Shown here piece after piece: positions 1 through 64,000 of a stretch of DNA of 64,000 nt. The translations under genes were made by a program, and so were the position numbers. The DNA is from Candidatus Saccharimonadales bacterium (GTDB lineage: Bacteria; Patescibacteriota; Saccharimonadia; QS-5-54-17): contig JBBDUI010000002.1 of assembly GCA_040903985.1 (NCBI GenBank), forward strand, positions 198,038 through 262,037, in the 5' to 3' direction. Numbering within the stretch: position 1 is the first letter of the stretch; the number at the start of each line of letters is the position of its first letter. A model generated the notes under the pieces. The model was not told the DNA's origin and made no database searches. It saw nothing but the letters and a program-made list of their open reading frames with translations.

Positions 1-820
1 ACTAATCCAGCTCCGAGCAGACCGAGTTTCTCCGCTACCACGGCAAAGATAAAGTCGGTATGCTGGGAGGGCAGAAAGTTTAACGTACTCTGTGTCCCCC
101 CACCTAAACCCCGACCAAACAGTTGGCCACTACCGACGGCTATAATAGCCTGATTAACATTGTAGCCCTGGCCTTGAGGGTCGGCCGCCGGGTTAAAGAA
201 CGTCTCCAGCCGAGCCTGCTGATAGGGCTCCAGTAGCTGAGTCGCGAGTGGCAGCACAGCTAGAGCAACGCCGACAAATAGAACTAAGAAGAGCCGCCGG
301 GTACCACTCATCATCGCCATCAAGAACCAGATAGCCGCCATTACCATCACCGAACCGAGATCGGGCTGCAGCATGATCAGTGCCGCCACCGCTCCTAAGA
401 TTAACAGCGAGCCGACGAAATAACGGATCTTTATGAGATCACGTCGGTTATAGGCAAAATAGCGGGCCAGCATAACTATCAAGCCGAGTTTAGCAATCTC
501 GGTCGGCTGGAACTCAAAAAACCCGACCTCGATCGAGCGAATCGAGCCTGACACCGTCTCCCCGATAAGCAGAACGATAGCGAGTAGGGCCAGTCCGACC
601 CCGTACCAAGCTGGAGCAATCCGCATTAATAAGCGGTAATCGATCCGAGCAGCTACCACAAGACCGATTAAGCCAATCATAGCCGCTACCAACTGTACGG
701 TCGGATTAAAGCCCTGTAGTAAGCTCGGATCACGCACGTTAATGGCATGTAAAACTACGAGACCGATTACAGTTAAGAGCAGCACACTGGCTAGTAAGAT
801 GAGGTCGAATTTCTTCAGCA
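1..820 (-). CDS. SEDS-family cell-division/elongation protein (FtsW/RodA), 5' part only; the gene runs off the window start
   Basis: Minus-strand translation from the ATG whose reverse complement is at 818-820 gives MLKKFDLILLASVLL...QPSEIAKLGLIV...GSGQLFGRGLGGGTQ...LPSQHTDFIFAV, the SEDS signature motifs. It is absent from the ORF track because it is truncated by the window edge. Confidence 0.75.
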
Positions 821-900
821 TAGCTTAAGTATAAAGGTCTTAACTGAAAGTTGTTAGGTTAAATCTGGCTAATTTAACCTAACCAGTCGAACCCACCACT

Positions 901-3801
901 CTACCTCTGCTCGAGCCGTACTTCTAACTCCCTATCCTCAACCTTAACCAGGGTGATATCGCCGCTAATATCGGCTGTCACTAACTCCTCAGCTAAAGTT
1001 TCGGCCTTTATCGTAGCGGTGTGCTCTTCGATGGCTCGGGCAAGTTCTGTATCGGCACTAACCAGCCAAAGTTTAATCCGATCATCTACATTAAACCCGG
1101 AAGTTTTACGCAGTTGCTGCACGTGGCGCACCACCTCCCGCATCATTCCTTCCCGTCTTAGCTCCGGTGTAAGCTTAGTATCTATTCGCACTACTAACTG
1201 CTCACCACCGGTAGTCAAGGTGTGGGCTTTAACGTTCAGCTCATCGTAGAGAATCGCCAAATAGTCGCTCACATCTTCATTTTGGGTCAGCCCCACCGGA
1301 GCCCCACTTATCTCCACCCTCGCCAACGGCTGCCGCACTTTAAGCCCAGCATTAGCCCGTTGGGCCAGTCCCTCCTTTACTACCTCGCGCAGTAGATTCA
1401 TTCGCTCTAGAGTCGACTCATCTACCTTACCGACCACTGGCCAGTCCAGCAGGTGCACGCTCTCTCCTCCAGTCAACTTACGGTATAGTTCTTCGGCTAG
1501 AAACGGCGTAAAGGGGGCCATTATCAGACTTAGCTGAGTTAAGCTGTAGTGCAGGGTCCGATAGGCCGCCGCCTTATCCCCGTCATCTTCACTCTTCCAA
1601 AAGCGCTTGCGAGAACGACGTACATACCAGTTACTCATATCCTCAATTAGTTCCAACAGCGGCTTCACCGCATTCGGCAGATCATACTCGTCCATTCGGG
1701 CGTCTACCGTCTGTATGGTGGCGTGAACCCGACTTAATATCCAGCCATCTAACGGATGAGCTACTGCGGCCGATGGATCGTCTAAGCTGCCATCCCACTC
1801 CCAGCCATCGACTTCAGCATACATCGTGAAGAAGTCATACATATTCCAGATCATATTCAACTTACGCTGTACATCGCCCACATCTTTCTCGATCAGGGCA
1901 AAGTCCTCCCCTGCTAGAACTGGAGATGAGAGCAGTAGGAGACGCAAAGCATCGGCACTAAACTGGTCCATCAAATCGTTGGGGTCGGTAAAGTTGTTAA
2001 AACTTTTACTCATCTTACGTCCATCGTTACCAGCCAAGGTACCGGTCACGATGACGTTACTGAAGGCTTTTTCATCAAATAGACCAACCGAAACGGCATG
2101 CAGATAGTAGAACCAGGCCCGAACTTGGCCGACATACTCGGCGATGAAATCGCCCGGGAAACTGTCCTCAAACTTCTGCTTGTTCTCAAACGGATAGTGA
2201 AACTGCGCAAACGGCATCGAGCCGGATTCAAACCAGCAGTCGAGCACCTTATCGATCCGCTTATACTCTACGCCGTCTAGCTCAAACGTCACTGCATCGA
2301 CCCAAGGCCGGTGATAATCCTCCAACTCTACTCCGCTCAGCTCCTTTAACTCCGCATAGCTACCGACCACCTTAACCTGTTCTTGACCATCAGCGTTAAT
2401 ACCTTTCCAGACCGGCATTGCCGTTGCCCAGAAGCGATCACGGGAAATGTTCCAGTCCGGTGCGCTCTCTACGGTCTTAGTGAAACGACCGTGTTTGATA
2501 TGAGCGGGAAACCAGTTGATGTCCTCGTTCTGCTCCAGCATCCGCTGGCGCTGACCATCGATATCAATGAACCAGCTAGGATGAGCTCGATACATTAGCT
2601 TAGTACCACAGCGATGACAGTGGGGGTAGGAGTGACGGATATAATCTATCTTCCATACTATACCGCGCTCATGAAGTTCACGAGCGATCGACTTATTGGC
2701 CTCCCAGACCTGCTGACCCTCCCATTCACCATTCATATAGAAACCGTTCTCATCGATGTTTGAGACCAGCGGGAAACCTTCCGTTTGGGCTAATTCAAAG
2801 TCTTCTTCACCGTAGGCGGGCGCTAAATGCACGATACCCGTACCGTCTTCGGTACCGACATAATCGGCGTGCCAAATTTGCTGGGCTCGCTCCCCTCTAT
2901 CCTCAAACAGCGGCTCGTAGTGACTACCCACCAACTCGCTACCCTTAAAGGTAGCGACTTTCTGATACGCTAACGTCTCGTGTTTTTCATTTGTCAGCAC
3001 CTTATCCACTAAATCGCTCGCCAGTATCAAATGCTGGCCATCGACCTCAACTTCCGTGTACTCGACGTCCCGGTGCACAGCTACGGCCGTGTTAGCCGGC
3101 AGTGTCCAAGGAGTGGTAGTCCAGGCCAGTAAATAAGCCTCCCGATCGGTTAGCTTAAATTTAACGTATACACTGGGATCGGTTACCTCTTGATAGGAGT
3201 TATCCATTGCGACTTCGGCTTTAGATATCGGTGTCGCGTCCCGCGTACAGTAGAGCAGCACCCGTTCACCCTCATAGATCTTGCCTTTATCGTGCAGGGT
3301 CTTAAAGGCCCACCAGACCGACTCCATATAGTCTCGATCCATCGTCTTGTACGCGCCACGGAAGTCGACCCAACGACCGATCCGCTCAATCGTCGACTCC
3401 CACAAGTCTCCGGTCGCTACCATATTATCCCTACAGGTCACGATATACTCTTCTAAAGATATCTTGGTCCCGATATCCCGCTTATCGACAATGCCCAGTT
3501 TTTGCTCGGTAAAGACTTCCGCCGGTAAACCGTGACAGTCCCAGCCCCATTTACGCTCTACCCGCCGGCCTTTCATCGTCTGATAGCGTGGCACGGCGTC
3601 TTTAACGATCGAGCTCAGTAGAGTCCCGTGGTGTGGCACGCCGGTAATAAACGGCGGTCCGTCATAGAAAACATAGGCATCTTCCTTTGGTCGTTGAGCG
3701 ACAGACTTCGCAAATATATTAGCCTCCCGCCAGTAGGCGACAAGGTCACGTTCGTACTCGACTGCTGGACGTCGGCTGCCCGATTGAAACTGCATTAACA
3801 T
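901..3801 (-). CDS. ileS: isoleucyl-tRNA synthetase
   Basis: 966-aa class I aminoacyl-tRNA synthetase. HIGH-type motif (PHHGTLLSS), KMSKS, CP1 editing domain and a C-terminal Zn-binding region are present. Confidence 0.9.
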   Translation of the reverse strand: MLMQFQSGSRRPAVEYERDLVAYWREANIFAKSVAQRPKEDAYVFYDGPPFITGVPHHGTLLSSIVKDAVPRYQTMKGRRVERKWGWDCHGLPAEVFTEQKLGIVDKRDIGTKISLEEYIVTCRDNMVATGDLWESTIERIGRWVDFRGAYKTMDRDYMESVWWAFKTLHDKGKIYEGERVLLYCTRDATPISKAEVAMDNSYQEVTDPSVYVKFKLTDREAYLLAWTTTPWTLPANTAVAVHRDVEYTEVEVDGQHLILASDLVDKVLTNEKHETLAYQKVATFKGSELVGSHYEPLFEDRGERAQQIWHADYVGTEDGTGIVHLAPAYGEEDFELAQTEGFPLVSNIDENGFYMNGEWEGQQVWEANKSIARELHERGIVWKIDYIRHSYPHCHRCGTKLMYRAHPSWFIDIDGQRQRMLEQNEDINWFPAHIKHGRFTKTVESAPDWNISRDRFWATAMPVWKGINADGQEQVKVVGSYAELKELSGVELEDYHRPWVDAVTFELDGVEYKRIDKVLDCWFESGSMPFAQFHYPFENKQKFEDSFPGDFIAEYVGQVRAWFYYLHAVSVGLFDEKAFSNVIVTGTLAGNDGRKMSKSFNNFTDPNDLMDQFSADALRLLLLSSPVLAGEDFALIEKDVGDVQRKLNMIWNMYDFFTMYAEVDGWEWDGSLDDPSAAVAHPLDGWILSRVHATIQTVDARMDEYDLPNAVKPLLELIEDMSNWYVRRSRKRFWKSEDDGDKAAAYRTLHYSLTQLSLIMAPFTPFLAEELYRKLTGGESVHLLDWPVVGKVDESTLERMNLLREVVKEGLAQRANAGLKVRQPLARVEISGAPVGLTQNEDVSDYLAILYDELNVKAHTLTTGGEQLVVRIDTKLTPELRREGMMREVVRHVQQLRKTSGFNVDDRIKLWLVSADTELARAIEEHTATIKAETLAEELVTADISGDITLVKVEDRELEVRLEQR

Positions 3802-3804
3802 CTC

Positions 3805-4110
3805 CTTTATAAAATAAGAAAGCCCACAACAAATATGGTTGCAGGACCCCCCGCCATTGGCGGAGGAGGTACCATCCTTGCTGAGGACTTAATTTAGGTG
3901 CGGTCTCACGGGCCACGCCGTCGAGGTCTACTCGCCCCGCACCTGAAGCTTGTAACACGGCTTCAGGTGCGGGGCTTTCTGCTCGCTCCCTTCCCCCGCC
4001 CGGGCGGTAGGACACGCGGTTGATAGCCGCTTGATAGGGATTTACTCATGTAAACGTTCACTCTCTATTGTAGGTAAGACTCGCCCCTAATGCAACGGAT
4101 TTGCCCTGCG
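3805..4110 (-). promoter_or_regulatory. putative T-box riboswitch leader (Ile specifier AUC) upstream of ileS, probably acting by SD sequestration
   Basis: The minus-strand sense sequence contains an AGAGA box, a specifier-like loop ...CCCUAUCAAGCGG (AUC plus a purine), and a T-box-like AAUUAAGUCC...GGAUGGUACCUCCUCCGCC with a UGGU bulge. A CCUCC tract can pair with the AAAGGAGA SD located 7 nt before the ileS AUG. No clean U-run terminator was seen. Confidence 0.5.
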
Positions 4111-4380
4111 CTAAACACTACTCCAGGCGTAGTACTCTACCTCCGAAACGGTCGGTAAGGTCGCCGACCAAGTCTGCAGCGCTTGACCATCACTGGTTTT
4201 AACCGCTAGGACGGCCGGATAAGCGGTGATGCCATAACTCTGCACCTTAGCCGCTCCATCCCGGCTATCAACGTCAACTAGGTCGTGCTCGATACGCCGT
4301 TTCTCCAGCTCGCGAGTAAACTCCTCAACCGCCCGGCTATGCTCAGAACTGGGTCGGTACAGAATATAAATCATACCCAT
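4111..4380 (-). CDS. small thioredoxin/glutaredoxin-fold-like protein lacking the CxxC cysteines
   Basis: 89 aa. The fold-like pattern IYILYRPSSEHSRAVEEF places PSSEHS where Trx/NrdH proteins carry CPxC. The protein has no Cys at all. It lies next to nrdJ. Confidence 0.35.
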   Translation of the reverse strand: MGMIYILYRPSSEHSRAVEEFTRELEKRRIEHDLVDVDSRDGAAKVQSYGITAYPAVLAVKTSDGQALQTWSATLPTVSEVEYYAWSSV

Positions 4381-4640
4381 ATCTTATTACCTTAAGCACA
4401 AACCGTAAAGCTTCCCCACCTAAACTACCTTAAAATTTGTAGCAAATTTTTTAACGATCGCAAACAAATTTATTACAAAAATTAGTCCATTAGTTGTAAC
4501 TTCCGTCGTTGTTAACTCCGTATCTGCTACCGATAAATCGGTCTAAGATCTCATTAAAATAAAACCAGAGAGTAATCCTGAGAAAGTAACTGCACCCCGT
4601 TACGGGGTGCAGTTGGGCTCACCTAGCTAGTGTAGTAGGT

Positions 4641-7517
4641 CTAGCTGCAGCCGGTAGTGGTACCGCAAGCGGTACAGACGTGACAGCTGCCAGAACGAAC
4701 TGTGACGTTACCACAGTTGTAACACAGCGGTGCATCGTTGGTCGCACCTTTAACCTGAACCGGATTTGCCTGCGTGCGGCTGCTCTCTTGAGCGATCGGG
4801 TTACCGGCCGGTGTACCGGCGCCATAAGCTCCTTCGCTAACACTGGGGGATTCCGGCGCGACCACTGGCACTTCATCGGCCGGCTCGTCCACAGCTAGAG
4901 TAGTTTGAGCCTCCACTTCGGCCGCTTCGACGTTAAAGCCCAGCTCCTTACGGTCTTCCCAGGGTAGGTACTCGAGCCCTAGGCGACGGAAGATGTAGTC
5001 CATCACTGAGCTAGCCATCGGTACTTCTGGGTCATCCGTCATGCCGCTCGGTGCAAAGCTCATACTCATATACTTACGCACATAGAACTTCAGTGGCACA
5101 CCATACTGTAAGCCGTTACTGATCGAGATAGCGAAAGCATCCATCAGTCCGCTCATGGTCGAGCCTTGCTTAGCCATGCTAATGAACAGCTCTCCAACTT
5201 TACCATCCTCATACTCACCAACCGTGAAGAAGCCTTTGGAGCCACCGACACTAAACTCAAAAGTACGAGCCGCTCGTGAACGAGGTAGTTTACGGCGGAC
5301 CGGAGTTTTTACTACGAACCCTTCACTACTCTTCTCGTTCTTCTCAGCCTCTGCGGCCGGAGTAGTCGCACTCGGTCCATTCGCCGGCTTCTCCTCTTTC
5401 TTAGCCATCGAAAGCGGCTGAGCTACCTTACAGTTATCCCGGTAGATCGCTACCGCCTTGAGGCCGAGCTTCCAAGAGAGCATGTGCATCTCAGCTACAT
5501 CCTCCACACTGGCCTCTTCTGGCATATTAACCGTCTTCGAGATGGCTCCGCTGATAAACGGCTGAACCGCCCCCATCATCCGAATGTGACCCTCGTAGTG
5601 GATAGTGTTGTCCCCCATTGAGCAGGCAAATACCGGTAGGTGCTCCGGTCGAATATGCGGCGCGCCGATAATCGACTTGTTCTCATCGATGTAGGCGATA
5701 ATATCCTCGACCTGAGTCGGATTGAAACCGAGATTTTTCAGGGCGCGCGGTACCGTCTGATTGACGATACTCATCGTTCCACCACCAACTAACTTCTTCA
5801 GCTTAACCAGACCTAGATCTGGCTCAACTCCGGTAGTATCACAGTCCATCATGAAACCGATCGTACCGGTCGGGGCCAGTACTGTAGCCTGGGAGTTACG
5901 CACGCCGTGTAGTTTACCCTGCTCGACCGCTTCATCCCAGACAGCCTGAGCACTACTGTGTAGCTCTTCCGGTACGAGGCTAGGGTTAATCTTCATCACC
6001 TCTTCCCGGTGCTGCTGCAACACCTTCAGCATCGGCTCACGGTTCTTCTCATAGCCGGCGAATGGACCGACCCGACGAGCTAACCGTGCGCTGGTTGCAT
6101 AGGCGTGACCGGTCATAATACCGGTTAACGTAGCGGCCCAAGCACGACCTTCCTCAGAATCGTATGGTAGACCGAGTGCCATCAGTAGGGCACCGAGGTT
6201 AGCATAGCCTAAGCCCAGCTGGCGGAAGTCGTAAGCGGTCTGGGCGATACTATCGGTCGGATAGCTAGAGTAGCCAACTAGGATTTCCTGAGCAGTAAAG
6301 AGGATTTCGATCGCTTGCTTATAGCTAGCGACATCGAAAGCTTCGCCCTCCGGCTGGAACTTCAAGAGGTTAAGGCTGGCTAAGTTACAGGCCGAGTTAT
6401 CAAGGTGCATGTACTCACTACATGGGTTAGAGCCGTTAATACGGCCGGTGTTACTGGCAGTATGCCAGTGGTTAATAGTGGTATCGAACTGCAGCCCTGG
6501 GTCGGCACATTCCCATGCCGCTTGAGCGGTCGACTGCCAGAGTTCCCGAGCTTTAACCGTCTTAACCGTCTGACCGTCTTTGACAGCTTTCAGTTCCCAG
6601 TCGCCGTCTGCTTCCACAGCACGCATGAAGTCATCAGAAACGCGCACCGAGTTGTTGGCGTTCTGATACTGAATCGATACGGTATCACGACCGTCAAAGT
6701 CGACGTCGAAACCGGCCTCTCGCAACGCCCGAATCTTGTCTTCCTCACGAGCTTTTAGGGTGATGAACTCTTCTACATCCGGGTGGTCGACGTTCAGTAT
6801 CACCATCTTGGCGGCACGGCGAGTCTTACCGCCTGATTTAATCGTACCGGCAATCGAGTCGGCCCCACGCATGAAACTGACCGGACCGGAGGCCTTACCA
6901 CCACTGGAGCTCAGACCTTCTTCACTGGAGCGAATCGAGCTGATATTAATCCCGGCGCCCGAACCACCCTTAAAGATCATGCCCTCTTCGGTATACCAGT
7001 TCAGAATCGACTCCATCGTATCCTCGACAGCGAGGATAAAGCAGGCGCTGGCCTGCTGTGAGCGATTCTTCACTCCGATATTAAACCAAACCGGTGAGTT
7101 AAAAGCCGCTTTCTGATGAACTAACAGGTGCTTTAGCTCATGGTTGAAGACCTCAGACTCCTCCTCGTCGGTAAAGTAGTGCTTCTCTAGGCCGTGCGTA
7201 GTTATGGTGTCAGCCACCCGGTCGATCAGCTGTCGCAAGGAGTTTTCTCGGTCGCTCTCGCCTGGTGTACCGGAAAAATATTTCTGTGCCACGATGTTAG
7301 TGGCGTTCTGACTCCAACTGACGGGAAATTCAACGTCTTTCTGTTCGAAAGCCACCTTGCCATCGATGTAACTCGTAATCCGAGCGTCACGGCGGTCCCA
7401 CTCCACCTCCGTATAAGGGTGTACGCCCTTAGTTGTAAAATGTCGTTTGAGCCCGAGCCCAGTGTCGATAGAGTCCATCGATCCCTCCTTTGTTGTTTTT
7501 ATTAGATAACTCTTCAC
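4641..7517 (-). CDS. nrdJ: class II (adenosylcobalamin-dependent) ribonucleotide reductase
   Basis: 958-aa RNR catalytic-barrel protein of the NrdJ type. It has a C-terminal Cys-rich tail (CYNCGNVTVRSGSCHVCTACG) and sits downstream of nrdR. Confidence 0.85.
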   Translation of the reverse strand: MKSYLIKTTKEGSMDSIDTGLGLKRHFTTKGVHPYTEVEWDRRDARITSYIDGKVAFEQKDVEFPVSWSQNATNIVAQKYFSGTPGESDRENSLRQLIDRVADTITTHGLEKHYFTDEEESEVFNHELKHLLVHQKAAFNSPVWFNIGVKNRSQQASACFILAVEDTMESILNWYTEEGMIFKGGSGAGINISSIRSSEEGLSSSGGKASGPVSFMRGADSIAGTIKSGGKTRRAAKMVILNVDHPDVEEFITLKAREEDKIRALREAGFDVDFDGRDTVSIQYQNANNSVRVSDDFMRAVEADGDWELKAVKDGQTVKTVKARELWQSTAQAAWECADPGLQFDTTINHWHTASNTGRINGSNPCSEYMHLDNSACNLASLNLLKFQPEGEAFDVASYKQAIEILFTAQEILVGYSSYPTDSIAQTAYDFRQLGLGYANLGALLMALGLPYDSEEGRAWAATLTGIMTGHAYATSARLARRVGPFAGYEKNREPMLKVLQQHREEVMKINPSLVPEELHSSAQAVWDEAVEQGKLHGVRNSQATVLAPTGTIGFMMDCDTTGVEPDLGLVKLKKLVGGGTMSIVNQTVPRALKNLGFNPTQVEDIIAYIDENKSIIGAPHIRPEHLPVFACSMGDNTIHYEGHIRMMGAVQPFISGAISKTVNMPEEASVEDVAEMHMLSWKLGLKAVAIYRDNCKVAQPLSMAKKEEKPANGPSATTPAAEAEKNEKSSEGFVVKTPVRRKLPRSRAARTFEFSVGGSKGFFTVGEYEDGKVGELFISMAKQGSTMSGLMDAFAISISNGLQYGVPLKFYVRKYMSMSFAPSGMTDDPEVPMASSVMDYIFRRLGLEYLPWEDRKELGFNVEAAEVEAQTTLAVDEPADEVPVVAPESPSVSEGAYGAGTPAGNPIAQESSRTQANPVQVKGATNDAPLCYNCGNVTVRSGSCHVCTACGTTTGCS

Positions 7518-7568
7518 CTCACTCCGCTAACCATTTGCATAAACGGAGTAAGTCAAAGGGTCAGCCCT

Positions 7569-8033
7569 TTAGTAGGTCCTAGAACCCCCCTTCAGCCGCC
7601 GCAGCTCCTCCTCAAAACTAGCTATATCGGCAAAACTACGGTAAACACTAGCGAAACGAACATAGGCCACCTGATCCAGCTCCATTAGCCGCTCCATCAC
7701 CATCTCTCCAACCAAGGTCGAAGCTACTTCGGTTTCGCCACCCTCGTGAATAGCCCGTTCGACATTATCCACCAGCTCTTCCAGTTGCTGCGGGCTGACC
7801 GGCCGTTTCTGAATCGCCTTATTTAGACCTGAGAGCAATTTCGTGCGGTCAAACAGCTGCGAAGTACCGTCTTTCTTCACCACCATTAGATAAGGTACCT
7901 CGACTCGTTCATAGGTAGTAAAGCGGTGATCGCACTTTAAACACTGGCGGCGGCGGCGAATCGATGAACCATCGCCAATATCGCGGGACTCTACTACCTT
8001 GGAATCGAGATGAGCACACTTGACACATTTCAT
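7569..8033 (-). CDS. nrdR: transcriptional repressor NrdR
   Basis: 154 aa. N-terminal Zn-ribbon MKCVKCAHLDSKVVESRD...CLKCDHRFTTYE followed by an ATP-cone. Confidence 0.88.
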   Translation of the reverse strand: MKCVKCAHLDSKVVESRDIGDGSSIRRRRQCLKCDHRFTTYERVEVPYLMVVKKDGTSQLFDRTKLLSGLNKAIQKRPVSPQQLEELVDNVERAIHEGGETEVASTLVGEMVMERLMELDQVAYVRFASVYRSFADIASFEEELRRLKGGSRTY

Positions 8034-8051
8034 AACGTTGTCTATTTTCCT

Positions 8052-8095
8052 ACATTTAGCGTATGTTCCTGACAGTATAGCACTAGGTATAGTGT
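8052..8095. promoter_or_regulatory. candidate tandem NrdR boxes upstream of nrdR-nrdJ
   Basis: CACTAGGTATAGTGT (8081-8095) and ACATTTAGCGTATGT (8052-8066) are imperfect palindromes resembling the NrdR-box consensus acacwatatatwgtgt. They are spaced about 29 bp apart and lie about 45-80 bp upstream of the nrdR start. Confidence 0.4.
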
Positions 8096-8240
8096 CTGTG
8101 TCAAATCAAGCTGTCTGGGGTGGGAGAAAATTAATTCTCAAATTTGGCAAGATTAGCTATGATTCCCGGGCGCAGTTGAGCTACTAAAAACCGGTCGCGC
8201 TGGTGTCCGACCGGTTTAAGGGAAAAGCTTATTTATAGGA

Positions 8241-9452
8241 CTACTTAGCTTTGTCGTCCTTATCGTCCTTGCGCTTTTTCTTCCGGTTACGTACGAAGGC
8301 CGGAACGTCGAAATCATCGTCCTCTTCCGAGAAAGACCAGACATCCGCCGCGGGTGTATCAGGCGTTGACGTAGACTCGTTCTCCTCGTCGTCCTCATCA
8401 TCCAGGCTGATATCGGCACTAGCGATATCAGCGTCACTAACGATACCTTCGTTTGGCTTATTAAAGTAGGCCAGTCCACTGACGTCGCGTGATTCAGGCG
8501 GAGTGTCGAAGCCAGTAGCGATCACGGTAATGCGCAGTTCACCATCCAGTGCCTCATCAATAGTGGCTCCAAAGATGATGTTGGCGTCTGGGTCGACAGC
8601 GGCGGTGATAGTTTCAGCTGCTTCGTTAATCTCATGCATTGCCATATCGCGGCCACCAGTGACATTGAAGAGCACACCACGAGCCCCGTCGATTGACACC
8701 TCAAGTAGTGGTGACTCGATAGCTTCGCGAGCCGCGACAGTTGCTCTATCCTCCCCGCTAGCCCGCCCGATACCCATTAGCGCCGAGCCGGCATTACTCA
8801 TGATTGCCTTCACATCAGCAAAATCGAGGTTAATCAATCCGTGAACGGTAATAAGATCGGAGATTCCCTGTACTCCCTGCCGCAAAACATCATCGACGAC
8901 GGAAAAGGCATCCAGTAGTGGTGTCTTGCGATCGATCGTCTGTAGTAAGCGATCGTTGGGGATCGTAATCAAGGTATCGACATGTTTACGCAAGCGCTCG
9001 ATGGCCCCATCGGCATTGGCTCGCCGCTTCTCACCCTCAAAAGCAAACGGACGAGTGGCGAAACCGACGGTGAGAATACCCATCTCACGAGCTACTTCGG
9101 CCACGATCGGCCCGGCACCACTCCCAGTCCCACCACCCATGCAGGTCATGACAAACACCATGTCTGCCCCCTGTAAGGCGGCCTGTATCTCTTCTTTCGA
9201 TTCCTGAGCGGCACTTAGACCGACTTCTGGGTCGGCGCCAGCTCCGAGACCACGAGTAGTGGATTTACCGATATGCAGCTTAGTCACAGCCTGTGAATTA
9301 TCCAGCGCCTGAGCGTCGGTGTTAACCGCCACAAACTCGACATTATCTACTCCCGAGGCAATCATCCGGTTTAAAGCCGAACCGCCACCTCCGCCGATAC
9401 CCATTACCTTAATCCGGGCAAAAGTCTCTACATTTGGTACTACTTCTGGCAT
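8241..9452 (-). CDS. ftsZ: cell division GTPase FtsZ
   Basis: GGGTGSG tubulin signature, GGGGGSA, and an acidic C-terminal tail. Confidence 0.95.
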
Positions 9453-9610
9453 ACAATTCCCTCACTTCAGATTTGCAGTCTAGTATAGCTTAATTAATGC
9501 CTAGCCACAAACATTTTGTTCAAGGTTAAAACAGTTTAGTAATTCTTGTACCCGCCCGTATAGAGCCTAAATCGATAGTAATAAAATGTGTTCAATAGTA
9601 AAGTTTATCT

Positions 9611-10930
9611 CTAGCGAAAACGATCGAAGATATCGTGCCAGCGCCCCTGTAAATTACCCACTATTGAGCTCAGGTTTAGAGTGGAATGTGCTGCATGGTC
9701 GGTCTGCATATCCTCAAGCATTAGGCCGATGACGGTAGCGAATTCCGGATTCTGAATCTTATCAACTATGCCGGAAAAGCCGCGTGGAGACTTTATGTGT
9801 ACGGGCAGACGCAACTGCTGTTTAGCTAGCTCAGCTATACCGGTAAGGTTAGCACCACCTCCACAGAGTAAGGCGCCGCCCGGTAACATCCCGTCTCGCT
9901 TAACCTTACCTAACTCGCGATTGATTAAATCAAACAGTTCCTGCAGTCGGGCTTGAGCGATTTCGTTCACCTCCGCTCGAGTCACATTTAACATCTCGCC
10001 GTTAAGTTCTTTAACCATGAAGCCTTCATTCGCATGGGCTGTTCTGGGGTCGGCGTCGACATGTTCCAGCTTAATCGCCTCAGCGGTCTCGATCTCCGTG
10101 CGCAAACCGATCGCGATGTCATTCGTGACATGAGCAGCACCGACCGGTATCACCGCCGCGTGCAACACCTCCCCCTCCTCGTAAACTGCCACACCGGTCG
10201 TATTGGTTCCGATATCTATCACTGTGCAGCCGATCTCCTTATCCTGAGCGTTAGCTACCGTCCGAGCCGCCGCTAGCACAGTAGCACTGTGCAGGTTAAC
10301 GGTTACACCGGCCTGGTTAACGCTGCGGGTAGTGTTCTTCAAGAAAGGTGTAGCTGCCGTCACCAAGCAAGTATCAACTTCGAGCCGCATACCGCTCATA
10401 CCAATCGGATCCTTCACGTGCTCCTGACCATCGACGGTATAATTACGGGGAAAAATCTGAATAATCTCGCGATTTGGTGGCAGCTGCATCACGGTGGCTG
10501 CCTCTTCGACTCGGGCGATATCTTCCTGAGTAATCTCGCGATTAGCACTACCGACAGCCACTATGCCTCGAGAGCTAGCGGTTATTAAATGTTGCCCGTT
10601 TACCCCCACCGTAGCCCCGGATATGGTAACCCCGGATATGCGCTCCGCTTCATCGATAGCAGCGGTGATAGCACTAACTGTGTTAGCCACATCGTGCACC
10701 ACCCCTTTACGTATACCGTTAGTCGGAGCTACCCCGACACCGATGATACTCGGCGCTGGCGCCTCCTCTTCGTGAACTCCGATGACACAGCGCACCGCAC
10801 TACTACCGAGATCGATGCCAACTGCTACTGGTGAAGTCTTGTTTTGCGCCATAAATTTATCTGCATTATACGTGGGTTTCGGCCGTTCGTACAGGTTATG
10901 CTTGCGCCAGCGCCAGTATCGACTGAGCAT
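9611..10930 (-). CDS. ftsA: cell division protein FtsA
   Basis: Actin-like ATPase fold (VGIDLGSS...). It lies upstream of ftsZ. The true start is probably the internal Met (MAQNKTS, about 10852). Confidence 0.88.
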   Translation of the reverse strand: MLSRYWRWRKHNLYERPKPTYNADKFMAQNKTSPVAVGIDLGSSAVRCVIGVHEEEAPAPSIIGVGVAPTNGIRKGVVHDVANTVSAITAAIDEAERISGVTISGATVGVNGQHLITASSRGIVAVGSANREITQEDIARVEEAATVMQLPPNREIIQIFPRNYTVDGQEHVKDPIGMSGMRLEVDTCLVTAATPFLKNTTRSVNQAGVTVNLHSATVLAAARTVANAQDKEIGCTVIDIGTNTTGVAVYEEGEVLHAAVIPVGAAHVTNDIAIGLRTEIETAEAIKLEHVDADPRTAHANEGFMVKELNGEMLNVTRAEVNEIAQARLQELFDLINRELGKVKRDGMLPGGALLCGGGANLTGIAELAKQQLRLPVHIKSPRGFSGIVDKIQNPEFATVIGLMLEDMQTDHAAHSTLNLSSIVGNLQGRWHDIFDRFR

Positions 10931-10962
10931 CTCGCCGCTGATGGTTAGAAACGAACGGCCCG

Positions 10963-11712
10963 TTACCCTGTTAAGACTTCGTAGCCGGTCGGGGTGACCA
11001 ACACAGTATGCTCAAAATGCATACTCAGTGAACGATCTTGCGTACTGATAGTCCAACCGTCTGACTCCAACTGCACTTCCTTGCCTCCTAGCGTCGCCAT
11101 CGGCTCAATAGCGACCGTCATACCACTCTTGAGCGTTGGGCCTGCCCCGGCCCGCCCGTAGTTAGGAATCTCCGGATCCTCATGAACCGCATGGCCAACC
11201 CCATGGCCAACCAGATCCTCAACCACCCCAAGTCCATCGCGCAGTAAACGTCTCTGGATCGCCTGACTAATATCACCGATATGCACCCCGGGTCTCACCT
11301 GCTCGATACCGGCAAATAAGGCCTCCTCGGTGGCTCGCAGTCCCCGGCGCACTCGAGAACTAGCCTTATCGACTCCTCCCACTACCGTAGTAAAAGCACT
11401 ATCGGTAATCATCCCCTGGTAACCGACACAGAGATCGAGACTAACTAAATCATCCGCCTGCAGCTGGTAAGCTCCGGGGATGCCGTGGACTACCTGCTGG
11501 TTCACTGAGATACAGACCACGTCAGGAAAGCCATGATAGCCCAGCAGTACCGGCTCAGCATCCCGAGCGGCAATCTCTCGCCGCACGACTGCAGCCAACT
11601 CCTGAGTCGTCATCCCTGACTTTAGTTCACGCCGGGTGGCGGCAAACACCTCGTTGAGGATACGACCACTTTGACGAATAGCCTTAATCTCTTTATCTGT
11701 CTTCGGATGCAC
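10963..11712 (-). CDS. map: methionine aminopeptidase type I
   Basis: 249-aa pita-bread fold with metal ligands (D..D..H..E..E pattern, HGVGHAVHE). Confidence 0.85.
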   Translation of the reverse strand: MHPKTDKEIKAIRQSGRILNEVFAATRRELKSGMTTQELAAVVRREIAARDAEPVLLGYHGFPDVVCISVNQQVVHGIPGAYQLQADDLVSLDLCVGYQGMITDSAFTTVVGGVDKASSRVRRGLRATEEALFAGIEQVRPGVHIGDISQAIQRRLLRDGLGVVEDLVGHGVGHAVHEDPEIPNYGRAGAGPTLKSGMTVAIEPMATLGGKEVQLESDGWTISTQDRSLSMHFEHTVLVTPTGYEVLTG

Positions 11713-12244
11713 GTACTGCCTCCTCGACTAATTCGGCTACCGTAGGGATATCGCCGCTCCCATCCACCTCGATCAAGTTGGCGCTACTTTTATAAAATGC
11801 CACGGCCGGCAAAGTTTTAGCAGTATACTCTTCCCAGCGTCGCTCCCAGACCACTCGGGCATCATCGACCCTGCCACGAGAAATCAGACGATTCCATGAC
11901 TCCTCAGCCGTAATGTAGAGATGAATTACTAAGGGAACCTGATAACCGAGTCGGGCGCGCGTCACCTCAAACTCCTGGGCTTGATCCAGCCGACGAGGGA
12001 AGCCGTCCACGATCACTGGCCCACTACTGCTAGCTAGCTGATCGAACACCAGCTGCACTACCTCTTTAGCAGGGAGAAGCTGGCCGCTCTCAACCATAGT
12101 TCGAATCTCACCGCTAACTGTCTCTCTCAGCAGCTGACCGATAGAAAAGTTATCCCAGCCCCGTCGAGCAGCCAAGAGTTCGGCTTGCGTACCTTTGCCG
12201 GCTCCAGGCGGACCGGTCAGTAGAACTATTCTTTTGCTATTCAT
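11693..12244 (-). CDS. adk: adenylate kinase
   Basis: P-loop GPPGAGKGTQA and an NMP-binding region. 183 aa. Confidence 0.85.
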   Translation of the reverse strand: MNSKRIVLLTGPPGAGKGTQAELLAARRGWDNFSIGQLLRETVSGEIRTMVESGQLLPAKEVVQLVFDQLASSSGPVIVDGFPRRLDQAQEFEVTRARLGYQVPLVIHLYITAEESWNRLISRGRVDDARVVWERRWEEYTAKTLPAVAFYKSSANLIEVDGSGDIPTVAELVEEAVRASEDR

Positions 12245-12248
12245 CTTA

Positions 12249-12734
12249 TTAAGTTACCATGTCGGCCGACTTCCAGCCAAAATCACGATAGCTCAGGCCA
12301 AGTGCCGTCATAATCTCAGCCTGCAGGTGATCCATTTCCTCCCGCTGCCGCAGCGTCGCATGATCATAGCCCAATAGGTGTAGACTACCGTGCAGCAGTA
12401 GTAAAAGTAGCTCCGTCTCCTCGTCCGTGCCGGCAGCAGAGGCCTGTCGGCTGACGTGTTGACGTGAGATGACGACATCTCCAAGCTCCGGTAACTCGTC
12501 ACCGAAAGCTGAGATCGGTTGATCAACGTCTACTTCTGTCGTCTCACGATAGTTAAAGCTCAAGACATCGGTCGCATTATCCTCTCCGGCATAGTCCCGG
12601 TTTAGCCGCCGGACTTCGGTTGCGTCACTCAGGCGCGCATTGATTCGGCCTTGAACTGTAGTACGTTCACTGATTAGCTCGGCAAGTCGATCTAGCTGGT
12701 CGGAGCTTGCTCCCGACAAGCTGAGATTGATCAT
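12249..12734 (-). CDS. ybeY: rRNA maturation endoribonuclease YbeY
   Basis: HGSLHLLGYDH metal-binding motif. Confidence 0.8.
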   Translation of the reverse strand: MINLSLSGASSDQLDRLAELISERTTVQGRINARLSDATEVRRLNRDYAGEDNATDVLSFNYRETTEVDVDQPISAFGDELPELGDVVISRQHVSRQASAAGTDEETELLLLLLHGSLHLLGYDHATLRQREEMDHLQAEIMTALGLSYRDFGWKSADMVT

Positions 12735-13168
12735 TGCAGCTGGGCACGTACCTTAGCTGCCACCTCAGCCCCATCGGCACGACCGGCCACTTGCGGCTGA
12801 ACTATGCGCATCACCTGACCCATGTCGGTCGATGAAGTGGCATCGGAATCAGCTATAGCCTGAGCAATAACTGCGTCCAGTTCCGCTTCCGGCATAGCAT
12901 CCGGTAAATAGCCCTCGATTATACCCAGCTCGACTCGCTCGGCTTCGGCTTGATCCATGCGCCCACCAGCAACGAAACTGTCGATCGACTCGCGACGTTG
13001 CTTAGCCTCTTTCTGTAGAACCCGCATGATATCAGCCTCATCGAGATCCTCGCCTTTAGCAATGCGAGCGTTAGCCAAGGCACTCTTCAGAGAGCGCAAA
13101 GTAGTAGCAGACGACTTATCGCCGCTTAAAAGCGCCTTTTTAATGTCGGCATCGAGTCTCTCTAGCAT
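12731..13168 (-). CDS. GatB/YqeY domain protein
   Basis: The C-terminal ...RDAVIAQAIADSDATSSTDMGQVMRIVQPQVAGRADGAEVAAKVRAQL resembles YqeY. The start was moved to the internal Met (MLERLDADIKK) to avoid overlapping rpsU. Confidence 0.6.
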   Translation of the reverse strand: MLERLDADIKKALLSGDKSSATTLRSLKSALANARIAKGEDLDEADIMRVLQKEAKQRRESIDSFVAGGRMDQAEAERVELGIIEGYLPDAMPEAELDAVIAQAIADSDATSSTDMGQVMRIVQPQVAGRADGAEVAAKVRAQLQ

Positions 13169-13172
13169 CTCG

Positions 13173-13385
13173 CTAGCGACCAAAGTAGATTTTGCGCATC
13201 TTCTCGTCGCGGCGGGCTTGCTTAGCGATAGCTGCCTCACGCTGCTGCTGTTTAGATAACGGCTTCTCAAAGCGTTGTTTACGCTTGGCATTGCTCAGCG
13301 TACCCGACTGCTGCACCTTTCGGTTAAAGCGGCGGATTAAACTCTCTAGGCCTTCTCGATCGTCTTTGCGAGTAACTTGTGTCAT
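13173..13385 (-). CDS. rpsU: 30S ribosomal protein S21
   Basis: 70-aa basic protein (MTQVTRKDDREGLESLIRRFNRKV...). Confidence 0.85.
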   Translation of the reverse strand: MTQVTRKDDREGLESLIRRFNRKVQQSGTLSNAKRKQRFEKPLSKQQQREAAIAKQARRDEKMRKIYFGR

Positions 13386-13442
13386 ATCAAGAAGTCATTG
13401 TACAGAGGTTGCAGTGGCGATGCAAGACTCCCCCGCTTGCGG

Positions 13443-14897
13443 CTAACGCCAACTGCAAGCTACCACACGCTCCTCCTCGCCGCTAAGCTGACGGCAGCTC
13501 TTCACATGGACCGTGATCCCCAAACTACGCGTAATAAACCCGATAATCGGAGCTGGTGGCTGCGGATGGCAACACTCTGCCAGACGGTACTGAAGCCCGG
13601 ACATACCGGCTACTACTACCTGGCCGCTAGCCTGCGAAGCAGCCAAGGGTGACTCAACAGTAGGCTCAGGCGGGTAAAGTTTACGCTTGATTGCCTGAGC
13701 GCTGACCTGACCGGTACCGACGGCCACTAATAGATCGTCGACCGTCTCGCAGCGGTACTCCTTAAGTAACGTAGTTAACTCGCTGGGCAACTTACCCTTA
13801 AACTGCTCCAGTAAAAGCTCTCGGCCGACCGCTACATAACGGTCGCGCTCAGCTCGTTTGAGCCAAGCCCGAATGCGCTGAGTCGCCTTACGCGAGACGG
13901 CAAAACGCAACCAATCCCGCTTCGGACTGGCAGCTTTGCCAGTCAACACCTCGACCTGATCCCCTTGCTGTAGACGACTGTTCAGTGGAGCGATAGCGCC
14001 GTTGACTTTTACACTAGTCGTGCGCATCCCGACCCCGGTATGAATAGCGAAGGCGAAATCAAGCAAAGTGGCACCGTTCTTCAAGCGATAGATGTCACCA
14101 GTCGGAGAAAAGGCATAGACGTATTTATCCTCACTGATAGTTTTAGCCTGGGAGGCCGCCCCCTTCAGGTAGCCCTTAGTGTGCTTGTGCTCGTCATACT
14201 GCCAGTGTGCCGCCTCTCCACCTTCGGCATGTTCATGCATAGCTCGAGTACGAATCTGTATCTCAAGCCGTTTTTTACCGATCGTCAATGTCGTATGTAA
14301 CGACTGATAGCCGTTAGGCTTGGGCCGTTTGATGTAGTCCTTGAAGCGCTCCAGGCTAGGCTGAAACTCTTGGTTGATCACATCCAGCACGCGATAGCAA
14401 TCCGACTCATTAGCCACTATAACCCGTACGGCCAGTAGATCGTGAACGTCGTGAATGCTGCCGCTTTTGCGCAGCTTCTTATACAGACTGTAGGGTTGTT
14501 TCGTCCGTCCACTCACCTCGATACCATCTACCCCGACTTGCGCTAGCTTGTCTTCCAAAGCTTTAATGAACTTCAGTAGTGGCTTCTGCGTATCAGCGGC
14601 ATTCTGACGCAGTAACTTACAAGTTAAGTTGTACTGTTCGGGGTGAATGATCTTAAAGGCCGTATCTTCCAGCTCATGCTTCAACGCCTGAAAGTTAAGT
14701 TGATTTGCCAGCGGGGCCAATACCGTCAGGGCTACCGCCGCATCACTAACACCCGGCTCCAATCGCAGCCGGGCCAGCCGGGCCTGTAAAAAGTCCGGCA
14801 CCGCCTCCGGCTCTACTGCTAAGAGTAAGGCCCGCATATACTCTGGATGAGCCGACTGCGGATTATAGCGCTCCAGTAGCTGGTTTAATCTTTGCAC
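13443..14897 (-). CDS. RelA/SpoT-homologue (p)ppGpp synthetase with TGS and C-terminal CC/ACT region; the N-terminal HD hydrolase domain appears truncated
   Basis: Synthetase-domain motifs (GRTKQPYSLYKK, RVIV...DCY, YQSLHTTL), a TGS domain (YAFSPTGDIYRLKNGATLLDFAFAIH) and a conserved CCHP. Only about 130 aa precede the synthetase domain. Confidence 0.8.
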   Translation of the reverse strand: MQRLNQLLERYNPQSAHPEYMRALLLAVEPEAVPDFLQARLARLRLEPGVSDAAVALTVLAPLANQLNFQALKHELEDTAFKIIHPEQYNLTCKLLRQNAADTQKPLLKFIKALEDKLAQVGVDGIEVSGRTKQPYSLYKKLRKSGSIHDVHDLLAVRVIVANESDCYRVLDVINQEFQPSLERFKDYIKRPKPNGYQSLHTTLTIGKKRLEIQIRTRAMHEHAEGGEAAHWQYDEHKHTKGYLKGAASQAKTISEDKYVYAFSPTGDIYRLKNGATLLDFAFAIHTGVGMRTTSVKVNGAIAPLNSRLQQGDQVEVLTGKAASPKRDWLRFAVSRKATQRIRAWLKRAERDRYVAVGRELLLEQFKGKLPSELTTLLKEYRCETVDDLLVAVGTGQVSAQAIKRKLYPPEPTVESPLAASQASGQVVVAGMSGLQYRLAECCHPQPPAPIIGFITRSLGITVHVKSCRQLSGEEERVVACSWR

Positions 14898-16516
14898 GAC
14901 TGTACCGCCTTGATCAGTGCCTGTAGATTGCGCTGACCCCGAAACTCATTCTCATCCAGCTCGAACCAAACGTCGGCCTGTTCACCGATCTCGCCCACCG
15001 CTTCTGCCAGCCCAAAACCAATCCCGTCTAGATAACGCTCTCCATCACTCAACTGCAATTTAACGTGGCGGCGGTCACTACCCACCGTCTGCACTCGGAG
15101 CAGTCTAGCCGCCGGCAGGTGCAGTTGAGGTTTAGGGTTGCCCATGCCAAACGGAGCTAGTTGCTCTAGCTCCTGTCGCATTGACTCACTCATCATACTT
15201 AGATCGCTTAAGCTGACATCGGTCCGGGGTTGGGGCCTAAGATCACCATACTCACCAGCCCGGAAAAAGTCGTTCAGCTGCTGGCGAAAGGCAGCTACAT
15301 CGGTCGTTTTCAAACTACAACCGGCAGCTACGTGATGGCCACCGTACTTAAGCAACAGCTTATCTGCACTCCGCATACCCTCAACTACGCTAAAGCTTCC
15401 TAGCGAACGAGCCGAGCCTTTGGTCTCCTCGCCCATCTCCTGCATCACGATAGTCGGTTTAGCGAAACGCTCCATTAACTTAGCGGCCACGATGCCGACG
15501 ATGCCGTGATTCCAGTCCGGGTGAGACAGCACCAACACCGGATCGTCACGGTACTTCTCCGCCTCCACTAAAGCTAAAGCCATAATCTCATCCTGTTGGC
15601 GCCGGCGCTCGGCATTTAGTCGATCTAATCGCTCGGCGATCTCCCGTGCCTCACCCTTATCGGTGGCCATAAGTAAGCTTAAAGCTAGCTTGGCATGCTC
15701 CAGTCGACCGGCAGCATTCATGCGCGGGCCAAGGACGAAACCGAAATGGTAGGTGTCGACCCGATCCCGTTCCACCCCAGCTACCGCCAGCAGTGCCTGC
15801 AACCCCATCCGCGGCGTCTGGGCGAAAACCTTTAGCCCGTAACTGACTAAGATACGATTCTCACCTACCAACCCCACTACATCACAAACCGTACCTAGAG
15901 CTACTAAATCGAGTAGCCACTTCTCCCGTCCTTCCGGTAGTAGCCCCCGCTGCTGTAGCCCTTGGACCAGTTTGAAGGCCACCCCCACTCCGGCTAGATC
16001 GGTGAAGGGATAGCGGTTGTCGGCCCGTTTCGGATTTATCATAGCTACCGCCGGGGGCAGAGTATCGGTGAGGGTGTGATGGTCGGTCACGATTACCTCG
16101 AGATTATGCGCCGCTGCCCACTCTAATGGTGCATGCGAGGTACTACCACAATCGACGGTAATGATTAGATCAGCCCCTTGGCGTTGCAGCTTTTTCAGAG
16201 CGGCAGTATTAATGCCATACCCTTCTTCGAACCGGTCGGGAATATAGGCCGATATCTTCGCCCCCATAGCACCTAGGCCGTCCAGCAGTAGTGTCGTGGC
16301 CGTTAAACCGTCGATGTCGTAATCTCCATAGACTACGATCGACTCTTCTTTCTCAATCGCCTGCTGAATGCGCTCAACTGCCGTCGCCATGTCAGCCAAC
16401 AGAAAAGGATCGTGCAGATCCGTATATGCCGGCTGCAAAAAGCGGGCCTGTGCCGCTGCATCGGTAATACCGCGCTGTACTAGGATATCGGCCACAAGAC
16501 TTGCTATCTTCATCAC
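14885..16516 (-). CDS. recJ: single-stranded-DNA-specific exonuclease RecJ
   Basis: DHH-family motifs (VYGDYDIDG, VTDHH, GGH). Confidence 0.85.
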   Translation of the reverse strand: MMKIASLVADILVQRGITDAAAQARFLQPAYTDLHDPFLLADMATAVERIQQAIEKEESIVVYGDYDIDGLTATTLLLDGLGAMGAKISAYIPDRFEEGYGINTAALKKLQRQGADLIITVDCGSTSHAPLEWAAAHNLEVIVTDHHTLTDTLPPAVAMINPKRADNRYPFTDLAGVGVAFKLVQGLQQRGLLPEGREKWLLDLVALGTVCDVVGLVGENRILVSYGLKVFAQTPRMGLQALLAVAGVERDRVDTYHFGFVLGPRMNAAGRLEHAKLALSLLMATDKGEAREIAERLDRLNAERRRQQDEIMALALVEAEKYRDDPVLVLSHPDWNHGIVGIVAAKLMERFAKPTIVMQEMGEETKGSARSLGSFSVVEGMRSADKLLLKYGGHHVAAGCSLKTTDVAAFRQQLNDFFRAGEYGDLRPQPRTDVSLSDLSMMSESMRQELEQLAPFGMGNPKPQLHLPAARLLRVQTVGSDRRHVKLQLSDGERYLDGIGFGLAEAVGEIGEQADVWFELDENEFRGQRNLQALIKAVQSCKD

Positions 16517-16583
16517 CCTCTAGCATACAGGTTTTAGAGGTAAGGTATTAGCCGTGTCAGCTACACCCCTAAATACCTAGACC

Positions 16584-16853
16584 CTACTTATGGTGTTGGC
16601 TCTTTAGTACCATGCTCTGCAGCTCTTTGAAAAGAGGGAAGCGTTGATCGACACTGTAAATCTTCGTATTGCTTCGTTTGCGTGACTTTAAAAAGCCGAC
16701 GCCCTCTAGCTTACGCAACTCGCGCTGGATGTTACCGGCATCCTCATGAATCAGCTTAGCCATCCCCCGGATATGGGTCTGATAGTCCGGATATTTGGAG
16801 AAAAGAATGATGATCTTCCGCCGGGTCTTAGATGTGATAAAAACGTCTAGCAT
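16584..16853 (-). CDS. small winged-helix-type DNA-binding protein (putative regulator)
   Basis: 89-aa basic protein. The fold call is weak. Confidence 0.35.
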   Translation of the reverse strand: MLDVFITSKTRRKIIILFSKYPDYQTHIRGMAKLIHEDAGNIQRELRKLEGVGFLKSRKRSNTKIYSVDQRFPLFKELQSMVLKSQHHK

Positions 16854-16919
16854 AGTGATTTCCTCATGGTGTTATTTTAACAACACAAACTACGAAAGTC
16901 TACCCCGCCGGGAGTAGAA

Positions 16920-17786
16920 CTAAGTGGCGTTAGAGTTGCGCTTAGCTTGAAAATTCTGCCAGCTAACGAGCAAGGGAGCGGCGATAAAGATCGAAGAATA
17001 AGTCCCCGAGAGCATACCCAGCAGCAAGGCCAAGATAAAGTTAGAAGTACTACTACCGCCCAGCAAGAAAAGCGCCAGCAGCACTAAGATAGTAGTGATT
17101 GAAGTGTTGAGAGACCGCCCCATCACCTCGTTAATACTAGTGTTGACGATATCGATAAACTCCCCTTGTTTACGGAGCAGATTCTCCCGAATCCGATCGA
17201 AGACAACAATCGTATCGTGCACCGAGAAGCCGATCACCGTCAGCACTGCCGTTACGATAAATGAGTCGACCTCGACTCCAAAGAGGCGGCCGAAGACCGA
17301 AAACAGCACTAGGACGAAAAGCGCATCGTGCAGCAGGGCTACGATCGCCATCGCCCCGTAGCGAATCGGATGTTCCAACTTACGAAAAGCGAAGGCCACA
17401 TAAAGCGTAATCGCTACGGAGACCGCCAGCAGACTCAGCAGGGCGTTCTTAACTAGAGTGCTGCTAACGGAAGGACCGACTTGCTCCAGACGTTCGACCA
17501 CTATTCCCTCGGCCGCTTCCAGCGTCGGCTCGATGGCTACTTCATCGACAAAGCGAATCTGAAAGCCGCTCTCCCCAGTCTCAATCAGCTGAGGGTCATC
17601 GACGCCGGCTGCAGTTACGACCGCCGTCACTTCTTCCCGGCTGAGCTCGGTTACGACCGAGACTACCGTACCACCGGTAAAATCGATACCGAGCTTAAGA
17701 CCGAAAACGGCCAGGAAGATAAGACCAGGTAGCAGAATCGCAGCCGAGATACCGTAGTAGAATTTGCGCCGACCGATAATATCCAT
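16920..17786 (-). CDS. secF: protein translocase subunit SecF
   Basis: Six-TM SecD/F family protein immediately downstream of secD. Confidence 0.85.
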   Translation of the reverse strand: MDIIGRRKFYYGISAAILLPGLIFLAVFGLKLGIDFTGGTVVSVVTELSREEVTAVVTAAGVDDPQLIETGESGFQIRFVDEVAIEPTLEAAEGIVVERLEQVGPSVSSTLVKNALLSLLAVSVAITLYVAFAFRKLEHPIRYGAMAIVALLHDALFVLVLFSVFGRLFGVEVDSFIVTAVLTVIGFSVHDTIVVFDRIRENLLRKQGEFIDIVNTSINEVMGRSLNTSITTILVLLALFLLGGSSTSNFILALLLGMLSGTYSSIFIAAPLLVSWQNFQAKRNSNAT

Positions 17787-19091
17787 CTACAGCCTCCCCG
17801 CCAGTTTAGTGCGAGCCACCCCGCGTAACAAAGTGCGGGTTACCACTGCTACCGCCAGCACGTTCATAATCACACCGATACCGAGAACCAAAGCAAACCC
17901 CTGGATAGCCGGTTCCGTGGCCAGTTGATAAAGCAAGACACAGATAATCAAAGTGGCCGTCGAAGCGTCCCTGATGCTGCTCCAAGCATGATTAAAGCCG
18001 GCCTCAACCGCCTTAACCGGTGCTAATCCGCTCGAACGCTCCTCCCGCAGTCGTTCTAACACGAGAATGTTAGCATCGGCCGCCACCGCAATACTCATGA
18101 TAAAACCGGCGATTCCGGCCAAAGTCAGCACGATAGCACTACCCCCAAAGATCGGCAGAACCGAGAGTTTGAACACTGTGATCATACTGGCCGCATACAA
18201 GCCAATCATCGCTACCGCTACCGCCCCACCCAGCCGGTAGATGACAAGCATGAACAACACTAAGGCCAGCAAGCCGACCGCCCCGGCCACTAGACTAGCC
18301 TGTAGAGCGTTTGCGCCTAAGCTCGGACCGATGGTTTGCTGAGCCACTAACTCGATCGGTGCTGGTAGGGCACCGGAGTTTAGTAGAGTGGCGGTCTCCT
18401 GCGCCTCTTGGATGCTTTCACTACCAGTGAGCTGAGACTCACCAGTTAGGATCGGCTGCTGAAACGGCACTGGACCGAAAATCGGCAAGCCATCTAGCAT
18501 AGCTAACACTTGAGTACCACTGTTATAAATCCGCGTCGACATCTCAGCAAACTTCTGGGTCGACTCGCCACTCTCAAACTGCAAGCTTACCACTGGTCGG
18601 CCAAACTGATCAAAGACGGCCTCGGCCTCGGCTACATCCTCACCGCTCACCTCGGTCGGAACCAGCTGAGTCTCGACCGACTCACCACCGGAGACAAACT
18701 CAAAAAACTCCAATTGAGCCGTCTGACCGATCAGTTCGATAACGGCCTGGGGGTCATCTTCATCGGGGATCTGAACTGTCACTTGATCGTTCTGCGCCGC
18801 CCGCACCACTGCCTCACTAGCACCGGTCGGGTTAACCCGATTTTGGATCCGCGCTACCGTCTCACTCAACACCGCTTCCGTATCTCGTCCCTCTGGTATG
18901 TCGGCCTGATAAACTAGATAAACTCCTCCGCGCAGATCCAGTCCGCGCTGCACGCTGAGGTCGGTATTGATACCCAGCGGCCGCAACAGCTGCATCTCAT
19001 TGGGATAGCTCAGTCCGCCTACGATCAACGCGAAGAGGCCGAGACCGATCAACTGCCAGCGTAGTTTCCGTCTTATCTGCATTACTCCCAC
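17787..19091 (-). CDS. secD: protein translocase subunit SecD
   Basis: SecD/F family with a periplasmic domain and C-terminal TM bundle. Confidence 0.85.
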   Translation of the reverse strand: MGVMQIRRKLRWQLIGLGLFALIVGGLSYPNEMQLLRPLGINTDLSVQRGLDLRGGVYLVYQADIPEGRDTEAVLSETVARIQNRVNPTGASEAVVRAAQNDQVTVQIPDEDDPQAVIELIGQTAQLEFFEFVSGGESVETQLVPTEVSGEDVAEAEAVFDQFGRPVVSLQFESGESTQKFAEMSTRIYNSGTQVLAMLDGLPIFGPVPFQQPILTGESQLTGSESIQEAQETATLLNSGALPAPIELVAQQTIGPSLGANALQASLVAGAVGLLALVLFMLVIYRLGGAVAVAMIGLYAASMITVFKLSVLPIFGGSAIVLTLAGIAGFIMSIAVAADANILVLERLREERSSGLAPVKAVEAGFNHAWSSIRDASTATLIICVLLYQLATEPAIQGFALVLGIGVIMNVLAVAVVTRTLLRGVARTKLAGRL

Positions 19092-19735
19092 TTGTGGATT
19101 ATCTCGTTCATGAGCTGCTGAATATCTGGTAAGGTATTATCCTCGAAATAGTGGTCGGTATCAAGGTAGTTAGCCACCACATCACTGACGTAGATCTCAT
19201 CCGCCGCGATATGTAGCCGGTCGATCGCTCTAACCGAAGCGTTAGGGGCAACCGCGATCAGCTTACCGGTGTTAATCGGTTTAAGATAGTTAACCGCTGC
19301 ATCGAAAGACAGCCCGTTCTTAAAGCCGTCACTAACGATGATGACGTGATGCCCGTAGAACTGACTGGGGTCGATTAGCCCCTCCTCGTTCATAATTCGG
19401 GATAACTTATGTAGTTTCAGCAGCTTTTCCGACTCGATATAGCTGTGCATCTCACTCACCAGCTCCGTCAGCAGTCCGGTCGGTATCATACTGTTATAGG
19501 TGAAATGTCCCTCTTGATCGATTAGGCCGATCACCTCACTCTCGGCCACGCCCGGCATTGGGATCGGCTCGGTTAGCAGTAAACTAAGCCGAGCGTGCAG
19601 AGCTTTAGCTATCTCGTACCCTACTACCACTCCGCCCGGCGACAGTGCCAAGATTACCGTATCCTCAAAACGGTACTTTTCTACTAAAGAGGCCGCCAGT
19701 AGTCTTCCGGCCTCCTGCCGATCATGCAGGTACAT
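19082..19735 (-). CDS. predicted phosphoribosyltransferase-fold protein
   Basis: PRT-type fold (VILALSPGGVVVGYEIA...). Confidence 0.55.
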   Translation of the reverse strand: MYLHDRQEAGRLLAASLVEKYRFEDTVILALSPGGVVVGYEIAKALHARLSLLLTEPIPMPGVAESEVIGLIDQEGHFTYNSMIPTGLLTELVSEMHSYIESEKLLKLHKLSRIMNEEGLIDPSQFYGHHVIIVSDGFKNGLSFDAAVNYLKPINTGKLIAVAPNASVRAIDRLHIAADEIYVSDVVANYLDTDHYFEDNTLPDIQQLMNEIIHKWE

Positions 19736-19837
19736 CTACTTACCCGTATCGTATTTATAGTTTTGCAAAACTCGCATCTCACTTAGTGTACCGATAAACT
19801 TAACATCTATCCATACCGAGACAAATGCTAGCAGCGG

Positions 19838-21766
19838 GTGCGTATAATAGAGACCATGAGTAAGGTTTATCTGGAAGTCACCCCTATCGGGAAAAAGGGC
19901 AAATCGACCCTGACCTACCACGCGGATAGTGCGGTAGCTGAGAACAGCTTGGTCAAAATCCCTTTTGGCAGCACTACAGCCTACGGTATGGTTACTGGCC
20001 GCACAGCTGCGCCGAACTTCACTACTAAGGCGATTACCGCTCTCATCGACCTGCCCCCTATCCCCGACCATACCCTACCGCTAGCTAAGTGGATCGCCAA
20101 CTACTACGCCAGCGAGTTAAGTGATGCGCTCCGCCTGCTAGTGCCGTCTCGTCCTGACATCACTAGCCGAACCACCGAGCTACAAACTGCCACTGACTCA
20201 CAGAATCACCACTTAACTACTGCCCAGTCACGAGTGATCAAAACAATCCTAGGTGGTAGCGAACGCTCCTGGCTATTGCACGGTGTCACTGGCTCCGGCA
20301 AGACGGCCGTCTACATCGAACTCTGTCGGCAGATGCTAGCGCAGGGCCAGTCGGCCATCGTGCTAGTACCAGAGATCGCTCTAGCTACTCAGGTCATAGC
20401 CGAGTTCGAACGTGAACTCGGTGGCCAAATCCTGATCACTCACTCCCGAATGACAGCCGCTCAGCGCCGCGCCGTCTGGCGTCAAGCCTTAACTGCTAAC
20501 GAACCGGTCACCATCATCGGTCCCCGCTCCAGCCTCTTTCTACCTCGCGCCGACCTCGGTCTAGTTATCATCGATGAATGCCACGAAAGCAGTTACAAAC
20601 AGGAGCAGTCACCCAACTATCACGCTCGAGATGTAGCCGCCAAGCTCTGTGAGCTAGTTGGAGCCAAGCTGGTACTCGGCTCGGCCACTCCCTCGACCCA
20701 AGACATCTTTCTCTCTCGGGCCGGACGACTACAGCTACTCGAGCTACCGGCTCCAATCCACTCTAACCCCCGCTATGTCGACATTATCGATATGCGCCAC
20801 CAAAACGCCATCCTCTCGCCGACCCTAGTAAGTGCTCTACGTGACAGCCTAAATAATCAACAGCAAAGTCTACTTTTCTTAAACCGACGCGGTAGTGCTT
20901 CTCAGGTACTCTGTGCCGACTGTGGCTCCGTGGCCACCTGTCCCGATTGCGCCGTACCTCAGACTTGGCACGGAGACAGCGGTACTCTGCAGTGTCACTG
21001 GTGTGGCCGGACCAATCAACTACCCGCCAGCTGCCCCGACTGTCGCAGCTTGCACTGGCGCTTTGTCGGCTTTGGTACTAAGCGAGTCGAAACCGAAGTT
21101 AAAAAACTTTTTCCCTCGGCCCGCGTCCTCAGGCTCGATCGTGATAGCTTCTCTCATAAGACGATTAAAGATACGATTAAGCTGCTGCGCCAAGGGGAGA
21201 TCGACATCCTAATCGGTACCCAGATGATTGCTAAGGGTCTCGATCTACCTCAAGTAGCCTTAGTCGGAGTGGTGTTAGCCGACACTCTACTGCACATCCC
21301 GGATATCTACTCTGGCGAGCGCACCTATCAGCTCCTGCACCAAGTCATCGGCCGGGCCGGCCGTCGGGCCGATCAACCGGCCCGGGTCGTCATCCAGACC
21401 TACTCCCCGGAGCACCCAGCTATCAAGCTAGCCTCTACCCAGCAATTCGACGAATTTATCGCTGGCGAACTGGTCGACCGCAAAAGCCTCGGCTACCCGC
21501 CCTATCGTTATGTCTTAAAGTTAACTTGCAAACGTAAGACTAGGGCCGGGGCTAAGAGTGCCGCTACCAAACTGGCCCGCACAATCGCCGCCGCTCATCC
21601 TAAAGTAGTTATCCGCGGGCCGGCCCCTTCCTGGCAGGAGACGGCCGGCGGCCACTGGTACTGGCATCTAATCATAACCAGCCCCCAGCGCCGCCAACTG
21701 AGCCAGATCGTCCCTACCCTACCTAGTAATTGGCGCGCCGACCTCGACCCCATCGACCTGCTCTAA
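19838..21766 (+). CDS. priA: primosomal protein N' (replication restart helicase PriA)
   Basis: Walker A GVTGSGKT, DEAH-like IIDECHE, and a 2xCxxC Zn-binding region (CADCG...CPDC...CHWCG...CPDC). Confidence 0.9.
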   Translation: MRIIETMSKVYLEVTPIGKKGKSTLTYHADSAVAENSLVKIPFGSTTAYGMVTGRTAAPNFTTKAITALIDLPPIPDHTLPLAKWIANYYASELSDALRLLVPSRPDITSRTTELQTATDSQNHHLTTAQSRVIKTILGGSERSWLLHGVTGSGKTAVYIELCRQMLAQGQSAIVLVPEIALATQVIAEFERELGGQILITHSRMTAAQRRAVWRQALTANEPVTIIGPRSSLFLPRADLGLVIIDECHESSYKQEQSPNYHARDVAAKLCELVGAKLVLGSATPSTQDIFLSRAGRLQLLELPAPIHSNPRYVDIIDMRHQNAILSPTLVSALRDSLNNQQQSLLFLNRRGSASQVLCADCGSVATCPDCAVPQTWHGDSGTLQCHWCGRTNQLPASCPDCRSLHWRFVGFGTKRVETEVKKLFPSARVLRLDRDSFSHKTIKDTIKLLRQGEIDILIGTQMIAKGLDLPQVALVGVVLADTLLHIPDIYSGERTYQLLHQVIGRAGRRADQPARVVIQTYSPEHPAIKLASTQQFDEFIAGELVDRKSLGYPPYRYVLKLTCKRKTRAGAKSAATKLARTIAAAHPKVVIRGPAPSWQETAGGHWYWHLIITSPQRRQLSQIVPTLPSNWRADLDPIDLL

Positions 21767-21796
21767 TCCTCACTTAGATATCCTTTTTTCCTAGCT

Positions 21797-21838
21797 GTAT
21801 TTTTATATTTACGATCGTAAATATAAAAATACAGTACA
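21797..21838. repeat. perfect palindrome GTATTTTTATATTTACGATCGTAAATATAAAAATAC (core TTACGATCGTAA) between priA and def
   Basis: The sequence is self-complementary. A related copy lies at 23463-23499. Confidence 0.7.
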
Positions 21839-22004
21839 TCGAGATGAAGTCCGAGTCTCTTGATCTACCACATAAATAGATTACCAGCCCTTGTAATTTA
21901 GAGTTGGGTTAAGATGGAGGTAGGTTTACTATTTGCGGTTAAGGCCGGTCTTACGGCTAAAGCACGGGCTTAACTCTCCGCCGCACCTCGGTTATACTTA
22001 ATCC

Positions 22005-22574
22005 ATGTCGAAGAGTGAAATCATCAGTGTACCAGATCCACGCCTACGGCAGCGCTCTAGCCGGGTCGGGGTTATCACCTCGGAAACGCTAGAAGTTATC
22101 GCTCGCATGGAGCACGCTACTCTAGAGTGGGAGGCCACTCGGAGCAGTGAGGTTGGGGTGGCTTTAGCGGCCGTACAGATTGGTGAATGTGAACGTATCG
22201 TCATCGTACGCCTCAATCCGGAAGATAAGCGCAGTCGGGAGTTTGAGGTCTTTATCAACCCTGAAATCACCAAGCGTGAAGGCGAAATCATCAGCGAAGC
22301 TGAAGGTTGCCTCAGTATTCCTGATACCTACGGACTGGTCCCCAGACACGAAATCGTACGAATTCGTGCCATCGGTGTCGACGGGCAGCCGGTCCGGCTG
22401 AAGGCCACCGGCTTTCTAGCCCGCGTCTTCCAGCATGAGATCGATCACCTTCACGGCAAACTATTCGTCGATCACGTAGCCCCCGATAATTTTTATAGGA
22501 TATTAGATGATGGCAAACTCGAACCGCTCCCGCCCGAGCAAGTCGACACCGCTCGCCTTCTTTGGCACCGCTGA
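22005..22574 (+). CDS. def: peptide deformylase
   Basis: GCLS, EGCLS-type and HEIDH motifs (EAEGCLSIP, QHEIDHLHG). Confidence 0.9.
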   Translation: MSKSEIISVPDPRLRQRSSRVGVITSETLEVIARMEHATLEWEATRSSEVGVALAAVQIGECERIVIVRLNPEDKRSREFEVFINPEITKREGEIISEAEGCLSIPDTYGLVPRHEIVRIRAIGVDGQPVRLKATGFLARVFQHEIDHLHGKLFVDHVAPDNFYRILDDGKLEPLPPEQVDTARLLWHR

Positions 22575-23454
22575 CTTCAGCGCCCCCAGCTTACGCGGCT
22601 TAATCACGGCCGGCTTTAACATAGCCGTAGTTATCACCAAGCCCGATACTCGCCAGGGCCGCGGACGTAGCTTAAGCCCACCGGCAGTTAAGACTATCGC
22701 ACTGGAGCATGACCTACCCCTCATCCAGCCACCTGATAAGGCAGCCCTCTCCGCTGCTCTCACCGATTTCACCGGTGTTACTACCGGCATAGTGGTCGCC
22801 TACGGTATGATATTGCCCCCGATCGTGCTCGACCACTTCTCTTCCGGTCTAGTCAATGTGCACGCCTCCTTGCTGCCGCGTTGGCGTGGCCCTTCACCGA
22901 TCGAAGCAGCCATCCTAGAGGGTGATACAGAGACCGGCGTCACCTTAATGAGCCTTGCTCCCGCCATGGACAGCGGGCCCATCTATACGCAAGCACATCT
23001 ACCGCTCAGTGACGCTGAGACCAAGCCCGAACTCTATAAATCACTAGCTGAACTCGGCAGCCAAGTCCTCACCCAAGCCTTACCAGACATTCTCGAGGGC
23101 GAACTTACCCCTGAACCCCAAGATGAAGCAGCCGTCACTTACTGTCCGTTAATACAAAAAAACGACGGTCTGATCGATTGGCAGCAACCGGCCGAACAAA
23201 TCGCTCGTCAGATCAGAGCTTACTTAGGCTGGCCCGGTAGCCGGACCGAGATCAATGCCACGACCGTAACTATTACGACCGCCCATCCCATAAACTTGAG
23301 CGGTGCGCCCGGTGAGTTCTTAGTGACGGAGACCGGAGAGCTACTCGTTTACTGCCAGACCGGTGCACTTATCATCGACCGTCTCATTCCGGCCGGTAAG
23401 CGCGAGATGAGCGGCCAGGACTTCGCCCGTGGTCACCTCACCCGCCCTATCTAA
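22507..23454 (+). CDS. fmt: methionyl-tRNA formyltransferase
   Basis: Formyltransferase N-terminal domain (FFGTADFS..., SLLPRWRGPSPI) and a C-terminal domain. The start may be a non-ATG codon downstream of the listed Met, because the listed ORF overlaps def. Confidence 0.85.
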   Translation: MMANSNRSRPSKSTPLAFFGTADFSAPSLRGLITAGFNIAVVITKPDTRQGRGRSLSPPAVKTIALEHDLPLIQPPDKAALSAALTDFTGVTTGIVVAYGMILPPIVLDHFSSGLVNVHASLLPRWRGPSPIEAAILEGDTETGVTLMSLAPAMDSGPIYTQAHLPLSDAETKPELYKSLAELGSQVLTQALPDILEGELTPEPQDEAAVTYCPLIQKNDGLIDWQQPAEQIARQIRAYLGWPGSRTEINATTVTITTAHPINLSGAPGEFLVTETGELLVYCQTGALIIDRLIPAGKREMSGQDFARGHLTRPI

Positions 23455-23462
23455 TCACTGCA

Positions 23463-23499
23463 CTCTACTCTTTTACTTACGATCGTAAATAAAAGAGTA
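23463..23499. repeat. near-perfect palindrome TACTCTTTTACTTACGATCGTAAATAAAAGAGTA (same TTACGATCGTAA core) downstream of fmt
   Basis: An inverted repeat with one mismatch. It shares its core with the 21797-21838 element and lies between convergent genes. Confidence 0.65.
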
Positions 23500-23564
23500 C
23501 TGAGCTTATGGCTTGTGTAAGTGATAATAGAGATGGAGTGGCCGTACTGGAGGACGAGGGCTAA

Positions 23565-23900
23565 CTACTGGGATGGCTTGTTAGCGTCGCTCTCGATAAC
23601 TTGCTTGATCTGCGCCGACTGCTGTTTCAATTCGCCCTTCAACTGCTCCAGTTCGCCCTGAACTACCTTAGGATAGTCAGGAAAGTTCTGACTCAGCCAC
23701 TGCAGCGCACCTTGCTCATCTTCCGAGTCGATAAATTGTTCAAACTCGTCCAGCTGGGCATCGCTCATCGCGTCAGCTAAGCGGGTACCGACTCGTAGCT
23801 CCAACTGTTCCCGAATCTGAGTAATCAGCAGATCTTTCTCCTCGAACGGTAGCTGCCCCAGACCGACCTCTTCTAATAATGCGTAATCGATTTTAAGCAT
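23565..23900 (-). CDS. hypothetical acidic coiled-coil-like protein
   Basis: 111-aa ORF with a good coding pattern and no recognisable motif. Confidence 0.4.
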   Translation of the reverse strand: MLKIDYALLEEVGLGQLPFEEKDLLITQIREQLELRVGTRLADAMSDAQLDEFEQFIDSEDEQGALQWLSQNFPDYPKVVQGELEQLKGELKQQSAQIKQVIESDANKPSQ

Positions 23901-23956
23901 AAGATACCCTTATATGAATTTAGTATAGCATTTTAACGCGTCAGGGCTAGAGAAAA

Positions 23957-24286
23957 CTAAGCGCTATCACCACGAGTTAAGCGATCAAGCTCCTGGGCGC
24001 GCTGGGCGCGTCGATCATGCCGTAGCTCGATCTGCGGTACTCGACGCAGTTCAGCCTCCTTCGTGACAGCACTACGCAGTCGACCCTGATGGGCGATGAC
24101 ACGGGCAAACAGCTGCTCGGACTCCGCGTCGTTTAAGATCGATATCCAGATCACGGCAAATTTGCCGTCACTGGTAATCTCGACCTCACTCACGGTGACA
24201 TGTTCCCGGGGAAACAGCTGTTGCAACTCACGGGCTACGCCACGGTGAATGCTCGAACTTAGCCGTTCGGCCCGTCGGCTCGACAC
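23957..24286 (-). CDS. rbfA: ribosome-binding factor A
   Basis: About 110-aa KH-like RbfA, directly downstream of infB in the conserved infB-rbfA order. Confidence 0.75.
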   Translation of the reverse strand: MSSRRAERLSSSIHRGVARELQQLFPREHVTVSEVEITSDGKFAVIWISILNDAESEQLFARVIAHQGRLRSAVTKEAELRRVPQIELRHDRRAQRAQELDRLTRGDSA

Positions 24287-26040
24287 TACAAGCTCCGCTG
24301 GTGTGAAGTCCGGGTGAAGAACTCGAGCACATCGCCCTCGGCTAGTTTAACCTTCTGTCGAGTAGCGATACTGACTCCGCACATCTCACCTTGCACGATC
24401 TCCTTAGCCGCCTGTTGTTCTCGCTGCAGAGCCGAAACCGTACCGATCTCTTCCCCGTCAGCAATCCGTACCAGTAGATCAGGCGTCAGCTTGCCACGGG
24501 TCACTTCCCCACCGCAGATAGTCTCTTTCTGAGCCGTCTTAAACACGCCTTTAACCTTCAGCGCACCCATCTCTTCTTCAATAATCTCCGGTGCCAGGAG
24601 AGCGGTTAGATCCTCTCGCAGATCATCTAATAGTTCATAGATCACAGAATAAAGCTTGATCTCGACCCCGGCCTGCAGCGCTAACTGCTTGATACGGTTC
24701 GGTACACTGACATTAAAACCGAGAATACGTGCGCCTGAAGATTCAGCCAAAGTTACATCTGACTCGGAGATCGGACCGACTCCGGTACTCACGATCTCTG
24801 GCCGCACCTCGGCCGTCTTCAGCAGCTCAATACTCTGCCGTACCGAGGATAAGCTCCCATCGACATCGGCTTTGAGTAAGATCGGAATCGTACTGGCTTG
24901 ACCGGCCGTCATCGCCGCTGTCATCGCATCGGCCTGAGTAATGCTACTGGTACTGGCCAGGCTGCTACTGGCAGCATCTGCTGCTGTCCGGGCGGCCTTC
25001 TCATCGCTCACCTCATATACAAAAGCGCCTAAATGCGGTGGCGTCTTCCAGCCCGAAACCGCTACCGGCTGCGAGGGAGTGGCGCGCTTAATACGCGTAC
25101 CGGTGTAATCTTCCAGACTACGCACCTTACCATAAACATCGCCAGCCACGATAAAGTCACCGATATCGAGCTGACCGTGCTGGACTAAAACGGTCGCCAC
25201 CGCTCCTTTACCGGTAATCATCTGTGCCTCGATCACAGTACCCTCCATCGGCCCCTTACCGCGGGCCCTTAGATCTTCCATGTCCGCGACCAAGATCACC
25301 ATATCTAATAATTTATCCAGGTTCTGTTTGCGTTCGGCCGAGATGTCGACCACTACGGTTTCGCCGCCCCACTCCTCCGGAATCAAGTTTTTGTCGGCCA
25401 GCTGCTGGCGGATTCGCGCTGGATCGGCCTCTGGTTTGTCAATCTTATTGACCGCTACTACTATCCGTACTCCGGCCTCTTGGGCATAACGGATCGCCTC
25501 TTCGGTCTGGGGCTTTATGCCGTCATCGGCCGCGATAACGATGATCGCTACATCGGTCAATCTAGCTCCATGCTCTCGTAAGATCGAGAAGGCTTCATGC
25601 CCGGGTGTATCGAGAAAGGTGAGCGTCCGGTCGTTATGTACCGTCTGATAAGCACTGATGTGCTGCGTAATGCCGCCAGCCTCACCGGCTGCGACATTAC
25701 TGTTGCGCAAGCCGTCAAGCAGAGTGGTTTTGCCGTGGTCGACATGACCCATCACCGCTATTACTGGCGGACGGGGCTCACCTACACCGGCCTCGAGTAC
25801 GCTTAACTGCGGACCGGCTGGCTCCCGCTTACTAGGTGCTGTATCGCTCGAATCCTCACTCAGCTCCACCCCAAGCTCGCTAGCTACGATTTCGGCCGTC
25901 TCAAAATCAAGCGTGTCGTTAAGCTGCGCTAAAATGCCGCTCTTCATTAGTTCGCCGACTACTGTCGCGGGCTCCACACCGATAGCGGTAGCTAACTCAC
26001 TAACTGTAATCGGAGTTGAAATTGCTACTGTCTTATCCAT
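24286..26040 (-). CDS. infB: translation initiation factor IF-2 (short form lacking the N-terminal extension)
   Basis: G-domain motifs [15 protein letters not shown] and NKID, and a C-terminal fMet-tRNA-binding domain. 584 aa. Confidence 0.9.
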
Positions 26041-26139
26041 GGTGGTTACCTCTTAATCGTTAAACTACTGCTGGCGGCCGCTCGACCAGGCTGGCCATCC
26101 GAGCTGTATCCTGGCTATCGGGATACAGCTCAGCTCTCG

Positions 26140-27186
26140 CTACTTGGGAGTACTTAAAGAGATCTTCCGTAAGTCGGTGTCGATATCGATGATGCGGAAC
26201 TTTTGGCTCTCGCCCACCTTAAAGTGCTCGGCTGGATCGGCTCCTTCACCGAGCTCGGAGACGTGGACTAACGCCTCGATCGCCGGAGCGATCTGGATGA
26301 AGGCTCCAAACGGAGTTACCCGTGTAATCGTGCCCTCCACCTCTTGACCGGGCTTATAGTCCTTGATCTGCTCCAGCCATGGGTCTTCTTGGAGCTGCTT
26401 CATCGAAAGGCTTAGCTTCTCACCATCAATAGCGATGACTTTAGCCTCAACCTCGTCACCCTGACTAACGTAATCGGCCGGGTTAGCTACTCGATCCCAA
26501 GAAATCTCAGAGATGTGGATCAAACCTTCGATGCCCTCGGTACTGACGAAGATACCGAAATCGACTGTGCCGGTCACAGTACCTTTCACGACATCTCCAA
26601 CGTTAAGCTTCTCTAGCCGCTGCTTAGTCTCTTCCCGTTTGGCAGCTTTCTCAGACAGAATCAGCTTGTTCTCCTCCCGGTTTAGGTCGAGAATACGCAC
26701 GTTCAGCGTCTCCCGAGTCAACTCGTTTAACTTCTGCAGTATCTGGTCCTTGTCGGCATTACTAACCCGTGGATAGTGTTTAGCTGACAGTTGCGATACT
26801 GGCAGGAAGCCCCGAATACCTTCCACCTCGACCAGTAGACCGCCGCGGTTAGCGTCGTAGGCGCTTACCTCAAACATCTCCCCGTCGTCGAAGTATTTTT
26901 GCAGGATATCCCAGCCCTTTTCTTTTGCTACCTTCTTAAGGCTCAGAATAGCGAAGCCATAGTCTGAGTCGGGCTCGATCACGCTTGCGCTGATCGTATC
27001 CCCTTCTTTGAGGCCGTGATTCGGGTTTAACTCCCGTCGCGCCACCAGCCCCAGACCGTAAGGTCCCATATCGAGCCAGATCTCGCGTTTGTGCGCCGTT
27101 ACTACGGTGCCTTCTATGATCGCACCGGCCTCCAGTGCTATAAGCGGATGAGCCTCTAGCAGCTCGTCCATCGTTAGTTTAGACAT
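26140..27186 (-). CDS. rpsA: 30S ribosomal protein S1-like protein (four S1 domains)
   Basis: Repeated S1 OB-fold motifs (G.V.G.V..I...G.FV.I). Confidence 0.7.
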   Translation of the reverse strand: MSKLTMDELLEAHPLIALEAGAIIEGTVVTAHKREIWLDMGPYGLGLVARRELNPNHGLKEGDTISASVIEPDSDYGFAILSLKKVAKEKGWDILQKYFDDGEMFEVSAYDANRGGLLVEVEGIRGFLPVSQLSAKHYPRVSNADKDQILQKLNELTRETLNVRILDLNREENKLILSEKAAKREETKQRLEKLNVGDVVKGTVTGTVDFGIFVSTEGIEGLIHISEISWDRVANPADYVSQGDEVEAKVIAIDGEKLSLSMKQLQEDPWLEQIKDYKPGQEVEGTITRVTPFGAFIQIAPAIEALVHVSELGEGADPAEHFKVGESQKFRIIDIDTDLRKISLSTPK

Positions 27187-27463
27187 TATAAATGTCCTCC
27201 TTCATGTCGTATCGATTTCCTATTGCTGCTGGAGTAGTTGTGCTAGTAGTTTAGACTCACGCGAACGCTTAAATCAGTCATCGCTACTGAGTCGTCTCAT
27301 CACACACAACCGCCCGTTAACGGCAAAGGATTACCCTTATTTATAAAGCAATTCACTCAAGGAGTAAAGGGGTGAGCTAAATAGCTACAGCTAAGAGCGG
27401 GCGATTACGGCTACTTAGGCATAAATCGTCTGCAGCTGCTTGCGTCTGGCAGGAGTAGAGCCC

Positions 27464-27958
27464 CTATACCTGCAGACGAACGGCTACCATCTCTCGGCGA
27501 CTGCGACGGTAGAGATAAGCACTAGCTCCGAGTAGACCCAGGGCGATGGCCGGTGTAGCCGGGCCAGTCTGGGCTAATTCATTTGGAAGCGCATCGGCCG
27601 TTTCAGTTGTACTCTCGCCGACAGTTTCATCTTCATCAGCAGCTACCGTAGCTTCACTGTTTTCGTTGTTATTCTCTGCACCTTCGCCGGTGGCTGCCAC
27701 CGGATCCGAAGTGTTCGGTGCGGTCTCTTGCGTAATCTGCGTACCGTTAGTGTCGGTATCACCATCCTCAGTCTCACCATAGACAAAGACAGCTGCGATG
27801 AGACCCGCGATTAAAACTAGCCCGATAGCCAGTAAAACACTGCGGTTCACGCTGTTTAAGTAGTTGCGTACATTACTGAATCTATCCATATCTATCTCCT
27901 CACTGATTGAATTGCTTACCTTGATTATAGTACGGTAGCGCCAGACGAGCAATACCAT
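27464..27958 (-). CDS. small acidic surface protein with a C-terminal LAxTG-type sortase sorting signal
   Basis: An N-terminal TM or signal segment (likely start MDRFSNVRNYL...LLAIGLVLIAGLIAAVFV), an acidic Thr/Glu/Asp-rich middle, and a C-terminal LAQTG followed by a hydrophobic stretch and an RRSRRE tail. Confidence 0.5.
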   Translation of the reverse strand: MVLLVWRYRTIIKVSNSISEEIDMDRFSNVRNYLNSVNRSVLLAIGLVLIAGLIAAVFVYGETEDGDTDTNGTQITQETAPNTSDPVAATGEGAENNNENSEATVAADEDETVGESTTETADALPNELAQTGPATPAIALGLLGASAYLYRRSRREMVAVRLQV

Positions 27959-28010
27959 AAACTTGTCAGGAGTTGAAATTAACTGTCCTATGTAGCATTA
28001 ACTTGCGACC

Positions 28011-28841
28011 GTGAGCCCGATGCTTGATACTAGTCATATGTATATCGGCGTAGACATCGGAGCCAGCAAGACCCTAGTAGCCAGTTTTTCCGCGCCCGAG
28101 AGTATGCTTGAGTCGGAAAAGTTTAAGACTCCAACCGAGCCGGGTCAGCTCATAACTAGTGTCTTTGAAACTATCGCTAAGTTAGCTGGCGGAACCGCCG
28201 TAAATGGTCTCGGTATCGCTGTGCCTGGCTACTACCATGATGGGTTGTTCACTAACACCACCACACTTAACTGGCAGTCCGTGCCTCTGCACGATATGGT
28301 CAAATCTCACTGTAGCTACCCCTTTAAAATTGCCAACGACGCCGTTCTCGGTGGCCTAGCTGAAGCCCGAATCGGTCACGGTCAGGATTGCATAAATCTG
28401 TTATACATTACCATCAGCACCGGCGTCGGTACCAGTATCATTATCGACGGGCAGATCCCGGAGTTCATACCCGGCAGTGAAGGTGGCCACATGATAGCTA
28501 ATCGTGGTGAAAAGCCCCAAACTTGGGAGGAACTTATCAGCGGTACCGCCTTCAAGCGACGTTTCGGTAAGTTTGGCTACGAAGTTAGCGATCCTGCTAT
28601 CTGGGACACTTACGCTAGTGATCTAGCTAGCTGTATCTACAATATGGCCGCTCTCATCGAGCCCAATCGAGTAGTCCTAAGCGGCGGCATGGCCGTCCAC
28701 TTCGACCGCTTCCAGGCAGCGCTGAACACTCATCTAGCCGCTCTGCACGACGGCGTCTTCCCTCTACCCGAAGTTAAAGTCGCTAAGTACCCTGAGCTAG
28801 CACCGGTTTACGGATGCGCTATAATAGCAGGAGAGGCCTAA
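28011..28841 (+). CDS. ROK-family sugar kinase (glucokinase-like)
   Basis: N-terminal ATP-binding motif IGVDIGASKT, the ROK signature, and an actin-like fold. Confidence 0.75.
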   Translation: MSPMLDTSHMYIGVDIGASKTLVASFSAPESMLESEKFKTPTEPGQLITSVFETIAKLAGGTAVNGLGIAVPGYYHDGLFTNTTTLNWQSVPLHDMVKSHCSYPFKIANDAVLGGLAEARIGHGQDCINLLYITISTGVGTSIIIDGQIPEFIPGSEGGHMIANRGEKPQTWEELISGTAFKRRFGKFGYEVSDPAIWDTYASDLASCIYNMAALIEPNRVVLSGGMAVHFDRFQAALNTHLAALHDGVFPLPEVKVAKYPELAPVYGCAIIAGEA

Positions 28842-28847
28842 CACCCA

Positions 28848-29315
28848 ATGAACGAGATCATACTCCACTACCCCAGACTTACCTTCACTAGCGGTAACCA
28901 GTTTGTCTGGTCGCCGGGGCGCCGTACCGTGTTCTATGACGAGACCGAGTTTGACACCGCCCGCGGTCGCCTCGCCTTGCTGCACGAGATCGGCCACGCC
29001 GAACTCGACCACCAGGACTACCACTCAGATCTAAACCTACTCAATATGGAGATGGAGGCATGGGAATACGCCGTCTCTAAAGCCATCGAATTCGGCGTAG
29101 CGGTAGATGAGGCCCACATCGACCGTTGTCTAGAGACCTACCGGGTCTGGCTCTACAAGCGCTCCCGCTGTCCAGAGTGTGACTTTCACGGCATTCAGCT
29201 CGACCCCAAGCATTACCGCTGCTTTATGTGTCGACACACTTGGCAGGTCGCCCGCACTCTCAGCCTGCAACCTAACCGCTCCCACTGCCGCCCCTGTCAA
29301 GTTCCAGCGCTTTAA
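28848..29315 (+). CDS. HExxH zinc-metallopeptidase-like protein (ImmA/IrrE-like) with a C-terminal double CxxC zinc ribbon
   Basis: LLHEIGHAELDH, and C-terminally CPECDFHG...CFMCRH...CRPC. Confidence 0.5.
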   Translation: MNEIILHYPRLTFTSGNQFVWSPGRRTVFYDETEFDTARGRLALLHEIGHAELDHQDYHSDLNLLNMEMEAWEYAVSKAIEFGVAVDEAHIDRCLETYRVWLYKRSRCPECDFHGIQLDPKHYRCFMCRHTWQVARTLSLQPNRSHCRPCQVPAL

Positions 29316-29518
29316 CCACTGCTCACTTCTCCGATCGGTCTTAGTCAGACTCGCCAATTTATCCAGCTAACTACCATTACTAATAATTATGTACTCAACC
29401 GCAGTTCAAGCTAATAGCCTGAACTACTATTTAGACCAGCTCAAACACTAGGCTCGCCCTAGCAAAGAAAACGACCCCGAAATTCGGGGTCGTTTCTCTA
29501 AGCTATCAGGAACTGCGC

Positions 29519-29722
29519 TTAGGCAGCGACCTTAGCTTTACCACGCCGTGAGCGCTTACCGCCCAGGGCTCCGGCCTTACGGGCCAGTTCGCGGTTAGCG
29601 GCAAATCCGCCGCCGCGACTGATACGACCACCAGCCTGTCCGATCCGGGCGTAAAAGTCCGCTCCATGTCGTTGCTTGTTAGTTTGGGCAGCGCGTACGC
29701 CGCCGTTTTTAGTTCCTGCCAT
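29519..29722 (-). CDS. KGG-repeat general stress protein-like small basic protein
   Basis: 67-aa Gly/Arg/Lys-rich protein with repeated ...GG..R...GGK/RGG... motifs, like YciG/KGG stress proteins. Confidence 0.45.
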
Positions 29723-30485
29723 AACTCACTCCTCACTGGCCCATACTTTTTCAAGTAGTTATCTAGGCCCATTATTTAATTATACCTCATGTGTCGCTTG
29801 TGTTTATTATTAACATAACTATGATTTGTTGTCAAGCTTATGGTAGAGAGTATAATTATACTAATTGTGCGACCTATAGCTAATCCCGCTTCATCTAGTT
29901 GGATAGGAGCTACAACCAGCTGGAAAAATAGACCCTTATTGTACCCAGGCAACACAAGAGAACTAAGACATAAGCCAGGTATCCGGGCCCTCTAAAGCAA
30001 ACACTTCTACCTGCATCTACCTAGTGGAAACTAATTACTTAGACTAGCTTTTCTTACTAAGTAACTTTAACCGATGTATATAGCTGCTCTCCCCAGTCTA
30101 ATTAATAGTCTCTCAAAAAGCAGAGATATTAGCAGTAGAATGGCTAGGTCTACATCATTAGTGATAGCTCAGTAGTTTATCCTCAACCACTCTAATCTAA
30201 CTGATCGAGTCAGCCATATTGATCACCCCTAGCTTATACCTTCAAATTTTTAATAATTAAAGTGTTGTTATTGCATACATTGTAAAAAATACATTAAATA
30301 AATAGTAGTAGATAACTCTACGTTTATCCTTACCACGGAGTTTATTCTCATTGCCACTGAATCTATCGCTCTCACTGCCGGCAGTGAGAGCGATAGGGCT
30401 AAATCATTCAAACTCTACTACTGTGCATATATTAAGTAGCTCTTCTTTACCAATAATGTAGCCTACTAAATAAGTGTCTTACTAA

Positions 30486-30515
30486 AAGAAAAACCCTGGG
30501 TGTTAAACCCAGGGT
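30486..30515 (-). terminator. intrinsic terminator at the end of the rRNA operon (after 5S)
   Basis: On the minus strand ACCCTGGGTTTAACACCCAGGGTTTTTCTTTT is a GC-rich hairpin followed by a U-run, directly downstream of 5S. Confidence 0.8.
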
Positions 30516-30519
30516 CAAT

Positions 30520-30635
<116 letters not shown>

Positions 30636-31029
30636 AATGTTGTTACAAAGACAGCACTAACATCGGTGCCTGAACTTGCAGGCCGAAAATAGCTGTAGTA
30701 ATTACTAATTAAGTTGGACGTGAATCAAAACACAAAAGACGTTGACCTATTAGTACACCTCGGCTAAACACGTTGCCGTGCGTACACCTAGTGCCTATCA
30801 AACAGGTGGTCTACCTGTGGTCTCAAACGAAACCTAGTCTTGTGGGGGGCTTCGTGCTTATATGCTTTCAGCACTTATCCCTGCCGAACGTAGCTACCCG
30901 ACACTGCCGCTGGCGCGACAATCGGTACACCAGAGGTTCGTTCACTCCGGTCCTCTCGTACTAGGAGTGACTCCGCTCAAGTTTCATCGCCCACACCGGA
31001 TATAAACCGAACTGTCTCACGACGTTCTA

Positions 31030-31078
<49 letters not shown>

Positions 31079-31088
31079 GATGCTCCTC

Positions 31089-31125
<37 letters not shown>

Positions 31126-31157
31126 AGCGCCGTCTATGTGGACTATTGGGCGCGATA

Positions 31158-31192
<35 letters not shown>

Positions 31193-31833
31193 GCGCTGCC
31201 GATACCACATTCATGTGTGTACCACGAAGGTACTAAAAACAGCGGATCACTAACTCCGACTTTCGTCCCTGTTCGGCTTGTATGCCTCACAGTCAAGCTG
31301 GCTTATGCGTTTGCACTATCATCTCGATTTCCATCCGAGACTAGCCAACCTTTGAACGCCTCCGTTACTCTTTAGGAGGCAACCGCCCCAGTTAAACTAC
31401 CCACCAGACACTGTCTCTCAGCCAGAAGCTAAGAACGATCTAATGTAAGTAATTACTAGTTTGTTGAAGTTAGGACATTTTACTCCGTATGTGTTGCTGT
31501 TTCTACATCAAAAATGTCACTAAATTCATAGTAATCACTTGATCATTCTCACCTTGTGGCTGAGATTAGAACAAAGATACACTGAGGGTGGTATTTCACT
31601 GGTGACTCCGCTCAAGCTAGCGCCTGAGCTTCAAAGTCTCCCACCTATACTGCACAAAGTGTACCCCAATCCAATGTCAAGCTGTAGTAAAGCTCCACGG
31701 GGTCTTTTCGTCCTGGTGTGGGTAGCCGGCATCTTTACCGGCAATGCAAATTCGCCGAGTCCTTCGTTGAGACAGTATTCAAATCGTTGCGCCATTCGTG
31801 CGGGTCAGAACTTACCTGACAAGGAATTTCGCT

Positions 31834-32607
31834 CAAATCTTAAGTTATATTTACTTTAGATACGCATGTTTTCTAGTGGCACGATTTCTCGCCACACCCT
31901 ATATCGCTATAGGGATCGGACTATATCTTCTCCATCTGGAGTCCGGCGTATAGTCTCTGAGGGTTCTAGTTCCGTATTTTTCGCCGATTCGTATTCGCCG
32001 CTAGTCGTCGTATCTGAACGAGACCCTCTATACTCAGATGTTCCTTTCTAGCTATCATTGCTATTACTTCACAGAAGATAATAAAATCTTGCTGTTTAGC
32101 AGTTTGTAATGGATAGACTTCAAAGAATGGAATTATCCTTTCCTGAATATCTCTAATAGATCTGACGCAGTAGCGATACAGTGGCTCACGATGGTTATCG
32201 TATCTCGTATTGACGTATATATTACCACAGCCAAAGAAAGATTGAATACTTTCTAAGACCGACAGGCTCTTAGCGCCTTGGGTTACTACAAACTCTGGAA
32301 ATACTGGATATCCAGAAAGAGTAGTAGCGTTTTTAAATACGCTGACTGCAAAACAGCCCTCCCCATCAACGAAACCGTTTATCCACCACGGATCTAGCCT
32401 TCCCTGCTGATTGTCCGCACCTGTCGCATTATTAGTTACCATATATTCAGTATACCGAACAGTATACGAACATACAATTACTAGCGCAGGATACTACAGT
32501 CCTTTTAGGACACGGGGTTTCCAGCATATAGCCAGATTTTCTTCTCGAAACCTCACACGAGAGGAAAAACGAGAAGAGGGTCATTCACCCTACTAAGGCA
32601 GCATTCT
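31834..32607 (-). mobile_element. group I-type intron in 23S rRNA (insertion between exon sequences ...GAATTTCGCT and ACCTTAGGACGG..., near E. coli position 1917), carrying a homing endonuclease ORF
   Basis: Conserved 23S exon sequence is contiguous except for about 775 nt inserted at a classical intron site. The insert encodes a LAGLIDADG protein in the rRNA sense orientation. The boundaries are ambiguous by about 2 nt. Confidence 0.8.
31966..32442 (-). CDS. LAGLIDADG homing endonuclease (single-motif, I-CreI-like size, 158 aa)
   Basis: ...LDPWWINGFVDGEGCFAVSV... is the LAGLIDADG motif. The ORF is embedded in the intron on the rRNA strand. Confidence 0.85.
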   Translation of the reverse strand: MVTNNATGADNQQGRLDPWWINGFVDGEGCFAVSVFKNATTLSGYPVFPEFVVTQGAKSLSVLESIQSFFGCGNIYVNTRYDNHREPLYRYCVRSIRDIQERIIPFFEVYPLQTAKQQDFIIFCEVIAMIARKEHLSIEGLVQIRRLAANTNRRKIRN

Positions 32608-34158
32608 ACCTTAGGACGGTTATAGTTACCGCCGCCGTTTACTGGGGCTTCAGTTCAGAGCTTGCACTCGTTCCCTTAACCTTCCAGCACTGGGCAGGCG
32701 TCAGCCCGTATACATCCACTTTCGTGTTAGCACGGACCTGTGTTTTTAGTAAACAGTCGCTTGAGTTCTTTTACTGCGGCCCTACACCCTAAAAGGGTGC
32801 GGGGCAGGCCTTATCCCGAAGTTACGGCCGTTATTTTGCCGAGTTCCTTAACGAAGGTTCTCTCGTACACCTTGGTCTACTCGACCTGAGCACCTGTGTT
32901 GGTTTGCGGTACGGTTAGCTATGTTTATACGTATCGCGTCTTTTCCGGTCGGTTTGGCTTGCGCAACTCTCCCGTAATCGGGATCGCATTCGTGCTTCAC
33001 CTCCACAAAAGTGGAAACTAGACACTTAGACAGTTATAGCCAAAAAACTGCTTGCGCTACCATACCGCACAACGCGATACAACAACATCACTAGTACGGG
33101 AATATTAACCCGTTGTCCATCGCCTACGCACTACGCCTGGGCTTAGGACCGACTAACCCTGAGATGATTACCATGGCTCAGGAAACCTTGCTCTTTCGGT
33201 GGAAAAGATTCTCACTTTTCTTATGGCTACTAATTCCAGCATTCTCACTTCCTTGCGCTCCAGCTGGCCTTCCGGCTCACCTTCAACGCTGCAAGGAACG
33301 CTCCTCTACCACTCCAGTATGAGACAAAACCTACGGTTTCATCTCAAGTTCACTTACGTTCACTGCTCTTTTTCCCTGATAGTGTATTTCACTTCGAATT
33401 TATGCGAAAATTATTCGTTCATATCTTAATCAGAAATCAATAAGCACAACTATAAGCTTAGTCTCATACTAGAGTCCGCGATTTCGGTACCAAACTTAGC
33501 CCCGTTACATTTTCCGCGCAGAATCACAATCGATTAGTGAGCTGTTACGCACTCTTTAAATGAATGGCTGCTTCTAAGCCAACATCCTAATTGTCTTTGC
33601 GACTCTACCTCGTTTCCCACTTAGTTTGGATTTAGGGACCTTAATCGGCGGTCTGGGCTGTTTCCCTTTCGAGCGCGGAGCTTAGCCCCCGCGTTCTAAC
33701 TGCTGTGCTTCCACGATCGGTATTCGTAGTTTGACAGGGATGGATACGGTTGCCCGCTCCAGACCCAATCAGAGCTCTACCTCCAACTGCTACCACACAA
33801 CGCTAGCCCTAAAGCTATTTCGAGGAGAACCAGCTATCTCCAGGTTCGATTAGCATTTCACCGCTATCCACAGGTCATCCAAACACGTTGCATTGTGTCC
33901 TGGTGCGGCCCTCCACGAACTGTTACGTCCGCTTCAGCCTGCCCATGGATAGGTCACCTGGTTTCGGGTCTACTTCATAAAACTAATTTCGCCCTATTAA
34001 GGCTCGCTTTCACTACGCCTACTCCGCTTATGCGGATTAAGCTAGCTTTATAAAGTAACTCGCTGGATCGTTCTACAAAAAGCACGCCGTCACCCCGATA
34101 AATCGGAGCTCCGACTCCTTGTAGGCACACAGTTTCAGGTCTATTTCACTCCCCTTAC

Positions 34159-34201
<43 letters not shown>

Positions 34202-34980
34202 ATCATACATCATATTTAGTCTTGGAAGGTGGACCTCCCAGATTCAGTCAGAGTTTCACGTGTTCCGACCTACTCGAGATAAAAAACATAAGGTTGCTAC
34301 GTTTTCGGATACGAGGCTTTCACTCTCTTTGGCAGTCCTTTCCAGAACTTTCTCCTAACCCAGCAATTTGTAACCTTACAGATCTATGACAGTCGATCTT
34401 CATCTCGATATCATCTCTAGCGATAACTATTTATCAACCAGAGATGATATCGAGAGTCGTCTAATATCTCACAACCCGATACAAGTATTCGCCTGTCAGC
34501 TTATTCGTGTAAGTTAATACTCGAAAACTTATATCGTTTAGACTGTTTCCCTTTCGCTCGCCACTACTGAGGAAATCGCATATGCTTTCTATTCCACCGG
34601 GTACTAAGATGTTTCAGTTCCCCAGGTTCCCTCGCACTATCCTATATATTCAGATAGCGGTGACTCTGTATTACCAGAGCCGGGTTTCCCCATTCGGACA
34701 CCCCCGGATTATAGCTCGTTTGGCAGCTCCCCGAGGCTTATCGCAGCCTACTACGTCCTTCGTCGGTGAATGTATGTCAAGGCATCCGCTGTGCGCCCTT
34801 TCTCGTCTTTTGCATTACCAAGAACTGTTGAAGTTCTTGGATTTCACACCAACTTAATTAGCAAATAGTACAGCTATTTGCTAAATGTTTGTTAACGTTC
34901 TAAGCTCCCTAAAAATGCAAAGCCTAAATGACTGCTGACCCCTATAATCGGCAATCACTTAAGCTCATAGCGCAAGCTGG

Positions 34981-35010
34981 ATTGTATCACAGGAAAATAA
35001 CGCCTGTAAA
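34981..35010 (-). promoter_or_regulatory. candidate sigma70-type promoter for 23S-5S transcription
   Basis: On the minus strand: TTTACA, an 18-nt spacer, then TACAAT. This sits about 150 nt upstream of the 23S 5' end and immediately downstream of the NOX-like gene stop. Confidence 0.5.
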
Positions 35011-35077
35011 TACCTCTGATACTTTGGTTTTTATCTTTCCCCTCATTATAGAGTGGATAGCCCTAGCCGTCCAGTAG

Positions 35078-36394
35078 CTAGAAAGAGAACTCTTCGTAGT
35101 GCAGACGATCCTCGTCGATTCCAGCAGCAACGAACTGCTTACGCAGACCGTTTAACATCGGTGGTGGACCACAGATAAAGATAGCGGCGGCCTGGATGTC
35201 CGCTCGCTGCTGTAGCAACTCTAAATTCATGAATCCCTCCCGCTCCTCACAGATGTGGTGCATTCGAAAGCCGGCATGGCGCTTAGCCACTGCGGTTAGC
35301 TCCGTATGAAATAAGGCGTCGGTGTCTGACTTAGTACAGTAGAAGAAGTCGATATCGTACCGCAGCTTATCCGGAAAACTCCGCACCATACTGAGGAACG
35401 GCGTGATACCGATGCCACCGGCGATCCAGATCTGACGACGACTAGTTGAGTTGAGATAACTAAAATTGCCATATGGGCCGTCGACAATAGCTCGGACGCC
35501 AGGATGCACCTCCCCGATCTTAGCCGTGTAATCCCCCAAATTTTTAACGACGAAGCCAAGCTGACGATCGTGACGGCTCGAGCTAAAGGAGAACGGATGC
35601 GCCTCTCGTTGTACCGCAGCATCCCGCATACTCAAGTAGCCGAACTGACCCGGTCGAAAACTGACCGGATGCCAGCTCGGCTGCAGAATAATCTCAGTGA
35701 TGTCTTCCCCCAGATGGTTAACCGCCTCTACCCGGTAAGGGTACTTTTTAGTTAACCATTCTCCCAGAACCGAATGATACAGATAACTGAGAGCACCGAT
35801 GAATGTCACGATCAGCATATACCGCCGTAAAGCCGGGTTATCCAGAAGATGACCGCTAGCTAGGAAGGTGTGCAGGGCGGCCGGTACCAACAACAGCCCC
35901 AGTAAACGGTGAACCGTCAAAAAGGTTTGATATGGTAGTTTATACAACACTGTCGCTGTTAAGAGAGCGGCCATGCCCAAGAAAGCGATTACTCCCCATG
36001 TAACCACCGCGTCGACCCCCGGTACCCACATTCGCAGTGCTCCCAGTGGAGCGCTCATAGCGATAGCCGCTGTGATCGCTACAGCGTGTACGGCAATGGC
36101 GATAAAGCTATAGCTACCAAAGATACGATGTGCCTTATAGGCCTTATCTAAACCAAGAAAGAGCTTATCAATCGATTTCAGTCGCGCCCCCAACACCAAC
36201 GACCACATAAAGCTAGCGAAACCGGTAAATGCCCCCACTTTAGCCACGACAGTTAAGCCATGGCGGAGAGTTGACACCTCACCGATTAGCTCGGGCAGCC
36301 TAAGCCACAGGTAAAGCGGTATGATAAGGGCGACGCTCAGACTGACACTCCAGCCCAGGCTACGTCGCAATCGATTCCGTATATCTTCTCTCAT
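35078..36394 (-). CDS. ferric reductase/NADPH-oxidase-like (NOX/FRE family) flavocytochrome: 6-TM ferric-reductase domain fused to FAD- and NAD(P)H-binding domains
   Basis: His-containing TM helices, an FAD-binding HPFSFSS motif, NADPH-binding GGIGITPF, and CGPPPM. Confidence 0.7.
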   Translation of the reverse strand: MREDIRNRLRRSLGWSVSLSVALIIPLYLWLRLPELIGEVSTLRHGLTVVAKVGAFTGFASFMWSLVLGARLKSIDKLFLGLDKAYKAHRIFGSYSFIAIAVHAVAITAAIAMSAPLGALRMWVPGVDAVVTWGVIAFLGMAALLTATVLYKLPYQTFLTVHRLLGLLLVPAALHTFLASGHLLDNPALRRYMLIVTFIGALSYLYHSVLGEWLTKKYPYRVEAVNHLGEDITEIILQPSWHPVSFRPGQFGYLSMRDAAVQREAHPFSFSSSRHDRQLGFVVKNLGDYTAKIGEVHPGVRAIVDGPYGNFSYLNSTSRRQIWIAGGIGITPFLSMVRSFPDKLRYDIDFFYCTKSDTDALFHTELTAVAKRHAGFRMHHICEEREGFMNLELLQQRADIQAAAIFICGPPPMLNGLRKQFVAAGIDEDRLHYEEFSF

Positions 36395-36415
36395 TAAGCT
36401 GTATTATGGCATATC

Positions 36416-36445
36416 ATAACGCCTGTCGCTAGCGACAGGCGTTAT
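36416..36445. terminator. perfect palindromic hairpin (CATAACGCCTGTCGC-TAGC-GACAGGCGTTATG) between convergent or adjacent genes, probably a terminator
   Basis: 14-bp perfect arms located between the 36473 stop and the 36394 start. Confidence 0.5.
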
Positions 36446-36472
36446 GATGCTTTGACCGAATCCAAACTGATA

Positions 36473-37327
36473 CTAGGCGGGACCGGTAGTTGGCAGCTGC
36501 TCTGGACCGGTGGTTGGAATCGCTTCCGGTTCAGGCTCTGGTTCTGGCACCGGCTCAGGCTCGGGCTCGGGTTCCGGTTCAGGCTGAGCTGCGACTATTA
36601 CTAGCTCGCTAGAGCTATCGTTTTGCCCCTGCAGCACTCCGTTATCGGCTGTGGCCGTCACATTATACGTGCCGGCTGCCAGTTCCTGCGTTATCTCTAC
36701 GGACCATGTACCATCAACCGCTAATTCGGCTTCATACTCTTCGCCATCTACCAAAACTGTCACAGTAGCCTCTGGGTCATCTACTGTACCGGTTACTGTC
36801 GGAGTAGCATCCTCAGTCTCAATCCCGTCAACCTCTACCTCGATCACCTCTGGCTCTGAGTCTGGAGTGGCTACCGGCTCTTGGACAGTCGGCCCCTCTG
36901 AGCTAGCATCACTCCAAAAGAAGTACCAGCCCGCACCGCCCAACGCTACTAATAAGATAAGAGCACTAAGCGCAATTAAGATCCACTTGTGCGACTGAGA
37001 TGGCTGCTCCATATAAGCACCCGTATTATTAGCTCCAGTTTGGAGTGGAAAGCTCGAGGACTGAGATTGATCTAGGCGGGATGAAACGTCACCATTAGCA
37101 GATGAGGCGCCATATGCTGCCGGGTCACCCATGGTTTGATCTGTGCTTGACTCGGCAAAGCGATCTGGACCAGCTAAATTAACTTCGGCTGGATTAGCCG
37201 CCGGAAGTGGGCTGGTGTCAAAGCTGGTATCGACCGGTGGTGTTACTCCTGGAGACGGGGGCGACGTATTAGGAACATCCGGGGTGGCTGCTGCTGGTTG
37301 TGGCAAATCTGGTTTTTCTTCTGGCAT
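36473..37327 (-). CDS. membrane-anchored low-complexity protein: Pro-rich N-terminus, single TM, Ig-like/acidic domain, (PE)n repeat, C-terminus ...LPTTGPA
   Basis: TM segment WILIALSALILLVALGGAGWYFFW, PEPEPEPEPEPVPEPEPEPE, and a terminal LPTTG with no following hydrophobic tail. Confidence 0.5.
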   Translation of the reverse strand: MPEEKPDLPQPAAATPDVPNTSPPSPGVTPPVDTSFDTSPLPAANPAEVNLAGPDRFAESSTDQTMGDPAAYGASSANGDVSSRLDQSQSSSFPLQTGANNTGAYMEQPSQSHKWILIALSALILLVALGGAGWYFFWSDASSEGPTVQEPVATPDSEPEVIEVEVDGIETEDATPTVTGTVDDPEATVTVLVDGEEYEAELAVDGTWSVEITQELAAGTYNVTATADNGVLQGQNDSSSELVIVAAQPEPEPEPEPEPVPEPEPEPEAIPTTGPEQLPTTGPA

Positions 37328-37472
37328 ATTGAACTCTTTTTATATTATTAGTTTTTATTTCTAACTTCTATACTTACGTTCAACTATATACGTAAGCGGA
37401 TTGCCTTGTCAAGCTCTAGGTCGCTATCGCCACGAGTTGGCGACATTTTTTGTTTTGTGGGACAATAACAGC

Positions 37473-38015
37473 ATGAGAAAGCTAACCACCTACTTCATTA
37501 AAGGGCTGCTCTTCCTTCTGCCGATCTTACTGGTTATTACCCTAGTGCGAGAACTGTTCTCCATCGTCTTGCCTACAGGGGTGGGATTCATAAGCGGCGT
37601 AACTACTCTCGGCATAGCTATCCTAATTACTACTCTCGTCGGAGCTGTAATAACTGGCGGACTTCAGCCTTACTTTAAACGCAGAGCTCTCCGTGGCCTG
37701 GGCAAGTTCCCCTTTCTGAACCAGATATTTACCTCAATGAAACGGTTTGTACTAATCCTCAACTTCTCCCGGGAAATATTTGAAAACCCGGTTATAGTAA
37801 CCCGCGAGGAAGGTCGTGAGATAAAATTCGGCTTTGTAACTCGCTCAGGTCTGGAGCAGTTTGGTCTCAGCCAGCACTCTAGTGTCTATCTGCCCGATCC
37901 ATTCTCCTTCTTAGGCGAGATGGTAGTGGTAGCTAACAAAGACTTGAGGCCAGTAGAAGGGAAACGATCAGAGGTATCGAACTTCATCTTATCCGGGGGA
38001 CTAGTACAGAAATAA
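37473..38015 (+). CDS. DUF502-family membrane protein
   Basis: About 180 aa from the internal Met (MRKLTTYFIKGLLFLLPILLVITLV...), with two N-terminal TM segments and a conserved C-terminal domain typical of COG2928/DUF502. Confidence 0.55.
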   Translation: MRKLTTYFIKGLLFLLPILLVITLVRELFSIVLPTGVGFISGVTTLGIAILITTLVGAVITGGLQPYFKRRALRGLGKFPFLNQIFTSMKRFVLILNFSREIFENPVIVTREEGREIKFGFVTRSGLEQFGLSQHSSVYLPDPFSFLGEMVVVANKDLRPVEGKRSEVSNFILSGGLVQK

Positions 38016-38110
38016 AGACGCATTTGCGCCTGCACCATACAGATGCGCCCGAGGAGTAGGGCTTCGAAGGTCTACCGCCTGGGTCTGATCTGGTCGGTTC
38101 TCAAGTATAT

Positions 38111-38162
38111 TCTCCACCAAGAAAAGAGTCCGGCTGACGCCGAGACTCTTTTCTTGGTGGAG
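38111..38162. repeat. 20-bp perfect inverted repeat (TCTCCACCAAGAAAAGAGTC ... GACTCTTTTCTTGGTGGAGA) overlapping the 3' CCA end of tRNA-Ala
   Basis: It can form a long hairpin incorporating the tRNA 3' terminus. This may be a processing or termination element. Confidence 0.6.
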
Positions 38163-38231
38163 ATGGAGGGACTCGAACCCTCGACCCCCTGCTTGCAAAG
38201 CAGGTGCTCTAGCCAACTGAGCTACATCCCC
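38155..38231 (-). tRNA. tRNA-Ala (anticodon TGC), CCA encoded
   Basis: Sense sequence GGGGATGTAGCTCAGTTGGCTAGAGCACCTGCTTTGCAAGCAGGGGGTCGAGGGTTCGAGTCCCTCCATCTCCACCA gives a cloverleaf with a CTTTGCAAG anticodon loop. Confidence 0.92.
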
Positions 38232-38304
38232 ATGCTTGAGTAATTTTAAAGGTATGGCTACCCCTAAGCACGTACCAGAGTATACAATAAATATAATCGT
38301 AAAA

Positions 38305-38541
38305 CTATATTCTCGGCTCTAGCTTTTCCCAGAAAGCCTCGGCCCGTACTTGATAGCCGCGACTATTAGGATGAAACCAATCAGCTGCATAATCAAGCAG
38401 GGGGTTAAGCTTGCCCCTAGTCGCCTCATATAGCGGAACGAAGACCAGGCCATTTTCAGCGGCAGCAAGTCTTATTATCCGGCTAGCTGATTCTGCCTTC
38501 TGATTAGTCTTACTGCTGCCGAAGCTAGGCACACCAGCCAT
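38305..38541 (-). CDS. short ORF resembling the C-terminal block of an SGNH/GDSL hydrolase (DxxH motif); possible gene fragment
   Basis: ...DYAADWFHPNSRGYQVRAEAFW... resembles SGNH block V. It is only 78 aa long. Confidence 0.35.
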   Translation of the reverse strand: MAGVPSFGSSKTNQKAESASRIIRLAAAENGLVFVPLYEATRGKLNPLLDYAADWFHPNSRGYQVRAEAFWEKLEPRI

Positions 38542-38801
38542 TACAAGATGTCGCTGGCAAGCGTCGACTGGCCGTCGCCCTTGATCGCCGCCTTGAGTTC
38601 GTCCAGTGTCGTGGCGGCCTCGACGGCGGCGAGGAGCTCAGCTCGTGGGTCTGGTCGCGTGGCGATCGCCTCGTCATAGGCAGCCTGCAACGTAGTTTCG
38701 TCCGGCTCGTCGCCGTGGACGGTCAACGTCTCACCTACCTTTGTGTAGGCGATGCCGAGATGGGCTAGGGCGCACTTGCGCTGTGTGGTGTCCAATGCCA
38801 T
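38541..38801 (-). CDS. hypothetical protein, very G+C-rich, translationally coupled to the upstream tail-fibre-like gene
   Basis: 86-aa ORF whose start overlaps the stop of the 38801-40129 gene. G+C is far above the window average. Confidence 0.45.
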   Translation of the reverse strand: MALDTTQRKCALAHLGIAYTKVGETLTVHGDEPDETTLQAAYDEAIATRPDPRAELLAAVEAATTLDELKAAIKGDGQSTLASDIL

Positions 38802-40129
38802 CAGGAACGTACCTCCGTGAGTGTCATCAGCGCCCCCGCTATGATAGATGACTCCACATTTGGTGACCCGGTCGGCCAGGGGCCGTGCTCTAGACGGTAG
38901 GTACGGGTGGCCGTCGATCCCGGTTCGTGCTCGCCTTCGAGCGCAATCGGGGAGTAGAACGTGGCCGTTTCGCTGGACGATGCAAGCAGACGGTGACCAC
39001 GACGCTCGTTGGTGACCACCTCGTCGCCAGTCGTGTCGCGGATTTGCACGACACCGTTGCGGTTAATCGAGCTACCGGACACCACCGAGTAAGTAACCTG
39101 TCCCGAAACGCGGGCGAGGATGATCGAATCGGCGTACGCTGGCATGATCGTGGCTTCGAGACCGGAGTCTTGCGGCGTGTCGGCGGTAGTGTCCGAGTCG
39201 CTACCCAAGGTCGCAGTGACGACCTGCACCACAGACGCACTACTCCCAATCGCCTGATCATGCTCGGTGATGGCTTGTTGGACATTTACGGCTGTGGTGT
39301 GTTCCAGGCCGGTCGGGTCAAACTCGATGTTGGTAGCTGGGTGGGCGTCTGCTACGGCCTCATGATTAGTGATAGCTGTAGTAGCGGTACCGGCAGGATC
39401 AGCTCCTACATCACTGGCATCCAGAGAAACAATACCGGTATCACCGTTGACAGACTGGACGGGGGCTTCGGCTGCTGTGATGAAGGTAGCGGAGTGAGCT
39501 TCATTACCATGCTCGGTTGGAGTACGGGTAGCACTGGCATCATCTAGGGTGGCATCACTAATCTTGGCGTTGAGGGCAGCTAGGGTGGTAGCACTGTGTT
39601 CGATACCACCTAGTGAGTGACCTTTCGGTACTTGGGGGTCGGCTAGTTCGCCGGAGAGGCCATCGACGTTCAGTTCATCAGTTCCGCCGGATTGGTGGGT
39701 GGTGGTGTGGTTAGCTACATCACTAGCATCTAGAGTTACTGCTCCGGTCTTAGAGTTGATGCTTAGTACGGGGGCAATAGCAGCTACCCAGGTGCTAGTG
39801 CCACTATCGTAGGTTAAGACATCTTGATCACTGGCAGTATCGGTATCGGTATCATCTAGGGCGGCTAGAGAGGAGCCGACACCTGGGAGTCCATCAACAT
39901 AGGCTTTAGTGACGGCGTCTTGAGGGGTGGTAGGGTTGGCTAGTCCGACAATCTTGTTTCCGCCTAGGGATAGCTCTCCGCCCATAGTATCGCCACTGCG
40001 GTTGAGCTTCTGAGTTAGCTCAGTACCACGTTTGAGGGAGCCATCACTAGCTAGTTCGACACTGAGGTATTCGTTGAGGATGTCTCCCCATGTTCCTTCG
40101 TCTGATCCGGGGATTGGTAGTCGTGGCAT
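38801..40129 (-). CDS. phage tail-fibre-like protein
   Basis: The N-terminus has the classical tail-fibre motif ...SGDTMGGELSLGGNKIVGLANPTTPQDAVTKAYVDG.... Repeats SINSKTGAVTLDASDV and SVNGDTGIVSLDASDVGA follow. The 3' half and the downstream ORF are much more G+C-rich than the window, which suggests a chimeric or foreign origin. Confidence 0.65.
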   Translation of the reverse strand: MPRLPIPGSDEGTWGDILNEYLSVELASDGSLKRGTELTQKLNRSGDTMGGELSLGGNKIVGLANPTTPQDAVTKAYVDGLPGVGSSLAALDDTDTDTASDQDVLTYDSGTSTWVAAIAPVLSINSKTGAVTLDASDVANHTTTHQSGGTDELNVDGLSGELADPQVPKGHSLGGIEHSATTLAALNAKISDATLDDASATRTPTEHGNEAHSATFITAAEAPVQSVNGDTGIVSLDASDVGADPAGTATTAITNHEAVADAHPATNIEFDPTGLEHTTAVNVQQAITEHDQAIGSSASVVQVVTATLGSDSDTTADTPQDSGLEATIMPAYADSIILARVSGQVTYSVVSGSSINRNGVVQIRDTTGDEVVTNERRGHRLLASSSETATFYSPIALEGEHEPGSTATRTYRLEHGPWPTGSPNVESSIIAGALMTLTEVRS

Positions 40130-40231
40130 TATACTTTAGCTTCAATGTTTAGTTGCTATGTACCCAATATAGAGTGGTTGTGGTTATCTGGCAACTGGTG
40201 GGAGGTGGGAGTTATTATCGATTGGGGTCAT

Positions 40232-40262
40232 CCGGGACTCGAACCTGAGGCCTCGTCATTAG
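40232..40262 (-). pseudogene. degenerate partial copy of a tRNA 3' half (T-arm GGTTCGAGTCC plus part of the anticodon stem)
   Basis: GGGACTCGAACCTGAGGCCTCGTCATTAG parallels GTGGACTCGAACCACGGACCTCGTCATTATCAG of the adjacent tRNA-Ile. It cannot fold into a full tRNA. Confidence 0.6.
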
Positions 40263-40305
40263 GTCTCGCTTTGCTCGATAAAGCATAATAATTTTTCAAT
40301 CCAAA

Positions 40306-40383
40306 TGGTGGGGCTGCGTGGACTCGAACCACGGACCTCGTCATTATCAGTGACGCGCTCTAACCAGACTGAGCTACAGCCCC
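40306..40383 (-). tRNA. tRNA-Ile (anticodon GAT), CCA encoded
   Basis: Sense sequence GGGGCTGTAGCTCAGTCTGGTTAGAGCGCGTCACTGATAATGACGAGGTCCGTGGTTCGAGTCCACGCAGCCCCACCA. Confidence 0.92.
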
Positions 40384-40410
40384 TCCATTTGGATTGAATT
40401 ATAAAAGTAC

Positions 40411-40560
40411 GAAACAGTGACGCGCTCTAACCGGGCTGAGCTAATCGCCCTCCAGCTGTATTTTACTATCTTCAGAATACACAGTGACGCACACTAGCTG
40501 GGCAGCTGTGTCCGCCATAGCCCCCAAGCGACGGCGGAAGCTAATCGCCCCTATAAAAGC
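40411..40560 (-). repeat. two tandem, progressively degenerate copies of the tRNA-Ile 5' half plus its upstream flank (remnants)
   Basis: Positions 40414-40460 match the tRNA 5' half: CAGTGACGCGCTCTAACC identical, then ...GCTGAGCTAATCGCCCTCCA. Positions 40478-40560 repeat ACAGTGACGC... and ...GCTAATCGCCCCTATA with an internal insertion. Confidence 0.65.
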
Positions 40561-40718
40561 ACACCTTATTGTAACCAGAAATCACCTCCTGGGGCAAGTC
40601 GGAATTACTGGTATCGATATTATTTATGTTTAGTAGTCATTTAAACAACAATCACCCTGTCATTCGACAGGGTGATTGTTTGTAGCTTTAAGTGCTTAGA
40701 CTGTGCAGCATAACCAAC

Positions 40719-40848
40719 CCCGCACCTGAGATGCAGGCAATAGCATAAGCTATTGCGACTCGGCTAGCCCTAACTTTCTAATGAAATAGCTAGGAACTAG
40801 TTACAGCTAAAGTTCTTGCGAACTTTACTGCATTTCAGGTGCGGGGCC
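40719..40848 (-). ncRNA. structured spacer element downstream of 16S: 19-bp long-range stem enclosing two hairpins (candidate processing element or small RNA)
   Basis: CCCCGCACCTGAGATGCAG at 40719-40737 pairs with CTGCATTTCAGGTGCGGGG at 40830-40848. Internal hairpins are GCAATAGC-ATAA-GCTATTGC and CTAGC...GCTAG. Confidence 0.4.
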
Positions 40849-40959
40849 GACCTTGGGATCTATCACTAACTCGACCCTTCGTTCCCACCAATGGCGGGAC
40901 CTTATCTTCGAGCGTAATAGGTCTAGTTTCGATTATTAATCGAAACGGTTTTCCCTAGA

Positions 40960-42445
<1,486 letters not shown>

Positions 42446-42704
42446 GCTAAGCTCGAGATCACCTTGCGGTTCACTCGGCCACTTAGCTTATTGAATTTGA
42501 TTGCTCAAAAACTAACTAACATTGTTTTTTGTAACGTACAAATGTAAAAACGTTTGTCTCGATGTCACCACCGAGACGGAATTGATCCCCGATAAAATCG
42601 GGGAAAAACGGTTATACTGCACAGTCTAAATTCTTAAAGTACCTCACGTAGTGATAAAAAAAGCTCCCTAAACTCGGGCGCTTGCTCACAAACGTACAAA
42701 TTCT

Positions 42705-42734
42705 ATAATAATCGAGCGGCATAGACAGTGTCAA
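42705..42734 (-). promoter_or_regulatory. strong sigma70-type promoter for 16S rRNA
   Basis: On the minus strand: TTGACA, an 18-nt spacer, then TATTAT. This sits about 255 nt upstream of the mature 16S 5' end. Confidence 0.6.
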
Positions 42735-42866
42735 CCCCAGCTATAAGTTATACTAACTAGAAATAACAACCCCGGTTTTATAAACCAGCTGCTAGCCCCT
42801 ACTCCTCAGCCTTTAGCTAAATGGCTCACCTCGACGAGCGTAATCCTCTCTATTGGTCTCTACTAC

Positions 42867-45800
42867 CTACTCGGTAGCTGTCGGGCTAGAGAAGCCGGCC
42901 CCAATTACGTGGTAGTCAAAGCTGTATTCGGTACCAGCTGTCACCGGGACGGTAGTGACCAGCATGAACCCTGCGGGAGTCGACTTCACATACACCTCCA
43001 AGCTAGTAGCGGCGGCATTTCTAGCCGAAATCGTGACTCGGGGCGGGAAGGTGTAAATTTGAGAGAAGTCGATCCGCGCTAACTCATACTCATTAGTCTC
43101 CACCACGCTCTCTGATACCACCACATTAATAGTTCCGGCTACATCAGTTCCGCTTAAACTAACTGTACCGCCTTCTAGATCAGCCCCGGAACTGGCTTCT
43201 GGGGTGTTACCGGTGCTGAGAAGATGTCCTCCTATACTTAAGTTCATGCTTACTCGTACTGCTGAGACACTAAGAGTACCCCCGATCACCACATCTCCGG
43301 TCACCTCTAAGCTAGCCAGCGTACTAGCACCACTCACGTTCAAGCTTGAGAAGTCAACTTGCTCACCACTATCCTGTACGCTTTCGCTGGCTTGCTGTAA
43401 TTGTGGTATATAGTTCTCAGTCTTCACAAAGACCATCACTGAGCCGACGTCGCTACCACTGTAACTCTCTAGGGCATAGCCGACAATTCGTGCCGGATCA
43501 CTAGCTTTCATTCCGACCCCTGGAGTTTCAGAGAGGGTAATGGGGTCGCCTACAGCTATGCTGCCATTCTCTGTGGTTACATTTACTGGCACCCGACCGA
43601 CTAGGGCAAGCGGTGCGCCCTCGGTCTTCGAAGCTAAGACCAAACCAGGCTCAGTAGAGATAATCCCAGCTAGAGACACGCTCGTGGTAGCTCTCACTAA
43701 CTTGCCTTCGGCGTTAAAGGCCACGATGTCACCGGGCTCAACCGGCTCGGCGGTGGCATAATGCTCAGCAACGTCGGCAGAAGTATCGGTTAGGAAAGCA
43801 TGGGCCCGCACGTTACCGGAAACAGTTAACTTGCTATCGGGAGAGGTGGTGCCGATACCTACATTTCCGCCCTGGATGAGAGTATTGGCGTTAGCGTCAA
43901 TCGTAAAAGCGTTAACCGTAGTCTCTTGGTAGTTGCTGATAGTTTCGCCATGAGAGACCACTGCAGCATAGGGCACGATCGGATTAATTATAGTTGGTAA
44001 CACCGTGCTGTTGGTTGGGCTATGACTGCCTACAGACGGGCTGACTGTAATTGATTCGGGCGAGATGTCAGTCTCCTCAAGCTCAATATCTTCACAAATA
44101 TCACCGCACCCCTCGATGTTAACCAGGCCATGAAATTTAGCCGCCATGAAATCGCTACCACCTGTACCGTAGCTAGACGTAATGCCAGCCACCACATACC
44201 CTCCATCACTAGTCTGGCGAGCAGATCGAATTTGATCGCTACTGGTGCCGCCCACTACCCTAGTCCACTCTTCAGCTCCACTGGAGTTAAACTTAATCAA
44301 CATAAAGCTGTTATTGCCCGGCCCATAGCTGGCGGTATAGCCGCCTAGAATGTAGCCTCCGTCACTAGTCTGCTGTACTGATTGAACGACATCACTACCA
44401 GTTCCACCCGCTACCTTAGTCCACTCATGAGCTCCATCAGAGTCGAGCTTAACCAGCATAAAGTCGTTACTACCGGCACCGTAACCGGAGGTATAGCCTC
44501 CAATGATATAGCCCCCGTCACTAGTCTGCTGTACGGACTGGGCTGTTTCGCTACCGGTGCCACCTATCACTCTTGTCCACTCATGAGCTCCATTGGAGTC
44601 GAGCTTAACCGTCATAAAGTCGCCACTGCCCGCACCATAGCTGGAGGTAGAGCCGGTCAAGATGAAGCCACCGTCACTGGTATAATCCATATCATTCGTC
44701 GTATCACTACTACTTCCTCCGATCGCACGTGTCCAGAGACTCACGCCATTACTATCGAGTTTGGTTATATTAAAATCATTACTACCCCCGGTTGTAAAAG
44801 TAGAGCTATACCAAGAGATGGCATAGCCTCCGTCACTGGTCTGTTTTACAGTAGAAGGCGATGACTCACTACTGGCGCCACCCAGTGTCTTACTCCAGCT
44901 AACCGCTCCATTAGCCGTAAATTTAATAACCATTAGATCGTAACTTCCCGCCCCCAAACCGTTAACTCGTCCCGAAGCGATATATCCCCCATCTGTAGTT
45001 AAATCTACCGAGTAGCCAATGTCACTACTGGTGCTACCCAGTACGGTCGACCATTCCAGCTGACCGAATACGTTAAGCTTAGAAAGCATCCAGTCGCCAC
45101 TACCCGCACCGTATGAGTTAGTCTCTCCCACAACGATATAACCACCATCACCGGTCTGACGGATTGAATAAGCCGAATCACTGCTCGTCCCGCCCCATGC
45201 TGTTATGAAACTCGATGTGCTTGTGCCGATATTTGCCCGAGTAGTCACGCGTAGAGCATCACGACTTAGATCGGTATGATCTATCTCCAGCCGACCTCCT
45301 AAACGAGTGTTGCCTTCTACGCGAAGATCCTCTTGAACAAATAGATCCCGGTCCAGGCGGGTATCGCCACCAACTCGAGCATCGCCCTCAACTAAAAGGT
45401 TACTAGTATGCGTCTGGCCGTTCGTTATCTTTACTACGGTCAGAGCGTCTGCCCCGCTACTTGCGATATATGCATAGCTGTCGGCAACAAATAACCCACT
45501 AGCACCTGCTAAATCGCCATCACTTATGCTGCCCGTCTGAGTCGGTGCAGCTGGGTCGACCACATCGACGACCGCTAACGTGCCCGTAGTGTCACTTGTA
45601 ACATACGCGTAGCCACCGCTGAAGAACACTTCGCTAGCGCCGGTCAATTCGGCCGATGTCACCGTGCCCACCTGGGATACTGCGGCCGGATTAGTAATGT
45701 CAATTACTGTTAACGAACCGGCTGTGGCGCTGGCCACGTAAGCATAGTCTCCACTCACAGCCACGCTTCTAGCCCCATTCAAATCAGTATTAGCTATGCT

Positions 45801-47015
45801 ATCGACTGTGCTTAAGGCGGCCGGATTAGTAATATCGATTACTGTTAACGAACCGGCTGTGGCGCTGGCCACGTAAGCATAGTCTCCATTCACAGCAACT
45901 CCCCGGGCGCCTACCAAATTAGCGGAGCTAAAGCTGCTAACTTGAGTTAAATCATTTGGATCACTGATATCAACAACCGTTAGGCTACCAGCATAATGAC
46001 TAGCGATATATGCATAGTTCCCACTAATAGCGATATCGCTAGCGCCTTCGAGATCAGTATTATTAATGTAAGTATCTACCTTAACAGGAGTAGTAGGATC
46101 GCTAATATCGATCGAGACGACAGAATCCGCATGGAAGCTGGCCACGTAAGCATAATCTCCACTTACGGCTACCCTTCTAGCACCATTAAGCTCGACCGCA
46201 TCCGATACGCTACCGACCTGGGCTAGCTCATCAATATAGCTAACATCAACTATCGTCAACGCATCGGCCTCAGAGCTTGCCACGTAGGCATAAGAGTCCC
46301 TAATAACTACTCCACTTGCCCCGACAAGTCCGGCAGTAGTTAAAGCCCCAGAGGAAGACAAGCTCGAGTTAGTAGCCACTCGCAATATATCCTGTCCGCT
46401 ACTAGTCTTAACAGCCAGAGCACTCGCTACCGGTGCGACTGAACGAACAGATGCCTCTCCATATACATCGAGTGCCACCTGCGGGCTGCTAGTACCAATG
46501 CCGAGACGACTACTAGTATTATCCCAGTGGAAGTTACTATTACCAGTTAAAGAGTCACTCCCATCAAAGAAAGCGATCTGGCCCACACTACCGCTACCCT
46601 GAAGGCCACCACTACCACCACCAGGACAGTTACCAGAGGCATCGCAGACTTGATTGCCATTTTGGAGTAAGCTGGTAGCTGTTATCTGCTGGAAGGTATT
46701 ATTGCCACTAAAAGTATTGTTCGCATTAAGAAAGGCTACATTACTACTTAAAGCTCCGTCAGCTACCGAACCTGCGCTCGAAATTGTCAGATCCTCATCC
46801 ACCTCACTATTCTGAATCGACTGTCCCAATAGCGAGACACTCGCATCAAGCCGAGCGTTAGACAATGTACCAGTACTTATATTACTAGCATTGGTAAAGT
46901 AGGAGCTTGTATTCCCTCCTAAGCTTGCTGCATTAACGTTAGTGAGATTAGCTCCGTCACCCTGGAGACTACCCGCGATCAAGGTACCAGATATATTGAT
47001 ATGCCCTGACTGCAC
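42867..47015 (-). CDS. giant surface protein: Gly-rich N-terminus, about 10 LVIVD-type beta-propeller repeats (SGDYAYVAS...LTVIDI), about 9 SBBP-type repeats (TSDGGYI...YGAG..D), and a C-terminal tail-fibre-like region ([16 protein letters not shown])
   Basis: The repeats are periodic at both protein and DNA level. It probably starts with GTG and is probably the continuation of the upstream collagen-like ORF. Confidence 0.6.
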
Positions 47016-47664
47016 CGTCCTGACCGTCAGCTCCGGCTGGTCCTTGGGAGCCGGTCGGACCCTGAATACCCGCGGGCCCCTGAGGTCCGATAGGCCCTTG
47101 TGAACCAGTTGCCCCTTTTGCGCCGGCTGGACCTGAAGGACCAGTCGGGCCTTGTGGACCAGTGGCTCCCCTAGCTCCGGTCGCGCCTACGCTACCGCTA
47201 GCAATTACTCCATCCGAATCATCCGCTACAGCAGATTCATCGTTATCCTCCTCTACATCGTCAGCAGCTGGGCTGTCAGACTGTGAGGCTACCAGCTCCT
47301 CTGTAGCTTTACTTAAGTTCTCTACTTGAAGTGCTAATTTATCTTGTTGAGCGTCAAGTCTATCTTGCTGTAACGAGATTTCCCGCTCTGATTGCTGGCT
47401 GTTAGCCGCCGGCATAATACTCCTCATAGTCCACATCTGCGAAACAAGTAGTACTACTACCGCGATGCTGACAGCTATAACGGTAGCATGACTGGTGTTA
47501 TGCGGAGTGTAGGGCGGATAGTTATGGGGTGGGTATGGACCTGCGGTGCCCTGGGGATGATACGGCGAACCGACTACCGGTGCAGCCTGATTCGTGGGCA
47601 TATCAGGGGCTGATTGCTGATTATAATCGTCTGGCAAAACTGAGTTTTGTTGCTCGGGATTCAT
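46969..47664 (-). CDS. membrane-anchored collagen-like protein (Pro-rich N-terminus, single TM, coiled coil, about 20 Gly-X-Y triplets); likely the N-terminal part of the giant protein
   Basis: TM segment [17 protein letters not shown] and [58 protein letters not shown]. The last 14 codons are non-collagen and overlap the next ORF in another frame. Confidence 0.65.
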
Positions 47665-47855
47665 TATTTTGTGTTACGTTTATTCTCTATTTTGTATACT
47701 TTTTTTGTACTATTCTCTTGCAGAATAACCTACCCATAACAACTTGTCAACACATCCTATACCCTAAATATGCTCTCTGTAGCAAGAAGCCTGTCTATTT
47801 CTGATTTAACAATATGATACCCACTCAAATCACTAACCTGTGCGTCTAATGACTC

Positions 47856-48674
47856 TTACTTGCGGCGGCGTTTCTTGTTTTTTCGCACTTGTGTACGTGT
47901 CGCTCGATGACGTTCTAGCAATTTTACCTCGTAGCGGTAGTGTGACCCTATAAAACGATAAACGCGCCTCCACAGCACTATATGTAGTATCCCCAAGGCA
48001 GTTGTAATCATTAGTGGCCATAGCCGCCAGCTTCCAGCATGAATAGTCTGAAACTGTAATAACGACATAAACAGTCCGATAGCAGCCGGTAAGACGAGAC
48101 TCCACCAGATGATCAGCTTAAGTCGATGCGTTGTTCTCACCCGACGATACCGCTGTAGTATTAGTCGCGCCGCTAACGCGGTAAAGAATAATAAAGCAAA
48201 GAACAATAAGTAGGCACTCCTCTCCAGCGCTGGAGGAGACATTACTAACCATTCTAACTGATGGTCCCAATCAGAAGAAGTAAACAAAAGAGCCACTATA
48301 GCGCCAGCTATAGCGCCAGCGCCAACTTCAACCGGGGTATGGCCCATAATCTCTTTTACGAGCTTAGTGTTGCCTGATGTCTTCAATAGTACATTCATCA
48401 TGACCGATTGTTCCCCGCTGGAACGGCGAATACCTAGGGAGTCGTAGATGACAATAGCAGCTAGAACAGCTGCTATCCCAAAAATGGGACTCTGCAGCCC
48501 TTCAATTGCTAGAGCCGCAATAGCGACTGCAACTACGGTTGCACTATGAGCGCTCGGCATTCCGCCGGACTGATAAAACAACTTGAAATCAGGCGTCGCA
48601 ACTAGCGCTTTAAGGGAGAACTTAATTAGCTGAGCTACGAACCAAGCACTGAAAGCTATCAGCAGCAACTGCAT
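47856..48674 (-). CDS. divergent PAP2 (DUF212/YuiD-like) domain fused to a C-terminal 4-TM extension and a basic tail
   Basis: GGMPSAHSATVVAV is the DUF212 signature. Confidence 0.6.
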   Translation of the reverse strand: MQLLLIAFSAWFVAQLIKFSLKALVATPDFKLFYQSGGMPSAHSATVVAVAIAALAIEGLQSPIFGIAAVLAAIVIYDSLGIRRSSGEQSVMMNVLLKTSGNTKLVKEIMGHTPVEVGAGAIAGAIVALLFTSSDWDHQLEWLVMSPPALERSAYLLFFALLFFTALAARLILQRYRRVRTTHRLKLIIWWSLVLPAAIGLFMSLLQFQTIHAGSWRLWPLMITTALGILHIVLWRRVYRFIGSHYRYEVKLLERHRATRTQVRKNKKRRRK

Positions 48675-51154
48675 TACTCTTGTTCCGCCCCAGTATCAGA
48701 GATAAGAGCGACCGAAACGATCTCATCATCTTTGTTCAAGCGCATAATGCGCACCCCTTGGGTCACCCGACCGATGATCGATATCTCTTTCGTTCGCAAG
48801 CGGATGATCTGACCCCGGCGCGAGATGAGTAAGACCTCATCCTCTTCCGGAATGGTGCGAACTACGTTAATCACCGGGCCGGTCTTCTTGCTAATAACGC
48901 CGGCCTTAATACCTAAGCCGCCTCGCTTATGTACGGCGAACAATTTCACCTTGGTACGCTTACCGTAACCGTTAGCGTGGACCACCATCACCTGAGCATC
49001 ATCATTGACGACATCGAAACCAACCACTTTGTCGCCCTTGCGCAGGCGGATGCCTCGTACGCCGCGTGCACTACGGCCCATCGGACGCACATCGGTCTCC
49101 TCGAAACGCAGCGCCTGACCGTTAGCGGTTGAGATGAGGATCTGATCTTGGCCGGTTGTAATACGGACCCACTGCAAGAGGTCATCGTCATCGAGCCGAA
49201 TAGCGATAATACCGTTAGTGCGAATGTTAGAGAACTGTTCTAGTGATGTCTTTTTGACTACACCTTCACAAGTCGCCATGAGGAGATAAGTCTCTTTAGC
49301 CTCTTTCTCTTGGGGCAGCTTGATGATGGCACTGATGCCTTCATCGGGGTGCAACTGCAGGATATTAACGATGGCCTGCCCCTTGGCAGTTCGAGAGGCG
49401 ACCGGAATCTCATAGGCCTTAATCCTAAAGACACGACCTATAGTGGTGAAGAACAGGATGTAGTCGTGAGTATTCGCAAACACCATGTGGGCGATCACAT
49501 CCTCTTCCTTAGTACCCATCCCGACGACTCCCTTGCCACCGCGACCTTGGCTCCGGTAGGTGTCGAGTGTGGTCCGCTTGATGTAGCTACCCTTGGTGAA
49601 GGTAATGACTACCTGTTCGTTCGGGATCAGCTCCTCTTCGGAGAACTTGCCCAGCTCGTGCTCGACGATACTGGTCCGACGCTCGTCACCATATTTATCT
49701 TTCATCTCGACTAATTCGGCCTTAATAATCTTTAGAATCTCGGCCTCACTAGAGAGAATCTTCTCTAGCTTCTTAATCAGTACCAGAACTTCTTTCAGCT
49801 CGTCCTCTACCTTCTGGCGCTCGAGACCGGCCAGAGTACGTAGCTGCATACTTAAGATAGCGTTGGCTTGGAGCTCGCTGAACTTAAACTGCTTCATCAA
49901 GTTATCCCGGGCCGCATCGGTGCTCTCACTCGCACGAATCGTCTTGATCACCTCATCGATATGATCAAGCGCTATCTTCAGTCCTTCCAGAATGTGAGCG
50001 CGAGCCTTCGCCTTACGCAGATCAAACTCACTGCGACGGCGCACTACTAGCTGACGATGCTTCAGATACTCACTTAAGATGGCCTCGAGGTTAAGGACCT
50101 TAGGCTGGATACCGTCTACCAGAGCGAGCATATTCAAGTGAAACTTAGTCTGCATTGGGGTCAGCTTGTAGAGCTGGTTAAGAATCTTCTTCGGATAGGC
50201 ATCTTTCTTCAAATCGACAACGATGCGTACGCTTCCGCGCGAGCTCTCGTCCCGCAAATCGGCGATACCGGTTATCTTCTTGTCCTTCACCAGGTCGGCA
50301 ATCTTCTCGATGAGGGTGGCCTTGTTCTGACCATAGGGGATCTCAGTAACTAAAATCTGGTGCGCATTCTTACTCTCGACGATTTCCGCTACAGCCCGGA
50401 CGGTAACGCCGCCGCGACCACTACCATAAGCGTGGCGAATCGACTCCTGGCCATAGATGATACCACCGGTTGGGAAGTCGGGACCTTTCACAAAGTTGAG
50501 CAAATCATCGGTCGTCACGTCATCGTTCTCGATCATAAATACTAGCGCGTCTACTAATTCGCCTAGGTTATGTGGCGGGATGTTGGTGGCCATACCGACA
50601 GCGATACCCATCTGACCGTTGAGCAGTAAGTTCGGTACCTTAGCCGGGAGAACGGACGGCTGCTGCTCCGAACCATCGAAGTTAGGTACGAAATCGACTG
50701 TCTCTTTATCGATGTCGGCTAACATCTCACCGGCGATGGCCGTCATCCGAGCCTCGGTGTAACGCATGGCAGCAGCGGAGTCACCATCCATCGAACCGAA
50801 GTTACCCTGACCGTCCACCATCATATAGCGCATAGACCATGGCTGAGCCATACGAGCTAAGGAGTCATAGATTGCCGAGTCACCATGAGGGTGGTACTTA
50901 CCCATAACTTGACCGACAATGGTGGCACTTTTACGATGCTTAGTGTTGTGACGGATGCCGTTCTCGTGCATTGAGTAGAGAATGCGGCGGTGGACCGGCT
51001 TCATACCGTCCCTAACGTCAGGCAGGGCCCGGGCGACGATCACGCTCATCGAATACTCGAGATAGCTCTTCTCCATCTCATCAACGAGGTTCTTACTGTG
51101 AACCATACCTCGGTTGTCTTTTACGCTCTCTGGTAGTGTTGTATTATCTGCCAC
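48674..51154 (-). CDS. gyrA: DNA gyrase subunit A
   Basis: Catalytic [10 protein letters not shown], the GyrA box SQGRGGKG, a C-terminal beta-pinwheel, and the gyrB-gyrA arrangement. Confidence 0.92.
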
Positions 51155-51155
51155 G

Positions 51156-53165
<2,010 letters not shown>

Positions 53166-53236
53166 TTATTTACCCTCAAATATAGCTCAATTATACTGCT
53201 GAATCGGCCTACTAGCAAGAGCGAGCGGGTCGAGCG

Positions 53237-56200
53237 CTAACCTTGATGGACCTTACCTTCATCGTCGATATATATCTCACCCGGTTGCAGCTTGGGAACG
53301 GCTGACTCGGTAGGGTTACTCTCAGCAGCTTCGGGCTTAAGCGGTTTTTGCTCCGGCATCACTACCCCGGTACCAAACGGCGAGACTAACGGCTCACTAC
53401 TATCATCGGGGGTAGACTCTTCCGGCGGCACTGGCTGAGGCTGTACCACGTTTGCCTCCGGAGCTTCCGACTGTTGTAGGCCTGCCTCAGCCGTTTCGCT
53501 AGACTCAGGCCTCGCCTGAGCAGCTGTAGCGGCCGACTCAGCCGGCTCTACATGGGGCTCATCCCCTGCCGGCACTAATGGAAGAACACTACTATCCGTC
53601 TGCTCCACGTCGGAACTCGCGGACGCAGTAGAGATGTCACCCTCCACTTGAGCCGGCAGCTCGGGCAAATCAGGTGACTTAGGCGTAGATTGATCTGCGT
53701 CCTCTTCCTGCTGCAGCGCGGCTGAGGGTGGCGCTGGGAAAGATAGTGGAGACGGGGGTGTAAAAGTCTGGGAGTCACCGCTAGGAGGGGATGAAGCCGG
53801 GGCAGAACTGAATGATATAGGCTCAGGAGTAGATAGGTTCGGCGACTCAGACGGTGCGGGCGGCTGAGTCTGAGCCGATTCAGATACACCGCTACTCTTA
53901 GGAGCTGCCTGGTCGGCGTAGGTGGATGTCTGCTTAGGTGAGTGATCGGTTGGTTCAAGCTGAGGTCTAGGGGCAGACTGAGAAGCCGCTTGCTGCAATG
54001 TGGCACGACGTTTATCAAGCCACTCGTCTAAGAACGAAGCTGAAGCAGCCCCCCCGCTAGCTCCTGGACTGGCGGATGGCCCGGAACCACTCCCCAATGG
54101 CGGACCGGTCGACTCCCGGGAGTTGGTGGCTAAACTCTCAAACGGACTTGGAGCCGGTTGTGAGGCTACCCGATCGAATATCTCCTTCTCTACTTCAGCC
54201 CGAGGACGACCGTACTTAGCGGCCGAAAGCTTCTTCAGCGCCTGAGCTAACTGCGGCTTAGACGAAGCTAGCGGCGGCAAGGCAGCAATGTTAAACGGCT
54301 GAGTCGGTAACCCACCGCTCATCAATCGAATCGCAGCGTTAAAGTTAGGCAGGTTGACTAGATCACGCTCGTTAAAGGCCGGAGCAAACTGCTTCACTAG
54401 AAAGTCGGCATCGGCCGGACCGGTGCGGTAGCTAATAATAGTACCGACATTACCGAAGACCGCATCGCGAATCTCATCGCTCAACTGGGAGATAAACTGG
54501 TTAGCTACGATCAGGTTCATCCGGTACTTCCGTGCCTCGGACAGAATGAAAGCAAATGACTCGGTCGAAAAGTTCTGGAACTCATCGACGTAGAGAGAGA
54601 AATCTTTTCGCTCATCTTCCGGTACATTAGCCCGGCTCATAGCGGCAGCCTGGAATTTCATAACGAAAATCATACCGAGCAGCTGAGAGTTAAGTTCACC
54701 TAGGCGCCCCTTACTAAGGTTAGCGATTAGGATCTTATTACTATCCATCAGCTCACGCAGATCGAAAGCGCTCTTAGTCTGACCGATAGTGTTACGCATC
54801 AACTGGTTACTTAAGAAGGCACCAAACTTAGAGACGAACCAACTCACCACTTCACCAAAATCGTTAGAGCGCTGAGATTGTGGCATCTCCTTTTGCCAGA
54901 ACTCGCGGACCGACTGGTCCGTCACGTGCTTGAGCTTTTGCCGCACAAACTGCGGATCGCGGAACAGCTTCGGAATATCGACGAAGGTACCGCCGGCCGG
55001 ATCGGCCATGACCGTTAATGCGGCATTACGGAACAAGTGTTCATAGCGCGGACCGATGATACCGGTATGCTGCGGGTCATACAGGCGATAAAGCATATTA
55101 ATAGCTTCCTGAATCAAGAAGTCTTTCTGATCCTCCGTCCGGTATTCAAAGATGTTCAGTCCCATCGGGGTATCCATGTTGCCGGGATCGAAATAAATAA
55201 CGTCCTCACTCCGTTCCGGTGGCACCATGCCGAGCAAACGTTCGGCCTCATCACCATGCGGATCGACGAAGGCGAAGCCCTTACCATCCATCATATCCTG
55301 CACCATCATGTTTGATAGCGCCGTCGTCTTACCGGTCCCGGTCTGCCCCACGATATAGACATGACGCCGACGGTCTTCATCGCTGAGACGAATCTCCTTC
55401 TTTACACCATGGTAGGAATTGTGGCCCAGCATCACTCCATCTTTACTGAGCCGGGTCGGTCCTTCCACCTGCTTGGAAAACTGCCGCTGCAGCTGAGTCG
55501 TCTTAGTAAACTGATCGTCCGGCAGGTGGAATAGGGTGGCTAGCTCCACGCTGTTGAGTACCATCTTAGCTCGCTCTGGCGGGAAGAAACGGAAGATAAA
55601 ATCGGTCACAAACTTCTCGATACTCTTCGCCGGCTCGAACTTGAAGCCGTTTAGTCCCGGCGCATCGAAGAGGGAGAAGGCCGAGATGACGTTATGAGTG
55701 ATCGACTGGGCTCGCGTAGCCGTGCCAGAAGAGGCGATCACTCGAATTAAAACTTCATAGCCGGAAGACTTGGTCTTCTCCTCGATCGCATCTAGCATCG
55801 ACTGCTCTAAGCTAGTTAGCTGTTTAGGAGGCTTCGGACCGCTGTCCTTGTCCCCGCTCTCTGGCGCCTTAAAGGGAGCTTGCAATAGCGACTTAGCTGA
55901 AATGCCGGACGAGCCCTTATCGTCTCGCTTCTGCTTCACGATGTGCTCGGACGACTTTGTCCAACCTTCCCGCGCCGGCCGCACCAGTATCTGCAGACTA
56001 GCTCCATCCCCCTGCTCCAAACTGGTGAGAGACTTAATCACGGCCTGCATAGCATCCCGTTTCAACTGATTAACCGTAGCGATCGGATAGGAATAAGCCT
56101 GTTTTAGCTTAATCTCACCGCCGTAGGTACCTGTAATCTTACCGGTAGCCGAAAAGATATTATGGTCTTCGACCTCTTCCAGCTGAGCGCCCGGATAGGC

Positions 56201-56590
56201 CGTCAGTATAGCCTGTTTAATCACCGCTACTAGAGCGACCGGAACCGCCGTATAGAGACGTATAACCCCGTCGATAGCTACGATCTCAAACGCTAAGTGG
56301 CGTTGGCCGAAGAACTTACTCTTGAACCCCTTCGTCGCCGTACTGGCGATCAAGTTAAACAACACCTCGGCCTGAGATATGCGCTCCTGGATAACGTCAC
56401 GCACATCGCGACCACCAACCTCTACATCTTCACTGGAGGGCGGCAAATTAATTAAGATCGGCACCATTTTAATACCGCGTTCTACCCCCTTAGCAAAGCG
56501 GAGGCCCTTACGGTAGACGATAAAGCCGGCCCCAGCCAGAGCAAGAATGATAATCAGAACGGTTGAGAAAATGATCAGCGCGTCCATCAC
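53237..56590 (-). CDS. type IV secretion coupling-protein-like (TraD/VirD4/TrwB-type) P-loop ATPase with an N-terminal TM, a novel about 400-aa N-domain and an about 350-aa Ser/Pro/Ala/Glu-rich disordered C-terminal tail
   Basis: Walker A YIVGQTGTGKTT is followed 20 aa later by FVDPHGDEAE (the DPKGD-like motif). Walker B is LYVDEFQNF. This is an orphan: no other T4SS genes are nearby. Confidence 0.45.
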   Translation of the reverse strand: MMDALIIFSTVLIIILALAGAGFIVYRKGLRFAKGVERGIKMVPILINLPPSSEDVEVGGRDVRDVIQERISQAEVLFNLIASTATKGFKSKFFGQRHLAFEIVAIDGVIRLYTAVPVALVAVIKQAILTAYPGAQLEEVEDHNIFSATGKITGTYGGEIKLKQAYSYPIATVNQLKRDAMQAVIKSLTSLEQGDGASLQILVRPAREGWTKSSEHIVKQKRDDKGSSGISAKSLLQAPFKAPESGDKDSGPKPPKQLTSLEQSMLDAIEEKTKSSGYEVLIRVIASSGTATRAQSITHNVISAFSLFDAPGLNGFKFEPAKSIEKFVTDFIFRFFPPERAKMVLNSVELATLFHLPDDQFTKTTQLQRQFSKQVEGPTRLSKDGVMLGHNSYHGVKKEIRLSDEDRRRHVYIVGQTGTGKTTALSNMMVQDMMDGKGFAFVDPHGDEAERLLGMVPPERSEDVIYFDPGNMDTPMGLNIFEYRTEDQKDFLIQEAINMLYRLYDPQHTGIIGPRYEHLFRNAALTVMADPAGGTFVDIPKLFRDPQFVRQKLKHVTDQSVREFWQKEMPQSQRSNDFGEVVSWFVSKFGAFLSNQLMRNTIGQTKSAFDLRELMDSNKILIANLSKGRLGELNSQLLGMIFVMKFQAAAMSRANVPEDERKDFSLYVDEFQNFSTESFAFILSEARKYRMNLIVANQFISQLSDEIRDAVFGNVGTIISYRTGPADADFLVKQFAPAFNERDLVNLPNFNAAIRLMSGGLPTQPFNIAALPPLASSKPQLAQALKKLSAAKYGRPRAEVEKEIFDRVASQPAPSPFESLATNSRESTGPPLGSGSGPSASPGASGGAASASFLDEWLDKRRATLQQAASQSAPRPQLEPTDHSPKQTSTYADQAAPKSSGVSESAQTQPPAPSESPNLSTPEPISFSSAPASSPPSGDSQTFTPPSPLSFPAPPSAALQQEEDADQSTPKSPDLPELPAQVEGDISTASASSDVEQTDSSVLPLVPAGDEPHVEPAESAATAAQARPESSETAEAGLQQSEAPEANVVQPQPVPPEESTPDDSSEPLVSPFGTGVVMPEQKPLKPEAAESNPTESAVPKLQPGEIYIDDEGKVHQG

Positions 56591-56605
56591 CCTAGCTACC
56601 TCCGA

Positions 56606-57064
56606 TTATCGCGTTGCTTTAATATCACGGCCGTAACGCTTCTTGTGGTACTCGATCTGGAGCTGCTCAAACGCTTGCTCCTGCGCCCTAGGATCGTCTT
56701 TCGTCTCCTTGATAATCTGTTTCGCCTTTTCGACCCAAGCCTTCTCTATCACGTCAACATCGTCGGCCGCTGTGGCCGGAGTACTGGCCGGCGGTACAGG
56801 AGTCGGTTGAGTCGGTGTCGGCAGTGGCGCTGGCTGAGCGGTCGGCAGCACTATCTGAGCGTCCGTCACGTCTCGCTCCACCGCCTCTTCAGCCTGACGT
56901 TCGGCCCCATTCGGCAACTGTTCGTCAGCTGTATTGAGCTTTTCGGCTTCTAGCTGAGGAAATATCTGCTCTGATGAAGGTGGAAGCGACTCTGGGGAGT
57001 TCGGTGGTTGATTCATACTGGCCTTAGTATAGCTTGTCGAGTGAGGACTGGACAAGGTCGCCAC
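56606..57064 (-). CDS. hypothetical Pro-rich protein
   Basis: 152-aa ORF with a conserved-looking basic C-terminus (KAWVEKAKQIIKETKDDPRAQEQAFEQLQIEYHKKRYG). No assignment made. Confidence 0.4.
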   Translation of the reverse strand: MATLSSPHSTSYTKASMNQPPNSPESLPPSSEQIFPQLEAEKLNTADEQLPNGAERQAEEAVERDVTDAQIVLPTAQPAPLPTPTQPTPVPPASTPATAADDVDVIEKAWVEKAKQIIKETKDDPRAQEQAFEQLQIEYHKKRYGRDIKATR

Positions 57065-57126
57065 CTCTCACCCTGACAGCTAGCCAAATCTGGTCAGCTG
57101 AAAGATCGGTGAGATAGATGATAACT

Positions 57127-59895
57127 TTAGAGTTCAAGTTCGGCGTCAAGGTCCTGTTTCACCACTGTAGCAATCTGCTGCAACCGCTGCTGGATATCCT
57201 GCTCATTCAAAGTCTTGGCGTGAGCCTGCAGCTCTAGATGAACCGTAATCACTCGACCAGACTCCCGTTGAAACTCGTCCTGATAGGTGACGACCACGTC
57301 CTCTACCTGAGATAGGCTAACAGCCAACTGCTGCCAAGTGACTTTATCTGGCACCATGACGGCTATATCCCGGTAACTGCTTTGATACCGTGGTAACGGC
57401 TCAAACCGCGCCGACTGCCATAGCTCTAGCAGTCGCACCACGTCGAGCTCGACCACTGCTACCGCATTGCGTAATTTCTGATTCTGCATAATTTTTGAAT
57501 GCAGTTCGCCGTAACAGCCGATCGCTACCCCGTCCACCTCAAGTGTCACTTGGCGAGCTGGGTGCAAGCTTGGATTGTCATGGCTGGTAACGAACTGAGG
57601 GGTGATCTGCAGTAAGCGCATAATCTGGTCGATATCACTCTTTACCCGCAGACGAGCCTCATCCTGCTGCCAGGCTAGGGCTAGCATCGTGTGCTCCAGT
57701 GGCAGCATCTCATCTGAGCGCGGCGTATAGGTACGGGCGATTTCAAATACGCCAAAGTTATCCTTATATGTAGTATTATCTACTACGGCTTTCAACAAGG
57801 TAGGTAGTAAACTCTGCCGCAAATAGGCCTGCTCCTGACTACGAGGATTTTTCAACTTCAGGTGGTTTTGGCCGGTAATCTTGTAGTTGGCTAGGTCGAC
57901 CTCGCTGATGAACGGATAGGTCGTCACCTCAAATAGACCCCGACCCCGCAAGAGCTGACGCAACTCATTTAGTCGACTCCAGTAGTGATCGACTAAACCC
58001 TTCTCCTTTGGTCTCCAGGCAGGCAAAGTGGCCTCGAGATTATCCAGTCCGTATAGCTTAATCACCTCTTCAGCGATGTCGGCCTCGTCACGCAAATCAG
58101 GTCGCCACCAAGGAGCTGTCACTTGCACATACTGCTCTAGGTCACCTACATAACGGCGAGCTCCCAAAAACTGGCTATCCTGGCTCATCTGTTCTAGTGA
58201 TAACTCTACTACCTGTTGTTCCTCGACCGGTAGCTCTTCCCACTCATCAGCTTGATTACGCACATTGTTACGGGCATCAATGATCTTACCTTCACCGATA
58301 TAGAGCGCTACATGTGAAACTCCCTCGCGTTCGACCTCATCTAGTTGAACCCAGGGGCCACCCCGGAAGACGAGATCACCAGGACGCAAATCAGCCAGCT
58401 CCACCGCGGTACCACTCGTATACTGAGCATGAGCTGTATGGCCGATCTTAATCCCAATCAACGAGTAGATATAGTCCACTAGATACGAGCAGTCGAAAGC
58501 TTTAACCCCATCGGTCTTAAAGCTGGCACCCAACTTATACGGTTTAGCGAGGTGCTTACGAGCTTCTAGGGCAATATCGAACGGCTCGGCATCGATCTGG
58601 AGATGACGCAGGTAGTCGGACACCTCCTCACGCTCTAACTTCACTCCCAATAGCTGTTGCAGGCGAGGAGACCGGACACCTATATGCTGGACCCAGGGCC
58701 AGATGTTCAATTCATTCTGGTATGCTGTCAGCTCGGCTCCAGCATACTCCTGCAGTAGATGTACCGCGTAACGTAGCGCGGGACGAACGGCCTGTACCGG
58801 TAAACCACGCTCAAACCGAGCACTTGCCTCAGTTCTTAGGCCGTGGCGCTTAGCCGACTTACGTACTAGTACATCCGAGAAAGTAGCGGCCTCGACTAGT
58901 ATCTCCTGCGTATTATCACCGATTTCAGCCGTCTCACCCCCCATAATTCCAGCTAGTGCGACTGGGTGCTTACCACTGGCTACCACTATATCCTCGCTAG
59001 CTAAGGCTCGCTTTACTCCATCCAGAGTCGTTAGTACTTCGCCGTTGGTAGCAAAACGTAGCGTCAGCGGACCCTTCACTTGAGCCGCATCGAAAGCATG
59101 CAGAGGTTGGCCGGTCTCAAGCATCACATAATTTGTAACATCGACTACGACATTAATGGGGCGGACCCCCGCTAGGCGCAGCCGGCGTTGCATCCAGGGT
59201 GGTGAAGCAGCGACTTTTTGCGGAAGCTTAAGCTTAAGTAAGCCATAGCAGGACACTTCCTCTTTAGCTTGATTAGTAAATAAATTAGTAACCCGCTGAC
59301 CGGCAGGTGGCGCCTGGACTATCTGCTCGATTAAATCTGTAGCCGGAGTGTGAGCGGCCACCTCCCGAGCTAAGCCGACATAACTCTGGAGGTCCCAGCG
59401 ATTAGCGGCCGTCTTAATATCGACTACGCTCTGCTCAGCATTAAAAACTTCACGCAAAGGCAGGTCGGCCGCTACCTCAGTACCGAGATCAAGCAGACCC
59501 TCATGACTACCGCCTAGCCCCAGCTCCAACTCACTACATAGCATACCGTAGGAATCGTGACCGCGGATCTTGGCTTGAGTAATCTCAGTTCCGTCAGGCA
59601 GCACAGCCCCTAATTGAGCGAAAACCACTCGCTGCCCTACGTAAAGGTTTGGAGCGCCACATACTACCTGATACTTCTTACTACCCGATTTGACGGTCGC
59701 TACCTGCAACCGATCGGCGTTGGGATGTGGTTTGACCTCTACTACGGTGGCGGTAACGATACGAGAATCAAACTCTGGTGGCTGGATCACCTCCTCTACT
59801 TCTATACCGGCCCGCTCCAGTGCCGCCACCATCTCCGCTACTCCTAACGGCTCACTAAGGTGTTGATTTAGCCATTCACTCACTATCTTCACCAT
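57127..59895 (-). CDS. pheT: phenylalanyl-tRNA synthetase beta subunit carrying an inserted NlpC/P60 (papain-like cysteine peptidase) domain
   Basis: N-terminal tRNA-binding domain, B3/B4 (TAANRWDL...) and B5 (WWRPDL...EEVIKLYGLDNL). Within B5 there is a roughly 150-aa insert: ...KAFDCSYLVDYIYSLIGIKIGHTAHAQY...PGDLVFRGG...VSHVALYIGEGKIIDARN. Confidence 0.9.
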   Translation of the reverse strand: MVKIVSEWLNQHLSEPLGVAEMVAALERAGIEVEEVIQPPEFDSRIVTATVVEVKPHPNADRLQVATVKSGSKKYQVVCGAPNLYVGQRVVFAQLGAVLPDGTEITQAKIRGHDSYGMLCSELELGLGGSHEGLLDLGTEVAADLPLREVFNAEQSVVDIKTAANRWDLQSYVGLAREVAAHTPATDLIEQIVQAPPAGQRVTNLFTNQAKEEVSCYGLLKLKLPQKVAASPPWMQRRLRLAGVRPINVVVDVTNYVMLETGQPLHAFDAAQVKGPLTLRFATNGEVLTTLDGVKRALASEDIVVASGKHPVALAGIMGGETAEIGDNTQEILVEAATFSDVLVRKSAKRHGLRTEASARFERGLPVQAVRPALRYAVHLLQEYAGAELTAYQNELNIWPWVQHIGVRSPRLQQLLGVKLEREEVSDYLRHLQIDAEPFDIALEARKHLAKPYKLGASFKTDGVKAFDCSYLVDYIYSLIGIKIGHTAHAQYTSGTAVELADLRPGDLVFRGGPWVQLDEVEREGVSHVALYIGEGKIIDARNNVRNQADEWEELPVEEQQVVELSLEQMSQDSQFLGARRYVGDLEQYVQVTAPWWRPDLRDEADIAEEVIKLYGLDNLEATLPAWRPKEKGLVDHYWSRLNELRQLLRGRGLFEVTTYPFISEVDLANYKITGQNHLKLKNPRSQEQAYLRQSLLPTLLKAVVDNTTYKDNFGVFEIARTYTPRSDEMLPLEHTMLALAWQQDEARLRVKSDIDQIMRLLQITPQFVTSHDNPSLHPARQVTLEVDGVAIGCYGELHSKIMQNQKLRNAVAVVELDVVRLLELWQSARFEPLPRYQSSYRDIAVMVPDKVTWQQLAVSLSQVEDVVVTYQDEFQRESGRVITVHLELQAHAKTLNEQDIQQRLQQIATVVKQDLDAELEL

Positions 59896-59897
59896 GA

Positions 59898-60920
59898 TTA
59901 GAACTGCTCCAGGAATTTAAGGTTAGGGCGCCACAGGTCTCGTAGGTCTGGTAGCTGGTACTTTATAGCCGCGATCCGTTCCAGACCGAAACCGAAGGCA
60001 AACCCCGTATATATCTCCGGATCGATACCCACATTGCGGAAGACTTGGGCGTGCACCATCCCAGCCCCGCCCAGCTCCACCCAGCCAGTACCTTTGCAGA
60101 CTCGGCAGCCAGCTTGACTAGCTTCATTACAGTTCTGACAACTAGCGTCCATCTCAACGGAAGGTTCAGTGTAAGGAAAATAATTCGGACGCAGTCGCAA
60201 CTCAGTGTCCTCACCGAAGATACCTTTTAGCATATACTCGAGAGTGCCCTTGAGGTCGCCCATACTAATGCCCCTATCGACTACTAAACCTTCCAGCTGG
60301 CGGAAACTCCAGATGTGGGTAGCGTCCTCATCCTCGTTGCGGTAGACCTTGCCTGGGGCGATGATACGAATCGGCGGCTTATGGGTCTCCATGTGGCGAA
60401 TCTGCACACTAGAGGTATGGGTTCGCGGAATCGATCCATTCTCTAAATAAAAAGTATCCTGCATATCGCGGGCTGGATGATGGGGACCGATGTTAAGCGC
60501 CTCGAAGCAGTACCAGTCGGTTTCGATCTCTGGACCCGTTACCGCCTGGAAGCCAAGCTGCCAGAACAGCTCCACCATCTCATGCTGCAGACTCTCCACC
60601 GGGTGCAGGCGACCGATAGCAGGCCCTACACCGGGCCGAGTCATATCGATAAACTCACTACTCTCACTCTCCAGCTGTTTAGCCTGCAGATCATCCAGTC
60701 GCTTATCTAAGGCAATTTGTAAATCCATCTTAAGTTTATTTAGCTGCTGACCAGCTCGCGCCCGTTCCTGCTCCGGTAGCTCACTAATACCACGCAACTC
60801 CGTGGTCACTACCCCTTTACGACCCAAATACTCGACCCGTAGGTCCTCGACCTCAGCTGCGGTCTCGGCTGACTTCAACTTTTTATTTAATTCTTTAAGA
60901 ATATCGCCGGTATGACTCAT
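59898..60920 (-). CDS. pheS: phenylalanyl-tRNA synthetase alpha subunit
   Basis: Class II motifs (FPYTEPS, GAGMVH) and an extra Cys4 cluster (CQNC...CRVC) before motif 3. Confidence 0.9.
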   Translation of the reverse strand: MSHTGDILKELNKKLKSAETAAEVEDLRVEYLGRKGVVTTELRGISELPEQERARAGQQLNKLKMDLQIALDKRLDDLQAKQLESESSEFIDMTRPGVGPAIGRLHPVESLQHEMVELFWQLGFQAVTGPEIETDWYCFEALNIGPHHPARDMQDTFYLENGSIPRTHTSSVQIRHMETHKPPIRIIAPGKVYRNEDEDATHIWSFRQLEGLVVDRGISMGDLKGTLEYMLKGIFGEDTELRLRPNYFPYTEPSVEMDASCQNCNEASQAGCRVCKGTGWVELGGAGMVHAQVFRNVGIDPEIYTGFAFGFGLERIAAIKYQLPDLRDLWRPNLKFLEQF

Positions 60921-61273
60921 CGTTGGACTCGCTGCATATAAAAATCGATTAACACCCCTAAAACTGTTAAGAGAATGATATCTCTAATACTCAGCTGGCG
61001 CAAACTACTGAGCGCCAGTAATGCCACCACCCAGAGACTAGCGAGAAAACTTCGGCGGAGCGCCAGCAGGAAACCGGCCCGACTTCGTTCGTAGCGCCAC
61101 CGCAGTAAACCAAGCATCAGCAAGCCCGTGAATGCCACCAGCAAGGCGCTGAACCAAGCCGTTAACCCGAAAGGACCGAGTGAATCCGGGTTGGTCAAAA
61201 ACAGACTCATTAGCAGACCACCGAAGAGGAGGGCGGTCACGATCCGCACTAGAGCTATCGCCTTATTCAACAT
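60917..61273 (-). CDS. hypothetical membrane protein (4 TM)
   Basis: 118-aa hydrophobic ORF, overlapping by 4 nt and apparently co-transcribed with pheS. Confidence 0.45.
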   Translation of the reverse strand: MLNKAIALVRIVTALLFGGLLMSLFLTNPDSLGPFGLTAWFSALLVAFTGLLMLGLLRWRYERSRAGFLLALRRSFLASLWVVALLALSSLRQLSIRDIILLTVLGVLIDFYMQRVQR

Positions 61274-61330
61274 AACTTTCAGTATACCAGTCTCGACCCT
61301 AGGCGACGACTAAAACTTAGCACCGCGGCA

Positions 61331-61366
61331 ATAAAATAAAATTCCCGGCACTAAGCCGGGATATAG
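61331..61366 (-). terminator. intrinsic terminator (minus strand)
   Basis: The minus strand CCCGGCTTAGTGCCGGG hairpin is followed by AATTTTATTTTATT. Confidence 0.7.
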
Positions 61367-61489
61367 GTTATAAAAATGAATAGACGAGACGACAAAACCG
61401 CCCAAAAACAAAAGTATGTAGCGCTTGTCGCCCCGCCATAATCGGTCGGCCGCTCTCCTATCTTGCGATAAGTGCAGGCCAGACTTCTC

Positions 61490-61690
61490 GCCCTCCAGCA
61501 AGCGAATGCTTTATGGGCGTTGACTCATCGCTATAGTACCCGAAGGTAAGTGAGCGAGGTTGACGTTCGCCCTACCCAAGGGGGTTTGGTAAGGCCAAGC
61601 TGAGCACTAGCTTGGCGCTCAGGTTGACCCTACCTAGGGCGAACGTCCGAAAAGGAGGTGGACTATCCGGCAAAGTTTCCCTTGCTGGAT
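61490..61690. ncRNA. candidate structured non-coding RNA of unknown class
   Basis: Nested long-range pairings: CCAGCAAG (61492) with CTTGCTGG (61685); GACGTTCGCCCTA (61567) with TAGGGCGAACGTC (61645); and an inner hairpin GCCAAGCT-GAGCACT-AGCTTGGC. It contains two related arms AGGTTGAC...CCCTACCNAGGG. There is no ORF, and a minus-strand terminator follows about 120 nt on. Confidence 0.4.
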
Positions 61691-61952
61691 ATTTGTTAAA
61701 GTGGGCTTTTAATTTTTATGTAACTTGTTTGTGTTAACTAAAAGCTTAGGTACAAGTTAGCACAAGGGTTAAGAGTTGTCAATACTCTAAGCCTAAAATA
61801 ATGTAGAATATTTGACTACAGCTAATCTGTTATAAATTAATAAAAGCATTTATTAATTTATCTATAAGACCTAGGATAAAATTCTAGGTATACCAGCAAA
61901 TACTCTTAAAATCGAACGAACAACTAGTTTATAGCTGTGAGTCGATTGCTAC

Positions 61953-63125
61953 CTAAGCCGAGCGGAGACCGAGAGCTCGTTGTACTTGGCTCAGCTTCTC
62001 CTTAGCTACTCTATCCATAGCCACCTCACTCGCTTCAAGCTTGGCAATGAGGGCGGACTCATCGACAGCAGCTAACTTAGCCTGAAAGTCAGTGATAAAC
62101 TCAGCCGTCATCTCAGCTACCCGCGTCTTAAGTGGTCCGTACTGGGGCTGGCCGATAAACTCAGCTGGGTCTCCCCCCAGTAACTTTAGAATATCGAGCA
62201 GATTACTGATCCCGGGTTGAGTCGCATAATCGTAAGCTACTGCCCCAAGACTATCGGTAGTCGCACTCATAATCTTCTTCCGCACAGATTCTGGGGTGTC
62301 TTGAAGGAAAACGACCCCCTTACCGGTCGCATCGCTCTTGCTCATCTTCTTAGTCGGGTCCATCAAGTCACGAATCCGTAATCCTTGATCCTTACCGAAA
62401 AACTCATGCTGCTGCTGTACCGGTAGAGGCAGCTGGAATAGCTCGCCGAATTTATTATTCATCCGCTCTGCGATATCGCGCGTAAACTCAAGGTGCTGGG
62501 TTTGATCATCCCCGACTGGGACGTAGGTAGCTCCATAGAGTAGGATGTCGGCCGCCATTAAGACTGGGTAGTTGAATAAACCAGTAGTAATGTTGCGAAG
62601 CTTTCTATTGTTAAGATGGTGTCGACTGAGTAATCGTTTAAATGATTCTACATCGTGCTTATACTGCTCAAAAAGCTTGTGGATATCATCTGTATCCAGA
62701 ACGTATTTCCCTCCCCTTCTTTTTGCATATAGATAGATCTCTGCTCCAGAACTTCTCGTGAGACCAGCCTTTGACTCAAACTGCTCCATCCTACGCATCT
62801 CACCAAAGCCAGTAAAGCAATCAAGTATCCACGTCAGCTCAGAGTGGGCGGGAATGAAACTCTGGCGGTAGATGTATATATCGGGTTGATCGAGAGGCAG
62901 ACCGGCAGCCACATACATGCGCAGGTTGTTTATCGTCTGCGTATACAGTTGCGAGTGGTCGATCGGCGTAGTGAAGCTGTGCAGGTCAGGCACGAAGAAG
63001 TTAAGCTGGTATTCACCAGCATGGGTCTTCGCCATATCGACCATTGGCAGCATTGCCCCTAGGTAGTTACCGATATGGAGATCGTTGTTGGCTCTCAAGC
63101 CGGTTAGAATTACGGGTTTACTCAT
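61953..63125 (-). CDS. trpS: tryptophanyl-tRNA synthetase (long form with an internal low-GC insertion)
   Basis: HIGH-type LHIGNYLGA and KMSKS. The start was taken at MSKPVIL to limit overlap with rmuC. Confidence 0.85.
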   Translation of the reverse strand: MSKPVILTGLRANNDLHIGNYLGAMLPMVDMAKTHAGEYQLNFFVPDLHSFTTPIDHSQLYTQTINNLRMYVAAGLPLDQPDIYIYRQSFIPAHSELTWILDCFTGFGEMRRMEQFESKAGLTRSSGAEIYLYAKRRGGKYVLDTDDIHKLFEQYKHDVESFKRLLSRHHLNNRKLRNITTGLFNYPVLMAADILLYGATYVPVGDDQTQHLEFTRDIAERMNNKFGELFQLPLPVQQQHEFFGKDQGLRIRDLMDPTKKMSKSDATGKGVVFLQDTPESVRKKIMSATTDSLGAVAYDYATQPGISNLLDILKLLGGDPAEFIGQPQYGPLKTRVAEMTAEFITDFQAKLAAVDESALIAKLEASEVAMDRVAKEKLSQVQRALGLRSA

Positions 63126-63981
63126 CACTCCCTTTCTCTGGCAATAGTTTAGCATCCGAAGTCTGTTCTGTAATCTTATCTACCACCCGTGTCAGCTGAC
63201 GCTGGCGCAGACCCTCAGTATCGTGAAAGGCCTTCTGGGCTGTATCCAAGCTACGGCCTACCTTGCTCAGACTTTCACCAAACATCTCATACTGGCGCTG
63301 GAACTGCTCGATCAAACCGACGATCTCCTGCAACTCCTTCTCATAGTGGAAGTTCTTGTGTGCCTGCAGCACAAGCCGGAGCAAAGCCGTAAAGCCGAAA
63401 GGACCTGTCAGCATCACCTTGCGGTCGCTAGCGTAGCTGACGATGCCTGGCACCTTCTCATAGATAAAGCTGAAGATCATCTCGTTGGGAATAAACATCA
63501 CCACGAAATCAACCGTCTGGTTAGAGGGGTCGATGTAGTCCTTTGAGGTCACCTCTTTCACCTTGGTCTTTACCGAAGTCTCAAACGCCTTAAGCGCCTT
63601 AGCCCGCTGGCTATCATTCTCCGCCTCCTGATAGCGGACTAGGTCGTCGAAGGGGAACTTAGCATCGATATTAACCTTAAAGCCGTCCGGTAGCAGAACG
63701 GTAAAGTCGGGTCGACCCTCGGCAGTCGTCGACTGCTTCTGGTAGTTATGTCCCTCAACAAACCCGGCCGCCAGCAAGAGGTCCTCCGCCACCTGCTCGC
63801 CCCACTCCCCCCGCAGACGGTTGTTTGAGAGCAGACTCTGTAACCCTTCGGTCGAAACTCGCAGCTTCTCGGTCAGCTCGGTCGACTGCTGCAAGTGTTG
63901 TCGGATGCCGGCATTCTGCTCTTTGAGTGCCCGTACCTCGGTCTGGGAGGACTTCAGTTGTTCCTTAAGCTGGCCGATCAT
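63118..63981 (-). CDS. rmuC: DNA recombination protein RmuC (C-terminal part; the gene probably continues past the window end)
   Basis: RmuC-family motifs (...RPDFTVLLPDGFKVNIDAKFP...) after an N-terminal coiled coil. Confidence 0.7.
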   Translation of the reverse strand: MIGQLKEQLKSSQTEVRALKEQNAGIRQHLQQSTELTEKLRVSTEGLQSLLSNNRLRGEWGEQVAEDLLLAAGFVEGHNYQKQSTTAEGRPDFTVLLPDGFKVNIDAKFPFDDLVRYQEAENDSQRAKALKAFETSVKTKVKEVTSKDYIDPSNQTVDFVVMFIPNEMIFSFIYEKVPGIVSYASDRKVMLTGPFGFTALLRLVLQAHKNFHYEKELQEIVGLIEQFQRQYEMFGESLSKVGRSLDTAQKAFHDTEGLRQRQLTRVVDKITEQTSDAKLLPEKGSDE

Positions 63982-64000
63982 CAGATCGAGCTGTTTACGG

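Follow-up and report, generated by a model that had tools for sequence, protein, structure and literature searches.

Background

Group I introns that sit at position 1931 of the 23S rRNA gene (L1931; rRNA positions are given in E. coli numbering) and carry a gene for a single-motif LAGLIDADG homing endonuclease belong to a class that was published for bacteria between 1999 and 2007 and that a survey of 2024 covered in the CPR. Published hosts of L1931 introns are Simkania, Thermotoga, Synechococcus (C9), the chloroplasts and mitochondria of green algae, the mitochondria of Acanthamoeba and CPR bacteria, and Table 1 of PMC1995217 gives introns of 654–700 nt with genes for single-motif proteins of 143–167 aa. 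The ORF of these introns lies in a peripheral loop and reaches core helices, and the RNA is described in PMC1995217 as having IC1-like P7 and J8/7 segments, a complex P5 region and no P2. L1917 stands in the same table as a separate intron site with an endonuclease lineage of its own.

Within the CPR, LAGLIDADG_1 genes are concentrated at 23S positions 1917, 1931, 1952, 2593, 2604 and 2657, site 1931 being among the frequent LAGLIDADG_1 sites 23IS6-8 (Tsurumaki et al. 2024, PMC11270868), and group I-like structure was recognised in these insertions by an Rfam model at a permissive E-value. One enzyme of this kind, I-ShaI from a 23S insertion of Ca. Shapirobacteria, cleaves the DNA of its insertion site and dimerises, and according to its authors it is 42% identical to I-CeuI (PMC11270868). 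The Saccharibacteria are reported in that survey as almost free of rRNA introns, 64 of their 66 rRNA insertions being short and lacking both intron and endonuclease gene.

In this study we analysed a stretch of 64,000 nucleotides, referred to below as the window, from the tiny metagenome-assembled genome (MAG) of a Saccharimonadales bacterium (Saccharibacteria/TM7, CPR), and conclude that the 23S rRNA gene, of which the genome probably has a single copy, is very probably interrupted by a mobile intron of group I that belongs to the L1931 family. An earlier note had proposed, from the letters of the DNA, a group I intron with a single-motif LAGLIDADG gene in the 23S gene, and the ribozyme core, the P1 and P10 pairings and the Pfam match presented here bear this out. 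The element is a new example of an already well-described selfish element and brings little new biology; it is mildly notable in that such introns are rare in Saccharibacteria, to which it adds a Saccharimonadales example, and in that it carries extra P2-P2.1 hairpins.

Results and discussion

The insertion lies at L1931

The rRNA operon of the window is on the minus strand, as are all of the intron features described below. The bacterial 23S rRNA gene occupies window positions 30731-34812, a length of 4082 nt against the 2925 positions of the Rfam model, and pairwise MAFFT alignment with E. coli K-12 rrlH places an insertion of 774 nt directly after U1931, between U1931 and A1932 (the E. coli sequence CCTAAGGT ends at 1931). 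The intron thus delimited runs from its first nucleotide at 32607 to its terminal omega-G at 31834, exactly to the base the extent given beforehand. In covariance-model alignment to the LSU model the insert measures 777 nt and falls at model positions ~1954-1956. The exon flanks read ...CCGUCCUAAGGU | intron | AGCGAAAUUCCUUGUC..., and the junction in an intron-less 23S gene would be ...ACTATAACCGTCCTAAGGT|AGCGAAATTCCTTGTCAGG... The site is the known L1931 homing site and not L1917, so that the placement 'near 1917' in the earlier note was imprecise.

The site is the one at which the L1931 introns of PMC1995217 reside, and the size class is similar (774 nt with a 158-aa protein), while the host belongs to another phylum than theirs. 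The CPR host and the 1931 hot spot likewise agree with the CPR rRNA insertions of PMC11270868, although a Saccharimonadales host falls in the rare minority when set against the 64 of 66 Saccharibacteria insertions counted there. Because site and architecture are shared, we infer homology with the published L1931 introns on that ground, and not from a sequence comparison. The deposited genome carries no annotation for the endonuclease gene; its 23S annotation is therefore overextended by 774 nt, and one protein is absent from it.

Splice-site pairings and the P2 region

The last seven nucleotides of the 5' exon, CUAAGGU (32608..32614), form the exon strand of P1 and are complementary to an internal guide sequence, GCCUUAG (32593..32599), identified from the sequence and by comparison with relatives; at the 5' splice site, U1931 (32608) and a G of the guide make the U.G pair. 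A compensatory change supports the pairing, relatives with the exon sequence UUAAAGU having the guide GCUUUAA. Next to the guide, GCU (32600..32602) is the intron strand of P10 and pairs with the first three nucleotides of the 3' exon, AGC (31831-31833). The intron ends in ...AGAUUUG, its last base being the omega-G.

Between P1 and P3 the window intron has a 51-nt P2 and P2.1 region (32540..32590), comprising the hairpin GGGU-gaaug-ACCC and a second stem, UCUUCUCG...CGAGAAGA, with an inner CCUC/GAGG hairpin. Its fold energy is -23 kcal/mol (z -4.3), and 0 of 200 shuffled sequences fold equally well. These hairpins are peripheral and are missing in the L1931 relatives L001, L021, L022, L024 and L025 among the loci we fetched, in which P1 leads straight to P3; together with a small additional hairpin in P5 they set the window intron apart from the L1931 introns as described in the literature.

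The group I core and its covariation

Covariation in the core was scored in an alignment (A1) of 28 cores from which the ORF had been deleted, with P7 treated as a pseudoknot. Standard pairs fill 94.8% of the pair cells, against 32-42% when the partners are slid by 1-3 columns; both sides have changed in 34 of the 49 pairs, and none of 500 shuffles attains the observed pairing and covariation values. The helices P3, P4, P5, P6, P7, P8 and P9 are all present with covariation support, the P3/P7 pseudoknot included, and the group I core (P3-P7-P4-P6) whose absence the earlier note had named as grounds for rejection is therefore both present and covarying.

The 5' strand of P3, UCUGGC (32531..32536), pairs with GCCGGA at 31942-31947 and is 99.4% paired across the alignment, with changes on both sides in 5 of 6 pairs, and the 5' strand of P4, UGCUGG (32521..32526), lies between J3/4 UAUA upstream and J4/5 AAA downstream and pairs with 32405-32410 (100% paired, mostly invariant). 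The three inner positions of P5 (5' strand CCGUG, 32511..32515) pair in 98.8% of cells, and one of the three shows 12 double changes; at the outer two, pairing drops to a weak 42% and comparative support is absent. The additional hairpin GUCC-uaaaa-GGAC (32499-32511) follows the P5 5' strand, and after it comes P5a (CCUGCGC, 32484..32490), which pairs with GCG-A-CAGG at 32420-32427 across a bulged A and is 97.4% paired with both-side changes in all seven pairs. P5b is a long hairpin (32428..32483) taken from the minimum-free-energy fold of the P4-P6 region, and its length differs among relatives.

The 3' strands of P5a (32420-32427), P5 (32415-32419) and P4 (32405-32410) thus follow one another within a single segment, GCGACAGGUGCGGACAAUCAGCA (32405..32427), placed by covariation and folding and also kept as RNA in ORF-less introns. 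Downstream, GGG (32402..32404) pairs with CCC (31961-31963) as P6, which is 98.8% paired and is GGG/CCC in some relatives and GGA/UCC in others. P6a, formed by CUAG-A-UCCGU (32388..32397) and ACGGA-A-CUAG (31966..31975) and placed by covariation and folding, closes the loop that holds the body of the ORF; it is complementary at 9 of 10 positions in the window, and its four outer pairs are 92% paired in A1, all with changes on both sides.

The 3' half of the core begins with J6/7 UCA and the 5' strand of P7, G(A)GACUA (31951..31957), whose A is bulged and which pairs with UAGUCC at 31918-31923. P7 is 99.4% paired, shows a U-A/C-G switch in 11 sequences and is put at the same place by the Rfam alignment. 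It is crossed by the 3' strand of P3 (31942..31947), the covariation of which supports the pseudoknot. P8, CUCCA-ga-UGGAG (31930..31941), is 78% paired despite its varying length, with both-side changes in 5 of 5 pairs, and J8/7 AAGAUA (31924-31929), together with the adjoining P7 3' strand (31918..31929 in all), is near-invariant among relatives. The P9 hairpin CCCUAUA-GCGA-UAUAGGG (31897..31914) is 98.5% paired with both-side changes in 6 of 7 pairs; P9.1, GUGGC...GCCAC (31876-31895), and the 3' tail that leads to the omega-G (31835..31895 together) are drawn from the minimum-free-energy fold. The predicted guanosine-binding site is the G-C pair that follows the P7 bulge (alignment columns 223/281), which all 28 sequences share.

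The IC1-like P7 and J8/7 and the complex P5 region are features that PMC1995217 also gives for the published L1931 introns. A further point of reference is the IC1 intron in the LSU rRNA of Tetrahymena thermophila, the classic self-splicing ribozyme of this group, which has the same helix order and the same bulged A in P7, and differs in its position (L1925 of nuclear rDNA), in having no ORF and in its large P5abc and P9.1-P9.2 extensions. Its J8/7-P7 segment is nearly identical to that of the window (AAGAUAUAGUC), and its J4/5 is likewise AAA.

In the mechanism that we propose from these elements, the last exon bases and the internal guide sequence would form P1 and place its U.G pair at the 5' splice site, the P3/P7 pseudoknot would link the P3-P8 domain with the P4-P6 domain, P7 would hold the guanosine-binding site, and P10 would align the 3' exon at an intron terminating in G. 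Two transesterifications, triggered by free guanosine, would excise the intron and join U1931 to A1932 (...CCUAAGGU to AGCGAAAUUCC...), immediately 3' of helix 69 (E. coli 1906-1924).

It could instead be that the fold is present but inactive in vivo, with the 774 nt retained in mature 23S rRNA as an expansion immediately 3' of helix 69 or with the rRNA fragmented at that place, and the L1931 intron of Simkania negevensis is reportedly 'unspliced', in the word used by the title of a 1999 paper by Everett and colleagues. We regard this as improbable for the window intron, since the catalytic elements are all there (the U.G pair, the omega-G, P7 with its bulged A and G-C pair, J8/7 AAGAUAUAGUC and J4/5 AAA), since strong compensatory covariation across the family means selection on the fold, which splicing explains most simply, and since helix 69 forms an intersubunit bridge, so that 774 nt beside it would probably harm the ribosome. 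The Simkania intron is itself among the L1931 introns listed in PMC1995217.

Still further from the data, and scarcely credible to us, is a non-intron insertion such as an RNase III-type IVS that carries a LAGLIDADG gene and is removed without ligation. Such a reading can appeal to the IVS-like insertions elsewhere in the same 23S gene (the hairpin at 34363-34471 and the helix 45 site) and to the many uncharacterised insertions that PMC11270868 reports in CPR 23S genes, but the insert is no simple long hairpin: it holds a complete and covarying group I core, its P1 and P10 strands are complementary to the flanking exons, and 1931 is established as a group I site, not an IVS site, in PMC1995217 and PMC11270868. 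A group I intron remains our preferred reading, and we infer that it is spliced in vivo.

Recognition by the Rfam model

At the Rfam gathering threshold the window gave no intron match, and one appears only with reporting by E-value. The match to RF00028 scores 35.9 bits, below the gathering score of 50, with E-values of 1.2e-6 and 2.8e-7, and covers the P7-P3'-P8-P7'-P9 half of the intron; an Rfam group I search, proposed beforehand as a check, therefore gave a match short of the gathering threshold, much as in the CPR insertions of PMC11270868 with their permissive E-value. The low score is most likely due to the 437-nt ORF loop in P6, which splits the P4-P6 domain, and to the long P5 region. 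L004 (1941-2160), a sequence in the same alignment that lacks an ORF, reaches 63.3 bits, above the gathering score, and because the model scored the window intron below that level the core was found by way of such ORF-less relatives.

Two other placements of the core were discarded. The Rfam alignment puts the P3 5' strand and P4-P6 in the 3' end of the ORF, which leaves only ~18 nt for P4-P6, and a hand-built model in which the P4 3' strand was the Leu-Ala codons CUAGCG and the P5 3' strand was UACGG near the stop would have made helices cross. The ORF-less relatives revealed the true 3' strands of P4, P5 and P5a (32405-32427), and UACGG belongs to P6a.

Overlap of the ORF with the ribozyme

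The ORF of 158 codons (31966..32442) is intact and has the same orientation as the rRNA, as the earlier note had it. Its body occupies the P6 loop, and its reading frame passes through core helices at both ends: the AUG (32440-32442) lies within the 3' strand of P5b, the first 15 codons span P5b, P5a, P5, P4 and P6, and the UAG stop (31966-31968) lies in the 3' strand of P6a. We found no obvious Shine-Dalgarno sequence on reading the sequence upstream of the start, and this, together with a start codon inside the P5b helix, makes translation uncertain, though we presume that the protein is produced.

The segment 32405..32427 doubles as the codons for residues ~6-13 of the endonuclease (ATGADNQQ), and the peptide ADNQQGRL shows little or no variation among 17 homologous proteins. 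The overlap of codons and helices probably explains both this invariance and the failure of the Rfam model. As the stop codon and some 15 codons at the beginning of the ORF serve as ribozyme helices as well, the intron offers a clean case of dual coding.

The endonuclease

The protein matches Pfam PF00961 (LAGLIDADG_1) over residues 22-126 with an E-value of 3.3e-24 and 86.2 bits against a cut-off of 23.1; a search of NCBIfam found no matching family. It is a single domain with one LAGLIDADG helix, its 158 aa agree with the size of about 160-180 aa expected for the single-domain class, and its motif, INGFVDGEGCF, is intact. G27-E28-G29 are invariant in the 17 homologous proteins, E28 being the predicted catalytic, metal-binding acidic residue, and many further positions are invariant across homologues of different hosts. 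We recovered 1588 homologues, mostly of 162 aa, which are full-length, colinear and free of frame disruption; the nearest is 75% identical. Wherever the flanks could be read, the fetched homologues that reach ~45% identity or more lie at the same 23S site.

Among solved structures, the best sequence matches are the I-OnuI, I-PanMI and I-SmaMI family (whole-chain E-values down to 1.4e-49, the value for I-PanMI) and PDB 5gkk, a single-domain protein that matches at 2.6e-28 and for which a literature search found no paper. The members of that family are monomeric enzymes of fungal mitochondria, fused pseudo-dimers of ~300 aa whose targets are mitochondrial protein genes or other sites, and their two halves each match the whole window protein separately (1.8e-19 and 2.5e-26 for I-PanMI). 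Having one domain where these have two, the window protein would by analogy have to dimerise. I-CreI and I-CeuI are absent among the best 60 of 65 PDB chains found at an E threshold of 0.01, the weakest listed being at 2e-6.

I-ShaI is like the window protein in being an intron-encoded, single-domain LAGLIDADG_1 enzyme of the CPR, a likeness drawn from its description in PMC11270868, and by analogy it is the best experimental model for the action of the window protein. We propose that the 158-aa protein acts as a homodimer, as I-CreI and I-ShaI do, that it would cut intron-less 23S rDNA around 1931, and that the element would spread by homing when the cut is repaired from a copy with the intron.

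Some LAGLIDADG proteins are maturases or bifunctional, and there is a small though not negligible chance that the ORF of a real intron is here no longer a homing endonuclease and instead encodes a maturase that aids folding of the ribozyme, or is a relic that has not yet decayed. Among the PDB matches are I-AniI and an 'mRNA maturase' at 2e-6; a host with what is probably a single rRNA operon offers no internal target; and the nearest relatives, at only 62-75% identity, give no sign of recent invasion. What weighs more with us is that homologues at one and the same site in different hosts share, without variation, the metal-binding acidic residue of GFVDGEG and many further positions, as expected of an enzyme selected for site-specific cleavage, and that a related single-domain enzyme of the CPR is an active nuclease (PMC11270868). 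An endonuclease that cleaves DNA remains the likelier product. The suggestion in the earlier note that the element was recently mobile finds no support, given that the nearest fetched introns are 62-69% identical in nucleotides and the nearest protein 75%; an intact ORF does not by itself date mobility.

Host, assembly and distribution

The host genome probably has a single rRNA operon, in which case the endonuclease is without a target in its own cell. The nearest relatives of both the intron and the 23S gene come from another Saccharibacteria MAG (L001), and the 16S gene of the host is 72-78% identical at most to those of the fetched loci. The Saccharimonadales label comes from the NCBI names of the FtsZ and NrdR proteins; TM7-specific oligonucleotides gave 1-2 mismatches in conserved regions and the TM7-905 signature was absent, an uninformative outcome. 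Sequencing runs SRR27977661 and SRR27977662 contain the genome. Other Saccharibacteria MAGs with such genes are L006-L008 and L013, in addition to L001.

An rRNA operon is a classic place for chimerism in MAGs, and the intron-bearing 23S segment might come from another organism and have been joined into the contig during assembly. The GC content of the rRNA region is 45-48% against 51-55% in its flanks, and the exact endonuclease protein is absent from the gene collection in which the FtsZ of the same contig is present. We nevertheless consider an artefact very unlikely: rRNA genes normally have a lower GC content, the contig around the operon is 739 kb long and its flanking genes are continuous, the relationship to the Saccharibacteria MAG agrees with the host label, and the protein record is missing because annotation pipelines call no genes inside rRNA. 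The intron would be real even in a chimeric contig.

For an intron that thus belongs, in our view, to the Saccharimonadales genome, a bolder joint reading can be offered tentatively, as one that we think somewhat doubtful: that it is one of few endonuclease-bearing group I introns in Saccharibacteria, acquired horizontally from CPR or non-CPR bacteria, and at the same time an L1931 variant that has gained P2-P2.1 and the extra P5 hairpin in a family described without P2. Single-domain LAGLIDADG enzymes related to I-OnuI are of some interest as meganuclease scaffolds, and if the joint reading were true the endonuclease, 75% identical at most to recorded proteins, could have a target specificity suited to a new scaffold of this kind.

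The 23S gene of the window also carries short IVS-like insertions away from L1931, among them a near-perfect 20-bp hairpin at 34363-34471 and others at the helix 45 site, and these sit at known IVS sites.

A group I intron at position 1931 of the 23S rRNA

The rRNA operon is complete and lies on the minus strand, where Rfam places 16S at 40959-42443, tRNA-Ile at 40306-40383, tRNA-Ala at 38155-38231, 23S at 30731-34812 and 5S at 30525-30632. The 23S match extends over 4082 nt against a model of 2925 positions, and the model alignment holds one insert of ~777 nt flanked by ...GUCCUA and ...AGCGAAAUUCC. With E. coli K-12 rrlH as the reference for insertion mapping, the insert is 774 nt long and occupies 31834-32607, exactly after E. 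coli position 1931; an earlier note had given the same coordinates to the base, but its placement of the site near 1917 is corrected here to 1931. This insert is a genuine group I intron carrying a LAGLIDADG homing endonuclease gene, and its RNA and protein architecture are both well supported.

Intron architecture

Relatives of the endonuclease were collected at 13 loci from genome representatives and 80 from metagenomes, many of which also contain introns lacking an ORF. These ORF-less introns share the conserved strings CUAUAUGCUGGAA ... AAUCAGCAGGRAA ... CCUCAGAGACUA. In the ORF-less introns the order is canonical, with the 3' strand of P4 (UCAGCA) leading directly into the 5' strand of P6 (GGG or GGA), followed by a short P6a hairpin and then by the 3' strand of P6 (CCC or UCC) just before J6/7. 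The helix architecture of the window intron follows from this order and from the position of GCGACAGGUGCGGACAAUCAGCAGGGAAGG (32398-32427), which falls within the first 15 codons of the ORF.

On the minus strand the 5' exon ends ...CCGUCCUAAGGU, the intron runs from AGAAUGCUGCCUUAGUAGGG to UUAAGAUUUG, and the 3' exon begins AGCGAAAUUCC... P1 pairs exon CUAAGGU with intron GCCUUAG, the splice-site U standing opposite a G, while P10 is provided by a GCU directly upstream of the guide that can pair with bases 1-3 of the 3' exon, and the last intron base is a G (omega-G). P1 covaries with the host exon, in that loci with a UUAAAGU exon carry the guide GCUUUAA. P2 and P2.1 (32540-32590, minus strand; fold -23 kcal/mol, z -4.3) are followed by P3 (UCUGGC/GCCGGA), P4 (UGCUGG/UCAGCA), P5 (CCGUG/UGCGG, plus a small extra hairpin), P5a (CCUGCGC/GCG-A-CAGG) and P5b, a long hairpin containing the AUG start codon. 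P6 (GGG/CCC) is extended by P6a (CUAG-A-UCCGU/ACGGA-A-CUAG), which closes a 437-nt loop with the body of the ORF, and beyond P7 (G-A-GACUA/UAGUCC) the architecture ends with P8, P9 with a GCGA loop, P9.1 and omega-G.

We assessed this fold by covariation in an alignment (A1) of 28 distinct family members from which the P6 loop had been removed, counting the proposed pairs with P7 treated as a pseudoknot. Standard pairs occupy 94.8% of 1344 cells, compared with 32-42% in controls whose 3' partners had been slid along by 1-3 columns; 34 of the 49 pairs (285 cells) have changed on both sides, and none of 500 shuffles reached the observed values on any measure. By helix, the cells paired and the pairs with both-side changes are 99.4% and 5 of 6 for P3, 100% and 1 of 6 for the mostly invariant P4, 98.8% and 2 of 3 for the inner three pairs of P5, 97.4% and 7 of 7 for P5a, 98.8% and 1 of 3 for P6, 92% and 4 of 4 for P6a, 99.4% and 3 of 6 for P7, 78% and 5 of 5 for P8, and 98.5% and 6 of 7 for P9; at 42%, the two outer pairs of P5 are weak. 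These same sequences helped to derive the structure, a bias in its favour in the comparison with the slid controls, but the number of independent pair types goes far beyond what this bias would give. The P3-P7-P4-P6 core, on which the group I claim of the earlier note hung, is thus present and covarying. With catalytic elements intact and covariation extending across the whole family, retention of the insert in the 23S rRNA without splicing is improbable, and a plain intervening sequence (IVS) is, as far as sequence can tell, excluded. For the group I intron itself we infer both splicing and endonuclease activity.

The Rfam group I search that the earlier note had named gave an E-value of 1e-6 to 3e-7 (at 31897-32092) but only 35.9 bits, under the gathering score of 50. 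The model aligns J6/7, P7, P3', P8, J8/7, P7' and P9 convincingly; where it puts the 5' strand of P3 and P4-P6 was rejected, as the entire P4-P6 domain would have to fit into ~18 nt. An ORF-less member of A1 (locus L004, 1941-2160) scores 63.3 bits, above the gathering score, and the low score of the window intron most likely results from the splitting of P6 by the ORF and the long P5 region rather than from a missing core.

The endonuclease

The sole long ORF in the insert (31966-32442, minus strand) encodes 158 aa with one LAGLIDADG_1 domain (Pfam, E 3.3e-24), as the earlier note had recognized. The best matches of solved structure are two-domain enzymes of the I-PanMI, I-SmaMI and I-OnuI family (whole-chain E down to 1.4e-49), and the whole window protein aligns with each half of these (I-PanMI: 1.8e-19 and 2.5e-26); the single-domain 5gkk, of 170 aa, matches with E 2.6e-28. 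The best 60 of 65 chains at E 0.01 (weakest listed E 2e-6) include neither I-CreI nor I-CeuI. That the protein serves as a maturase only is possible, though we do not favour this over a homing endonuclease. A large protein collection contains 1588 homologues, the best 75% identical and most of them 162 aa long, and in an alignment with 17 homologues the window protein is colinear over its full length, with the motif G27-E28-G29 and many other positions invariant.

The homologues barely vary in the N-terminal peptide ADNQQGRL, whose codons lie in the 3' strands of P5 and P4 and the 5' strand of P6; since introns without an ORF conserve this RNA stretch as well, the peptide is very likely dictated by the RNA. 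At its other end the ORF reaches into P6a, whose 3' strand contains the stop codon, and no Shine-Dalgarno sequence was seen upstream of the start codon, which sits in the P5b helix. Such overlap of ORF and core has been described for cyanobacterial introns at L1917, L1931 and L2593 (PMC1995217). The ORF was not found in a collection of 15 billion proteins in which proteins of its neighbours on the same contig are present, so the gene is unannotated in the deposited genome, most likely because annotation pipelines call no genes inside rRNA genes.

Site specificity and comparison with known introns

All fetched homologues of at least ~45% identity with readable flanks interrupt the same 23S junction (loci L001, L003, L017-L019, L021, L022, L024-L028 and L033 are examples), while those at 42% identity or less lie in 16S or at other sites, which is how a homing endonuclease lineage bound to a single target should be distributed. 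The nearest full introns have 62-69% nucleotide identity and are about as diverged as their flanking exons (61-86%), which leaves the recent mobility suggested in the earlier note unsupported either way and would fit long residence or an old transfer.

Neither the class of the element nor its insertion site is new, since both match published descriptions of L1931 and CPR introns. In Table 1 of Haugen et al. (2007; PMC1995217), the group I introns at L1931 measure 654-700 nt and carry a single-motif LAGLIDADG gene for 143-167 aa; their hosts are Simkania, two strains of Synechococcus and three species of Thermotoga. The authors report that the organelles of green algae and the mitochondria of Acanthamoeba contain the same element, and they characterize these introns as IC1-like, lacking P2 and having a complex P5 region. 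Tsurumaki et al. (2024) report insertions in 82% of CPR 23S genes, LAGLIDADG_1 genes concentrated at 1917, 1931, 1952, 2593, 2604 and 2657, enzymes that are almost all single-domain, and one of them, I-ShaI, that cleaves its own insertion site and dimerises (PMC11270868). In Saccharibacteria the same report describes 64 of 66 rRNA insertions as short, without intron or endonuclease. The window's FtsZ is matched exactly in assembly GCA_040876815.1 (contig JBBDOY010000002.1, 739 kb), where NCBI assigns the protein to a Candidatus Saccharimonadales bacterium, and in two Logan runs; the compact housekeeping proteins of the window are in keeping with a CPR genome. Such introns are uncommon in this host lineage, with related genes present in the Saccharibacteria genomes at L001, L006-L008 and L013. 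An assembly chimera, which would leave the identity of the element unchanged, is unlikely. The differences of the window element from the known class are modest: besides its host lineage, it carries P2-P2.1 and the extra P5 hairpin, which several relatives lack, and L019, L027, L028, L002, L003 and L033 have an insert of their own at the P2-P2.1 position.

The related rRNA genes at loci L004, L023, L027, L032, L035 and L038 have two or three introns each that share this structural class (three in L004, a Levybacteria genome), some with a LAGLIDADG gene in P6 and others ORF-less. Gemmatimonadota-type L1931 inserts (L003 343-1079, L033 175-910, also L002) have the P3-P9 core in common with the window intron, terminate in ...CCA instead of G ahead of AGCGAAAUUCC, and show no obvious guide complementary to CUAAGGU; either their splice sites may be shifted or P1 and omega-G may be atypical. 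In a Gammaproteobacteria genome (L011, 617-697), a group II intron D1-D4 match in 16S rRNA adjoins a related LAGLIDADG gene, an arrangement that recalls the LAGLIDADG-bearing group II introns reported at 16S position 1400 in CPR bacteria (PMC11270868).

Other features of the operon

The 23S gene has four small deletions relative to E. coli and several further insertions. One of 109 nt after E. coli position 287 (34363-34471) forms a 20-bp hairpin with almost perfect pairing (-38 kcal/mol, z -4.8) that looks like an RNase III-type IVS, and another of 50 nt follows position 272 (34487-34536). Those after 1163 and 1185 (23 and 120 nt, 33311-33475, the helix 45 IVS site), 2183 (66 nt, 31516-31581), 2211 (60 nt, 31428-31487) and 2406 (24 nt, 31209-31232) fold no better than shuffled sequence.

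The 16S-23S spacer (34813-40958) is 6.1 kb long and contains, besides the two tRNAs, protein-coding ORFs for a ferric-reductase/FAD/NAD oxidoreductase-like protein (35078-36394, minus), an Ig-like Big_13 protein (36473-37327, minus) and a DUF502 protein (37401-38015, plus), as well as a 442-aa ORF between tRNA-Ile and tRNA-Ala (38801-40129, minus) with no Pfam or NCBIfam match. Across the window, GC content peaks at 38-40 kb (56%), and GC skew is positive in this stretch alone. Adjoining 16S on the side opposite 23S is an ORF of 1382 aa (42867-47015) with matches to LVIVD repeats and a beta-propeller (DUF5122), probably a large surface protein.

Follow-up and report, generated by a model that had tools for sequence, protein, structure and literature searches.

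Modular tail fibres and receptor-binding proteins of phages, whether of the lambda Stf/T4 gp37 type or, as in BppL of the lactococcal siphophages TP901-1 and Tuc2009, with a separate head domain, exchange their tips by horizontal transfer. They are built from an N-terminal anchor, a shaft of repeats and a tip at the C-terminus, and they are rejoined at the shaft/tip boundary, where the tip moves together with a small downstream ORF. The gene described in this work shows the same three parts and the same breakpoint, but stands alone in a cellular rRNA locus, outside any tail or baseplate module or prophage. Phage-fibre-like proteins encoded in a chromosome are also known from Bdellovibrio bacteriovorus, which feeds on other bacteria: its MAT (mosaic adhesive trimer) fibres, such as Bd2734 and Bd2439 (PMC10769870), are paralogs whose C-terminal tips have been swapped, and some of these tips have TNF-like lectin folds. 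The genome studied here likewise carries stand-alone chromosomal paralogs with a common trunk and different tips, although the two sets share no sequence homology (6% identity), and only here does the tip bear the compositional signature of a foreign (phage) origin. The MAT proteins, some 600-1,100 aa long, have been shown by experiment to be displayed on the surface and to bind glycans, whereas our fibre is known from its sequence and a model, and has no visible export signal. Finally, the TNF-like lectins PLTL of Photorhabdus laumondii (9IB6) and the N-terminal domain of BC2L-C of Burkholderia cenocepacia (2WQ4) are trimeric jelly-rolls that bind fucosylated glycans at the interfaces between protomers. 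These domains stand alone or are fused to other lectins, whereas here the domain ends a fibre; at 11-13% sequence identity, the likeness is one of fold.

As for the genomic setting, expanded or unlinked rRNA loci with protein-coding genes between the rRNA genes have been described in CPR/Patescibacteria (PMC8172020), where the spacer genes named are homing endonucleases and both Saccharimonadia genomes were classed as operonic. A fibre gene lying between the two spacer tRNAs, as found here, is not among the cases described in that work.

The window analysed is a 64-kb stretch of a Candidatus Saccharimonadales genome, of which a second MAG, GCA_040876815.1, represents the same organism. Its rRNA transcription unit starts with the 16S rRNA gene (40959..42443, minus strand; Rfam SSU_rRNA_bacteria, 1519 bits) and continues through tRNA-Ile and the cassette to tRNA-Ala(TGC), which marks the distal boundary of the insertion (38155..38231, minus strand). 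The gap between both tRNAs measures 2,074 nt and contains three ORFs: the fibre ORF of 442 aa, one of 86 aa and what is left of a truncated SGNH hydrolase. Among 66 other rRNA-linked loci, nearly all from Saccharibacteria, the same gap ranges from 4 to 548 nt (median 65.5), and in the nearest relative found, L094, it amounts to 12 nt and holds no cassette gene, which makes it an empty site. This relative is not a sister strain: its 16S is 97-98.8% identical to that of the window (98.8% over the 3′ 992 nt), its 23S about 93% and its tRNA-Ala 95%. Since, in addition, no cassette homolog was detected by tblastn in any of the rRNA-linked loci fetched, 120 in all and mostly from Saccharibacteria, the 2,074-nt stretch is a lineage-specific insertion into a Saccharimonadales rRNA locus, and the original prediction of an insertion holds.

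The whole locus is expanded, with 6,146 nt between 16S and 23S, six ORFs in between (one of them on the opposite strand) and a LAGLIDADG endonuclease ORF inside the 23S gene. The neighbours of the cassette are rRNA, tRNA, DUF502, Big_13 and ferric reductase genes; a scan of genome contigs with the DUF502 gene gave no match. A perfect 20-bp hairpin (inverted repeat I2; 38111..38163, minus strand) that makes use of the 3′ end of tRNA-Ala faces this convergent DUF502 gene and is conserved both in the L028 locus and beside a second tRNA-Ala copy of the same genome (L001); it is likely a terminator or a processing element.

The fibre ORF (38801-40129, minus strand) is intact. Its first 299 codons (39235..40129, minus strand), which comprise an N-terminal module and a repeat shaft, encode GDTMGGELSLGGNKIVGLANPTTPQDAVTKAYVDG at aa 46-80, as read directly from the translation, and two repeats of the VNGxTGxVxLDASDV type at aa 123-140 and 225-242. 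These regions match tail-fibre and minor-tail families of the PHROG collection (phrog_2710, 4.6e-6; phrog_2952, 4.9e-6) and, by tblastn, cyanophage and roseophage genes annotated as tail fibres (53-58% identity), in both cases through short motifs and repeats, short of the full length. The first ~46 residues match genes of Streptomyces phages, and a homolog of the shaft, P0003 (E 1e-41), sits in a baseplate module directly after Baseplate_J and Phage_Wedge1 genes. The assignment to phage tail fibres thus holds, as do the three ORFs of 442, 86 and 78 aa, the N-terminal motif and the repeats, all of them present as originally described. Scans of IMG/VR gave a single weak shaft match with the whole fibre protein and no relatives with alignment A4, a look-up of the exact 442-aa sequence retrieved no record, and NCBIfam holds no family for any protein of the cassette. 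A full-length AF2 model was poor (pLDDT 51.7).

The genome, of roughly 747 kb, has a second fibre gene at another place, WD467_03345 (P0001, locus L001). We considered it as an ortholog in a relative and rejected this, because the ferric reductase is 100% identical and belongs to the same 747-kb contig record; P0001 is therefore a paralog. Both genes share a common trunk of ~90% aa identity (BLASTP, blastn; 91% nt identity over 40129-39978, 87% over 39732-39234) and end in different tips, TNF-like in the window and Gly_rich_2 in P0001. The shaft shows a dN/dS of 0.13 against its paralog (dS 0.50), and has thus evolved under purifying selection. Homologs of the N-terminal motif stand singly among non-phage genes of housekeeping or defence type (L001, L127, L139), and some of them carry DUF5907 or pectate-lyase-like bodies in cellular contexts.

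The homology to P0001 ends at position 39234, exactly where G+C content jumps, at codon ~300 of 442. The block that follows (38541..39233, minus strand) covers the tip and the 86-aa ORF, and is delimited by G+C, by codon log-odds and by a matching gene pair in the phage contig L135. Over its 693 nt, G+C reaches 62.4%, the maximum of the whole 64 kb, where windows of the same size average 51.7% (sd 3.4). Sliding windows had been proposed as a check, and composition is clearly not uniform: GC3 is 0.47 in codons 1-299 of the fibre gene, 0.715 in codons 300-442 and 0.77 in the 86-aa ORF, compared with 0.58 in background genes (sd 0.045, maximum 0.69). The 5′ part is native in composition, as predicted, while the description of the 3′ half as two-thirds G+C was right about the enrichment, though not about its level, which is slightly lower, nor its extent, a third of the gene and not a half.

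Could the block be native sequence whose G+C rises through amino-acid content or a local mutational bias, without any transfer? The tip of P0001 is likewise G+C-rich, in part through its glycine richness. However, the shift within one single gene sits at synonymous sites (GC3 of 0.47 against 0.72-0.77), and it is also seen in synonymous-codon log-odds that compare a high-GC phage model with the window model conditional on the amino acid. These scores are -0.003 and -0.048 in the block and -0.70 (sd 0.17) in native genes, a distance of ~4 sd, whereas the shaft parts of both paralogs (-0.89 and -0.70) fall around the background of -0.70. The boundaries are, moreover, sharp, at the end of the paralog homology and at the SGNH stump, and a phage contig holds homologs of the two-gene module in the same order, all of which makes a native origin scarcely credible. 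The codon usage of the block is intermediate between donor-like and native. The prediction of a recently exchanged receptor-binding module is accordingly borne out in its foreign and exchanged character, but not in its recency, given this intermediate usage and the dS of 0.5 to the paralog.

The imported tip, encoded by fibre codons 300-442 (38804..39232, minus strand), joins the shaft exactly at the domain boundary. A structural model of it (149 aa, monomer) reached a pLDDT of 95.2 with 12 strands, and the fold is confidently predicted as that of a TNF/C1q-like lectin, a class of ten-strand jelly-rolls; it can be superposed on members of known structure. This outcome of the structure prediction suggested for the C-terminal part would be compatible with glycan binding, without proving it. 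The BFVD database of structures yielded 452 matches to the tip. A word-indexed search came back empty, but the notion of an orphan domain was rejected when full HMMER searches gave 83 homologs, which are short proteins with the domain always at the C-terminus, and whose invariant residues are all kept in the fibre tip. The N-terminal parts of some of these proteins match Mtd_N, BppL_N, Phage_T7_tail and many tail-fibre PHROGs, the N-terminal domains borne by modular phage fibres. As a sequence family the tip is absent from Pfam, PHROGs and NCBIfam, and tblastn against 50,697 deposited phage genomes found no match for it nor for the tip of P0001.

Contigs with members of the tip family have 65-72% G+C, and in the phage contigs among them (L135, L132-134) the tip homologs follow the tape-measure and large tail genes. 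L135, a siphophage contig of 70.8% G+C, encodes in this order a tape-measure protein, a 404-aa gene, the tip gene, a 97-aa ORF, a holin, Amidase_3 and, further on, WhiB. Its 97-aa ORF, the next one after the tip gene, resembles the 86-aa ORF of the cassette (43% over 82 aa, E 3e-12), whose ATG overlaps the TGA stop of the fibre gene (TGATG; 38541..38801, minus strand) and which has no match in Pfam, PHROG or NCBIfam. From this shared order, the 86-aa ORF can be counted as part of the imported module, perhaps as a candidate fibre accessory or chaperone. Judged by its homologs, the 693-nt module evidently derives from the gene pool of actinophage-type siphophages with high G+C, which agrees with the guess of an actinophage-like donor; identity of the tip to its phage homologs is only 40-45%, and WhiB, the pointer to actinophages, occurs in one contig only.

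On the far side of the block lies the 78-aa remnant of an SGNH/GDSL hydrolase (38305..38541, minus strand). It had been taken for a fragment, and it is indeed the C-terminal last third of the domain, because only positions 123-178 of 178 of Lipase_GDSL_2 are matched (1e-8). The DWFH motif is left in this incomplete domain and the GDS block is absent, the frame upstream is closed by stop codons, and composition is native (G+C 0.506, codon log-odds -1.01); tblastn found no match in the 50,697 phage genomes. The stump is what remains of the gene that the incoming module overwrote, and the inserted, intact phage-type fibre gene is a mosaic of three parts, a native shaft, a G+C-rich tip module and an SGNH stump. 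The idea that the stump was once the C-terminal domain of the fibre itself is doubtful: an SGNH domain was found in none of 47 shaft homologs, and the PHROG search gave no more than a weak hint.

A mosaic of this kind in a metagenome could arise from a chimeric assembly, in which high-G+C phage or actinobacterial reads were misjoined into the rRNA locus. Such loci are trouble spots for assembly, 43 sites in the 16S part differ between two assemblies, and the Logan contigs are broken around the locus. Through the block, however, two other assemblies agree fully with the window: positions 34069-41039 are 100% identical to the NCBI contig, on which the 442-aa gene is called, and positions 38195-39275, with both block junctions, are 100% identical to an independent Logan contig that begins 41 nt inside the native shaft, crosses the entire block and the SGNH stump, and ends 37 nt inside tRNA-Ala. 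On its 5′ side the block is joined in frame, exactly on a domain boundary, and on its 3′ side it ends with the stop codon of the 86-aa ORF. With 62% G+C and a GC3 of 0.72-0.77, the block stays well below the GC3 of the phage homologs (0.86-0.88), which fits amelioration in a new genome and not a pasted read. We regard a chimera as highly improbable.

Since parts of the fibre also occur in true tail fibres, an origin in a Saccharibacterium phage is conceivable, and shaft and tip could have come as one piece from such a phage or another mobile element, with the tip exchanged earlier, inside phages; the similarity of the paralogs would then reflect two related phage remnants and not a resident gene family. 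The match of the N-terminal ~46 residues to Streptomyces phages points in this direction, as does the location of both paralogs in variable regions, P0001 lying next to an MmeI-type restriction-modification system within an AT-rich island, and the G+C-rich tip of P0001 itself. Yet the shafts of both paralogs are native in synonymous codon usage and the tip block is not, neither paralog locus has accompanying phage genes, and homologs of the N-terminal motif elsewhere also stand alone among cellular genes. The arrival of shaft and tip as one piece seems to us quite unlikely.

The model proposed at the outset was a decayed prophage or satellite, integrated at the 3′ end of tRNA-Ile, with a degenerate tRNA 3′ half as its att-site scar; in this model the fibre would be functionless cargo. 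The locus resembles those of tRNA-targeting integrative elements in its tRNA-adjacent site, in its absence from relatives and in having tRNA pieces whose ends fall in the anticodon loop; the fibre is homologous to phage proteins, and the neighbouring gene is truncated. It differs from them in having neither an integrase nor direct repeats bracketing the cassette. No integrase was found among the ORFs of 36-43 kb nor among the scanned flanking genes, and no phage gene in the scanned flanks (~17.8-29.3 kb and 42.9-60.9 kb of the 64-kb window), which are almost all housekeeping (gyrA/B, pheS/T, infB, rpsA, priA, secD), apart from one ORF for an ATPase resembling a T4SS coupling protein and two ORFs for repeat proteins.

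The tRNA pieces themselves speak against an att site. Upstream of the cassette, the 5′ half of tRNA-Ile is present as a partial, degenerate copy (copy A; 40482..40550, minus strand), whose positions 1-12 are of the ancestral type, which ends in GCGTCACTG and is found at a distance of exactly 67 nt from the next copy. This one is an ancestral 5′ half, positions 1-36 (40415..40450, minus strand), identical at 35 of 36 positions to the tRNA-Ile of L028 and at 34 of 36 to that of L094, with the acceptor strand GGGCGAT shared by 52 of the 75 tRNA-Ile genes of the fetched loci, mostly Saccharibacteria. The degenerate 3′ half, positions 38-74 (40225..40261, minus strand; 31/37 identical to the tRNA-Ile of L094), begins 44 nt past the intact tRNA-Ile and ahead of the cassette, and being placed between these two it does not delimit the cassette. 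Near tRNA-Ala, at the distal cassette end, there is no tRNA-Ile-like repeat. Instead of the duplicated tRNA 3′ part left by integrative elements, both halves read as one ancestral tRNA-Ile, cleanly split and without a duplicated core. The 3′ half as attR is thereby rejected, being the complement of the upstream 5′ half with no distal repeat, and the intact tRNA-Ile is not an attL hybrid, because its acceptor stem differs on both strands. The partial copies would then be separate rearrangements of the same hotspot. The predicted 3′-half copy is thus real and does precede the cassette, but it is not an att-site scar. Together with the intact ORFs, the dN/dS of 0.13 and the conserved tip residues, all kept, these data leave a decayed prophage or satellite as an unlikely explanation.

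The reading that we consider probable is that of a retained, tip-swapping fibre or adhesin gene, mosaic in structure, inserted in the rRNA locus. The conserved N-terminal module would anchor a trimeric fibre whose shaft is formed by the His-rich and VNGxTG repeats, and whose TNF/C1q-like tip could bind a carbohydrate of the cell surface. The bacterium would keep at least two such paralogs with different tips as its own contact fibres or adhesins, and not as dead prophage cargo, with tips renewed through recombination with foreign DNA. A domesticated adhesin had been offered as the alternative to a prophage or satellite remnant, and it fits better, short of proof. Saccharibacteria in culture live as naturally competent epibionts on Actinobacteria and cannot do without adhesins in this lifestyle (PMC10633639), so that DNA of host phages would be at hand. 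Decay is also visible near the fibre gene, in the SGNH stump and the tRNA pseudo-pieces. The N-terminus (MPRLPIPGSDEGTWG...), read directly, shows no signal peptide or membrane anchor, and hence offers no visible export route for an adhesin. Expression might come by read-through from the 16S promoter, and a fibre gene inside the 16S-tRNA transcription unit could gain strong expression in this way, or from a promoter-like site of its own (TTGCCA, 17 nt, TATATT; 40166..40194, minus strand; 10/12 matches), 37 nt upstream of the fibre ORF. This site is weak evidence, because promoter-like sites in the region are no more numerous than in shuffled sequence.

To our knowledge, the factors identified so far in how ultrasmall epibionts choose and hold their hosts are limited to type IV pili and a few adhesins. 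If the fibre is resident and its tip comes from phages of the likely host phylum, it would be a testable candidate for a determinant of host recognition, and the imported tip a route for quick changes of host range; the tip is small (149 aa), with a high-confidence model, and expressible for glycan or cell-binding assays. It is possible, though rather doubtful, that Saccharibacteria, as obligate epibionts of Actinobacteria, keep a family of phage-derived contact fibres, re-armed via competence with tips from phages of their own actinobacterial hosts. Were this so, a phage's solution for recognizing the host cell wall would have been borrowed, and the family would be the Patescibacterial counterpart of the Bdellovibrio MAT fibres. 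If the gene is merely a stranded phage gene, we would be looking at ordinary tail-fibre mosaicism in an unusual place. Apart from the fibre itself, the case shows that the two spacer tRNAs in the rRNA locus of a Saccharibacterium can serve as an insertion hotspot, which bears on 16S-ITS-23S amplicon methods.

The nested tRNA-Ile is a minor observation in its own right. A 153-nt insertion (40262..40414, minus strand) splits the ancestral gene at the anticodon and carries the intact tRNA-Ile(GAT) (40306-40383, minus strand; ARAGORN, Rfam), with an acceptor stem GGGGCTG/CAGCCCC and a flanking perfect 14-nt inverted repeat, I1 (40295-40308 and 40385-40398), unique in the window and across all loci. 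A functional outer tRNA with the inner gene as its intron was rejected, as direct reading of the 3′ half reveals mismatched acceptor and T stems and no CCA end; in the predicted fold, the flanks of the split outer tRNA are still able to pair. As a side possibility, the arrangement may represent an undescribed form of tRNA-gene replacement, in which a foreign tRNA minigene was captured at a break in the anticodon.

The rRNA genes of this Patescibacterial (Candidatus Saccharimonadales) chromosome segment, which has 51.7% G+C, form an expanded locus rather than flanking a plain spacer, since 6.1 kb separate 16S from 23S; such expanded loci are already known in CPR bacteria (PMC8172020). On the minus strand, the 16S gene (40959-42443) is followed by an intact tRNA-Ile(GAT) (40306-40383), three ORFs and tRNA-Ala(TGC) (38155-38231), after which come a 20-bp hairpin, a convergent DUF502 gene on the plus strand, genes for a Big_13 surface protein and a ferric reductase, the 23S gene (30731-34812, minus strand; 4,082 nt, with a LAGLIDADG ORF inside) and 5S. 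The three ORFs, also on the minus strand, encode a 442-aa fibre protein (38801-40129), an 86-aa protein (38541-38801) and a 78-aa SGNH stump (38305-38541). They make up the cassette, and the features listed for it in the original prediction are all present in the window.

This cassette is an insertion. We compared the locus with 120 rRNA-linked loci, mostly of Saccharibacteria, whose 16S gene has the 3′ end typical of this lineage. Both spacer tRNAs are present in 66 of these loci, where 4-548 nt (median 65.5) lie between tRNA-Ile and tRNA-Ala, against 2,074 nt in the window. The closest relative found, the rRNA locus L094 (16S 97-98.8% and 23S about 93% identical), has the order 16S, 183 nt, tRNA-Ile, 12 nt, tRNA-Ala, about 1 kb, 23S, and thus provides the empty site that the original prediction had proposed looking for. 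No homologs of the fibre, the 86-aa ORF, the SGNH piece or DUF502 were found in the 120 loci; a Big_13 homolog lies between tRNA-Ala and 23S in both L094 and a second relative, L028, and this gene appears to be ancestral in that interval.

Neither the cassette nor its two junctions are an assembly artefact, as indicated by two matching sequences: an independent Logan contig is an exact match to 38195-39275, and a 7,880-bp contig of the MAG GCA_040876815.1, which encodes a ferric reductase 100% identical to that of the window, corresponds to 34069-41950 with 43 differences, all inside the 16S part. With respect to the NCBI contig JBBDOY010000001, the 43 mismatches fall in the 16S segment 41040-41895, and 34069-41039 is identical. 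The 16S of the window is 98.8% identical to that of L094 and the JBBDOY010000001 version 95.4%; in one of the two assemblies this segment probably stems from a co-occurring strain.

A degenerate tRNA 3′-half next to the cassette had been taken as the att scar of an integrase-mediated insertion, a reading that the tRNA-Ile sequences do not support. The acceptor stem GGGCGAT/ATCGCCC occurs in L094, L028 and L089, another relative's locus, and in 52 of the 75 tRNA-Ile genes of the fetched loci (mostly Saccharibacteria), whereas the intact tRNA-Ile of the window has GGGGCTG/CAGCCCC, found elsewhere in five distant loci only. The ancestral gene survives in two complementary pieces on the minus strand, positions 1-36 at 40450-40415 (35/36 identical to L028) and the degenerate positions 38-74 at 40261-40225 (31/37 identical to L094). 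It was cleanly split at the anticodon, with position 37 alone missing, so that the supposed scar is half of a broken gene and not a duplicated att core. Between the halves lie 153 nt that hold the intact tRNA-Ile, which is bracketed by a perfect and unique 14-nt inverted repeat; upstream there is a further degenerate tRNA-Ile 5′ copy, and three GCGTCACTG ends occur at an exact 67-nt spacing (40225-40550 region). The fragment sits on the tRNA-Ile side of the cassette, no repeat matching it was found at the tRNA-Ala side, and no integrase or phage genes were detected in the scanned flanks (~17.8-29.3 kb and 42.9-60.9 kb). Except for one T4SS coupling-protein-like ORF and two repeat-protein ORFs, these flanks contain nearly exclusively housekeeping genes (gyrA/B, pheS/T, infB, rpsA, priA, def/fmt, secD). 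The tRNA-Ile/Ala locus is a rearrangement hotspot, but the evidence does not support insertion of the cassette by an integrase.

The fibre gene itself is a mosaic. Its best database match is P0001 (WD467_03345), a paralog carried by this genome's main contig (L001), away from any rRNA locus and in an AT-rich island adjoining an MmeI-type restriction-modification gene. The two proteins share residues 1-60 (95% aa and 91% DNA identity) and 135-299 (88% and 87%), and homology stops at 39234, the exact point where G+C rises. The 225 codons they have in common give a dN/dS of 0.13 at a dS of 0.50, so both genes have been maintained as coding genes and their split is not very recent; the shaft (codons 1-299) has evolved under purifying selection. 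P0001 ends in a Gly_rich_2 domain, and the end of the window fibre differs. This Gly_rich_2 tip is itself G+C-rich (63-70%; L001 10700-11400), against 31-43% G+C in the island around it, and departs by about 2 sd in synonymous codon usage; it may be a second imported tip.

Downstream of the breakpoint, the block 38541-39233, comprising the tip (codons 300-442) and the 86-aa ORF, reaches 62.4% G+C over 693 nt, about 3 sd over the mean and the highest value for a window of that size in the 64 kb, which bears out the G+C-rich stretch of the original prediction. The shift acts at synonymous sites: GC3 is 0.47 in codons 1-299, 0.715 in the tip and 0.77 in the 86-aa ORF, against 0.58 (sd 0.045) in background genes. 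Conditional on amino acid, codon log-odds place the block about 4 sd off native genes; shaft and SGNH stump score as native, as do the neighbouring genes.

The tip module is foreign in origin. A word-indexed search with residues 294-442 gave no matches; a full HMMER search recovered 83 homologs (up to 45% identity), all short (~160-340 aa) and with the domain at the C-terminus, behind diverse N-terminal parts that include Mtd_N, BppL_N and T7 tail-fibre N-terminal domains and tail-fibre PHROGs. Their contigs have 65-72% G+C. The best match, P0168, lies in the phage contig L135 (70.8% G+C), in the order tape-measure protein (8e-33), 404-aa gene, P0168, 97-aa ORF, 55-aa ORF, holin, Amidase_3, repressor- and excisionase-like HTH genes, and WhiB. 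The 97-aa ORF directly 3′ of P0168 is a homolog of our 86-aa ORF (43% over 82 aa, E 3e-12), so the foreign block corresponds to a conserved pair of tip and small ORF, in line with the foreign distal module originally proposed. To our knowledge, WhiB-type regulators are confined to Actinobacteria and their phages, and the early guess of an actinophage-like donor fits this contig well. With GC3 at 0.72-0.77, the block stays under the values of the L135 homologs (0.86-0.88), which suggests that it has partly ameliorated or that its donor was less extreme. The block runs from the junction of shaft and tip to the stop of the 86-aa ORF, where it abuts the SGNH stump, which has native composition and keeps only profile positions 123-178 of 178. 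The simplest reading is a module replacement by recombination, overwriting the 5′ part of the SGNH gene or an earlier tip.

Modelled from a 33-homolog alignment, the tip is predicted with high confidence (pLDDT 95.2) to be an all-beta jelly roll. Foldseek agrees, and its 452 viral matches in BFVD include many fibre or collagen-like proteins. The full-length fibre model was unusable, and the fold class is that of the tip model. All the invariant residues of the family are kept in the window tip, and the family has no match in Pfam, PHROGs, NCBIfam or deposited phage genomes.

Whether this fibre is the cargo of a dead prophage has to be weighed against a resident family with exchangeable tips. 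A phage gene would fit the lack of a detectable signal peptide, the resemblance of the first ~46 residues to Streptomyces phage proteins, and the presence of the shaft repeats in true tail fibres such as P0003, encoded after Baseplate_J and wedge genes in a contig of 65% G+C. However, proteins with the N-terminal module MxxLPxPGxDxxxWGxILN are solitary among cellular genes in the three long contigs examined, next to restriction-modification and defence-type genes (L001), to uvrA, uvrC, tatA and secG (L127) or to clpB, murT/gatD and NUDIX genes (L139), and their distal parts vary (Gly-rich, DUF5907, pectate-lyase-like, and TNF-like in the window). These contexts and varied ends, together with the intact ORFs, the purifying selection and the conserved tip residues, favour the resident family, and dead cargo is the less favoured reading.

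For such a resident fibre, assembly as a trimer and binding of a glycan are inferred, as are its use by the cell, the host of the donor and the way the DNA was taken up. The protein would be a trimer in which a conserved module at the N-terminus serves for docking, His-rich/VNGxTG repeats make up the shaft, and a TNF-like lectin at the tip binds a surface glycan. The bacterium would have retained the gene, whose original tip was swapped for DNA of a high-G+C phage. In culture, Saccharibacteria are naturally competent, live as epibionts on Actinobacteria and need adhesins (PMC10633639), which makes a host-contact fibre armed with a host-phage tip an attractive but unproven possibility. It would have a parallel in Bdellovibrio, which recognises its prey through displayed mosaic adhesive trimer fibres (PMC10769870). 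Tail-fibre mosaicism, TNF-like tips, gene-bearing CPR rRNA loci and predator-encoded phage-like fibres are already known; what is new is the tip sequence family, the joining of such a tip to a resident trunk of Saccharibacteria, and the location between spacer tRNAs.

Other features of the region deserve mention. Given its excess length (4,082 nt for a 2,925-position model) and its LAGLIDADG_1 homing-endonuclease ORF (31966-32442, minus strand; 3e-24), the 23S gene probably carries one or more introns or insertions. In the perfect 20-bp hairpin (38111-38163), the tRNA-Ala 3′ end pairs with the sequence immediately downstream; the hairpin is kept in L028 and at a second tRNA-Ala copy of the same genome (L001 18958-19099), and is likely a terminator or processing signal closing the 16S-tRNA unit, facing the convergent DUF502 gene. 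Immediately upstream of 16S (42867-47664, minus strand), the ORF of a 1,382-aa LVIVD-repeat/beta-propeller protein overlaps a 231-aa collagen-triple-helix ORF; the two may be more surface-fibre genes, or one gene with a shifted start. Between gyrB and pheT, a 1,117-aa ORF (53237-56590, minus strand) weakly matches families of T4SS coupling proteins and of HerA-like ATPases. Finally, the phenylalanyl-tRNA synthetase beta chain (57127-59895, minus strand) contains, between its B3_4 and B5 domains, an NlpC/P60 peptidase-like domain (aa 451-545, 3e-15), an insertion that is unusual for an enzyme central to translation.

Follow-up and report, generated by a model that had tools for sequence, protein, structure and literature searches.

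What has left halves of tRNA-Ile genes on both sides of the intact tRNA-Ile gene of this Saccharibacteria rRNA operon? The locus lies in a window of 64 kb, the whole stretch of DNA that was analysed; coordinates are window coordinates, and all features of the nest formed by the intact gene and the fragments around it are on the minus strand. The initial annotation saw here a recombination hotspot, marked either by the scars of repeated integration and excision at a tRNA gene or by slipped duplication. A hotspot of recombination or insertion is indeed what the nested halves around an inserted gene point to. The reading favoured here, with a probability of roughly two in three, is that older tRNA-Ile genes were split in the anticodon loop by compact replacement units in a series of homing-like insertions. 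The genes of the operon are the following:

40959-42443, minus strand: 16S rRNA gene
40306-40383, minus strand: intact tRNA-Ile(GAT) gene (ARAGORN; Rfam tRNA model, 72.9 bits)
38155-38231, minus strand: tRNA-Ala gene
30731-34812, minus strand: 23S rRNA gene
30525-30632, minus strand: 5S rRNA gene

The check with ARAGORN that had been proposed earlier returned a single intact tRNA-Ile(GAT) gene, at 40306-40383, and Rfam agrees that it is the only one in the operon. The gene has the acceptor stem GGGGCTG/CAGCCCC and includes the CCA end. Apart from the tRNA family, no Rfam family matched at E <= 1 in 38000-41000. Assembly GCA_040876815.1 (L001) is 100% identical to the window over 34069-41040; it is probably derived from the same data set and not an independent sample. 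Directly downstream of the nest lies a 2-kb block of foreign-looking genes (38232-40191).

Around the intact gene, the following fragments can be recognised:

40482-40550, minus strand: copy 2, 5' remnant of the putative original gene (repeat search, pattern counts, flank alignment)
40415-40450, minus strand: copy 1, positions 1-34 and thus the whole 5' half of the preceding tRNA-Ile gene (nhmmer, E = 9e-11)
40223-40261, minus strand: 3' half of the gene that copy 1 came from (nhmmer, E = 7e-8)
40192-40222, minus strand: possible rudiment of the original gene's 3' part (seen in the sequence)

The partial copies are genuine, as shown by the nhmmer E-values obtained with half-tRNA profiles and by degenerate half-tRNA patterns, each of which has exactly two matches in the window against 0.00 expected (100 shuffles). 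The motif GCGTCACTG occurs four times in the window, compared with 0.41 expected, and a repeat search returned a three-copy family with start-to-start spacings of 67 and 67 nt. The half-tRNA profiles, searched across the whole 64-kb window, detected no further significant tRNA-Ile fragment, and an nhmmer search found no tRNA-Ala fragment in the window.

Copy 1 is 36 nt long and stops exactly at G34 (...GCGTCACTG); 30 of its 36 positions agree with the intact gene. It had been described as near-identical over 18 nt; the copy is real, but it is a complete 36-nt 5' half. The 4-nt 5' flank (TGGA) said to accompany the copies is shared by copy 1 and the intact gene but not by copy 2. Copy 1 is of the GGGCGAT... 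type native to Saccharimonadales, with 35/36 identity to the tRNA-Ile gene of the relative L002 and 35/37 to that of the relative L003. The second 5' copy is, as annotated, more diverged and interrupted by an insertion: it starts with GGGCGATTAGCT (40539-40550), continues with a 28-nt hairpin, TCCGCC...GGCGGA (40511-40538), and 20 degenerate nucleotides of the D-arm (40491-40510), and ends with GCGTCACTG (40482-40490), stopping after G34 like copy 1. A similar TCCGCC...GGCGGA hairpin is found at the equivalent location in another CPR locus, L026.

The degenerate 3'-half copy placed downstream by the initial annotation was recovered as well. It begins at T36 (TAATGACGAGG...), agrees with the intact gene in 28 of 39 positions, has two acceptor-stem mismatches and one T-stem mismatch, and shows 28/32 identity to the 3' half of the L003 tRNA-Ile gene. 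The acceptor strands of the fragments are GGGCGAT and ATGACCC (formerly ATCGCCC), in contrast to GGGGCTG/CAGCCCC of the intact gene. The anticodon-stem portions are intact in all outer fragments. Beyond the 3' fragment, the stretch 40192-40222 reads ATCGATAATAAC...CCCACCAGTTG. Here, ATCGATAATAAC is comparable to CTGATAATGAC and is followed by TCCCACC twice, registered by Tandem Repeats Finder as a 7-nt tandem duplication, and then by AGTTG (cf. GCCCACCAGT in L003); its CCCACCAGT also occurs in the tRNA end and trailer of L003. By this likeness, it may tentatively be taken as the rudiment of the original gene's 3' part, for which it is too short to give statistical support.

The junctions between the fragments and the DNA that separates them read CTG/TTTCG and GACC/TAATG (the slash marks the junction), and no direct repeat or duplicated core is present there. 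When copy 1, an A, and the 3' fragment are joined in silico, ARAGORN predicts a tRNA-Ile(gat) cloverleaf; in-silico deletion of 40262-40414 likewise restores a tRNA-Ile cloverleaf.

Two relatives show what the locus looks like in the absence of a nest. L003, with 96.98% 16S identity over 1390 nt, has the layout 16S, 182 nt, a single tRNA-Ile gene, 12 nt, and tRNA-Ala; L002, with 91% 16S identity, also has a clean tRNA-Ile locus. Since only one clean gene is present in the relative with 97% 16S identity, the fragments are the halves of older genes that have been displaced, with the complete, inserted gene nested between them. The insertion is precise, hits a conserved gene, and has filled and empty sites among close relatives (L003 and L002 being empty). 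The repeats, whose alignment is far above chance level, are missing from some relatives. The L003 tRNA-Ile gene has an upstream flank that aligns with the 60 nt preceding copy 2 (z = 4.6); no such alignment is obtained for the flank of copy 1 (z = -0.6) or for that of the intact gene (z = 0.8). To the same region belongs one further feature:

40568-40597, minus strand: promoter-like site TTGCCC-18-TACAAT (consensus scan, 9/12 matches)

It is a match to a consensus only and lies 17 nt upstream of copy 2; its position and flank align with L003. Judged from these alignments, copy 2 occupies the ancestral position of the original gene, and the promoter-like site probably drives the entire nested unit. 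The intact gene is the innermost and newest unit of the nest. It differs from the native type in both acceptor strands (4/7 pairs) and is of foreign origin, having arrived as a complete gene. Copy 1, supposedly dead, is still 35/36 identical to a functional gene of a relative.

The DNA between the tRNA parts is itself structured and comprises three segments:

40451-40481, minus strand: leader S2 of the putative first inserted unit, 31 nt (homology to S1)
40384-40414, minus strand: leader S1, 31 nt (inverted repeat I1, MFE fold, compensatory changes relative to L026)
40262-40305, minus strand: trailer (y), 44 nt (inverted repeat, fold, homology to L026)

The acceptor stem is prolonged by a 14-bp stalk, whose 5' arm consists of positions 40385-40398 of S1 (TTCAATCCAAATGG); the trailer together with the encoded CCA supplies the 3' arm (CCATTTGGATTGAA, 40295-40308). 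The corresponding inverted repeat I1 has 22-nt arms that are 95% complementary, and the first S1 bases, GUUUCGU, pair with the trailer end GCGAGAC. The locus L026 harbours a homologous cassette. Its trailer end is homologous to that of the window (cgagcaaagcgagacc in the window, cgaacaaagtgagagtc in L026), and it retains 14 of 15 stalk pairs, four of which are altered on both sides; a fifth altered pair has changed from C-G to G-T. These pairings indicate that the leader and the trailer are parts of one unit. Leader-trailer stalks are also present at many fragment-free tRNA-Ile loci, so the stalk is a feature of the gene unit and no proof of mobility. S1, the tRNA gene and the trailer add up to 153 nt, the putative second inserted unit. 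S2 has the same length as S1 and is identical to it at 16 of 31 positions (52%), compared with 8.8 +/- 2.4 in shuffled sequences (P = 0.004). The two layers thus agree in their junction, which lies after G34, and in having leaders of 31 nt that are homologous. The two-layer reading of the sequence leans mainly on the 5' side, because on the 3' side the older layer consists of a short, degenerate stretch.

These structures could suggest that the half-tRNA segments are conserved parts of a functional spacer transcript that serves, for instance, as a scaffold for processing. When 40185-40460 is folded, the MFE structure contains the complete nest, including the stalk (z = -4.2; the folding of the nest region gave z = -4.2 and -3.1), the stalk shows compensatory changes, and the anticodon-stem parts have been preserved. 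This explanation is hardly credible, however: the nest is absent from the relatives with 97% and 91% 16S identity, the outer parts in L026 do not have the same mismatches, hairpin insertion and deletions as those in the window, the stalk is part of the inner gene unit and is also seen at loci free of fragments, and Rfam matches are limited to tRNA.

The slipped duplication considered earlier did not withstand the comparison either. It would require that local slippage or unequal crossover triplicated a 67-nt unit of leader and 5' half, that the 3' half was duplicated separately, and that the copies then diverged. The three ...GCGTCACTG ends lie exactly 67 and 67 nt apart, the leaders are equal in length and 52% identical, and the tiny 7-nt tandem duplication lies nearby, all of which would agree with such a process. 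However, Tandem Repeats Finder reported no 67-nt array. The leaders are 48% diverged, yet copy 1 is 95-97% identical to functional genes of relatives, which excludes a single duplication followed by neutral decay. Moreover, the divergent acceptor stem is found in the functional copy and not in a dead one, the relative at 97% 16S identity has nothing of the nest, and the 5' and 3' fragments share a breakpoint in the anticodon loop, as expected of an insertion and not of independent duplications. Local slippage is therefore very improbable.

The recurrence of the arrangement was surveyed at 125 tRNA-Ile loci (0.86 Mb) from metagenomes and from genomes of ultra-small (CPR) bacteria; all called tRNAs were masked, and both strands were scanned for tRNA-Ile halves. 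Nested half fragments were found in 18 of the 125 loci, seven of which had both kinds of fragment, figures that are not an unbiased prevalence because the metagenomic loci had been picked by a tRNA-Ile pattern. In 27 of 27 cases, the fragments lie on the strand of the gene, with 5' halves upstream and 3' halves downstream (P = 6e-17). Except for one weak, distant match on the opposite strand, they are at most ~120 nt away from the intact gene. The tRNA-Ala(TGC) genes of the surveyed loci served as a control, and none of the 74 was nested (Fisher P = 1.4e-4). That an equivalent architecture recurs at other CPR loci suggests mobility of the unit. L004 and L006, for instance, share an identical inner tRNA gene (78/78) and a trailer that is 35/39 identical up to the junction, but their outer genes are not the same (the acceptor 3' strands are CATGCCC and ATCGCC), and their flanks are unrelated. 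One cassette in different outer genes is a further observation that argues against local slippage.

The junction of L026 lies after G34, as in both layers of the window, whereas breakpoints elsewhere differ (D-loop, position 26/27, C32, G34, A35). At other loci, additional GC-rich hairpins are frequent in the outer copies, so that more than a single process may operate. Variants that duplicate only the 3' half or only the 5' half were seen at L009, L085 and L125, and ~50 nt of the tRNA-Ile core are identical across very different CPR lineages.

Such a core could serve as a universal homology anchor, which raises the possibility of one-off captures of foreign DNA from other CPR cells at accidental breaks, by illegitimate recombination or by recombination facilitated by homology within the conserved tRNA core, and with no dedicated element or nuclease. 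A window nest that carries no enzyme gene would be in line with this, and the variants with one half only could stem from crossovers in different arms. Nevertheless, we consider unconnected captures unlikely. They do not account for the G34 junction and the homologous 31-nt leaders in both layers and in L026, for the strict polarity, for the failure of the equally conserved tRNA-Ala genes to show any nest, or for the GIY-YIG genes found exactly in the gap at the two loci described below.

The search for a mobilising enzyme in the window had a negative outcome. Among its ~50 ORFs, Pfam identified no integrase, transposase or phage gene, only housekeeping genes; no GIY-YIG ORF is present in the entire 64 kb, and no endonuclease gene is located in or near the nest. 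Around 23 other nests, 112 ORFs within 4 kb were compared, and among the best 25 of 78 Pfam families, no integrase or transposase was common to at least two of them; here, too, only housekeeping genes were found. Two candidates were rejected. A 442-aa neighbour with the look of a tail fibre, considered as phage cargo, has a 71% identical paralog in a non-phage context of the same genome and lies outside the nest; a high-copy REP-like family with CCCCGCACC termini is represented by just two such hairpins in the window.

These results bear on the other origin proposed by the initial annotation, that of classical att scars, in which a tyrosine integrase would have crossed over in the anticodon loop and islands deleted later would have left the tRNA fragments behind. 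Partial copies in direct orientation whose breakpoint is in the anticodon loop fit this idea, since that loop is a known integrase sublocation (Williams 2002, as cited in PMC9897764). The polarity of the fragments would be consistent with it, the foreign-looking gene block comes next downstream, and the nest of L009 is situated on a contig that IMG/VR classes as viral and that has phage-like genes. The gaps in the window are only 31 and 44 nt, however, and the survey fragments are similarly close, bar the one weak match. Besides the lack of an integrase in the window and, among the best 25 of 78 families, near the 23 other nests, there is no duplicated core at the junctions, and the intact gene is no chimera of host and element, as both of its acceptor strands are new. 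The complementarity of leader and trailer would call for two independent islands with matching ends, and the 2-kb block lies beyond the outermost 3' rudiment. The att-scar explanation is quite improbable on these grounds.

Outside the window, GIY-YIG genes do accompany some nests. At L085, a Pfam GIY-YIG ORF is placed exactly between the intact tRNA-Ile gene and the 3' fragment, and its stop codon is the TAA of TAATGACG. At L093, such an ORF separates the 5' part of a tRNA-Phe gene from the intact tRNA-Phe gene, and at L022 one lies beside the nest. Small GIY-YIG ORFs are also found between tRNA genes in the CPR loci L084, L093 and L112. A protein search for homologues of the L085 GIY-YIG protein recovered the query alone. 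That the mobilising enzyme is a GIY-YIG nuclease is a conjecture, because only 2 of ~24 nested tRNA-Ile loci have such a gene, the case of L093 being a tRNA-Phe locus.

Searches of viral, phage and plasmid collections gave no donor for the GGGGCTG cassette. L009 was the sole match in the scan of viral contigs, and BLAST searches of the cassette against phage and plasmid collections yielded generic tRNA similarity only. The Rfam Intron_gpI model had no match in 38000-41000 at E <= 1, but as a positive control, it detected the tRNA-Phe intron of L054 with 80.6 bits. A literature search on nested or disrupted tRNA genes in CPR returned nothing relevant.

Under the favoured reading of serial insertion, the history of the locus would have been as follows. 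The original gene, now copy 2 and perhaps 40192-40222, would have stood 17 nt downstream of the promoter-like site, comparable to the situation in L003. A first unit, consisting of leader S2 and a GGGCGAT-type tRNA gene, would then have entered the original gene after G34. A second, related unit (S1, the GGGGCTG-type tRNA gene and the 44-nt trailer) would have entered the first at the identical position, and what was left of the first on either side would be copy 1 and the 3' fragment. In each unit, a complete tRNA-Ile gene would be framed by a leader and a trailer that pair with each other as a stalk. A working tRNA would be expected from the innermost gene only, freed by the usual tRNA end-processing enzymes, while the outer halves would be pseudogene relics. 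Since tRNA-Ile(GAT) is presumably single-copy and essential, only insertions that bring along a spare gene would be survivable.

Two variants of this history were discarded. A two-step partial replacement (5'-type and then 3'-type) is contradicted by the displaced 3' fragment, which lacks the expected new acceptor strand; self re-invasion as the source of both layers is contradicted by leaders that differ by 48% while copy 1 is nearly unchanged.

Spread of the units may resemble homing: homologous repair would copy the filled allele into an intact tRNA-Ile gene, with the highly conserved tRNA halves serving as repair arms. The probable trigger would be a double-strand break made by a small GIY-YIG endonuclease, as such genes occur in or beside some nests. 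Because the inserted gene recreates the target site, re-invasion would be possible and would give rise to Russian-doll layers. The anticodon-arm sequence of the inner gene, on the other hand, equals that of the displaced genes, so that a filled allele would seem open to being cut again, which speaks against homing. We further propose, tentatively and with some doubt, that CPR harbour a new class of selfish element, a "spare-carrying" homing cassette mobilised by a GIY-YIG nuclease; the cassette would kill the resident tRNA gene and take over its function rather than splice itself out. Such a cassette would consist of a complete tRNA gene with its own processing stalk, and its target would be the anticodon loop of a resident gene of the same kind.

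Introns and inteins survive in essential genes by self-splicing, and integrating elements restore the gene part that they displace. If the reading proposed here is true, bringing a whole spare gene would be a third survival route for a mobile insertion in an essential gene. It would account for the loss of native tRNA genes to ones whose acceptor stems are foreign, in genomes presumed to have a single copy; a gene of core translation would thereby be replaced horizontally. The small GIY-YIG proteins, of which CPR genomes have many, would gain a concrete and testable target. For annotators, tRNA half-genes in CPR rRNA operons would be no marker of prophage boundaries, and the nested layers, as a record of the order of invasion, could help to date transfers among uncultured lineages.

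Among known systems, the scars of integration into tRNA genes (Williams 2002; Islander; PMC9897764) resemble the nest in having a direct-orientation partial copy beside an intact gene. Common to both are also the breakpoint in the anticodon loop and the repeatedly hit site. The window differs by the lack of an island, an integrase and a repeated core. The island examples in PMC9897764 measure ~9-23 kb and ~121 kb, kilobases compared with the gaps of 31 and 44 nt seen here. Moreover, integration replaces one half of the gene, whereas in the window both halves are displaced symmetrically around a complete foreign gene.

A different parallel is offered by the intervening sequences (IVS) of bacterial rRNA genes, stem-closed inserts at helix tips. 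Like them, the unit is a stem-closed module at a helix tip in a structural RNA gene of the rRNA operon; it is sporadic among relatives, and it would probably be removed from the transcript without religation. The host gene in the window, however, encodes a tRNA, which is unable to work in pieces, and the insert carries a full gene.

In archaea, intron-containing, split and tri-split tRNA genes are known (Fujishima and Kanai, as mentioned in PMC10714607), and introns have been proposed to transpose between tRNAs. They share with the nest the insertion into loops (D-loop, anticodon loop, T region) and complementary flanks at the junctions. By inspection of the MFE fold, the junctions of the window have no bulge-helix-bulge, since 3-nt bulges spaced by 4 bp are missing; instead, a 2 x 4 internal loop comes after the anticodon stem, and then a helix of 7 bp. 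The outer exons of the window, in contrast to archaeal split genes, are degenerate. To our knowledge, bacteria have no splicing endonuclease.

Mobile group I introns occupy the anticodon loops of bacterial tRNA genes, as in cyanobacterial tRNA-Leu and tRNA-fMet and in Azoarcus tRNA-Ile. In CPR, a genuine group I intron interrupts the tRNA-Phe gene of L054 at the anticodon-loop site. The likeness extends to the target, to presence and absence among close relatives, and to insertion without target duplication. The window insert, however, contains no ribozyme and at 153 nt is too short for one; whereas these introns splice and thereby keep the host gene, the insert would rescue the cell by its internal spare gene, with the host gene dead.

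SegB of phage T4 is a free-standing GIY-YIG homing endonuclease in a tRNA gene cluster (PMC2330249). The small GIY-YIG ORFs among CPR tRNA genes, or between a gene and its fragment as at L085 and L093, have a similar setting. We know of no splitting of tRNA genes or nested halves in SegB homing. Unlike the T4 cluster, the window nest has no endonuclease gene, and cleavage by the CPR proteins is hypothetical. A SegB-like mode of spread would nonetheless explain the copying of the cassette, because spread by break repair co-converts neighbouring sequence.

The window contains a single rRNA operon, on the minus strand, and its intact tRNA-Ile gene is surrounded by partial copies of that gene, as the initial annotation had reported. 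A neighbouring protein also occurs on assembly GCA_040876815.1, named Candidatus Saccharimonadales bacterium, which places the organism in the Saccharibacteria of the candidate phyla radiation (CPR). These copies are real and far above chance. Degenerate half-tRNA patterns gave two matches each against 0.00 expected, and nhmmer half-tRNA profiles gave E = 9e-11 for copy 1, a 5' half upstream, and 7e-8 for the 3' fragment downstream, with no further tRNA-Ile fragments elsewhere in the 64 kb. The ends in ...GCGTCACTG follow one another at intervals of 67 and 67 nt.

The tRNA-Ile nest in reading order
40568-40597 (-), promoter-like site, first in reading order, upstream of copy 2
between the promoter-like site and copy 2 (-), leader, 17 nt
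40482-40550 (-), copy 2: GGGCGATTAGCT, a 28-nt hairpin, 20 degenerate nt and GCGTCACTG
between copy 2 and copy 1 (-), S2, 31 nt
40415-40450 (-), copy 1, full 5' half, last base G34
between copy 1 and the intact gene (-), S1, 31 nt
40306-40383 (-), intact tRNA-Ile(GAT), 78 nt, part of the rRNA operon
between the intact gene and the 3' half (-), trailer y, 44 nt
40223-40261 (-), 3' half, first base T36
40192-40222 (-), tentative rudiment, outermost 3' piece

The origin of the layers becomes apparent from relatives. The scan at one genome per species yielded seven CPR loci with such a tRNA-Ile, the nearest of which, L003 (16S 96.98% identical to that of the window), has one clean tRNA-Ile (GGGCGAT...ATCGCCC), 182 nt past the 16S and 12 nt ahead of tRNA-Ala. 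Its 5' half agrees with copy 1 at 35/37 positions and its 3' half with the 3' fragment at 28/32, while the gene of the relative L002 is identical to copy 1 at 35/36. The acceptor stem of the window's intact gene, GGGGCTG/CAGCCCC, differs from the L003-type stem on both strands. The dead copy 1 is thus almost unchanged and the live gene has four changed acceptor pairs, the opposite of duplication and divergence in place, so the intact gene was imported whole. When copy 1 and the 3' fragment are joined in silico through an A, they restore a tRNA-Ile cloverleaf with mismatches at two places in the acceptor stem and one in the T stem; the 153 nt of S1, gene and y thus interrupt a native-type tRNA-Ile as an insertion in its anticodon loop.

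The flank of copy 2 aligns with the 60 nt that precede the L003 gene (z = 4.6), and neither the flank of copy 1 nor that of the intact gene does so. Copy 2 therefore marks the original gene, the older layer, with a 3' side that is tentatively identified, and copy 1 is part of an earlier insert. S1 and S2 have equal length and are 16/31 identical (P = 0.004), and slippage duplication, offered earlier as one origin of the repeats, does not fit so low an identity. The junction follows G34 in both layers; two related units entered one position, the second inside the first.

Leader and trailer pair into a 14-bp stalk, which extends the acceptor stem and takes in the CCA end, and the outermost insert bases also pair (GUUUCGU with GCGAGAC). 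For 40185-40460 the MFE fold is the full nest, with outer anticodon stem, junction helix, stalk and inner cloverleaf (z = -4.2); it contains no bulge-helix-bulge motif, and Rfam finds no ribozyme in the nest region. The metagenomic locus L026 has a homologous cassette within a GGGCGAT...ATCGCCC gene: it has the GGGGCTG tRNA and the junction in common with the window, and its trailer has a similar end. In its stalk 14/15 pairs are kept; four have changed on both sides, and a fifth has gone from C-G to G-T. Strong leader-trailer stalks also occur at many fragment-free loci, and the stalk is therefore taken to belong to the processing unit of the gene. What was inserted is a gene unit that is complete and self-sufficient. 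Classical integration at tRNA-Ile, whose scars the fragments had been taken to be, does not fit: there is no island and no repeated core at the junctions, the window ORFs include no integrase and none stands out among the families listed near 23 other nests, the intact gene is not a chimera, and leader matches trailer, so both arrived together. The initial view of the spot as a recombination hotspot holds.

The remaining operon genes are as follows.

Other genes of the rRNA operon
40959-42443 (-), 16S
38155-38231 (-), tRNA-Ala(TGC)
30731-34812 (-), 23S
30525-30632 (-), 5S

The 16S-23S spacer (34813-40958) spans 6.1 kb and holds protein-coding ORFs, among them a ferric-reductase-like gene, an Ig-like surface protein with weak similarity in L003, and a DUF502 protein. 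Because of this spacer, and of long tRNA-Ala-to-23S spacers in L003 and L002 as well, the rRNA genes look effectively unlinked in this lineage. Relative to L003, a 2.07-kb block is inserted at 38232-40191, where L003 has the 12 nt between the two tRNA genes. The block has a promoter-like site of its own at 40166-40194 and a gene for a glycine-rich, tail-fibre-like product of 442 aa, which has a paralog of 71% identity at another place in the genome (L132). Also in the block are an ORF of 86 aa and a truncated ORF for an SGNH hydrolase. A 20-bp hairpin at 38111-38163 pairs the tRNA-Ala 3' end, including CCA, with its own trailer and resembles the stalks at tRNA-Ile. The 23S gene exceeds the Rfam model by about 1.16 kb and encloses a LAGLIDADG endonuclease ORF (31966-32442, minus strand; Pfam E = 3e-24), with no group I intron model at gathering threshold in the insertion. 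Housekeeping genes surround the operon (gyrA/B, pheST, ileS-like, ftsAZ, infB and others); the phenylalanyl-tRNA synthetase beta chain (57127-59895, minus strand) carries an NlpC/P60 peptidase domain (residues 451-545) between its usual domains. L001 (contig JBBDOY010000001.1, GCA_040876815.1) equals the window over the whole spacer, its 38 mismatches and 4 gaps all lying within the 16S gene (window 41040-41895). Mixed strains probably went into the assembly of its 16S part, and L001 is probably not independent of the window.

Similar nests recur in CPR. The metagenome scan added at least 120 loci, and the half-fragment search covered both strands of 0.86 Mb of loci with all called tRNAs masked. 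Among the loci listed, each of the 27 significant tRNA-Ile half fragments shares its strand with an intact tRNA-Ile, 5' halves being upstream of that gene and 3' halves downstream (P = 6e-17). Apart from one weak, distant, opposite-strand match, all lie within about 120 nt of the intact gene. Affected are 18 of the 125 loci listed, a count to be read with their selection by a tRNA-Ile pattern; seven have both fragment kinds. Three of seven species-representative genomes are affected (L004, L006, L008). The tRNA-Ala control gave fragments at 0/74 genes in the same loci (P = 1.4e-4), and tRNA-Phe and tRNA-Pro have the same arrangement at a few genes. Between L004 and L006 the inner tRNA is identical and the trailer nearly so up to the junction, and the outer genes and flanks are unrelated; this is the signature of a unit moving between genomes. 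Breakpoints and extra hairpins vary from locus to locus.

In L075 a 3' fragment identical to the tRNA-Pro lies 33 nt downstream of that gene; in L121 the tRNA-Phe is followed by a degenerate second copy. In the window, hairpins at 40718-40846 (129 nt, absent from L003 at that spacer position) and 3934-3975 have the stem GCCCCGCACCTGA in common. The 9-mer CCCCGCACC and its complement GGTGCGGGG also occur in L103 and L122, at the junctions that flank the inner tRNA-Ile, and in L064 and L009, next to that gene. These hairpins and 9-mers may make up a CPR family of small palindromic inserts.

Small GIY-YIG ORFs in or near nests, confirmed by Pfam, point to a nuclease trigger. In L085, such an ORF exactly fills the gap from the intact tRNA-Ile to the displaced 3' half; in L093, it lies between a tRNA-Phe 5' part and the intact tRNA-Phe (11134-11574, minus strand); in L022, it adjoins the nest. 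The ORFs of the 64-kb window include no GIY-YIG gene, and most nests are without one. Small free-standing GIY-YIG ORFs also lie between tRNA genes of CPR tRNA clusters (L093, L084, L112, L066), and a CPR tRNA-Phe anticodon loop is split by a genuine group I intron in L054 (2506-2818, minus strand; Rfam Intron_gpI, 80.6 bits). A small GIY-YIG nuclease would be the trigger, with homology arms provided by the conserved tRNA halves. Because the inserted gene would recreate the target, repeated invasion would give nested layers.

Serial replacement of tRNA-Ile by self-contained tRNA cassettes inserted into the anticodon loop is the best explanation of the nest. A literature search of incomplete coverage found no published description of nested tRNA genes in CPR. 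On this explanation the cassettes would be a new form of homing-type mobile DNA, with a putative enzyme and a mechanism that we infer. They resemble homing introns in that a conserved gene is entered cleanly at one fixed site and in the empty and filled alleles among relatives, and the GIY-YIG ORFs at CPR nests resemble the free-standing SegB of phage T4 (PMC2330249).

Follow-up and report, generated by a model that had tools for sequence, protein, structure and literature searches.

Two overlapping open reading frames (ORFs) lie next to the 16S rRNA gene of a Saccharimonadales bacterium, and both encode parts of what appears to be a surface protein. Are they two genes, or the halves of a single long gene broken by a frameshift, and if so is the break real and does it silence the gene? 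Saccharimonadales (TM7) are ultrasmall epibiotic bacteria. We analysed a window of 64,000 nucleotides from one contig of this genome. ORF A (46969-47664, minus strand) encodes 231 aa. ORF B, also on the minus strand (42867-47015), has a GTG start and encodes 1382 aa. The two overlap by 47 nt, in reading frames +1 apart. All features of these two ORFs described below lie on the minus strand.

Position of the locus

A promoter-like site (TTGACA-17-TATTCT, 47722..47750, minus strand), a pattern match from a consensus scan only, was found 5′ of ORF A. A terminator-like hairpin (42772..42788, minus strand), likewise only a pattern match, was found 3′ of the ORF B stop codon. The 16S rRNA gene is located at 40959-42443 (minus strand), and the consensus scan placed a second promoter-like site, TTGACA-18-TATTAT, on the 16S side at 42705-42734. 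Because of these positions, the earlier statement that the adhesin gene lies directly upstream of the 16S promoter holds. Synteny was followed through the DUF212 neighbour among GTDB species representatives, a collection outside which this genome falls. In the best relative, only 51% identical, gyrB-gyrA-DUF212 directly adjoins the 16S gene and no adhesin gene separates them. A literature search on the accessions found no paper.

ORF A encodes an anchor and a collagen-like stalk

Translation of ORF A begins with a Pro/Gln-rich tail (residues 1-58, 47491..47664), presumably cytoplasmic, since the single transmembrane (TM) segment has no signal peptide ahead of it. This TM anchor (residues ~59-77, 47434..47490) gave the sole Kyte-Doolittle window >1.6 across the joined protein of ~1600 residues. 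Residues ~85-125, read by eye, are heptad-like and Gln/Leu-rich, a pattern that makes a coiled coil likely; together with the acidic linker that follows (126-156) they span 47197..47412, and two homologues (P0019, P0028) have a counterpart of this segment. The collagen-like run (residues 157-219, 47014..47196), located by Pfam and a regular expression, comprises 20 Gly-X-Y triplets and the Gly of a 21st, and matched Pfam Collagen (PF01391) with an E of 1.2e-9. The 20 triplets (residues 157-216) are followed by G-A, 13 out-of-character residues and TAG; this tail (46969..47010) is the conserved ORF B module misread out of frame. Translation, Kyte-Doolittle analysis and PF01391 agree with the make-up that the sequence-only reading had given for ORF A: a Pro-rich tail, one TM, about 20 Gly-X-Y triplets and an odd end.

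ORF B encodes a fibre module, two repeat domains and a phage-type C-terminus

Homologues delimit a fibre repeat module at the start of ORF B (residues 1-140, 46596..47015), which ends near a Cys pair, CDASGNC. The segment past the junction had been called Gly-rich; its translation instead shows an Asn/Ser/Thr-rich fibre repeat. Further on, Pfam, AlphaFold2 and motif searches revealed a seven-bladed LVIVD beta-propeller (residues ~218-531, 45423..46364). The region belongs to LVIVD (PF08309; 145.1 bits against a gathering threshold of 20.2, E 3.5e-43), and its AlphaFold2 model has 28 strands at pLDDT 96-99. The motif YAY[VI] occurs seven times at a spacing of ~45 aa, so that the blades number seven and not the ~10 repeats counted before. 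The next region (residues ~598-962, 44130..45224) carries seven repeats of SBBP/DUF5122/delta-60 type, recognised by Pfam, TIGRFAM and motif. PF17164 matched whole ORF B with an E of 2.6e-8, and with 1.1e-11 when 267 residues of the repeat region were taken alone; TIGR02608 gave 4.9e-17, below its cut-off. Here DGG[YF] recurs seven times every ~52 aa, which lowers an earlier count of ~9. These repeats presumably form a second propeller; the AlphaFold2 model of the region is unreliable (pLDDT 30-40) because the alignment contained no homologues covering it.

The C-terminus had been described as tail-fibre-like, and profile and fold comparison both match it to the autochaperone of phage phi29 gp12. 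A neck motif (43776..43871), conserved in our homologue alignment A1, can be aligned to the beginning of the MYRF ICA domain, but only with an E of 0.9. The Peptidase_G2-like domain that follows (43416..43775) starts with D-V-A-E at joined residues 1299-1302. Its match to Peptidase_G2 (PF11962; E 0.005) scored 16.7 bits, below the gathering cut-off of 25; 9 of 61 homologues matched the same model (E ≤ 0.01). Foldseek matched the domain to 3suc (E 3.1e-5) and 3gqh_A (E 1.6e-4, TM-score 0.55 on target), and its BFVD matches were pre-neck appendage proteins (TM-score ~0.7). Comparison with gp12 by hhalign (94% probability, E 1.4e-7) set A-D-V-A-E on gp12 S-D-F-A-E, with D and E opposite D692 and E695; D126, A128 and E129 are ≥90% conserved in alignment A1. 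In gp12 the cleavage and catalytic motif is S|D-x-x-E, with S691|D692 and E695, as Xiang et al. reportedly described in 2009. The protein ends in a beta-sandwich (42870..43178; AlphaFold2 pLDDT 75-89), for which Foldseek returned the Helix pomatia and aspersa agglutinins (E 0.05-0.08, probability 0.97-1.0, 24-26% identity, TM-score 0.45-0.55). No H-type lectin Pfam match was obtained for this domain even at an E of 10; we therefore propose only tentatively, from the model, that the tip of ORF B may be an H-type-lectin-like domain.

A Kyte-Doolittle scan of ORF B over its entire length found no hydrophobic segment, signal peptide or TM. A perfectly open frame of 1382 codons is also what continued selection would be expected to leave, for example with expression through frameshifting.

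Homologues join the anchor, collagen and fibre module in one chain

The N-terminal module of ORF B had 323 representative homologues (E ≤ 0.001), of which the best 149 were examined. Among these 149, collagen lay upstream of the module in 27, and 21 of the 27 had an N-terminal TM. About 20 of the 149 showed the order TM, collagen, a gap of 16-26 aa (mode 19) and the module from query residue 2-3; in no examined homologue was the gap from collagen to module shorter than 16 aa. Representatives whose module starts in the first 30 residues were fragmentary or came from gene calls that had been split artificially. In 24 or more distant homologues, one polypeptide carries the TM anchor, collagen, a Cys linker and QE[TS]GxINxSGT. 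From 24 representatives we define here an unnamed family, the TM-collagen-Cys-linker-fibre proteins. The linker C..G.C...Q, in its fuller form C-x2-G-x-C-x-S-x-Q...PG, is invariant in the 24-member alignment, and the ends of the proteins vary (YadA_head, Peptidase_S74, FGE-sulfatase-like, LVIVD). ORF A has the TM and Gly-X-Y run of the family and lacks the invariant linker. The module itself, QE[TS]-G-x-[IL]-N-x-S-G-T with NASNISxGTLxxxRL repeats, occupies ORF B residues 2-140 at 39-64% identity, in a frame unlike that of the collagen run.

Five homologues align across the junction. When the joined N-terminal 534 aa served as query, collagen proteins dominated and ORF B itself was unlisted; only junction-spanning matches were used, and the search, being swamped by collagen, is therefore silent on the absence of an intact allele. 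The search with full ORF B gave no orthologue, its remaining matches being confined to the LVIVD region. Scans of JGI metagenomes with the junction DNA and the ORF A N-terminus gave no match in either, and no full-length orthologue of the joined gene was present in the databases searched (ORF B search, GTDB synteny, JGI metagenomes). Two candidates for a conserved split were rejected: P0365 (L010) contains a scaffold N-gap, and P0441 (L011), on a contig of Flye-like, long-read style, has a homopolymer indel (CCC to CC).

The family-level comparison of split and fused states favours fusion. The proposal of one long, anchored and stalked surface protein gene interrupted by a frameshift is thus upheld by the homologues, which join anchor, collagen and ORF B module in one chain.

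The frame switch lies at 47010-47016

Both conserved readings are kept only if frame A passes to frame B (+1) at GGT G|CAG (47010..47016). Deletion of G47013 in silico gave a perfect tandem of two copies of GACGGTCAG, and the Gly-X-Y pattern then goes on (GAD GQD GQS GHI). The junction lies within a 9-nt near-tandem repeat, GACGGTCAG and GACGGT(G)CAG. The last 13 codons of ORF A are the QE[TS]GxINxSGT motif out of frame, and ORF B starts exactly at the same motif. The Cys linker invariant in the family is absent at the junction in all three frames.

One polypeptide might still be made if ribosomes shift by +1 at GUC-AGG-G (47010-47004), or if a reversible indel acts as an on/off phase switch. 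The near-tandem repeat and the long, fully open ORF B would fit such a product, as would AGGA just 5′ of the shift point and AGG, a rare codon (2.3 per 1000) that is the first frame-A codon past it. However, rare codons are usual in any out-of-frame read. Set against genes with programmed +1 frameshifting (prfB, Ty1), the site has the rare AGG, but no codon competent for re-pairing and no stimulating signal were found. GUC to UCA is a poor tRNA re-pairing, RNA structure around the junction did not exceed that of shuffled sequence (z = -1.05), and in no homologue is the shift conserved; the N-gap and the homopolymer indel noted above account for both apparent splits. The junction contains neither a homopolymer nor a short multi-copy repeat such as those that drive phase variation. 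We regard continued synthesis of a single product as unlikely.

Similarly doubtful is that ORF A, as a short anchored collagen stalk, and ORF B, as an independently translated 1382-residue protein, are two functional genes. Gene callers and the NCBI annotation do list two, and the 47-nt overlap could permit translational coupling. However, the end of ORF A is the ORF B module out of frame, and the start of ORF B is internal to the module-bearing chain in complete homologues. ORF B has neither signal peptide nor TM despite its extracellular-type domains. The spacing from AGGA to the GTG is merely 2 nt, leaving ORF B without a usable Shine-Dalgarno sequence.

The split is present in the DNA

The junction was 100% identical and gap-free in Logan assemblies of two runs, SRR27977661 and SRR27977662 (L001 and L002), and also in L003, a MAG contig of GCA_040876815.1. 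A frameshift, true or from sequencing, had been suspected near 47000-47020. It is evidently a true one, since independent assemblies reproduce the junction exactly, and the switch falls at 47010-47016. That the split is a sequencing or assembly artefact, the gene being intact in the real genome, is very unlikely. Collagen-like repeats are difficult to assemble, all the assemblies may share one project and platform, and artefactual splits do occur in the family (L010 and L011). Against this, k-mer assemblies of two separate runs agree with the NCBI contig on the junction, and two NCBI accessions list ORF B as a protein of its own. The junction lies outside any homopolymer, no flanking repeats ≥30 nt able to mislead an assembler were found, and a 1-nt correction would leave the invariant Cys linker still missing. 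No other housekeeping gene is broken in the window: 20 other ORFs ≥300 aa are intact, including gyrA, pheT, ileS and the ribonucleotide reductase gene. The junction was compared at assembly level, and an intact minority allele may occur alongside the split form.

An intein or intron was rejected, as the ORFs overlap with nothing between them, and an alternative genetic code is irrelevant to an ORF B free of internal stop codons.

A probably recently inactivated gene

We consider it fairly probable that the two ORFs are halves of one gene of ~1600 codons, and that this copy was recently inactivated (pseudogenised or "off") by an indel. If intact, the gene would give a trimeric fibre on the cell surface, with a type-II membrane anchor. 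Its Pro-rich cytoplasmic tail and TM helix would be followed by a stalk of coiled coil and collagen triple helix, ~17 nm long. Asn/Ser/Thr-rich fibre repeats would come next, then one LVIVD and one SBBP-type propeller per chain as binding modules. In the phage-type C-terminus, a GIGT neck would precede a Peptidase_G2-like intramolecular chaperone that sets the register of the three chains and may cleave itself at A|DVAE, and a lectin-like tip.

The indel at 47010-47016 shifts the frame by +1 and coincides with the missing Cys linker. Translation from the ORF A start therefore stops once the anchor and stalk (218 residues) and a further 13 junk residues have been made. With ORF A truncated, and the remainder in ORF B lacking a signal peptide and a usable ribosome-binding site, the gene is most likely inactivated; full-length expression in this genome is probably absent. 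Single substitutions that create a stop make up 3.05% in ORF B, and at 2% neutral divergence the chance of staying open would be 0.08. Because ORF B is still open despite these falling odds, inactivation appears recent. The gene may also represent a lineage-specific form that lacks the linker and is functional.

Relation to known fibres and adhesins

Streptococcus Scl1/Scl2, Legionella Lcl, Bacillus BclA and Pasteuria fibres likewise use a triple-helical Gly-X-Y stalk to bear globular binding domains. The NCBIfam SclB, Lcl and SclA models matched the collagen part, far from equivalog membership (NF038329, 52.1 against a cut-off of 325; NF046116, 39 against 500; NF038330, 39.9 against 400). Unlike Scl/Lcl-type proteins, the joined protein is anchored by an N-terminal TM helix and contains no LPXTG, carries two beta-propellers and a phage-type C-terminus as cargo, and has a wider family with an invariant Cys linker past the collagen. 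LVIVD (PF08309) and SBBP/DUF5122/delta-60 surface proteins share the strong LVIVD match and the seven-bladed model. Among the best LVIVD relatives are proteins from Micavibrio, Bdellovibrio and other Patescibacteria; their similarity is confined to the LVIVD region (17-34% of ORF B), and none has the full architecture.

With the pre-neck appendage protein gp12 of phi29 (MEROPS and Pfam Peptidase_G2), ORF B shares the fold, the profile and the aligned D and E. The K1F endosialidase tailspike is a trimer with one propeller per chain and a cleaved C-terminal chaperone (PMC3357383). In contrast to both, the protein here is cellular and membrane-anchored, not a virion part. Compared with gp12, ~180 extra residues, including the lectin-like domain, extend past the G2-like barrel, and cleavage is predicted only.

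The mosaic adhesive trimer (MAT) proteins of Bdellovibrio bacteriovorus have a signal peptide and a conserved beta-rich N-domain of ~130 aa (PMC10769870). MAT fibres follow the same logic: the N-terminal part near the cell stays constant, the fibre is trimeric, and the C-terminal tips, of which some bear an autoproteolytic chaperone, can be swapped (PMC10769870). MAT proteins lack collagen, whereas the N-terminus here combines a Pro-rich tail with a TM, a likely coiled coil and collagen, which places the protein outside the MAT group. No sequence relationship to the MAT N-domain was found, and 8onf was only a low-probability fold match; the likeness is functional only. A bolder proposal would make the TM-collagen-Cys-linker-fibre proteins the Saccharibacteria/Patescibacteria counterpart of MAT fibres, modular and tip-swapping in host recognition, with phage tail-fibre parts on a collagen stalk. 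The break between stalk and tip would then be a reversible or translationally bypassed switch of tip display and not decay. We hold this combination to be the least probable of the readings considered.

Implications for host recognition

The copy in this genome is probably dead; its main use is therefore to draw attention to the family and to illustrate the recent loss of an adhesin, rather than to serve as a working one. Annotation should flag both ORFs as one disrupted gene. Saccharibacteria live attached to host bacteria, and to our knowledge little is established about how they select these hosts. From domain content and Saccharibacteria biology, we infer a role of the intact protein in epibiont-host attachment. 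According to a review of Patescibacteria, one cultured saccharibacterial species cannot do without several of its surface proteins that are predicted adhesins (PMC11665869). The locus brings to light a protein family in which membrane-anchored fibres on collagen stalks have ends built from phage receptor-binding parts and beta-propellers, and such fibres are natural candidates for host recognition.

Two ORFs derived from one ancestral gene

Both minus-strand ORFs of the sequence-only reading were found at exactly the positions claimed: ORF A at 46969-47664 (231 aa) and ORF B at 42867-47015 (1382 aa). Relative to ORF A, the ORF B frame is +1, and the two overlap by 47 nt. ORF A consists of a Pro/Gln-rich head, a TM-grade segment (residues ~59-77, the sole such hydrophobic segment of the whole region), a Gln/Leu-rich stretch, an acidic linker, and a run of 20 Gly-X-Y triplets (Pfam Collagen, E 1.2e-9); it ends in Gly-Ala, 13 odd residues, and a TAG stop. 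ORF B starts with GTG. Its reading frame is already open from ~47190, so the GTG is merely the first start-type codon after a stop and is no proof of a real start. A hairpin is located after the ORF B stop codon, and the 16S rRNA gene (40959-42443) begins 424 nt downstream of that codon. A sigma-70-like promoter (11/12 match) lies between the two at 42705-42734, in agreement with the proposed location of the gene directly upstream of the 16S promoter.

When the N-terminus of the joined ORF A + ORF B protein was used as query, the results were swamped by collagen proteins. Five matches (P0010, P0019, P0028, P0031, and P0018) aligned unbroken from the anchor or collagen part and on over the initial ~100-190 residues of ORF B, and the three inspected on their contigs were complete single genes (675-834 aa) in housekeeping surroundings. 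With ORF B residues 1-140 as query, HMMER was run exhaustively against 1.84 billion representatives and identified 323 homologues. Among the 149 best-scoring representatives, 27 had a collagen run upstream of the module (the N-terminal fibre-repeat segment of ORF B). About 20 of the 149 had the order TM, collagen, gap of 16-26 residues (mode 19), and module, with the module alignment beginning at query residue 2 or 3. The gap sequence is a Cys linker, C-x2-G-x-C-[VL]-S-[LR]-Q-x2-[ST]-P-G-[TV], followed by Q-E-[TS]-G-x-I-N-x-S-G-T; the linker residues C, G, C, and Q are invariant in a 24-member alignment. ORF B starts precisely at the module that is internal in relatives, and the 13 odd residues of ORF A are the module read out of frame. 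The two ORFs were thus once fused, and a single gene is the ancestral state. The occurrence of anchor, collagen, and module in single polypeptides supports the earlier proposal of one gene interrupted by a frameshift. In a collection of 5.8 billion sequences, no protein other than ORF B itself matched it over more than roughly a third of its length.

Nature and consequence of the frame change

For both conserved readings to survive, the frame must switch within 47016-47010, and three events are compatible with the junction sequence. G47013 may have been inserted; its removal would give a perfect GACGGTCAG tandem, with Gly-X-Y continuing as GAD-GQD-GQS-GHI. Alternatively, GT may have been lost from GGT-GTG-CAG; restoring it would give G-V-Q-S-G, near the family PG-V-Q-E-S-G. 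Third, the Cys linker may have been lost in a deletion of ~56-62 nt that put the frame out by one. Whichever event happened, the window is without the Cys linker that the family keeps invariant; thus, a one-base 'correction' cannot rebuild a typical family member. The ancestral state or phase variation would be revealed by a minority allele, either GGTCAG or GGTGTGCAG, or by one bearing an insert of ~57-60 nt that encodes C..G.C.S.Q..SPG.

Of all single substitutions in ORF B, 3.05% would introduce a stop codon. At 1% divergence, an unselected ORF B would have a probability of 0.28 of still being open, which falls to 0.08 at 2%. Because such substitutions soon close an unselected frame, the inactivating event is young, or else ORF B is still under selection. 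An open ORF B is what continued selection would leave if the gene were still expressed through ribosomal frameshifting or a phase switch, and the codon that follows the shift point in frame A, AGG, is seldom used (2.3 per 1000). However, any sequence read in the wrong frame should contain rare codons, tRNA re-pairing at the junction would be poor, and the folding of the RNA around it does not exceed that of shuffled sequence (z = -1.05); we consider such expression quite improbable. Against ORF A and ORF B as two independent genes, no hydrophobic segment was found anywhere in ORF B, which leaves it with neither signal peptide nor anchor despite its extracellular-type domains, and the single Shine-Dalgarno-like AGGA ends only 2 nt ahead of the GTG. 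Taken together, these features favour inactivation over programmed frameshifting and over two independent genes. Most probably, the gene belongs to a conventional if undescribed type of bacterial fibre adhesin and has recently been inactivated.

The frameshift is real

The exact product of ORF A is encoded on two Logan contigs independently assembled from SRR27977661 and SRR27977662. That of ORF B occurs on NCBI contig JBBDOY010000002.1 (GCA_040876815.1); two NCBI protein accessions, annotated Candidatus Saccharimonadales, also contain it. All three compared loci, as assembled contigs, were 100% identical to the window across the junction over 5.2-10.9 kb with no gaps. The junction sequence, GAC GGT G CAG TCA GGG, contains no homopolymer, and no direct repeats of at least 30 nt were found flanking it; the only repeat family falls within the LVIVD region, and it is there that the Logan contigs break off. 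Twenty other long ORFs in the window are intact, including gyrA, gyrB, pheT, ileS, and the ribonucleotide reductase gene. It is thus unlikely that misassembly or a random sequencing error produced the split, and of the 'true or sequencing frameshift' of the sequence-only reading, the true one holds.

Two homologues that seemed to be split at the same place were considered as natural parallels and rejected: the interruption in P0365 is a run of N in the scaffold, and that in P0441 is a CCC-to-CC change relative to a 95%-identical tandem paralogue on a Flye-style contig. Both copies of that tandem pair, at 1352-5104 of this contig (ENA ERZ25039495 contig_102603), belong to the TM-collagen-linker-fibre family. 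Two shifts of frame are required to read the second copy, and the CCC-to-CC change is one; it is probably a long-read error, but it lies right at the SPGT|QETG joint, where the window is broken as well.

Predicted architecture of the joined protein

In the joined protein, a predicted cytoplasmic tail (residues 1-58, from translation) precedes the TM helix (59-77, from hydrophobicity), a candidate coiled coil (~85-125, recognized by eye only), and the collagen region (157-216), which is about 17 nm long at the textbook rise of 0.286 nm per residue. Fibre repeats (219-360) end in CDASGNC, and the first L-G-I-G-T-x2-P motif lies at residue ~390. An LVIVD propeller of 7 blades and 28 strands (436-749; Pfam and model pLDDT 96-99) is followed by a short beta-rich connector (750-815) and seven SBBP/DUF5122/delta-60 repeats of putative structure (816-1180, from sequence profiles). 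CGDIC (1188-1192), a neck motif (1267-1286), a Peptidase_G2-like domain (1299-1418), a beta-rich segment (~1440-1500), and a C-terminal beta-sandwich (~1500-1595) complete the chain.

Two adjacent LVIVD blades (window 45682-45922) are 87% identical in DNA over 106 nt (96% over 80 nt), which points to a recent intragenic duplication or conversion as judged by their similarity. Both Logan contigs terminate at 45859, inside this pair. The best relatives of the LVIVD region include proteins of the obligate predators Micavibrio aeruginosavorus and Bdellovibrio spp., and of several Patescibacteria.

The G2-like domain gave a weak Pfam match (E 0.005, below the cut-off), which 9 of 61 homologues share, and also matches PHROG tail-fibre families. 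Its core was modelled by AlphaFold2 with pLDDT > 90. The top PDB fold matches were pre-mature phi29 gp12 (E 3e-5) and the gp12 C-terminal fragment (E 1.6e-4); viral structure models gave 66 matches at E <= 1e-3, including 'preneck appendage protein' (TM about 0.7). Profile-profile comparison matched gp12 residues 687-768 (94%, E 1.4e-7), bearing out, with the fold matches, the proposed tail-fibre-like C-terminal module. The nearly invariant D-x-A-E of the family aligns with gp12 D692 and E695, whose exact roles as a cleavage/catalytic motif were reportedly described by Xiang et al. in 2009. In gp12, the C-terminal domain serves as an intramolecular chaperone and is removed by cleavage once the trimer has folded (PMC3357383). 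The last domain of the joined protein weakly resembles H-type lectins (E ~0.05, 24-26% identity); self-cleavage at A1298|D1299, if it happens, would free this lectin-like end or keep it non-covalently bound.

In an intact protein, the type-II anchor would keep the tail in the cytoplasm, and three chains would be brought into register by the C-terminal chaperone (in relatives, also by the Cys linker). A stalk made of the collagen helix and coiled coil would hold three copies of each propeller and a phage-type tip off the cell surface. K1F endosialidase provides a precedent: its trimeric spike has a single propeller in each chain and a C-terminal chaperone that is cleaved (PMC3357383).

Genomic context and significance of the family

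The 23S rRNA match (30731-34812, minus strand) covers 4082 nt against a 2925-nt model, which leaves ~1.1 kb of insertion. A 158-aa ORF (31966-32442, minus strand) sits inside; this may be an intron encoding a homing endonuclease, a common arrangement in Patescibacteria. 16S and 23S are separated by about 6.1 kb (34813-40958) containing two tRNAs (40309-40383 and 38158-38231), a 442-aa ORF with no Pfam match (38801-40129), a 284-aa ORF (36473-37327), and a 438-aa ferric-reductase-like flavoprotein (35078-36394). Elsewhere on the minus strand, the 922-aa phenylalanyl-tRNA synthetase beta chain (57127-59895) carries an NlpC/P60 peptidase domain (PF00877, E 3e-15) at residues 451-545, between the B3_4 and B5 domains, an unusual fusion. 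Immediately upstream of gyrB, a 1117-aa protein (53237-56590, minus strand) contains a region (PF02534, E 5e-6) resembling the type IV secretion coupling ATPases VirD4/TrwB.

The nearest syntenic relative, a Saccharibacteria MAG contig (L007 5680-7034; DUF212 51% identical), has gyrB-gyrA-DUF212, 228 nt, and then 16S, with no adhesin gene between DUF212 and 16S. The fibre gene of the window is thus a lineage-specific mosaic inserted beside the rRNA operon. Members of the anchor-collagen-linker family differ in their ends, which include YadA_head, Peptidase_S74, FGE-sulfatase-like, and other domains. The MAT fibres of Bdellovibrio share this logic of a constant base and variable tip; however, their N-domain has no homology to the family (PMC10769870). 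Because predicted adhesin surface proteins have been reported essential in one cultured saccharibacterial species (PMC11665869), the object of interest is the family rather than the broken copy in the window.
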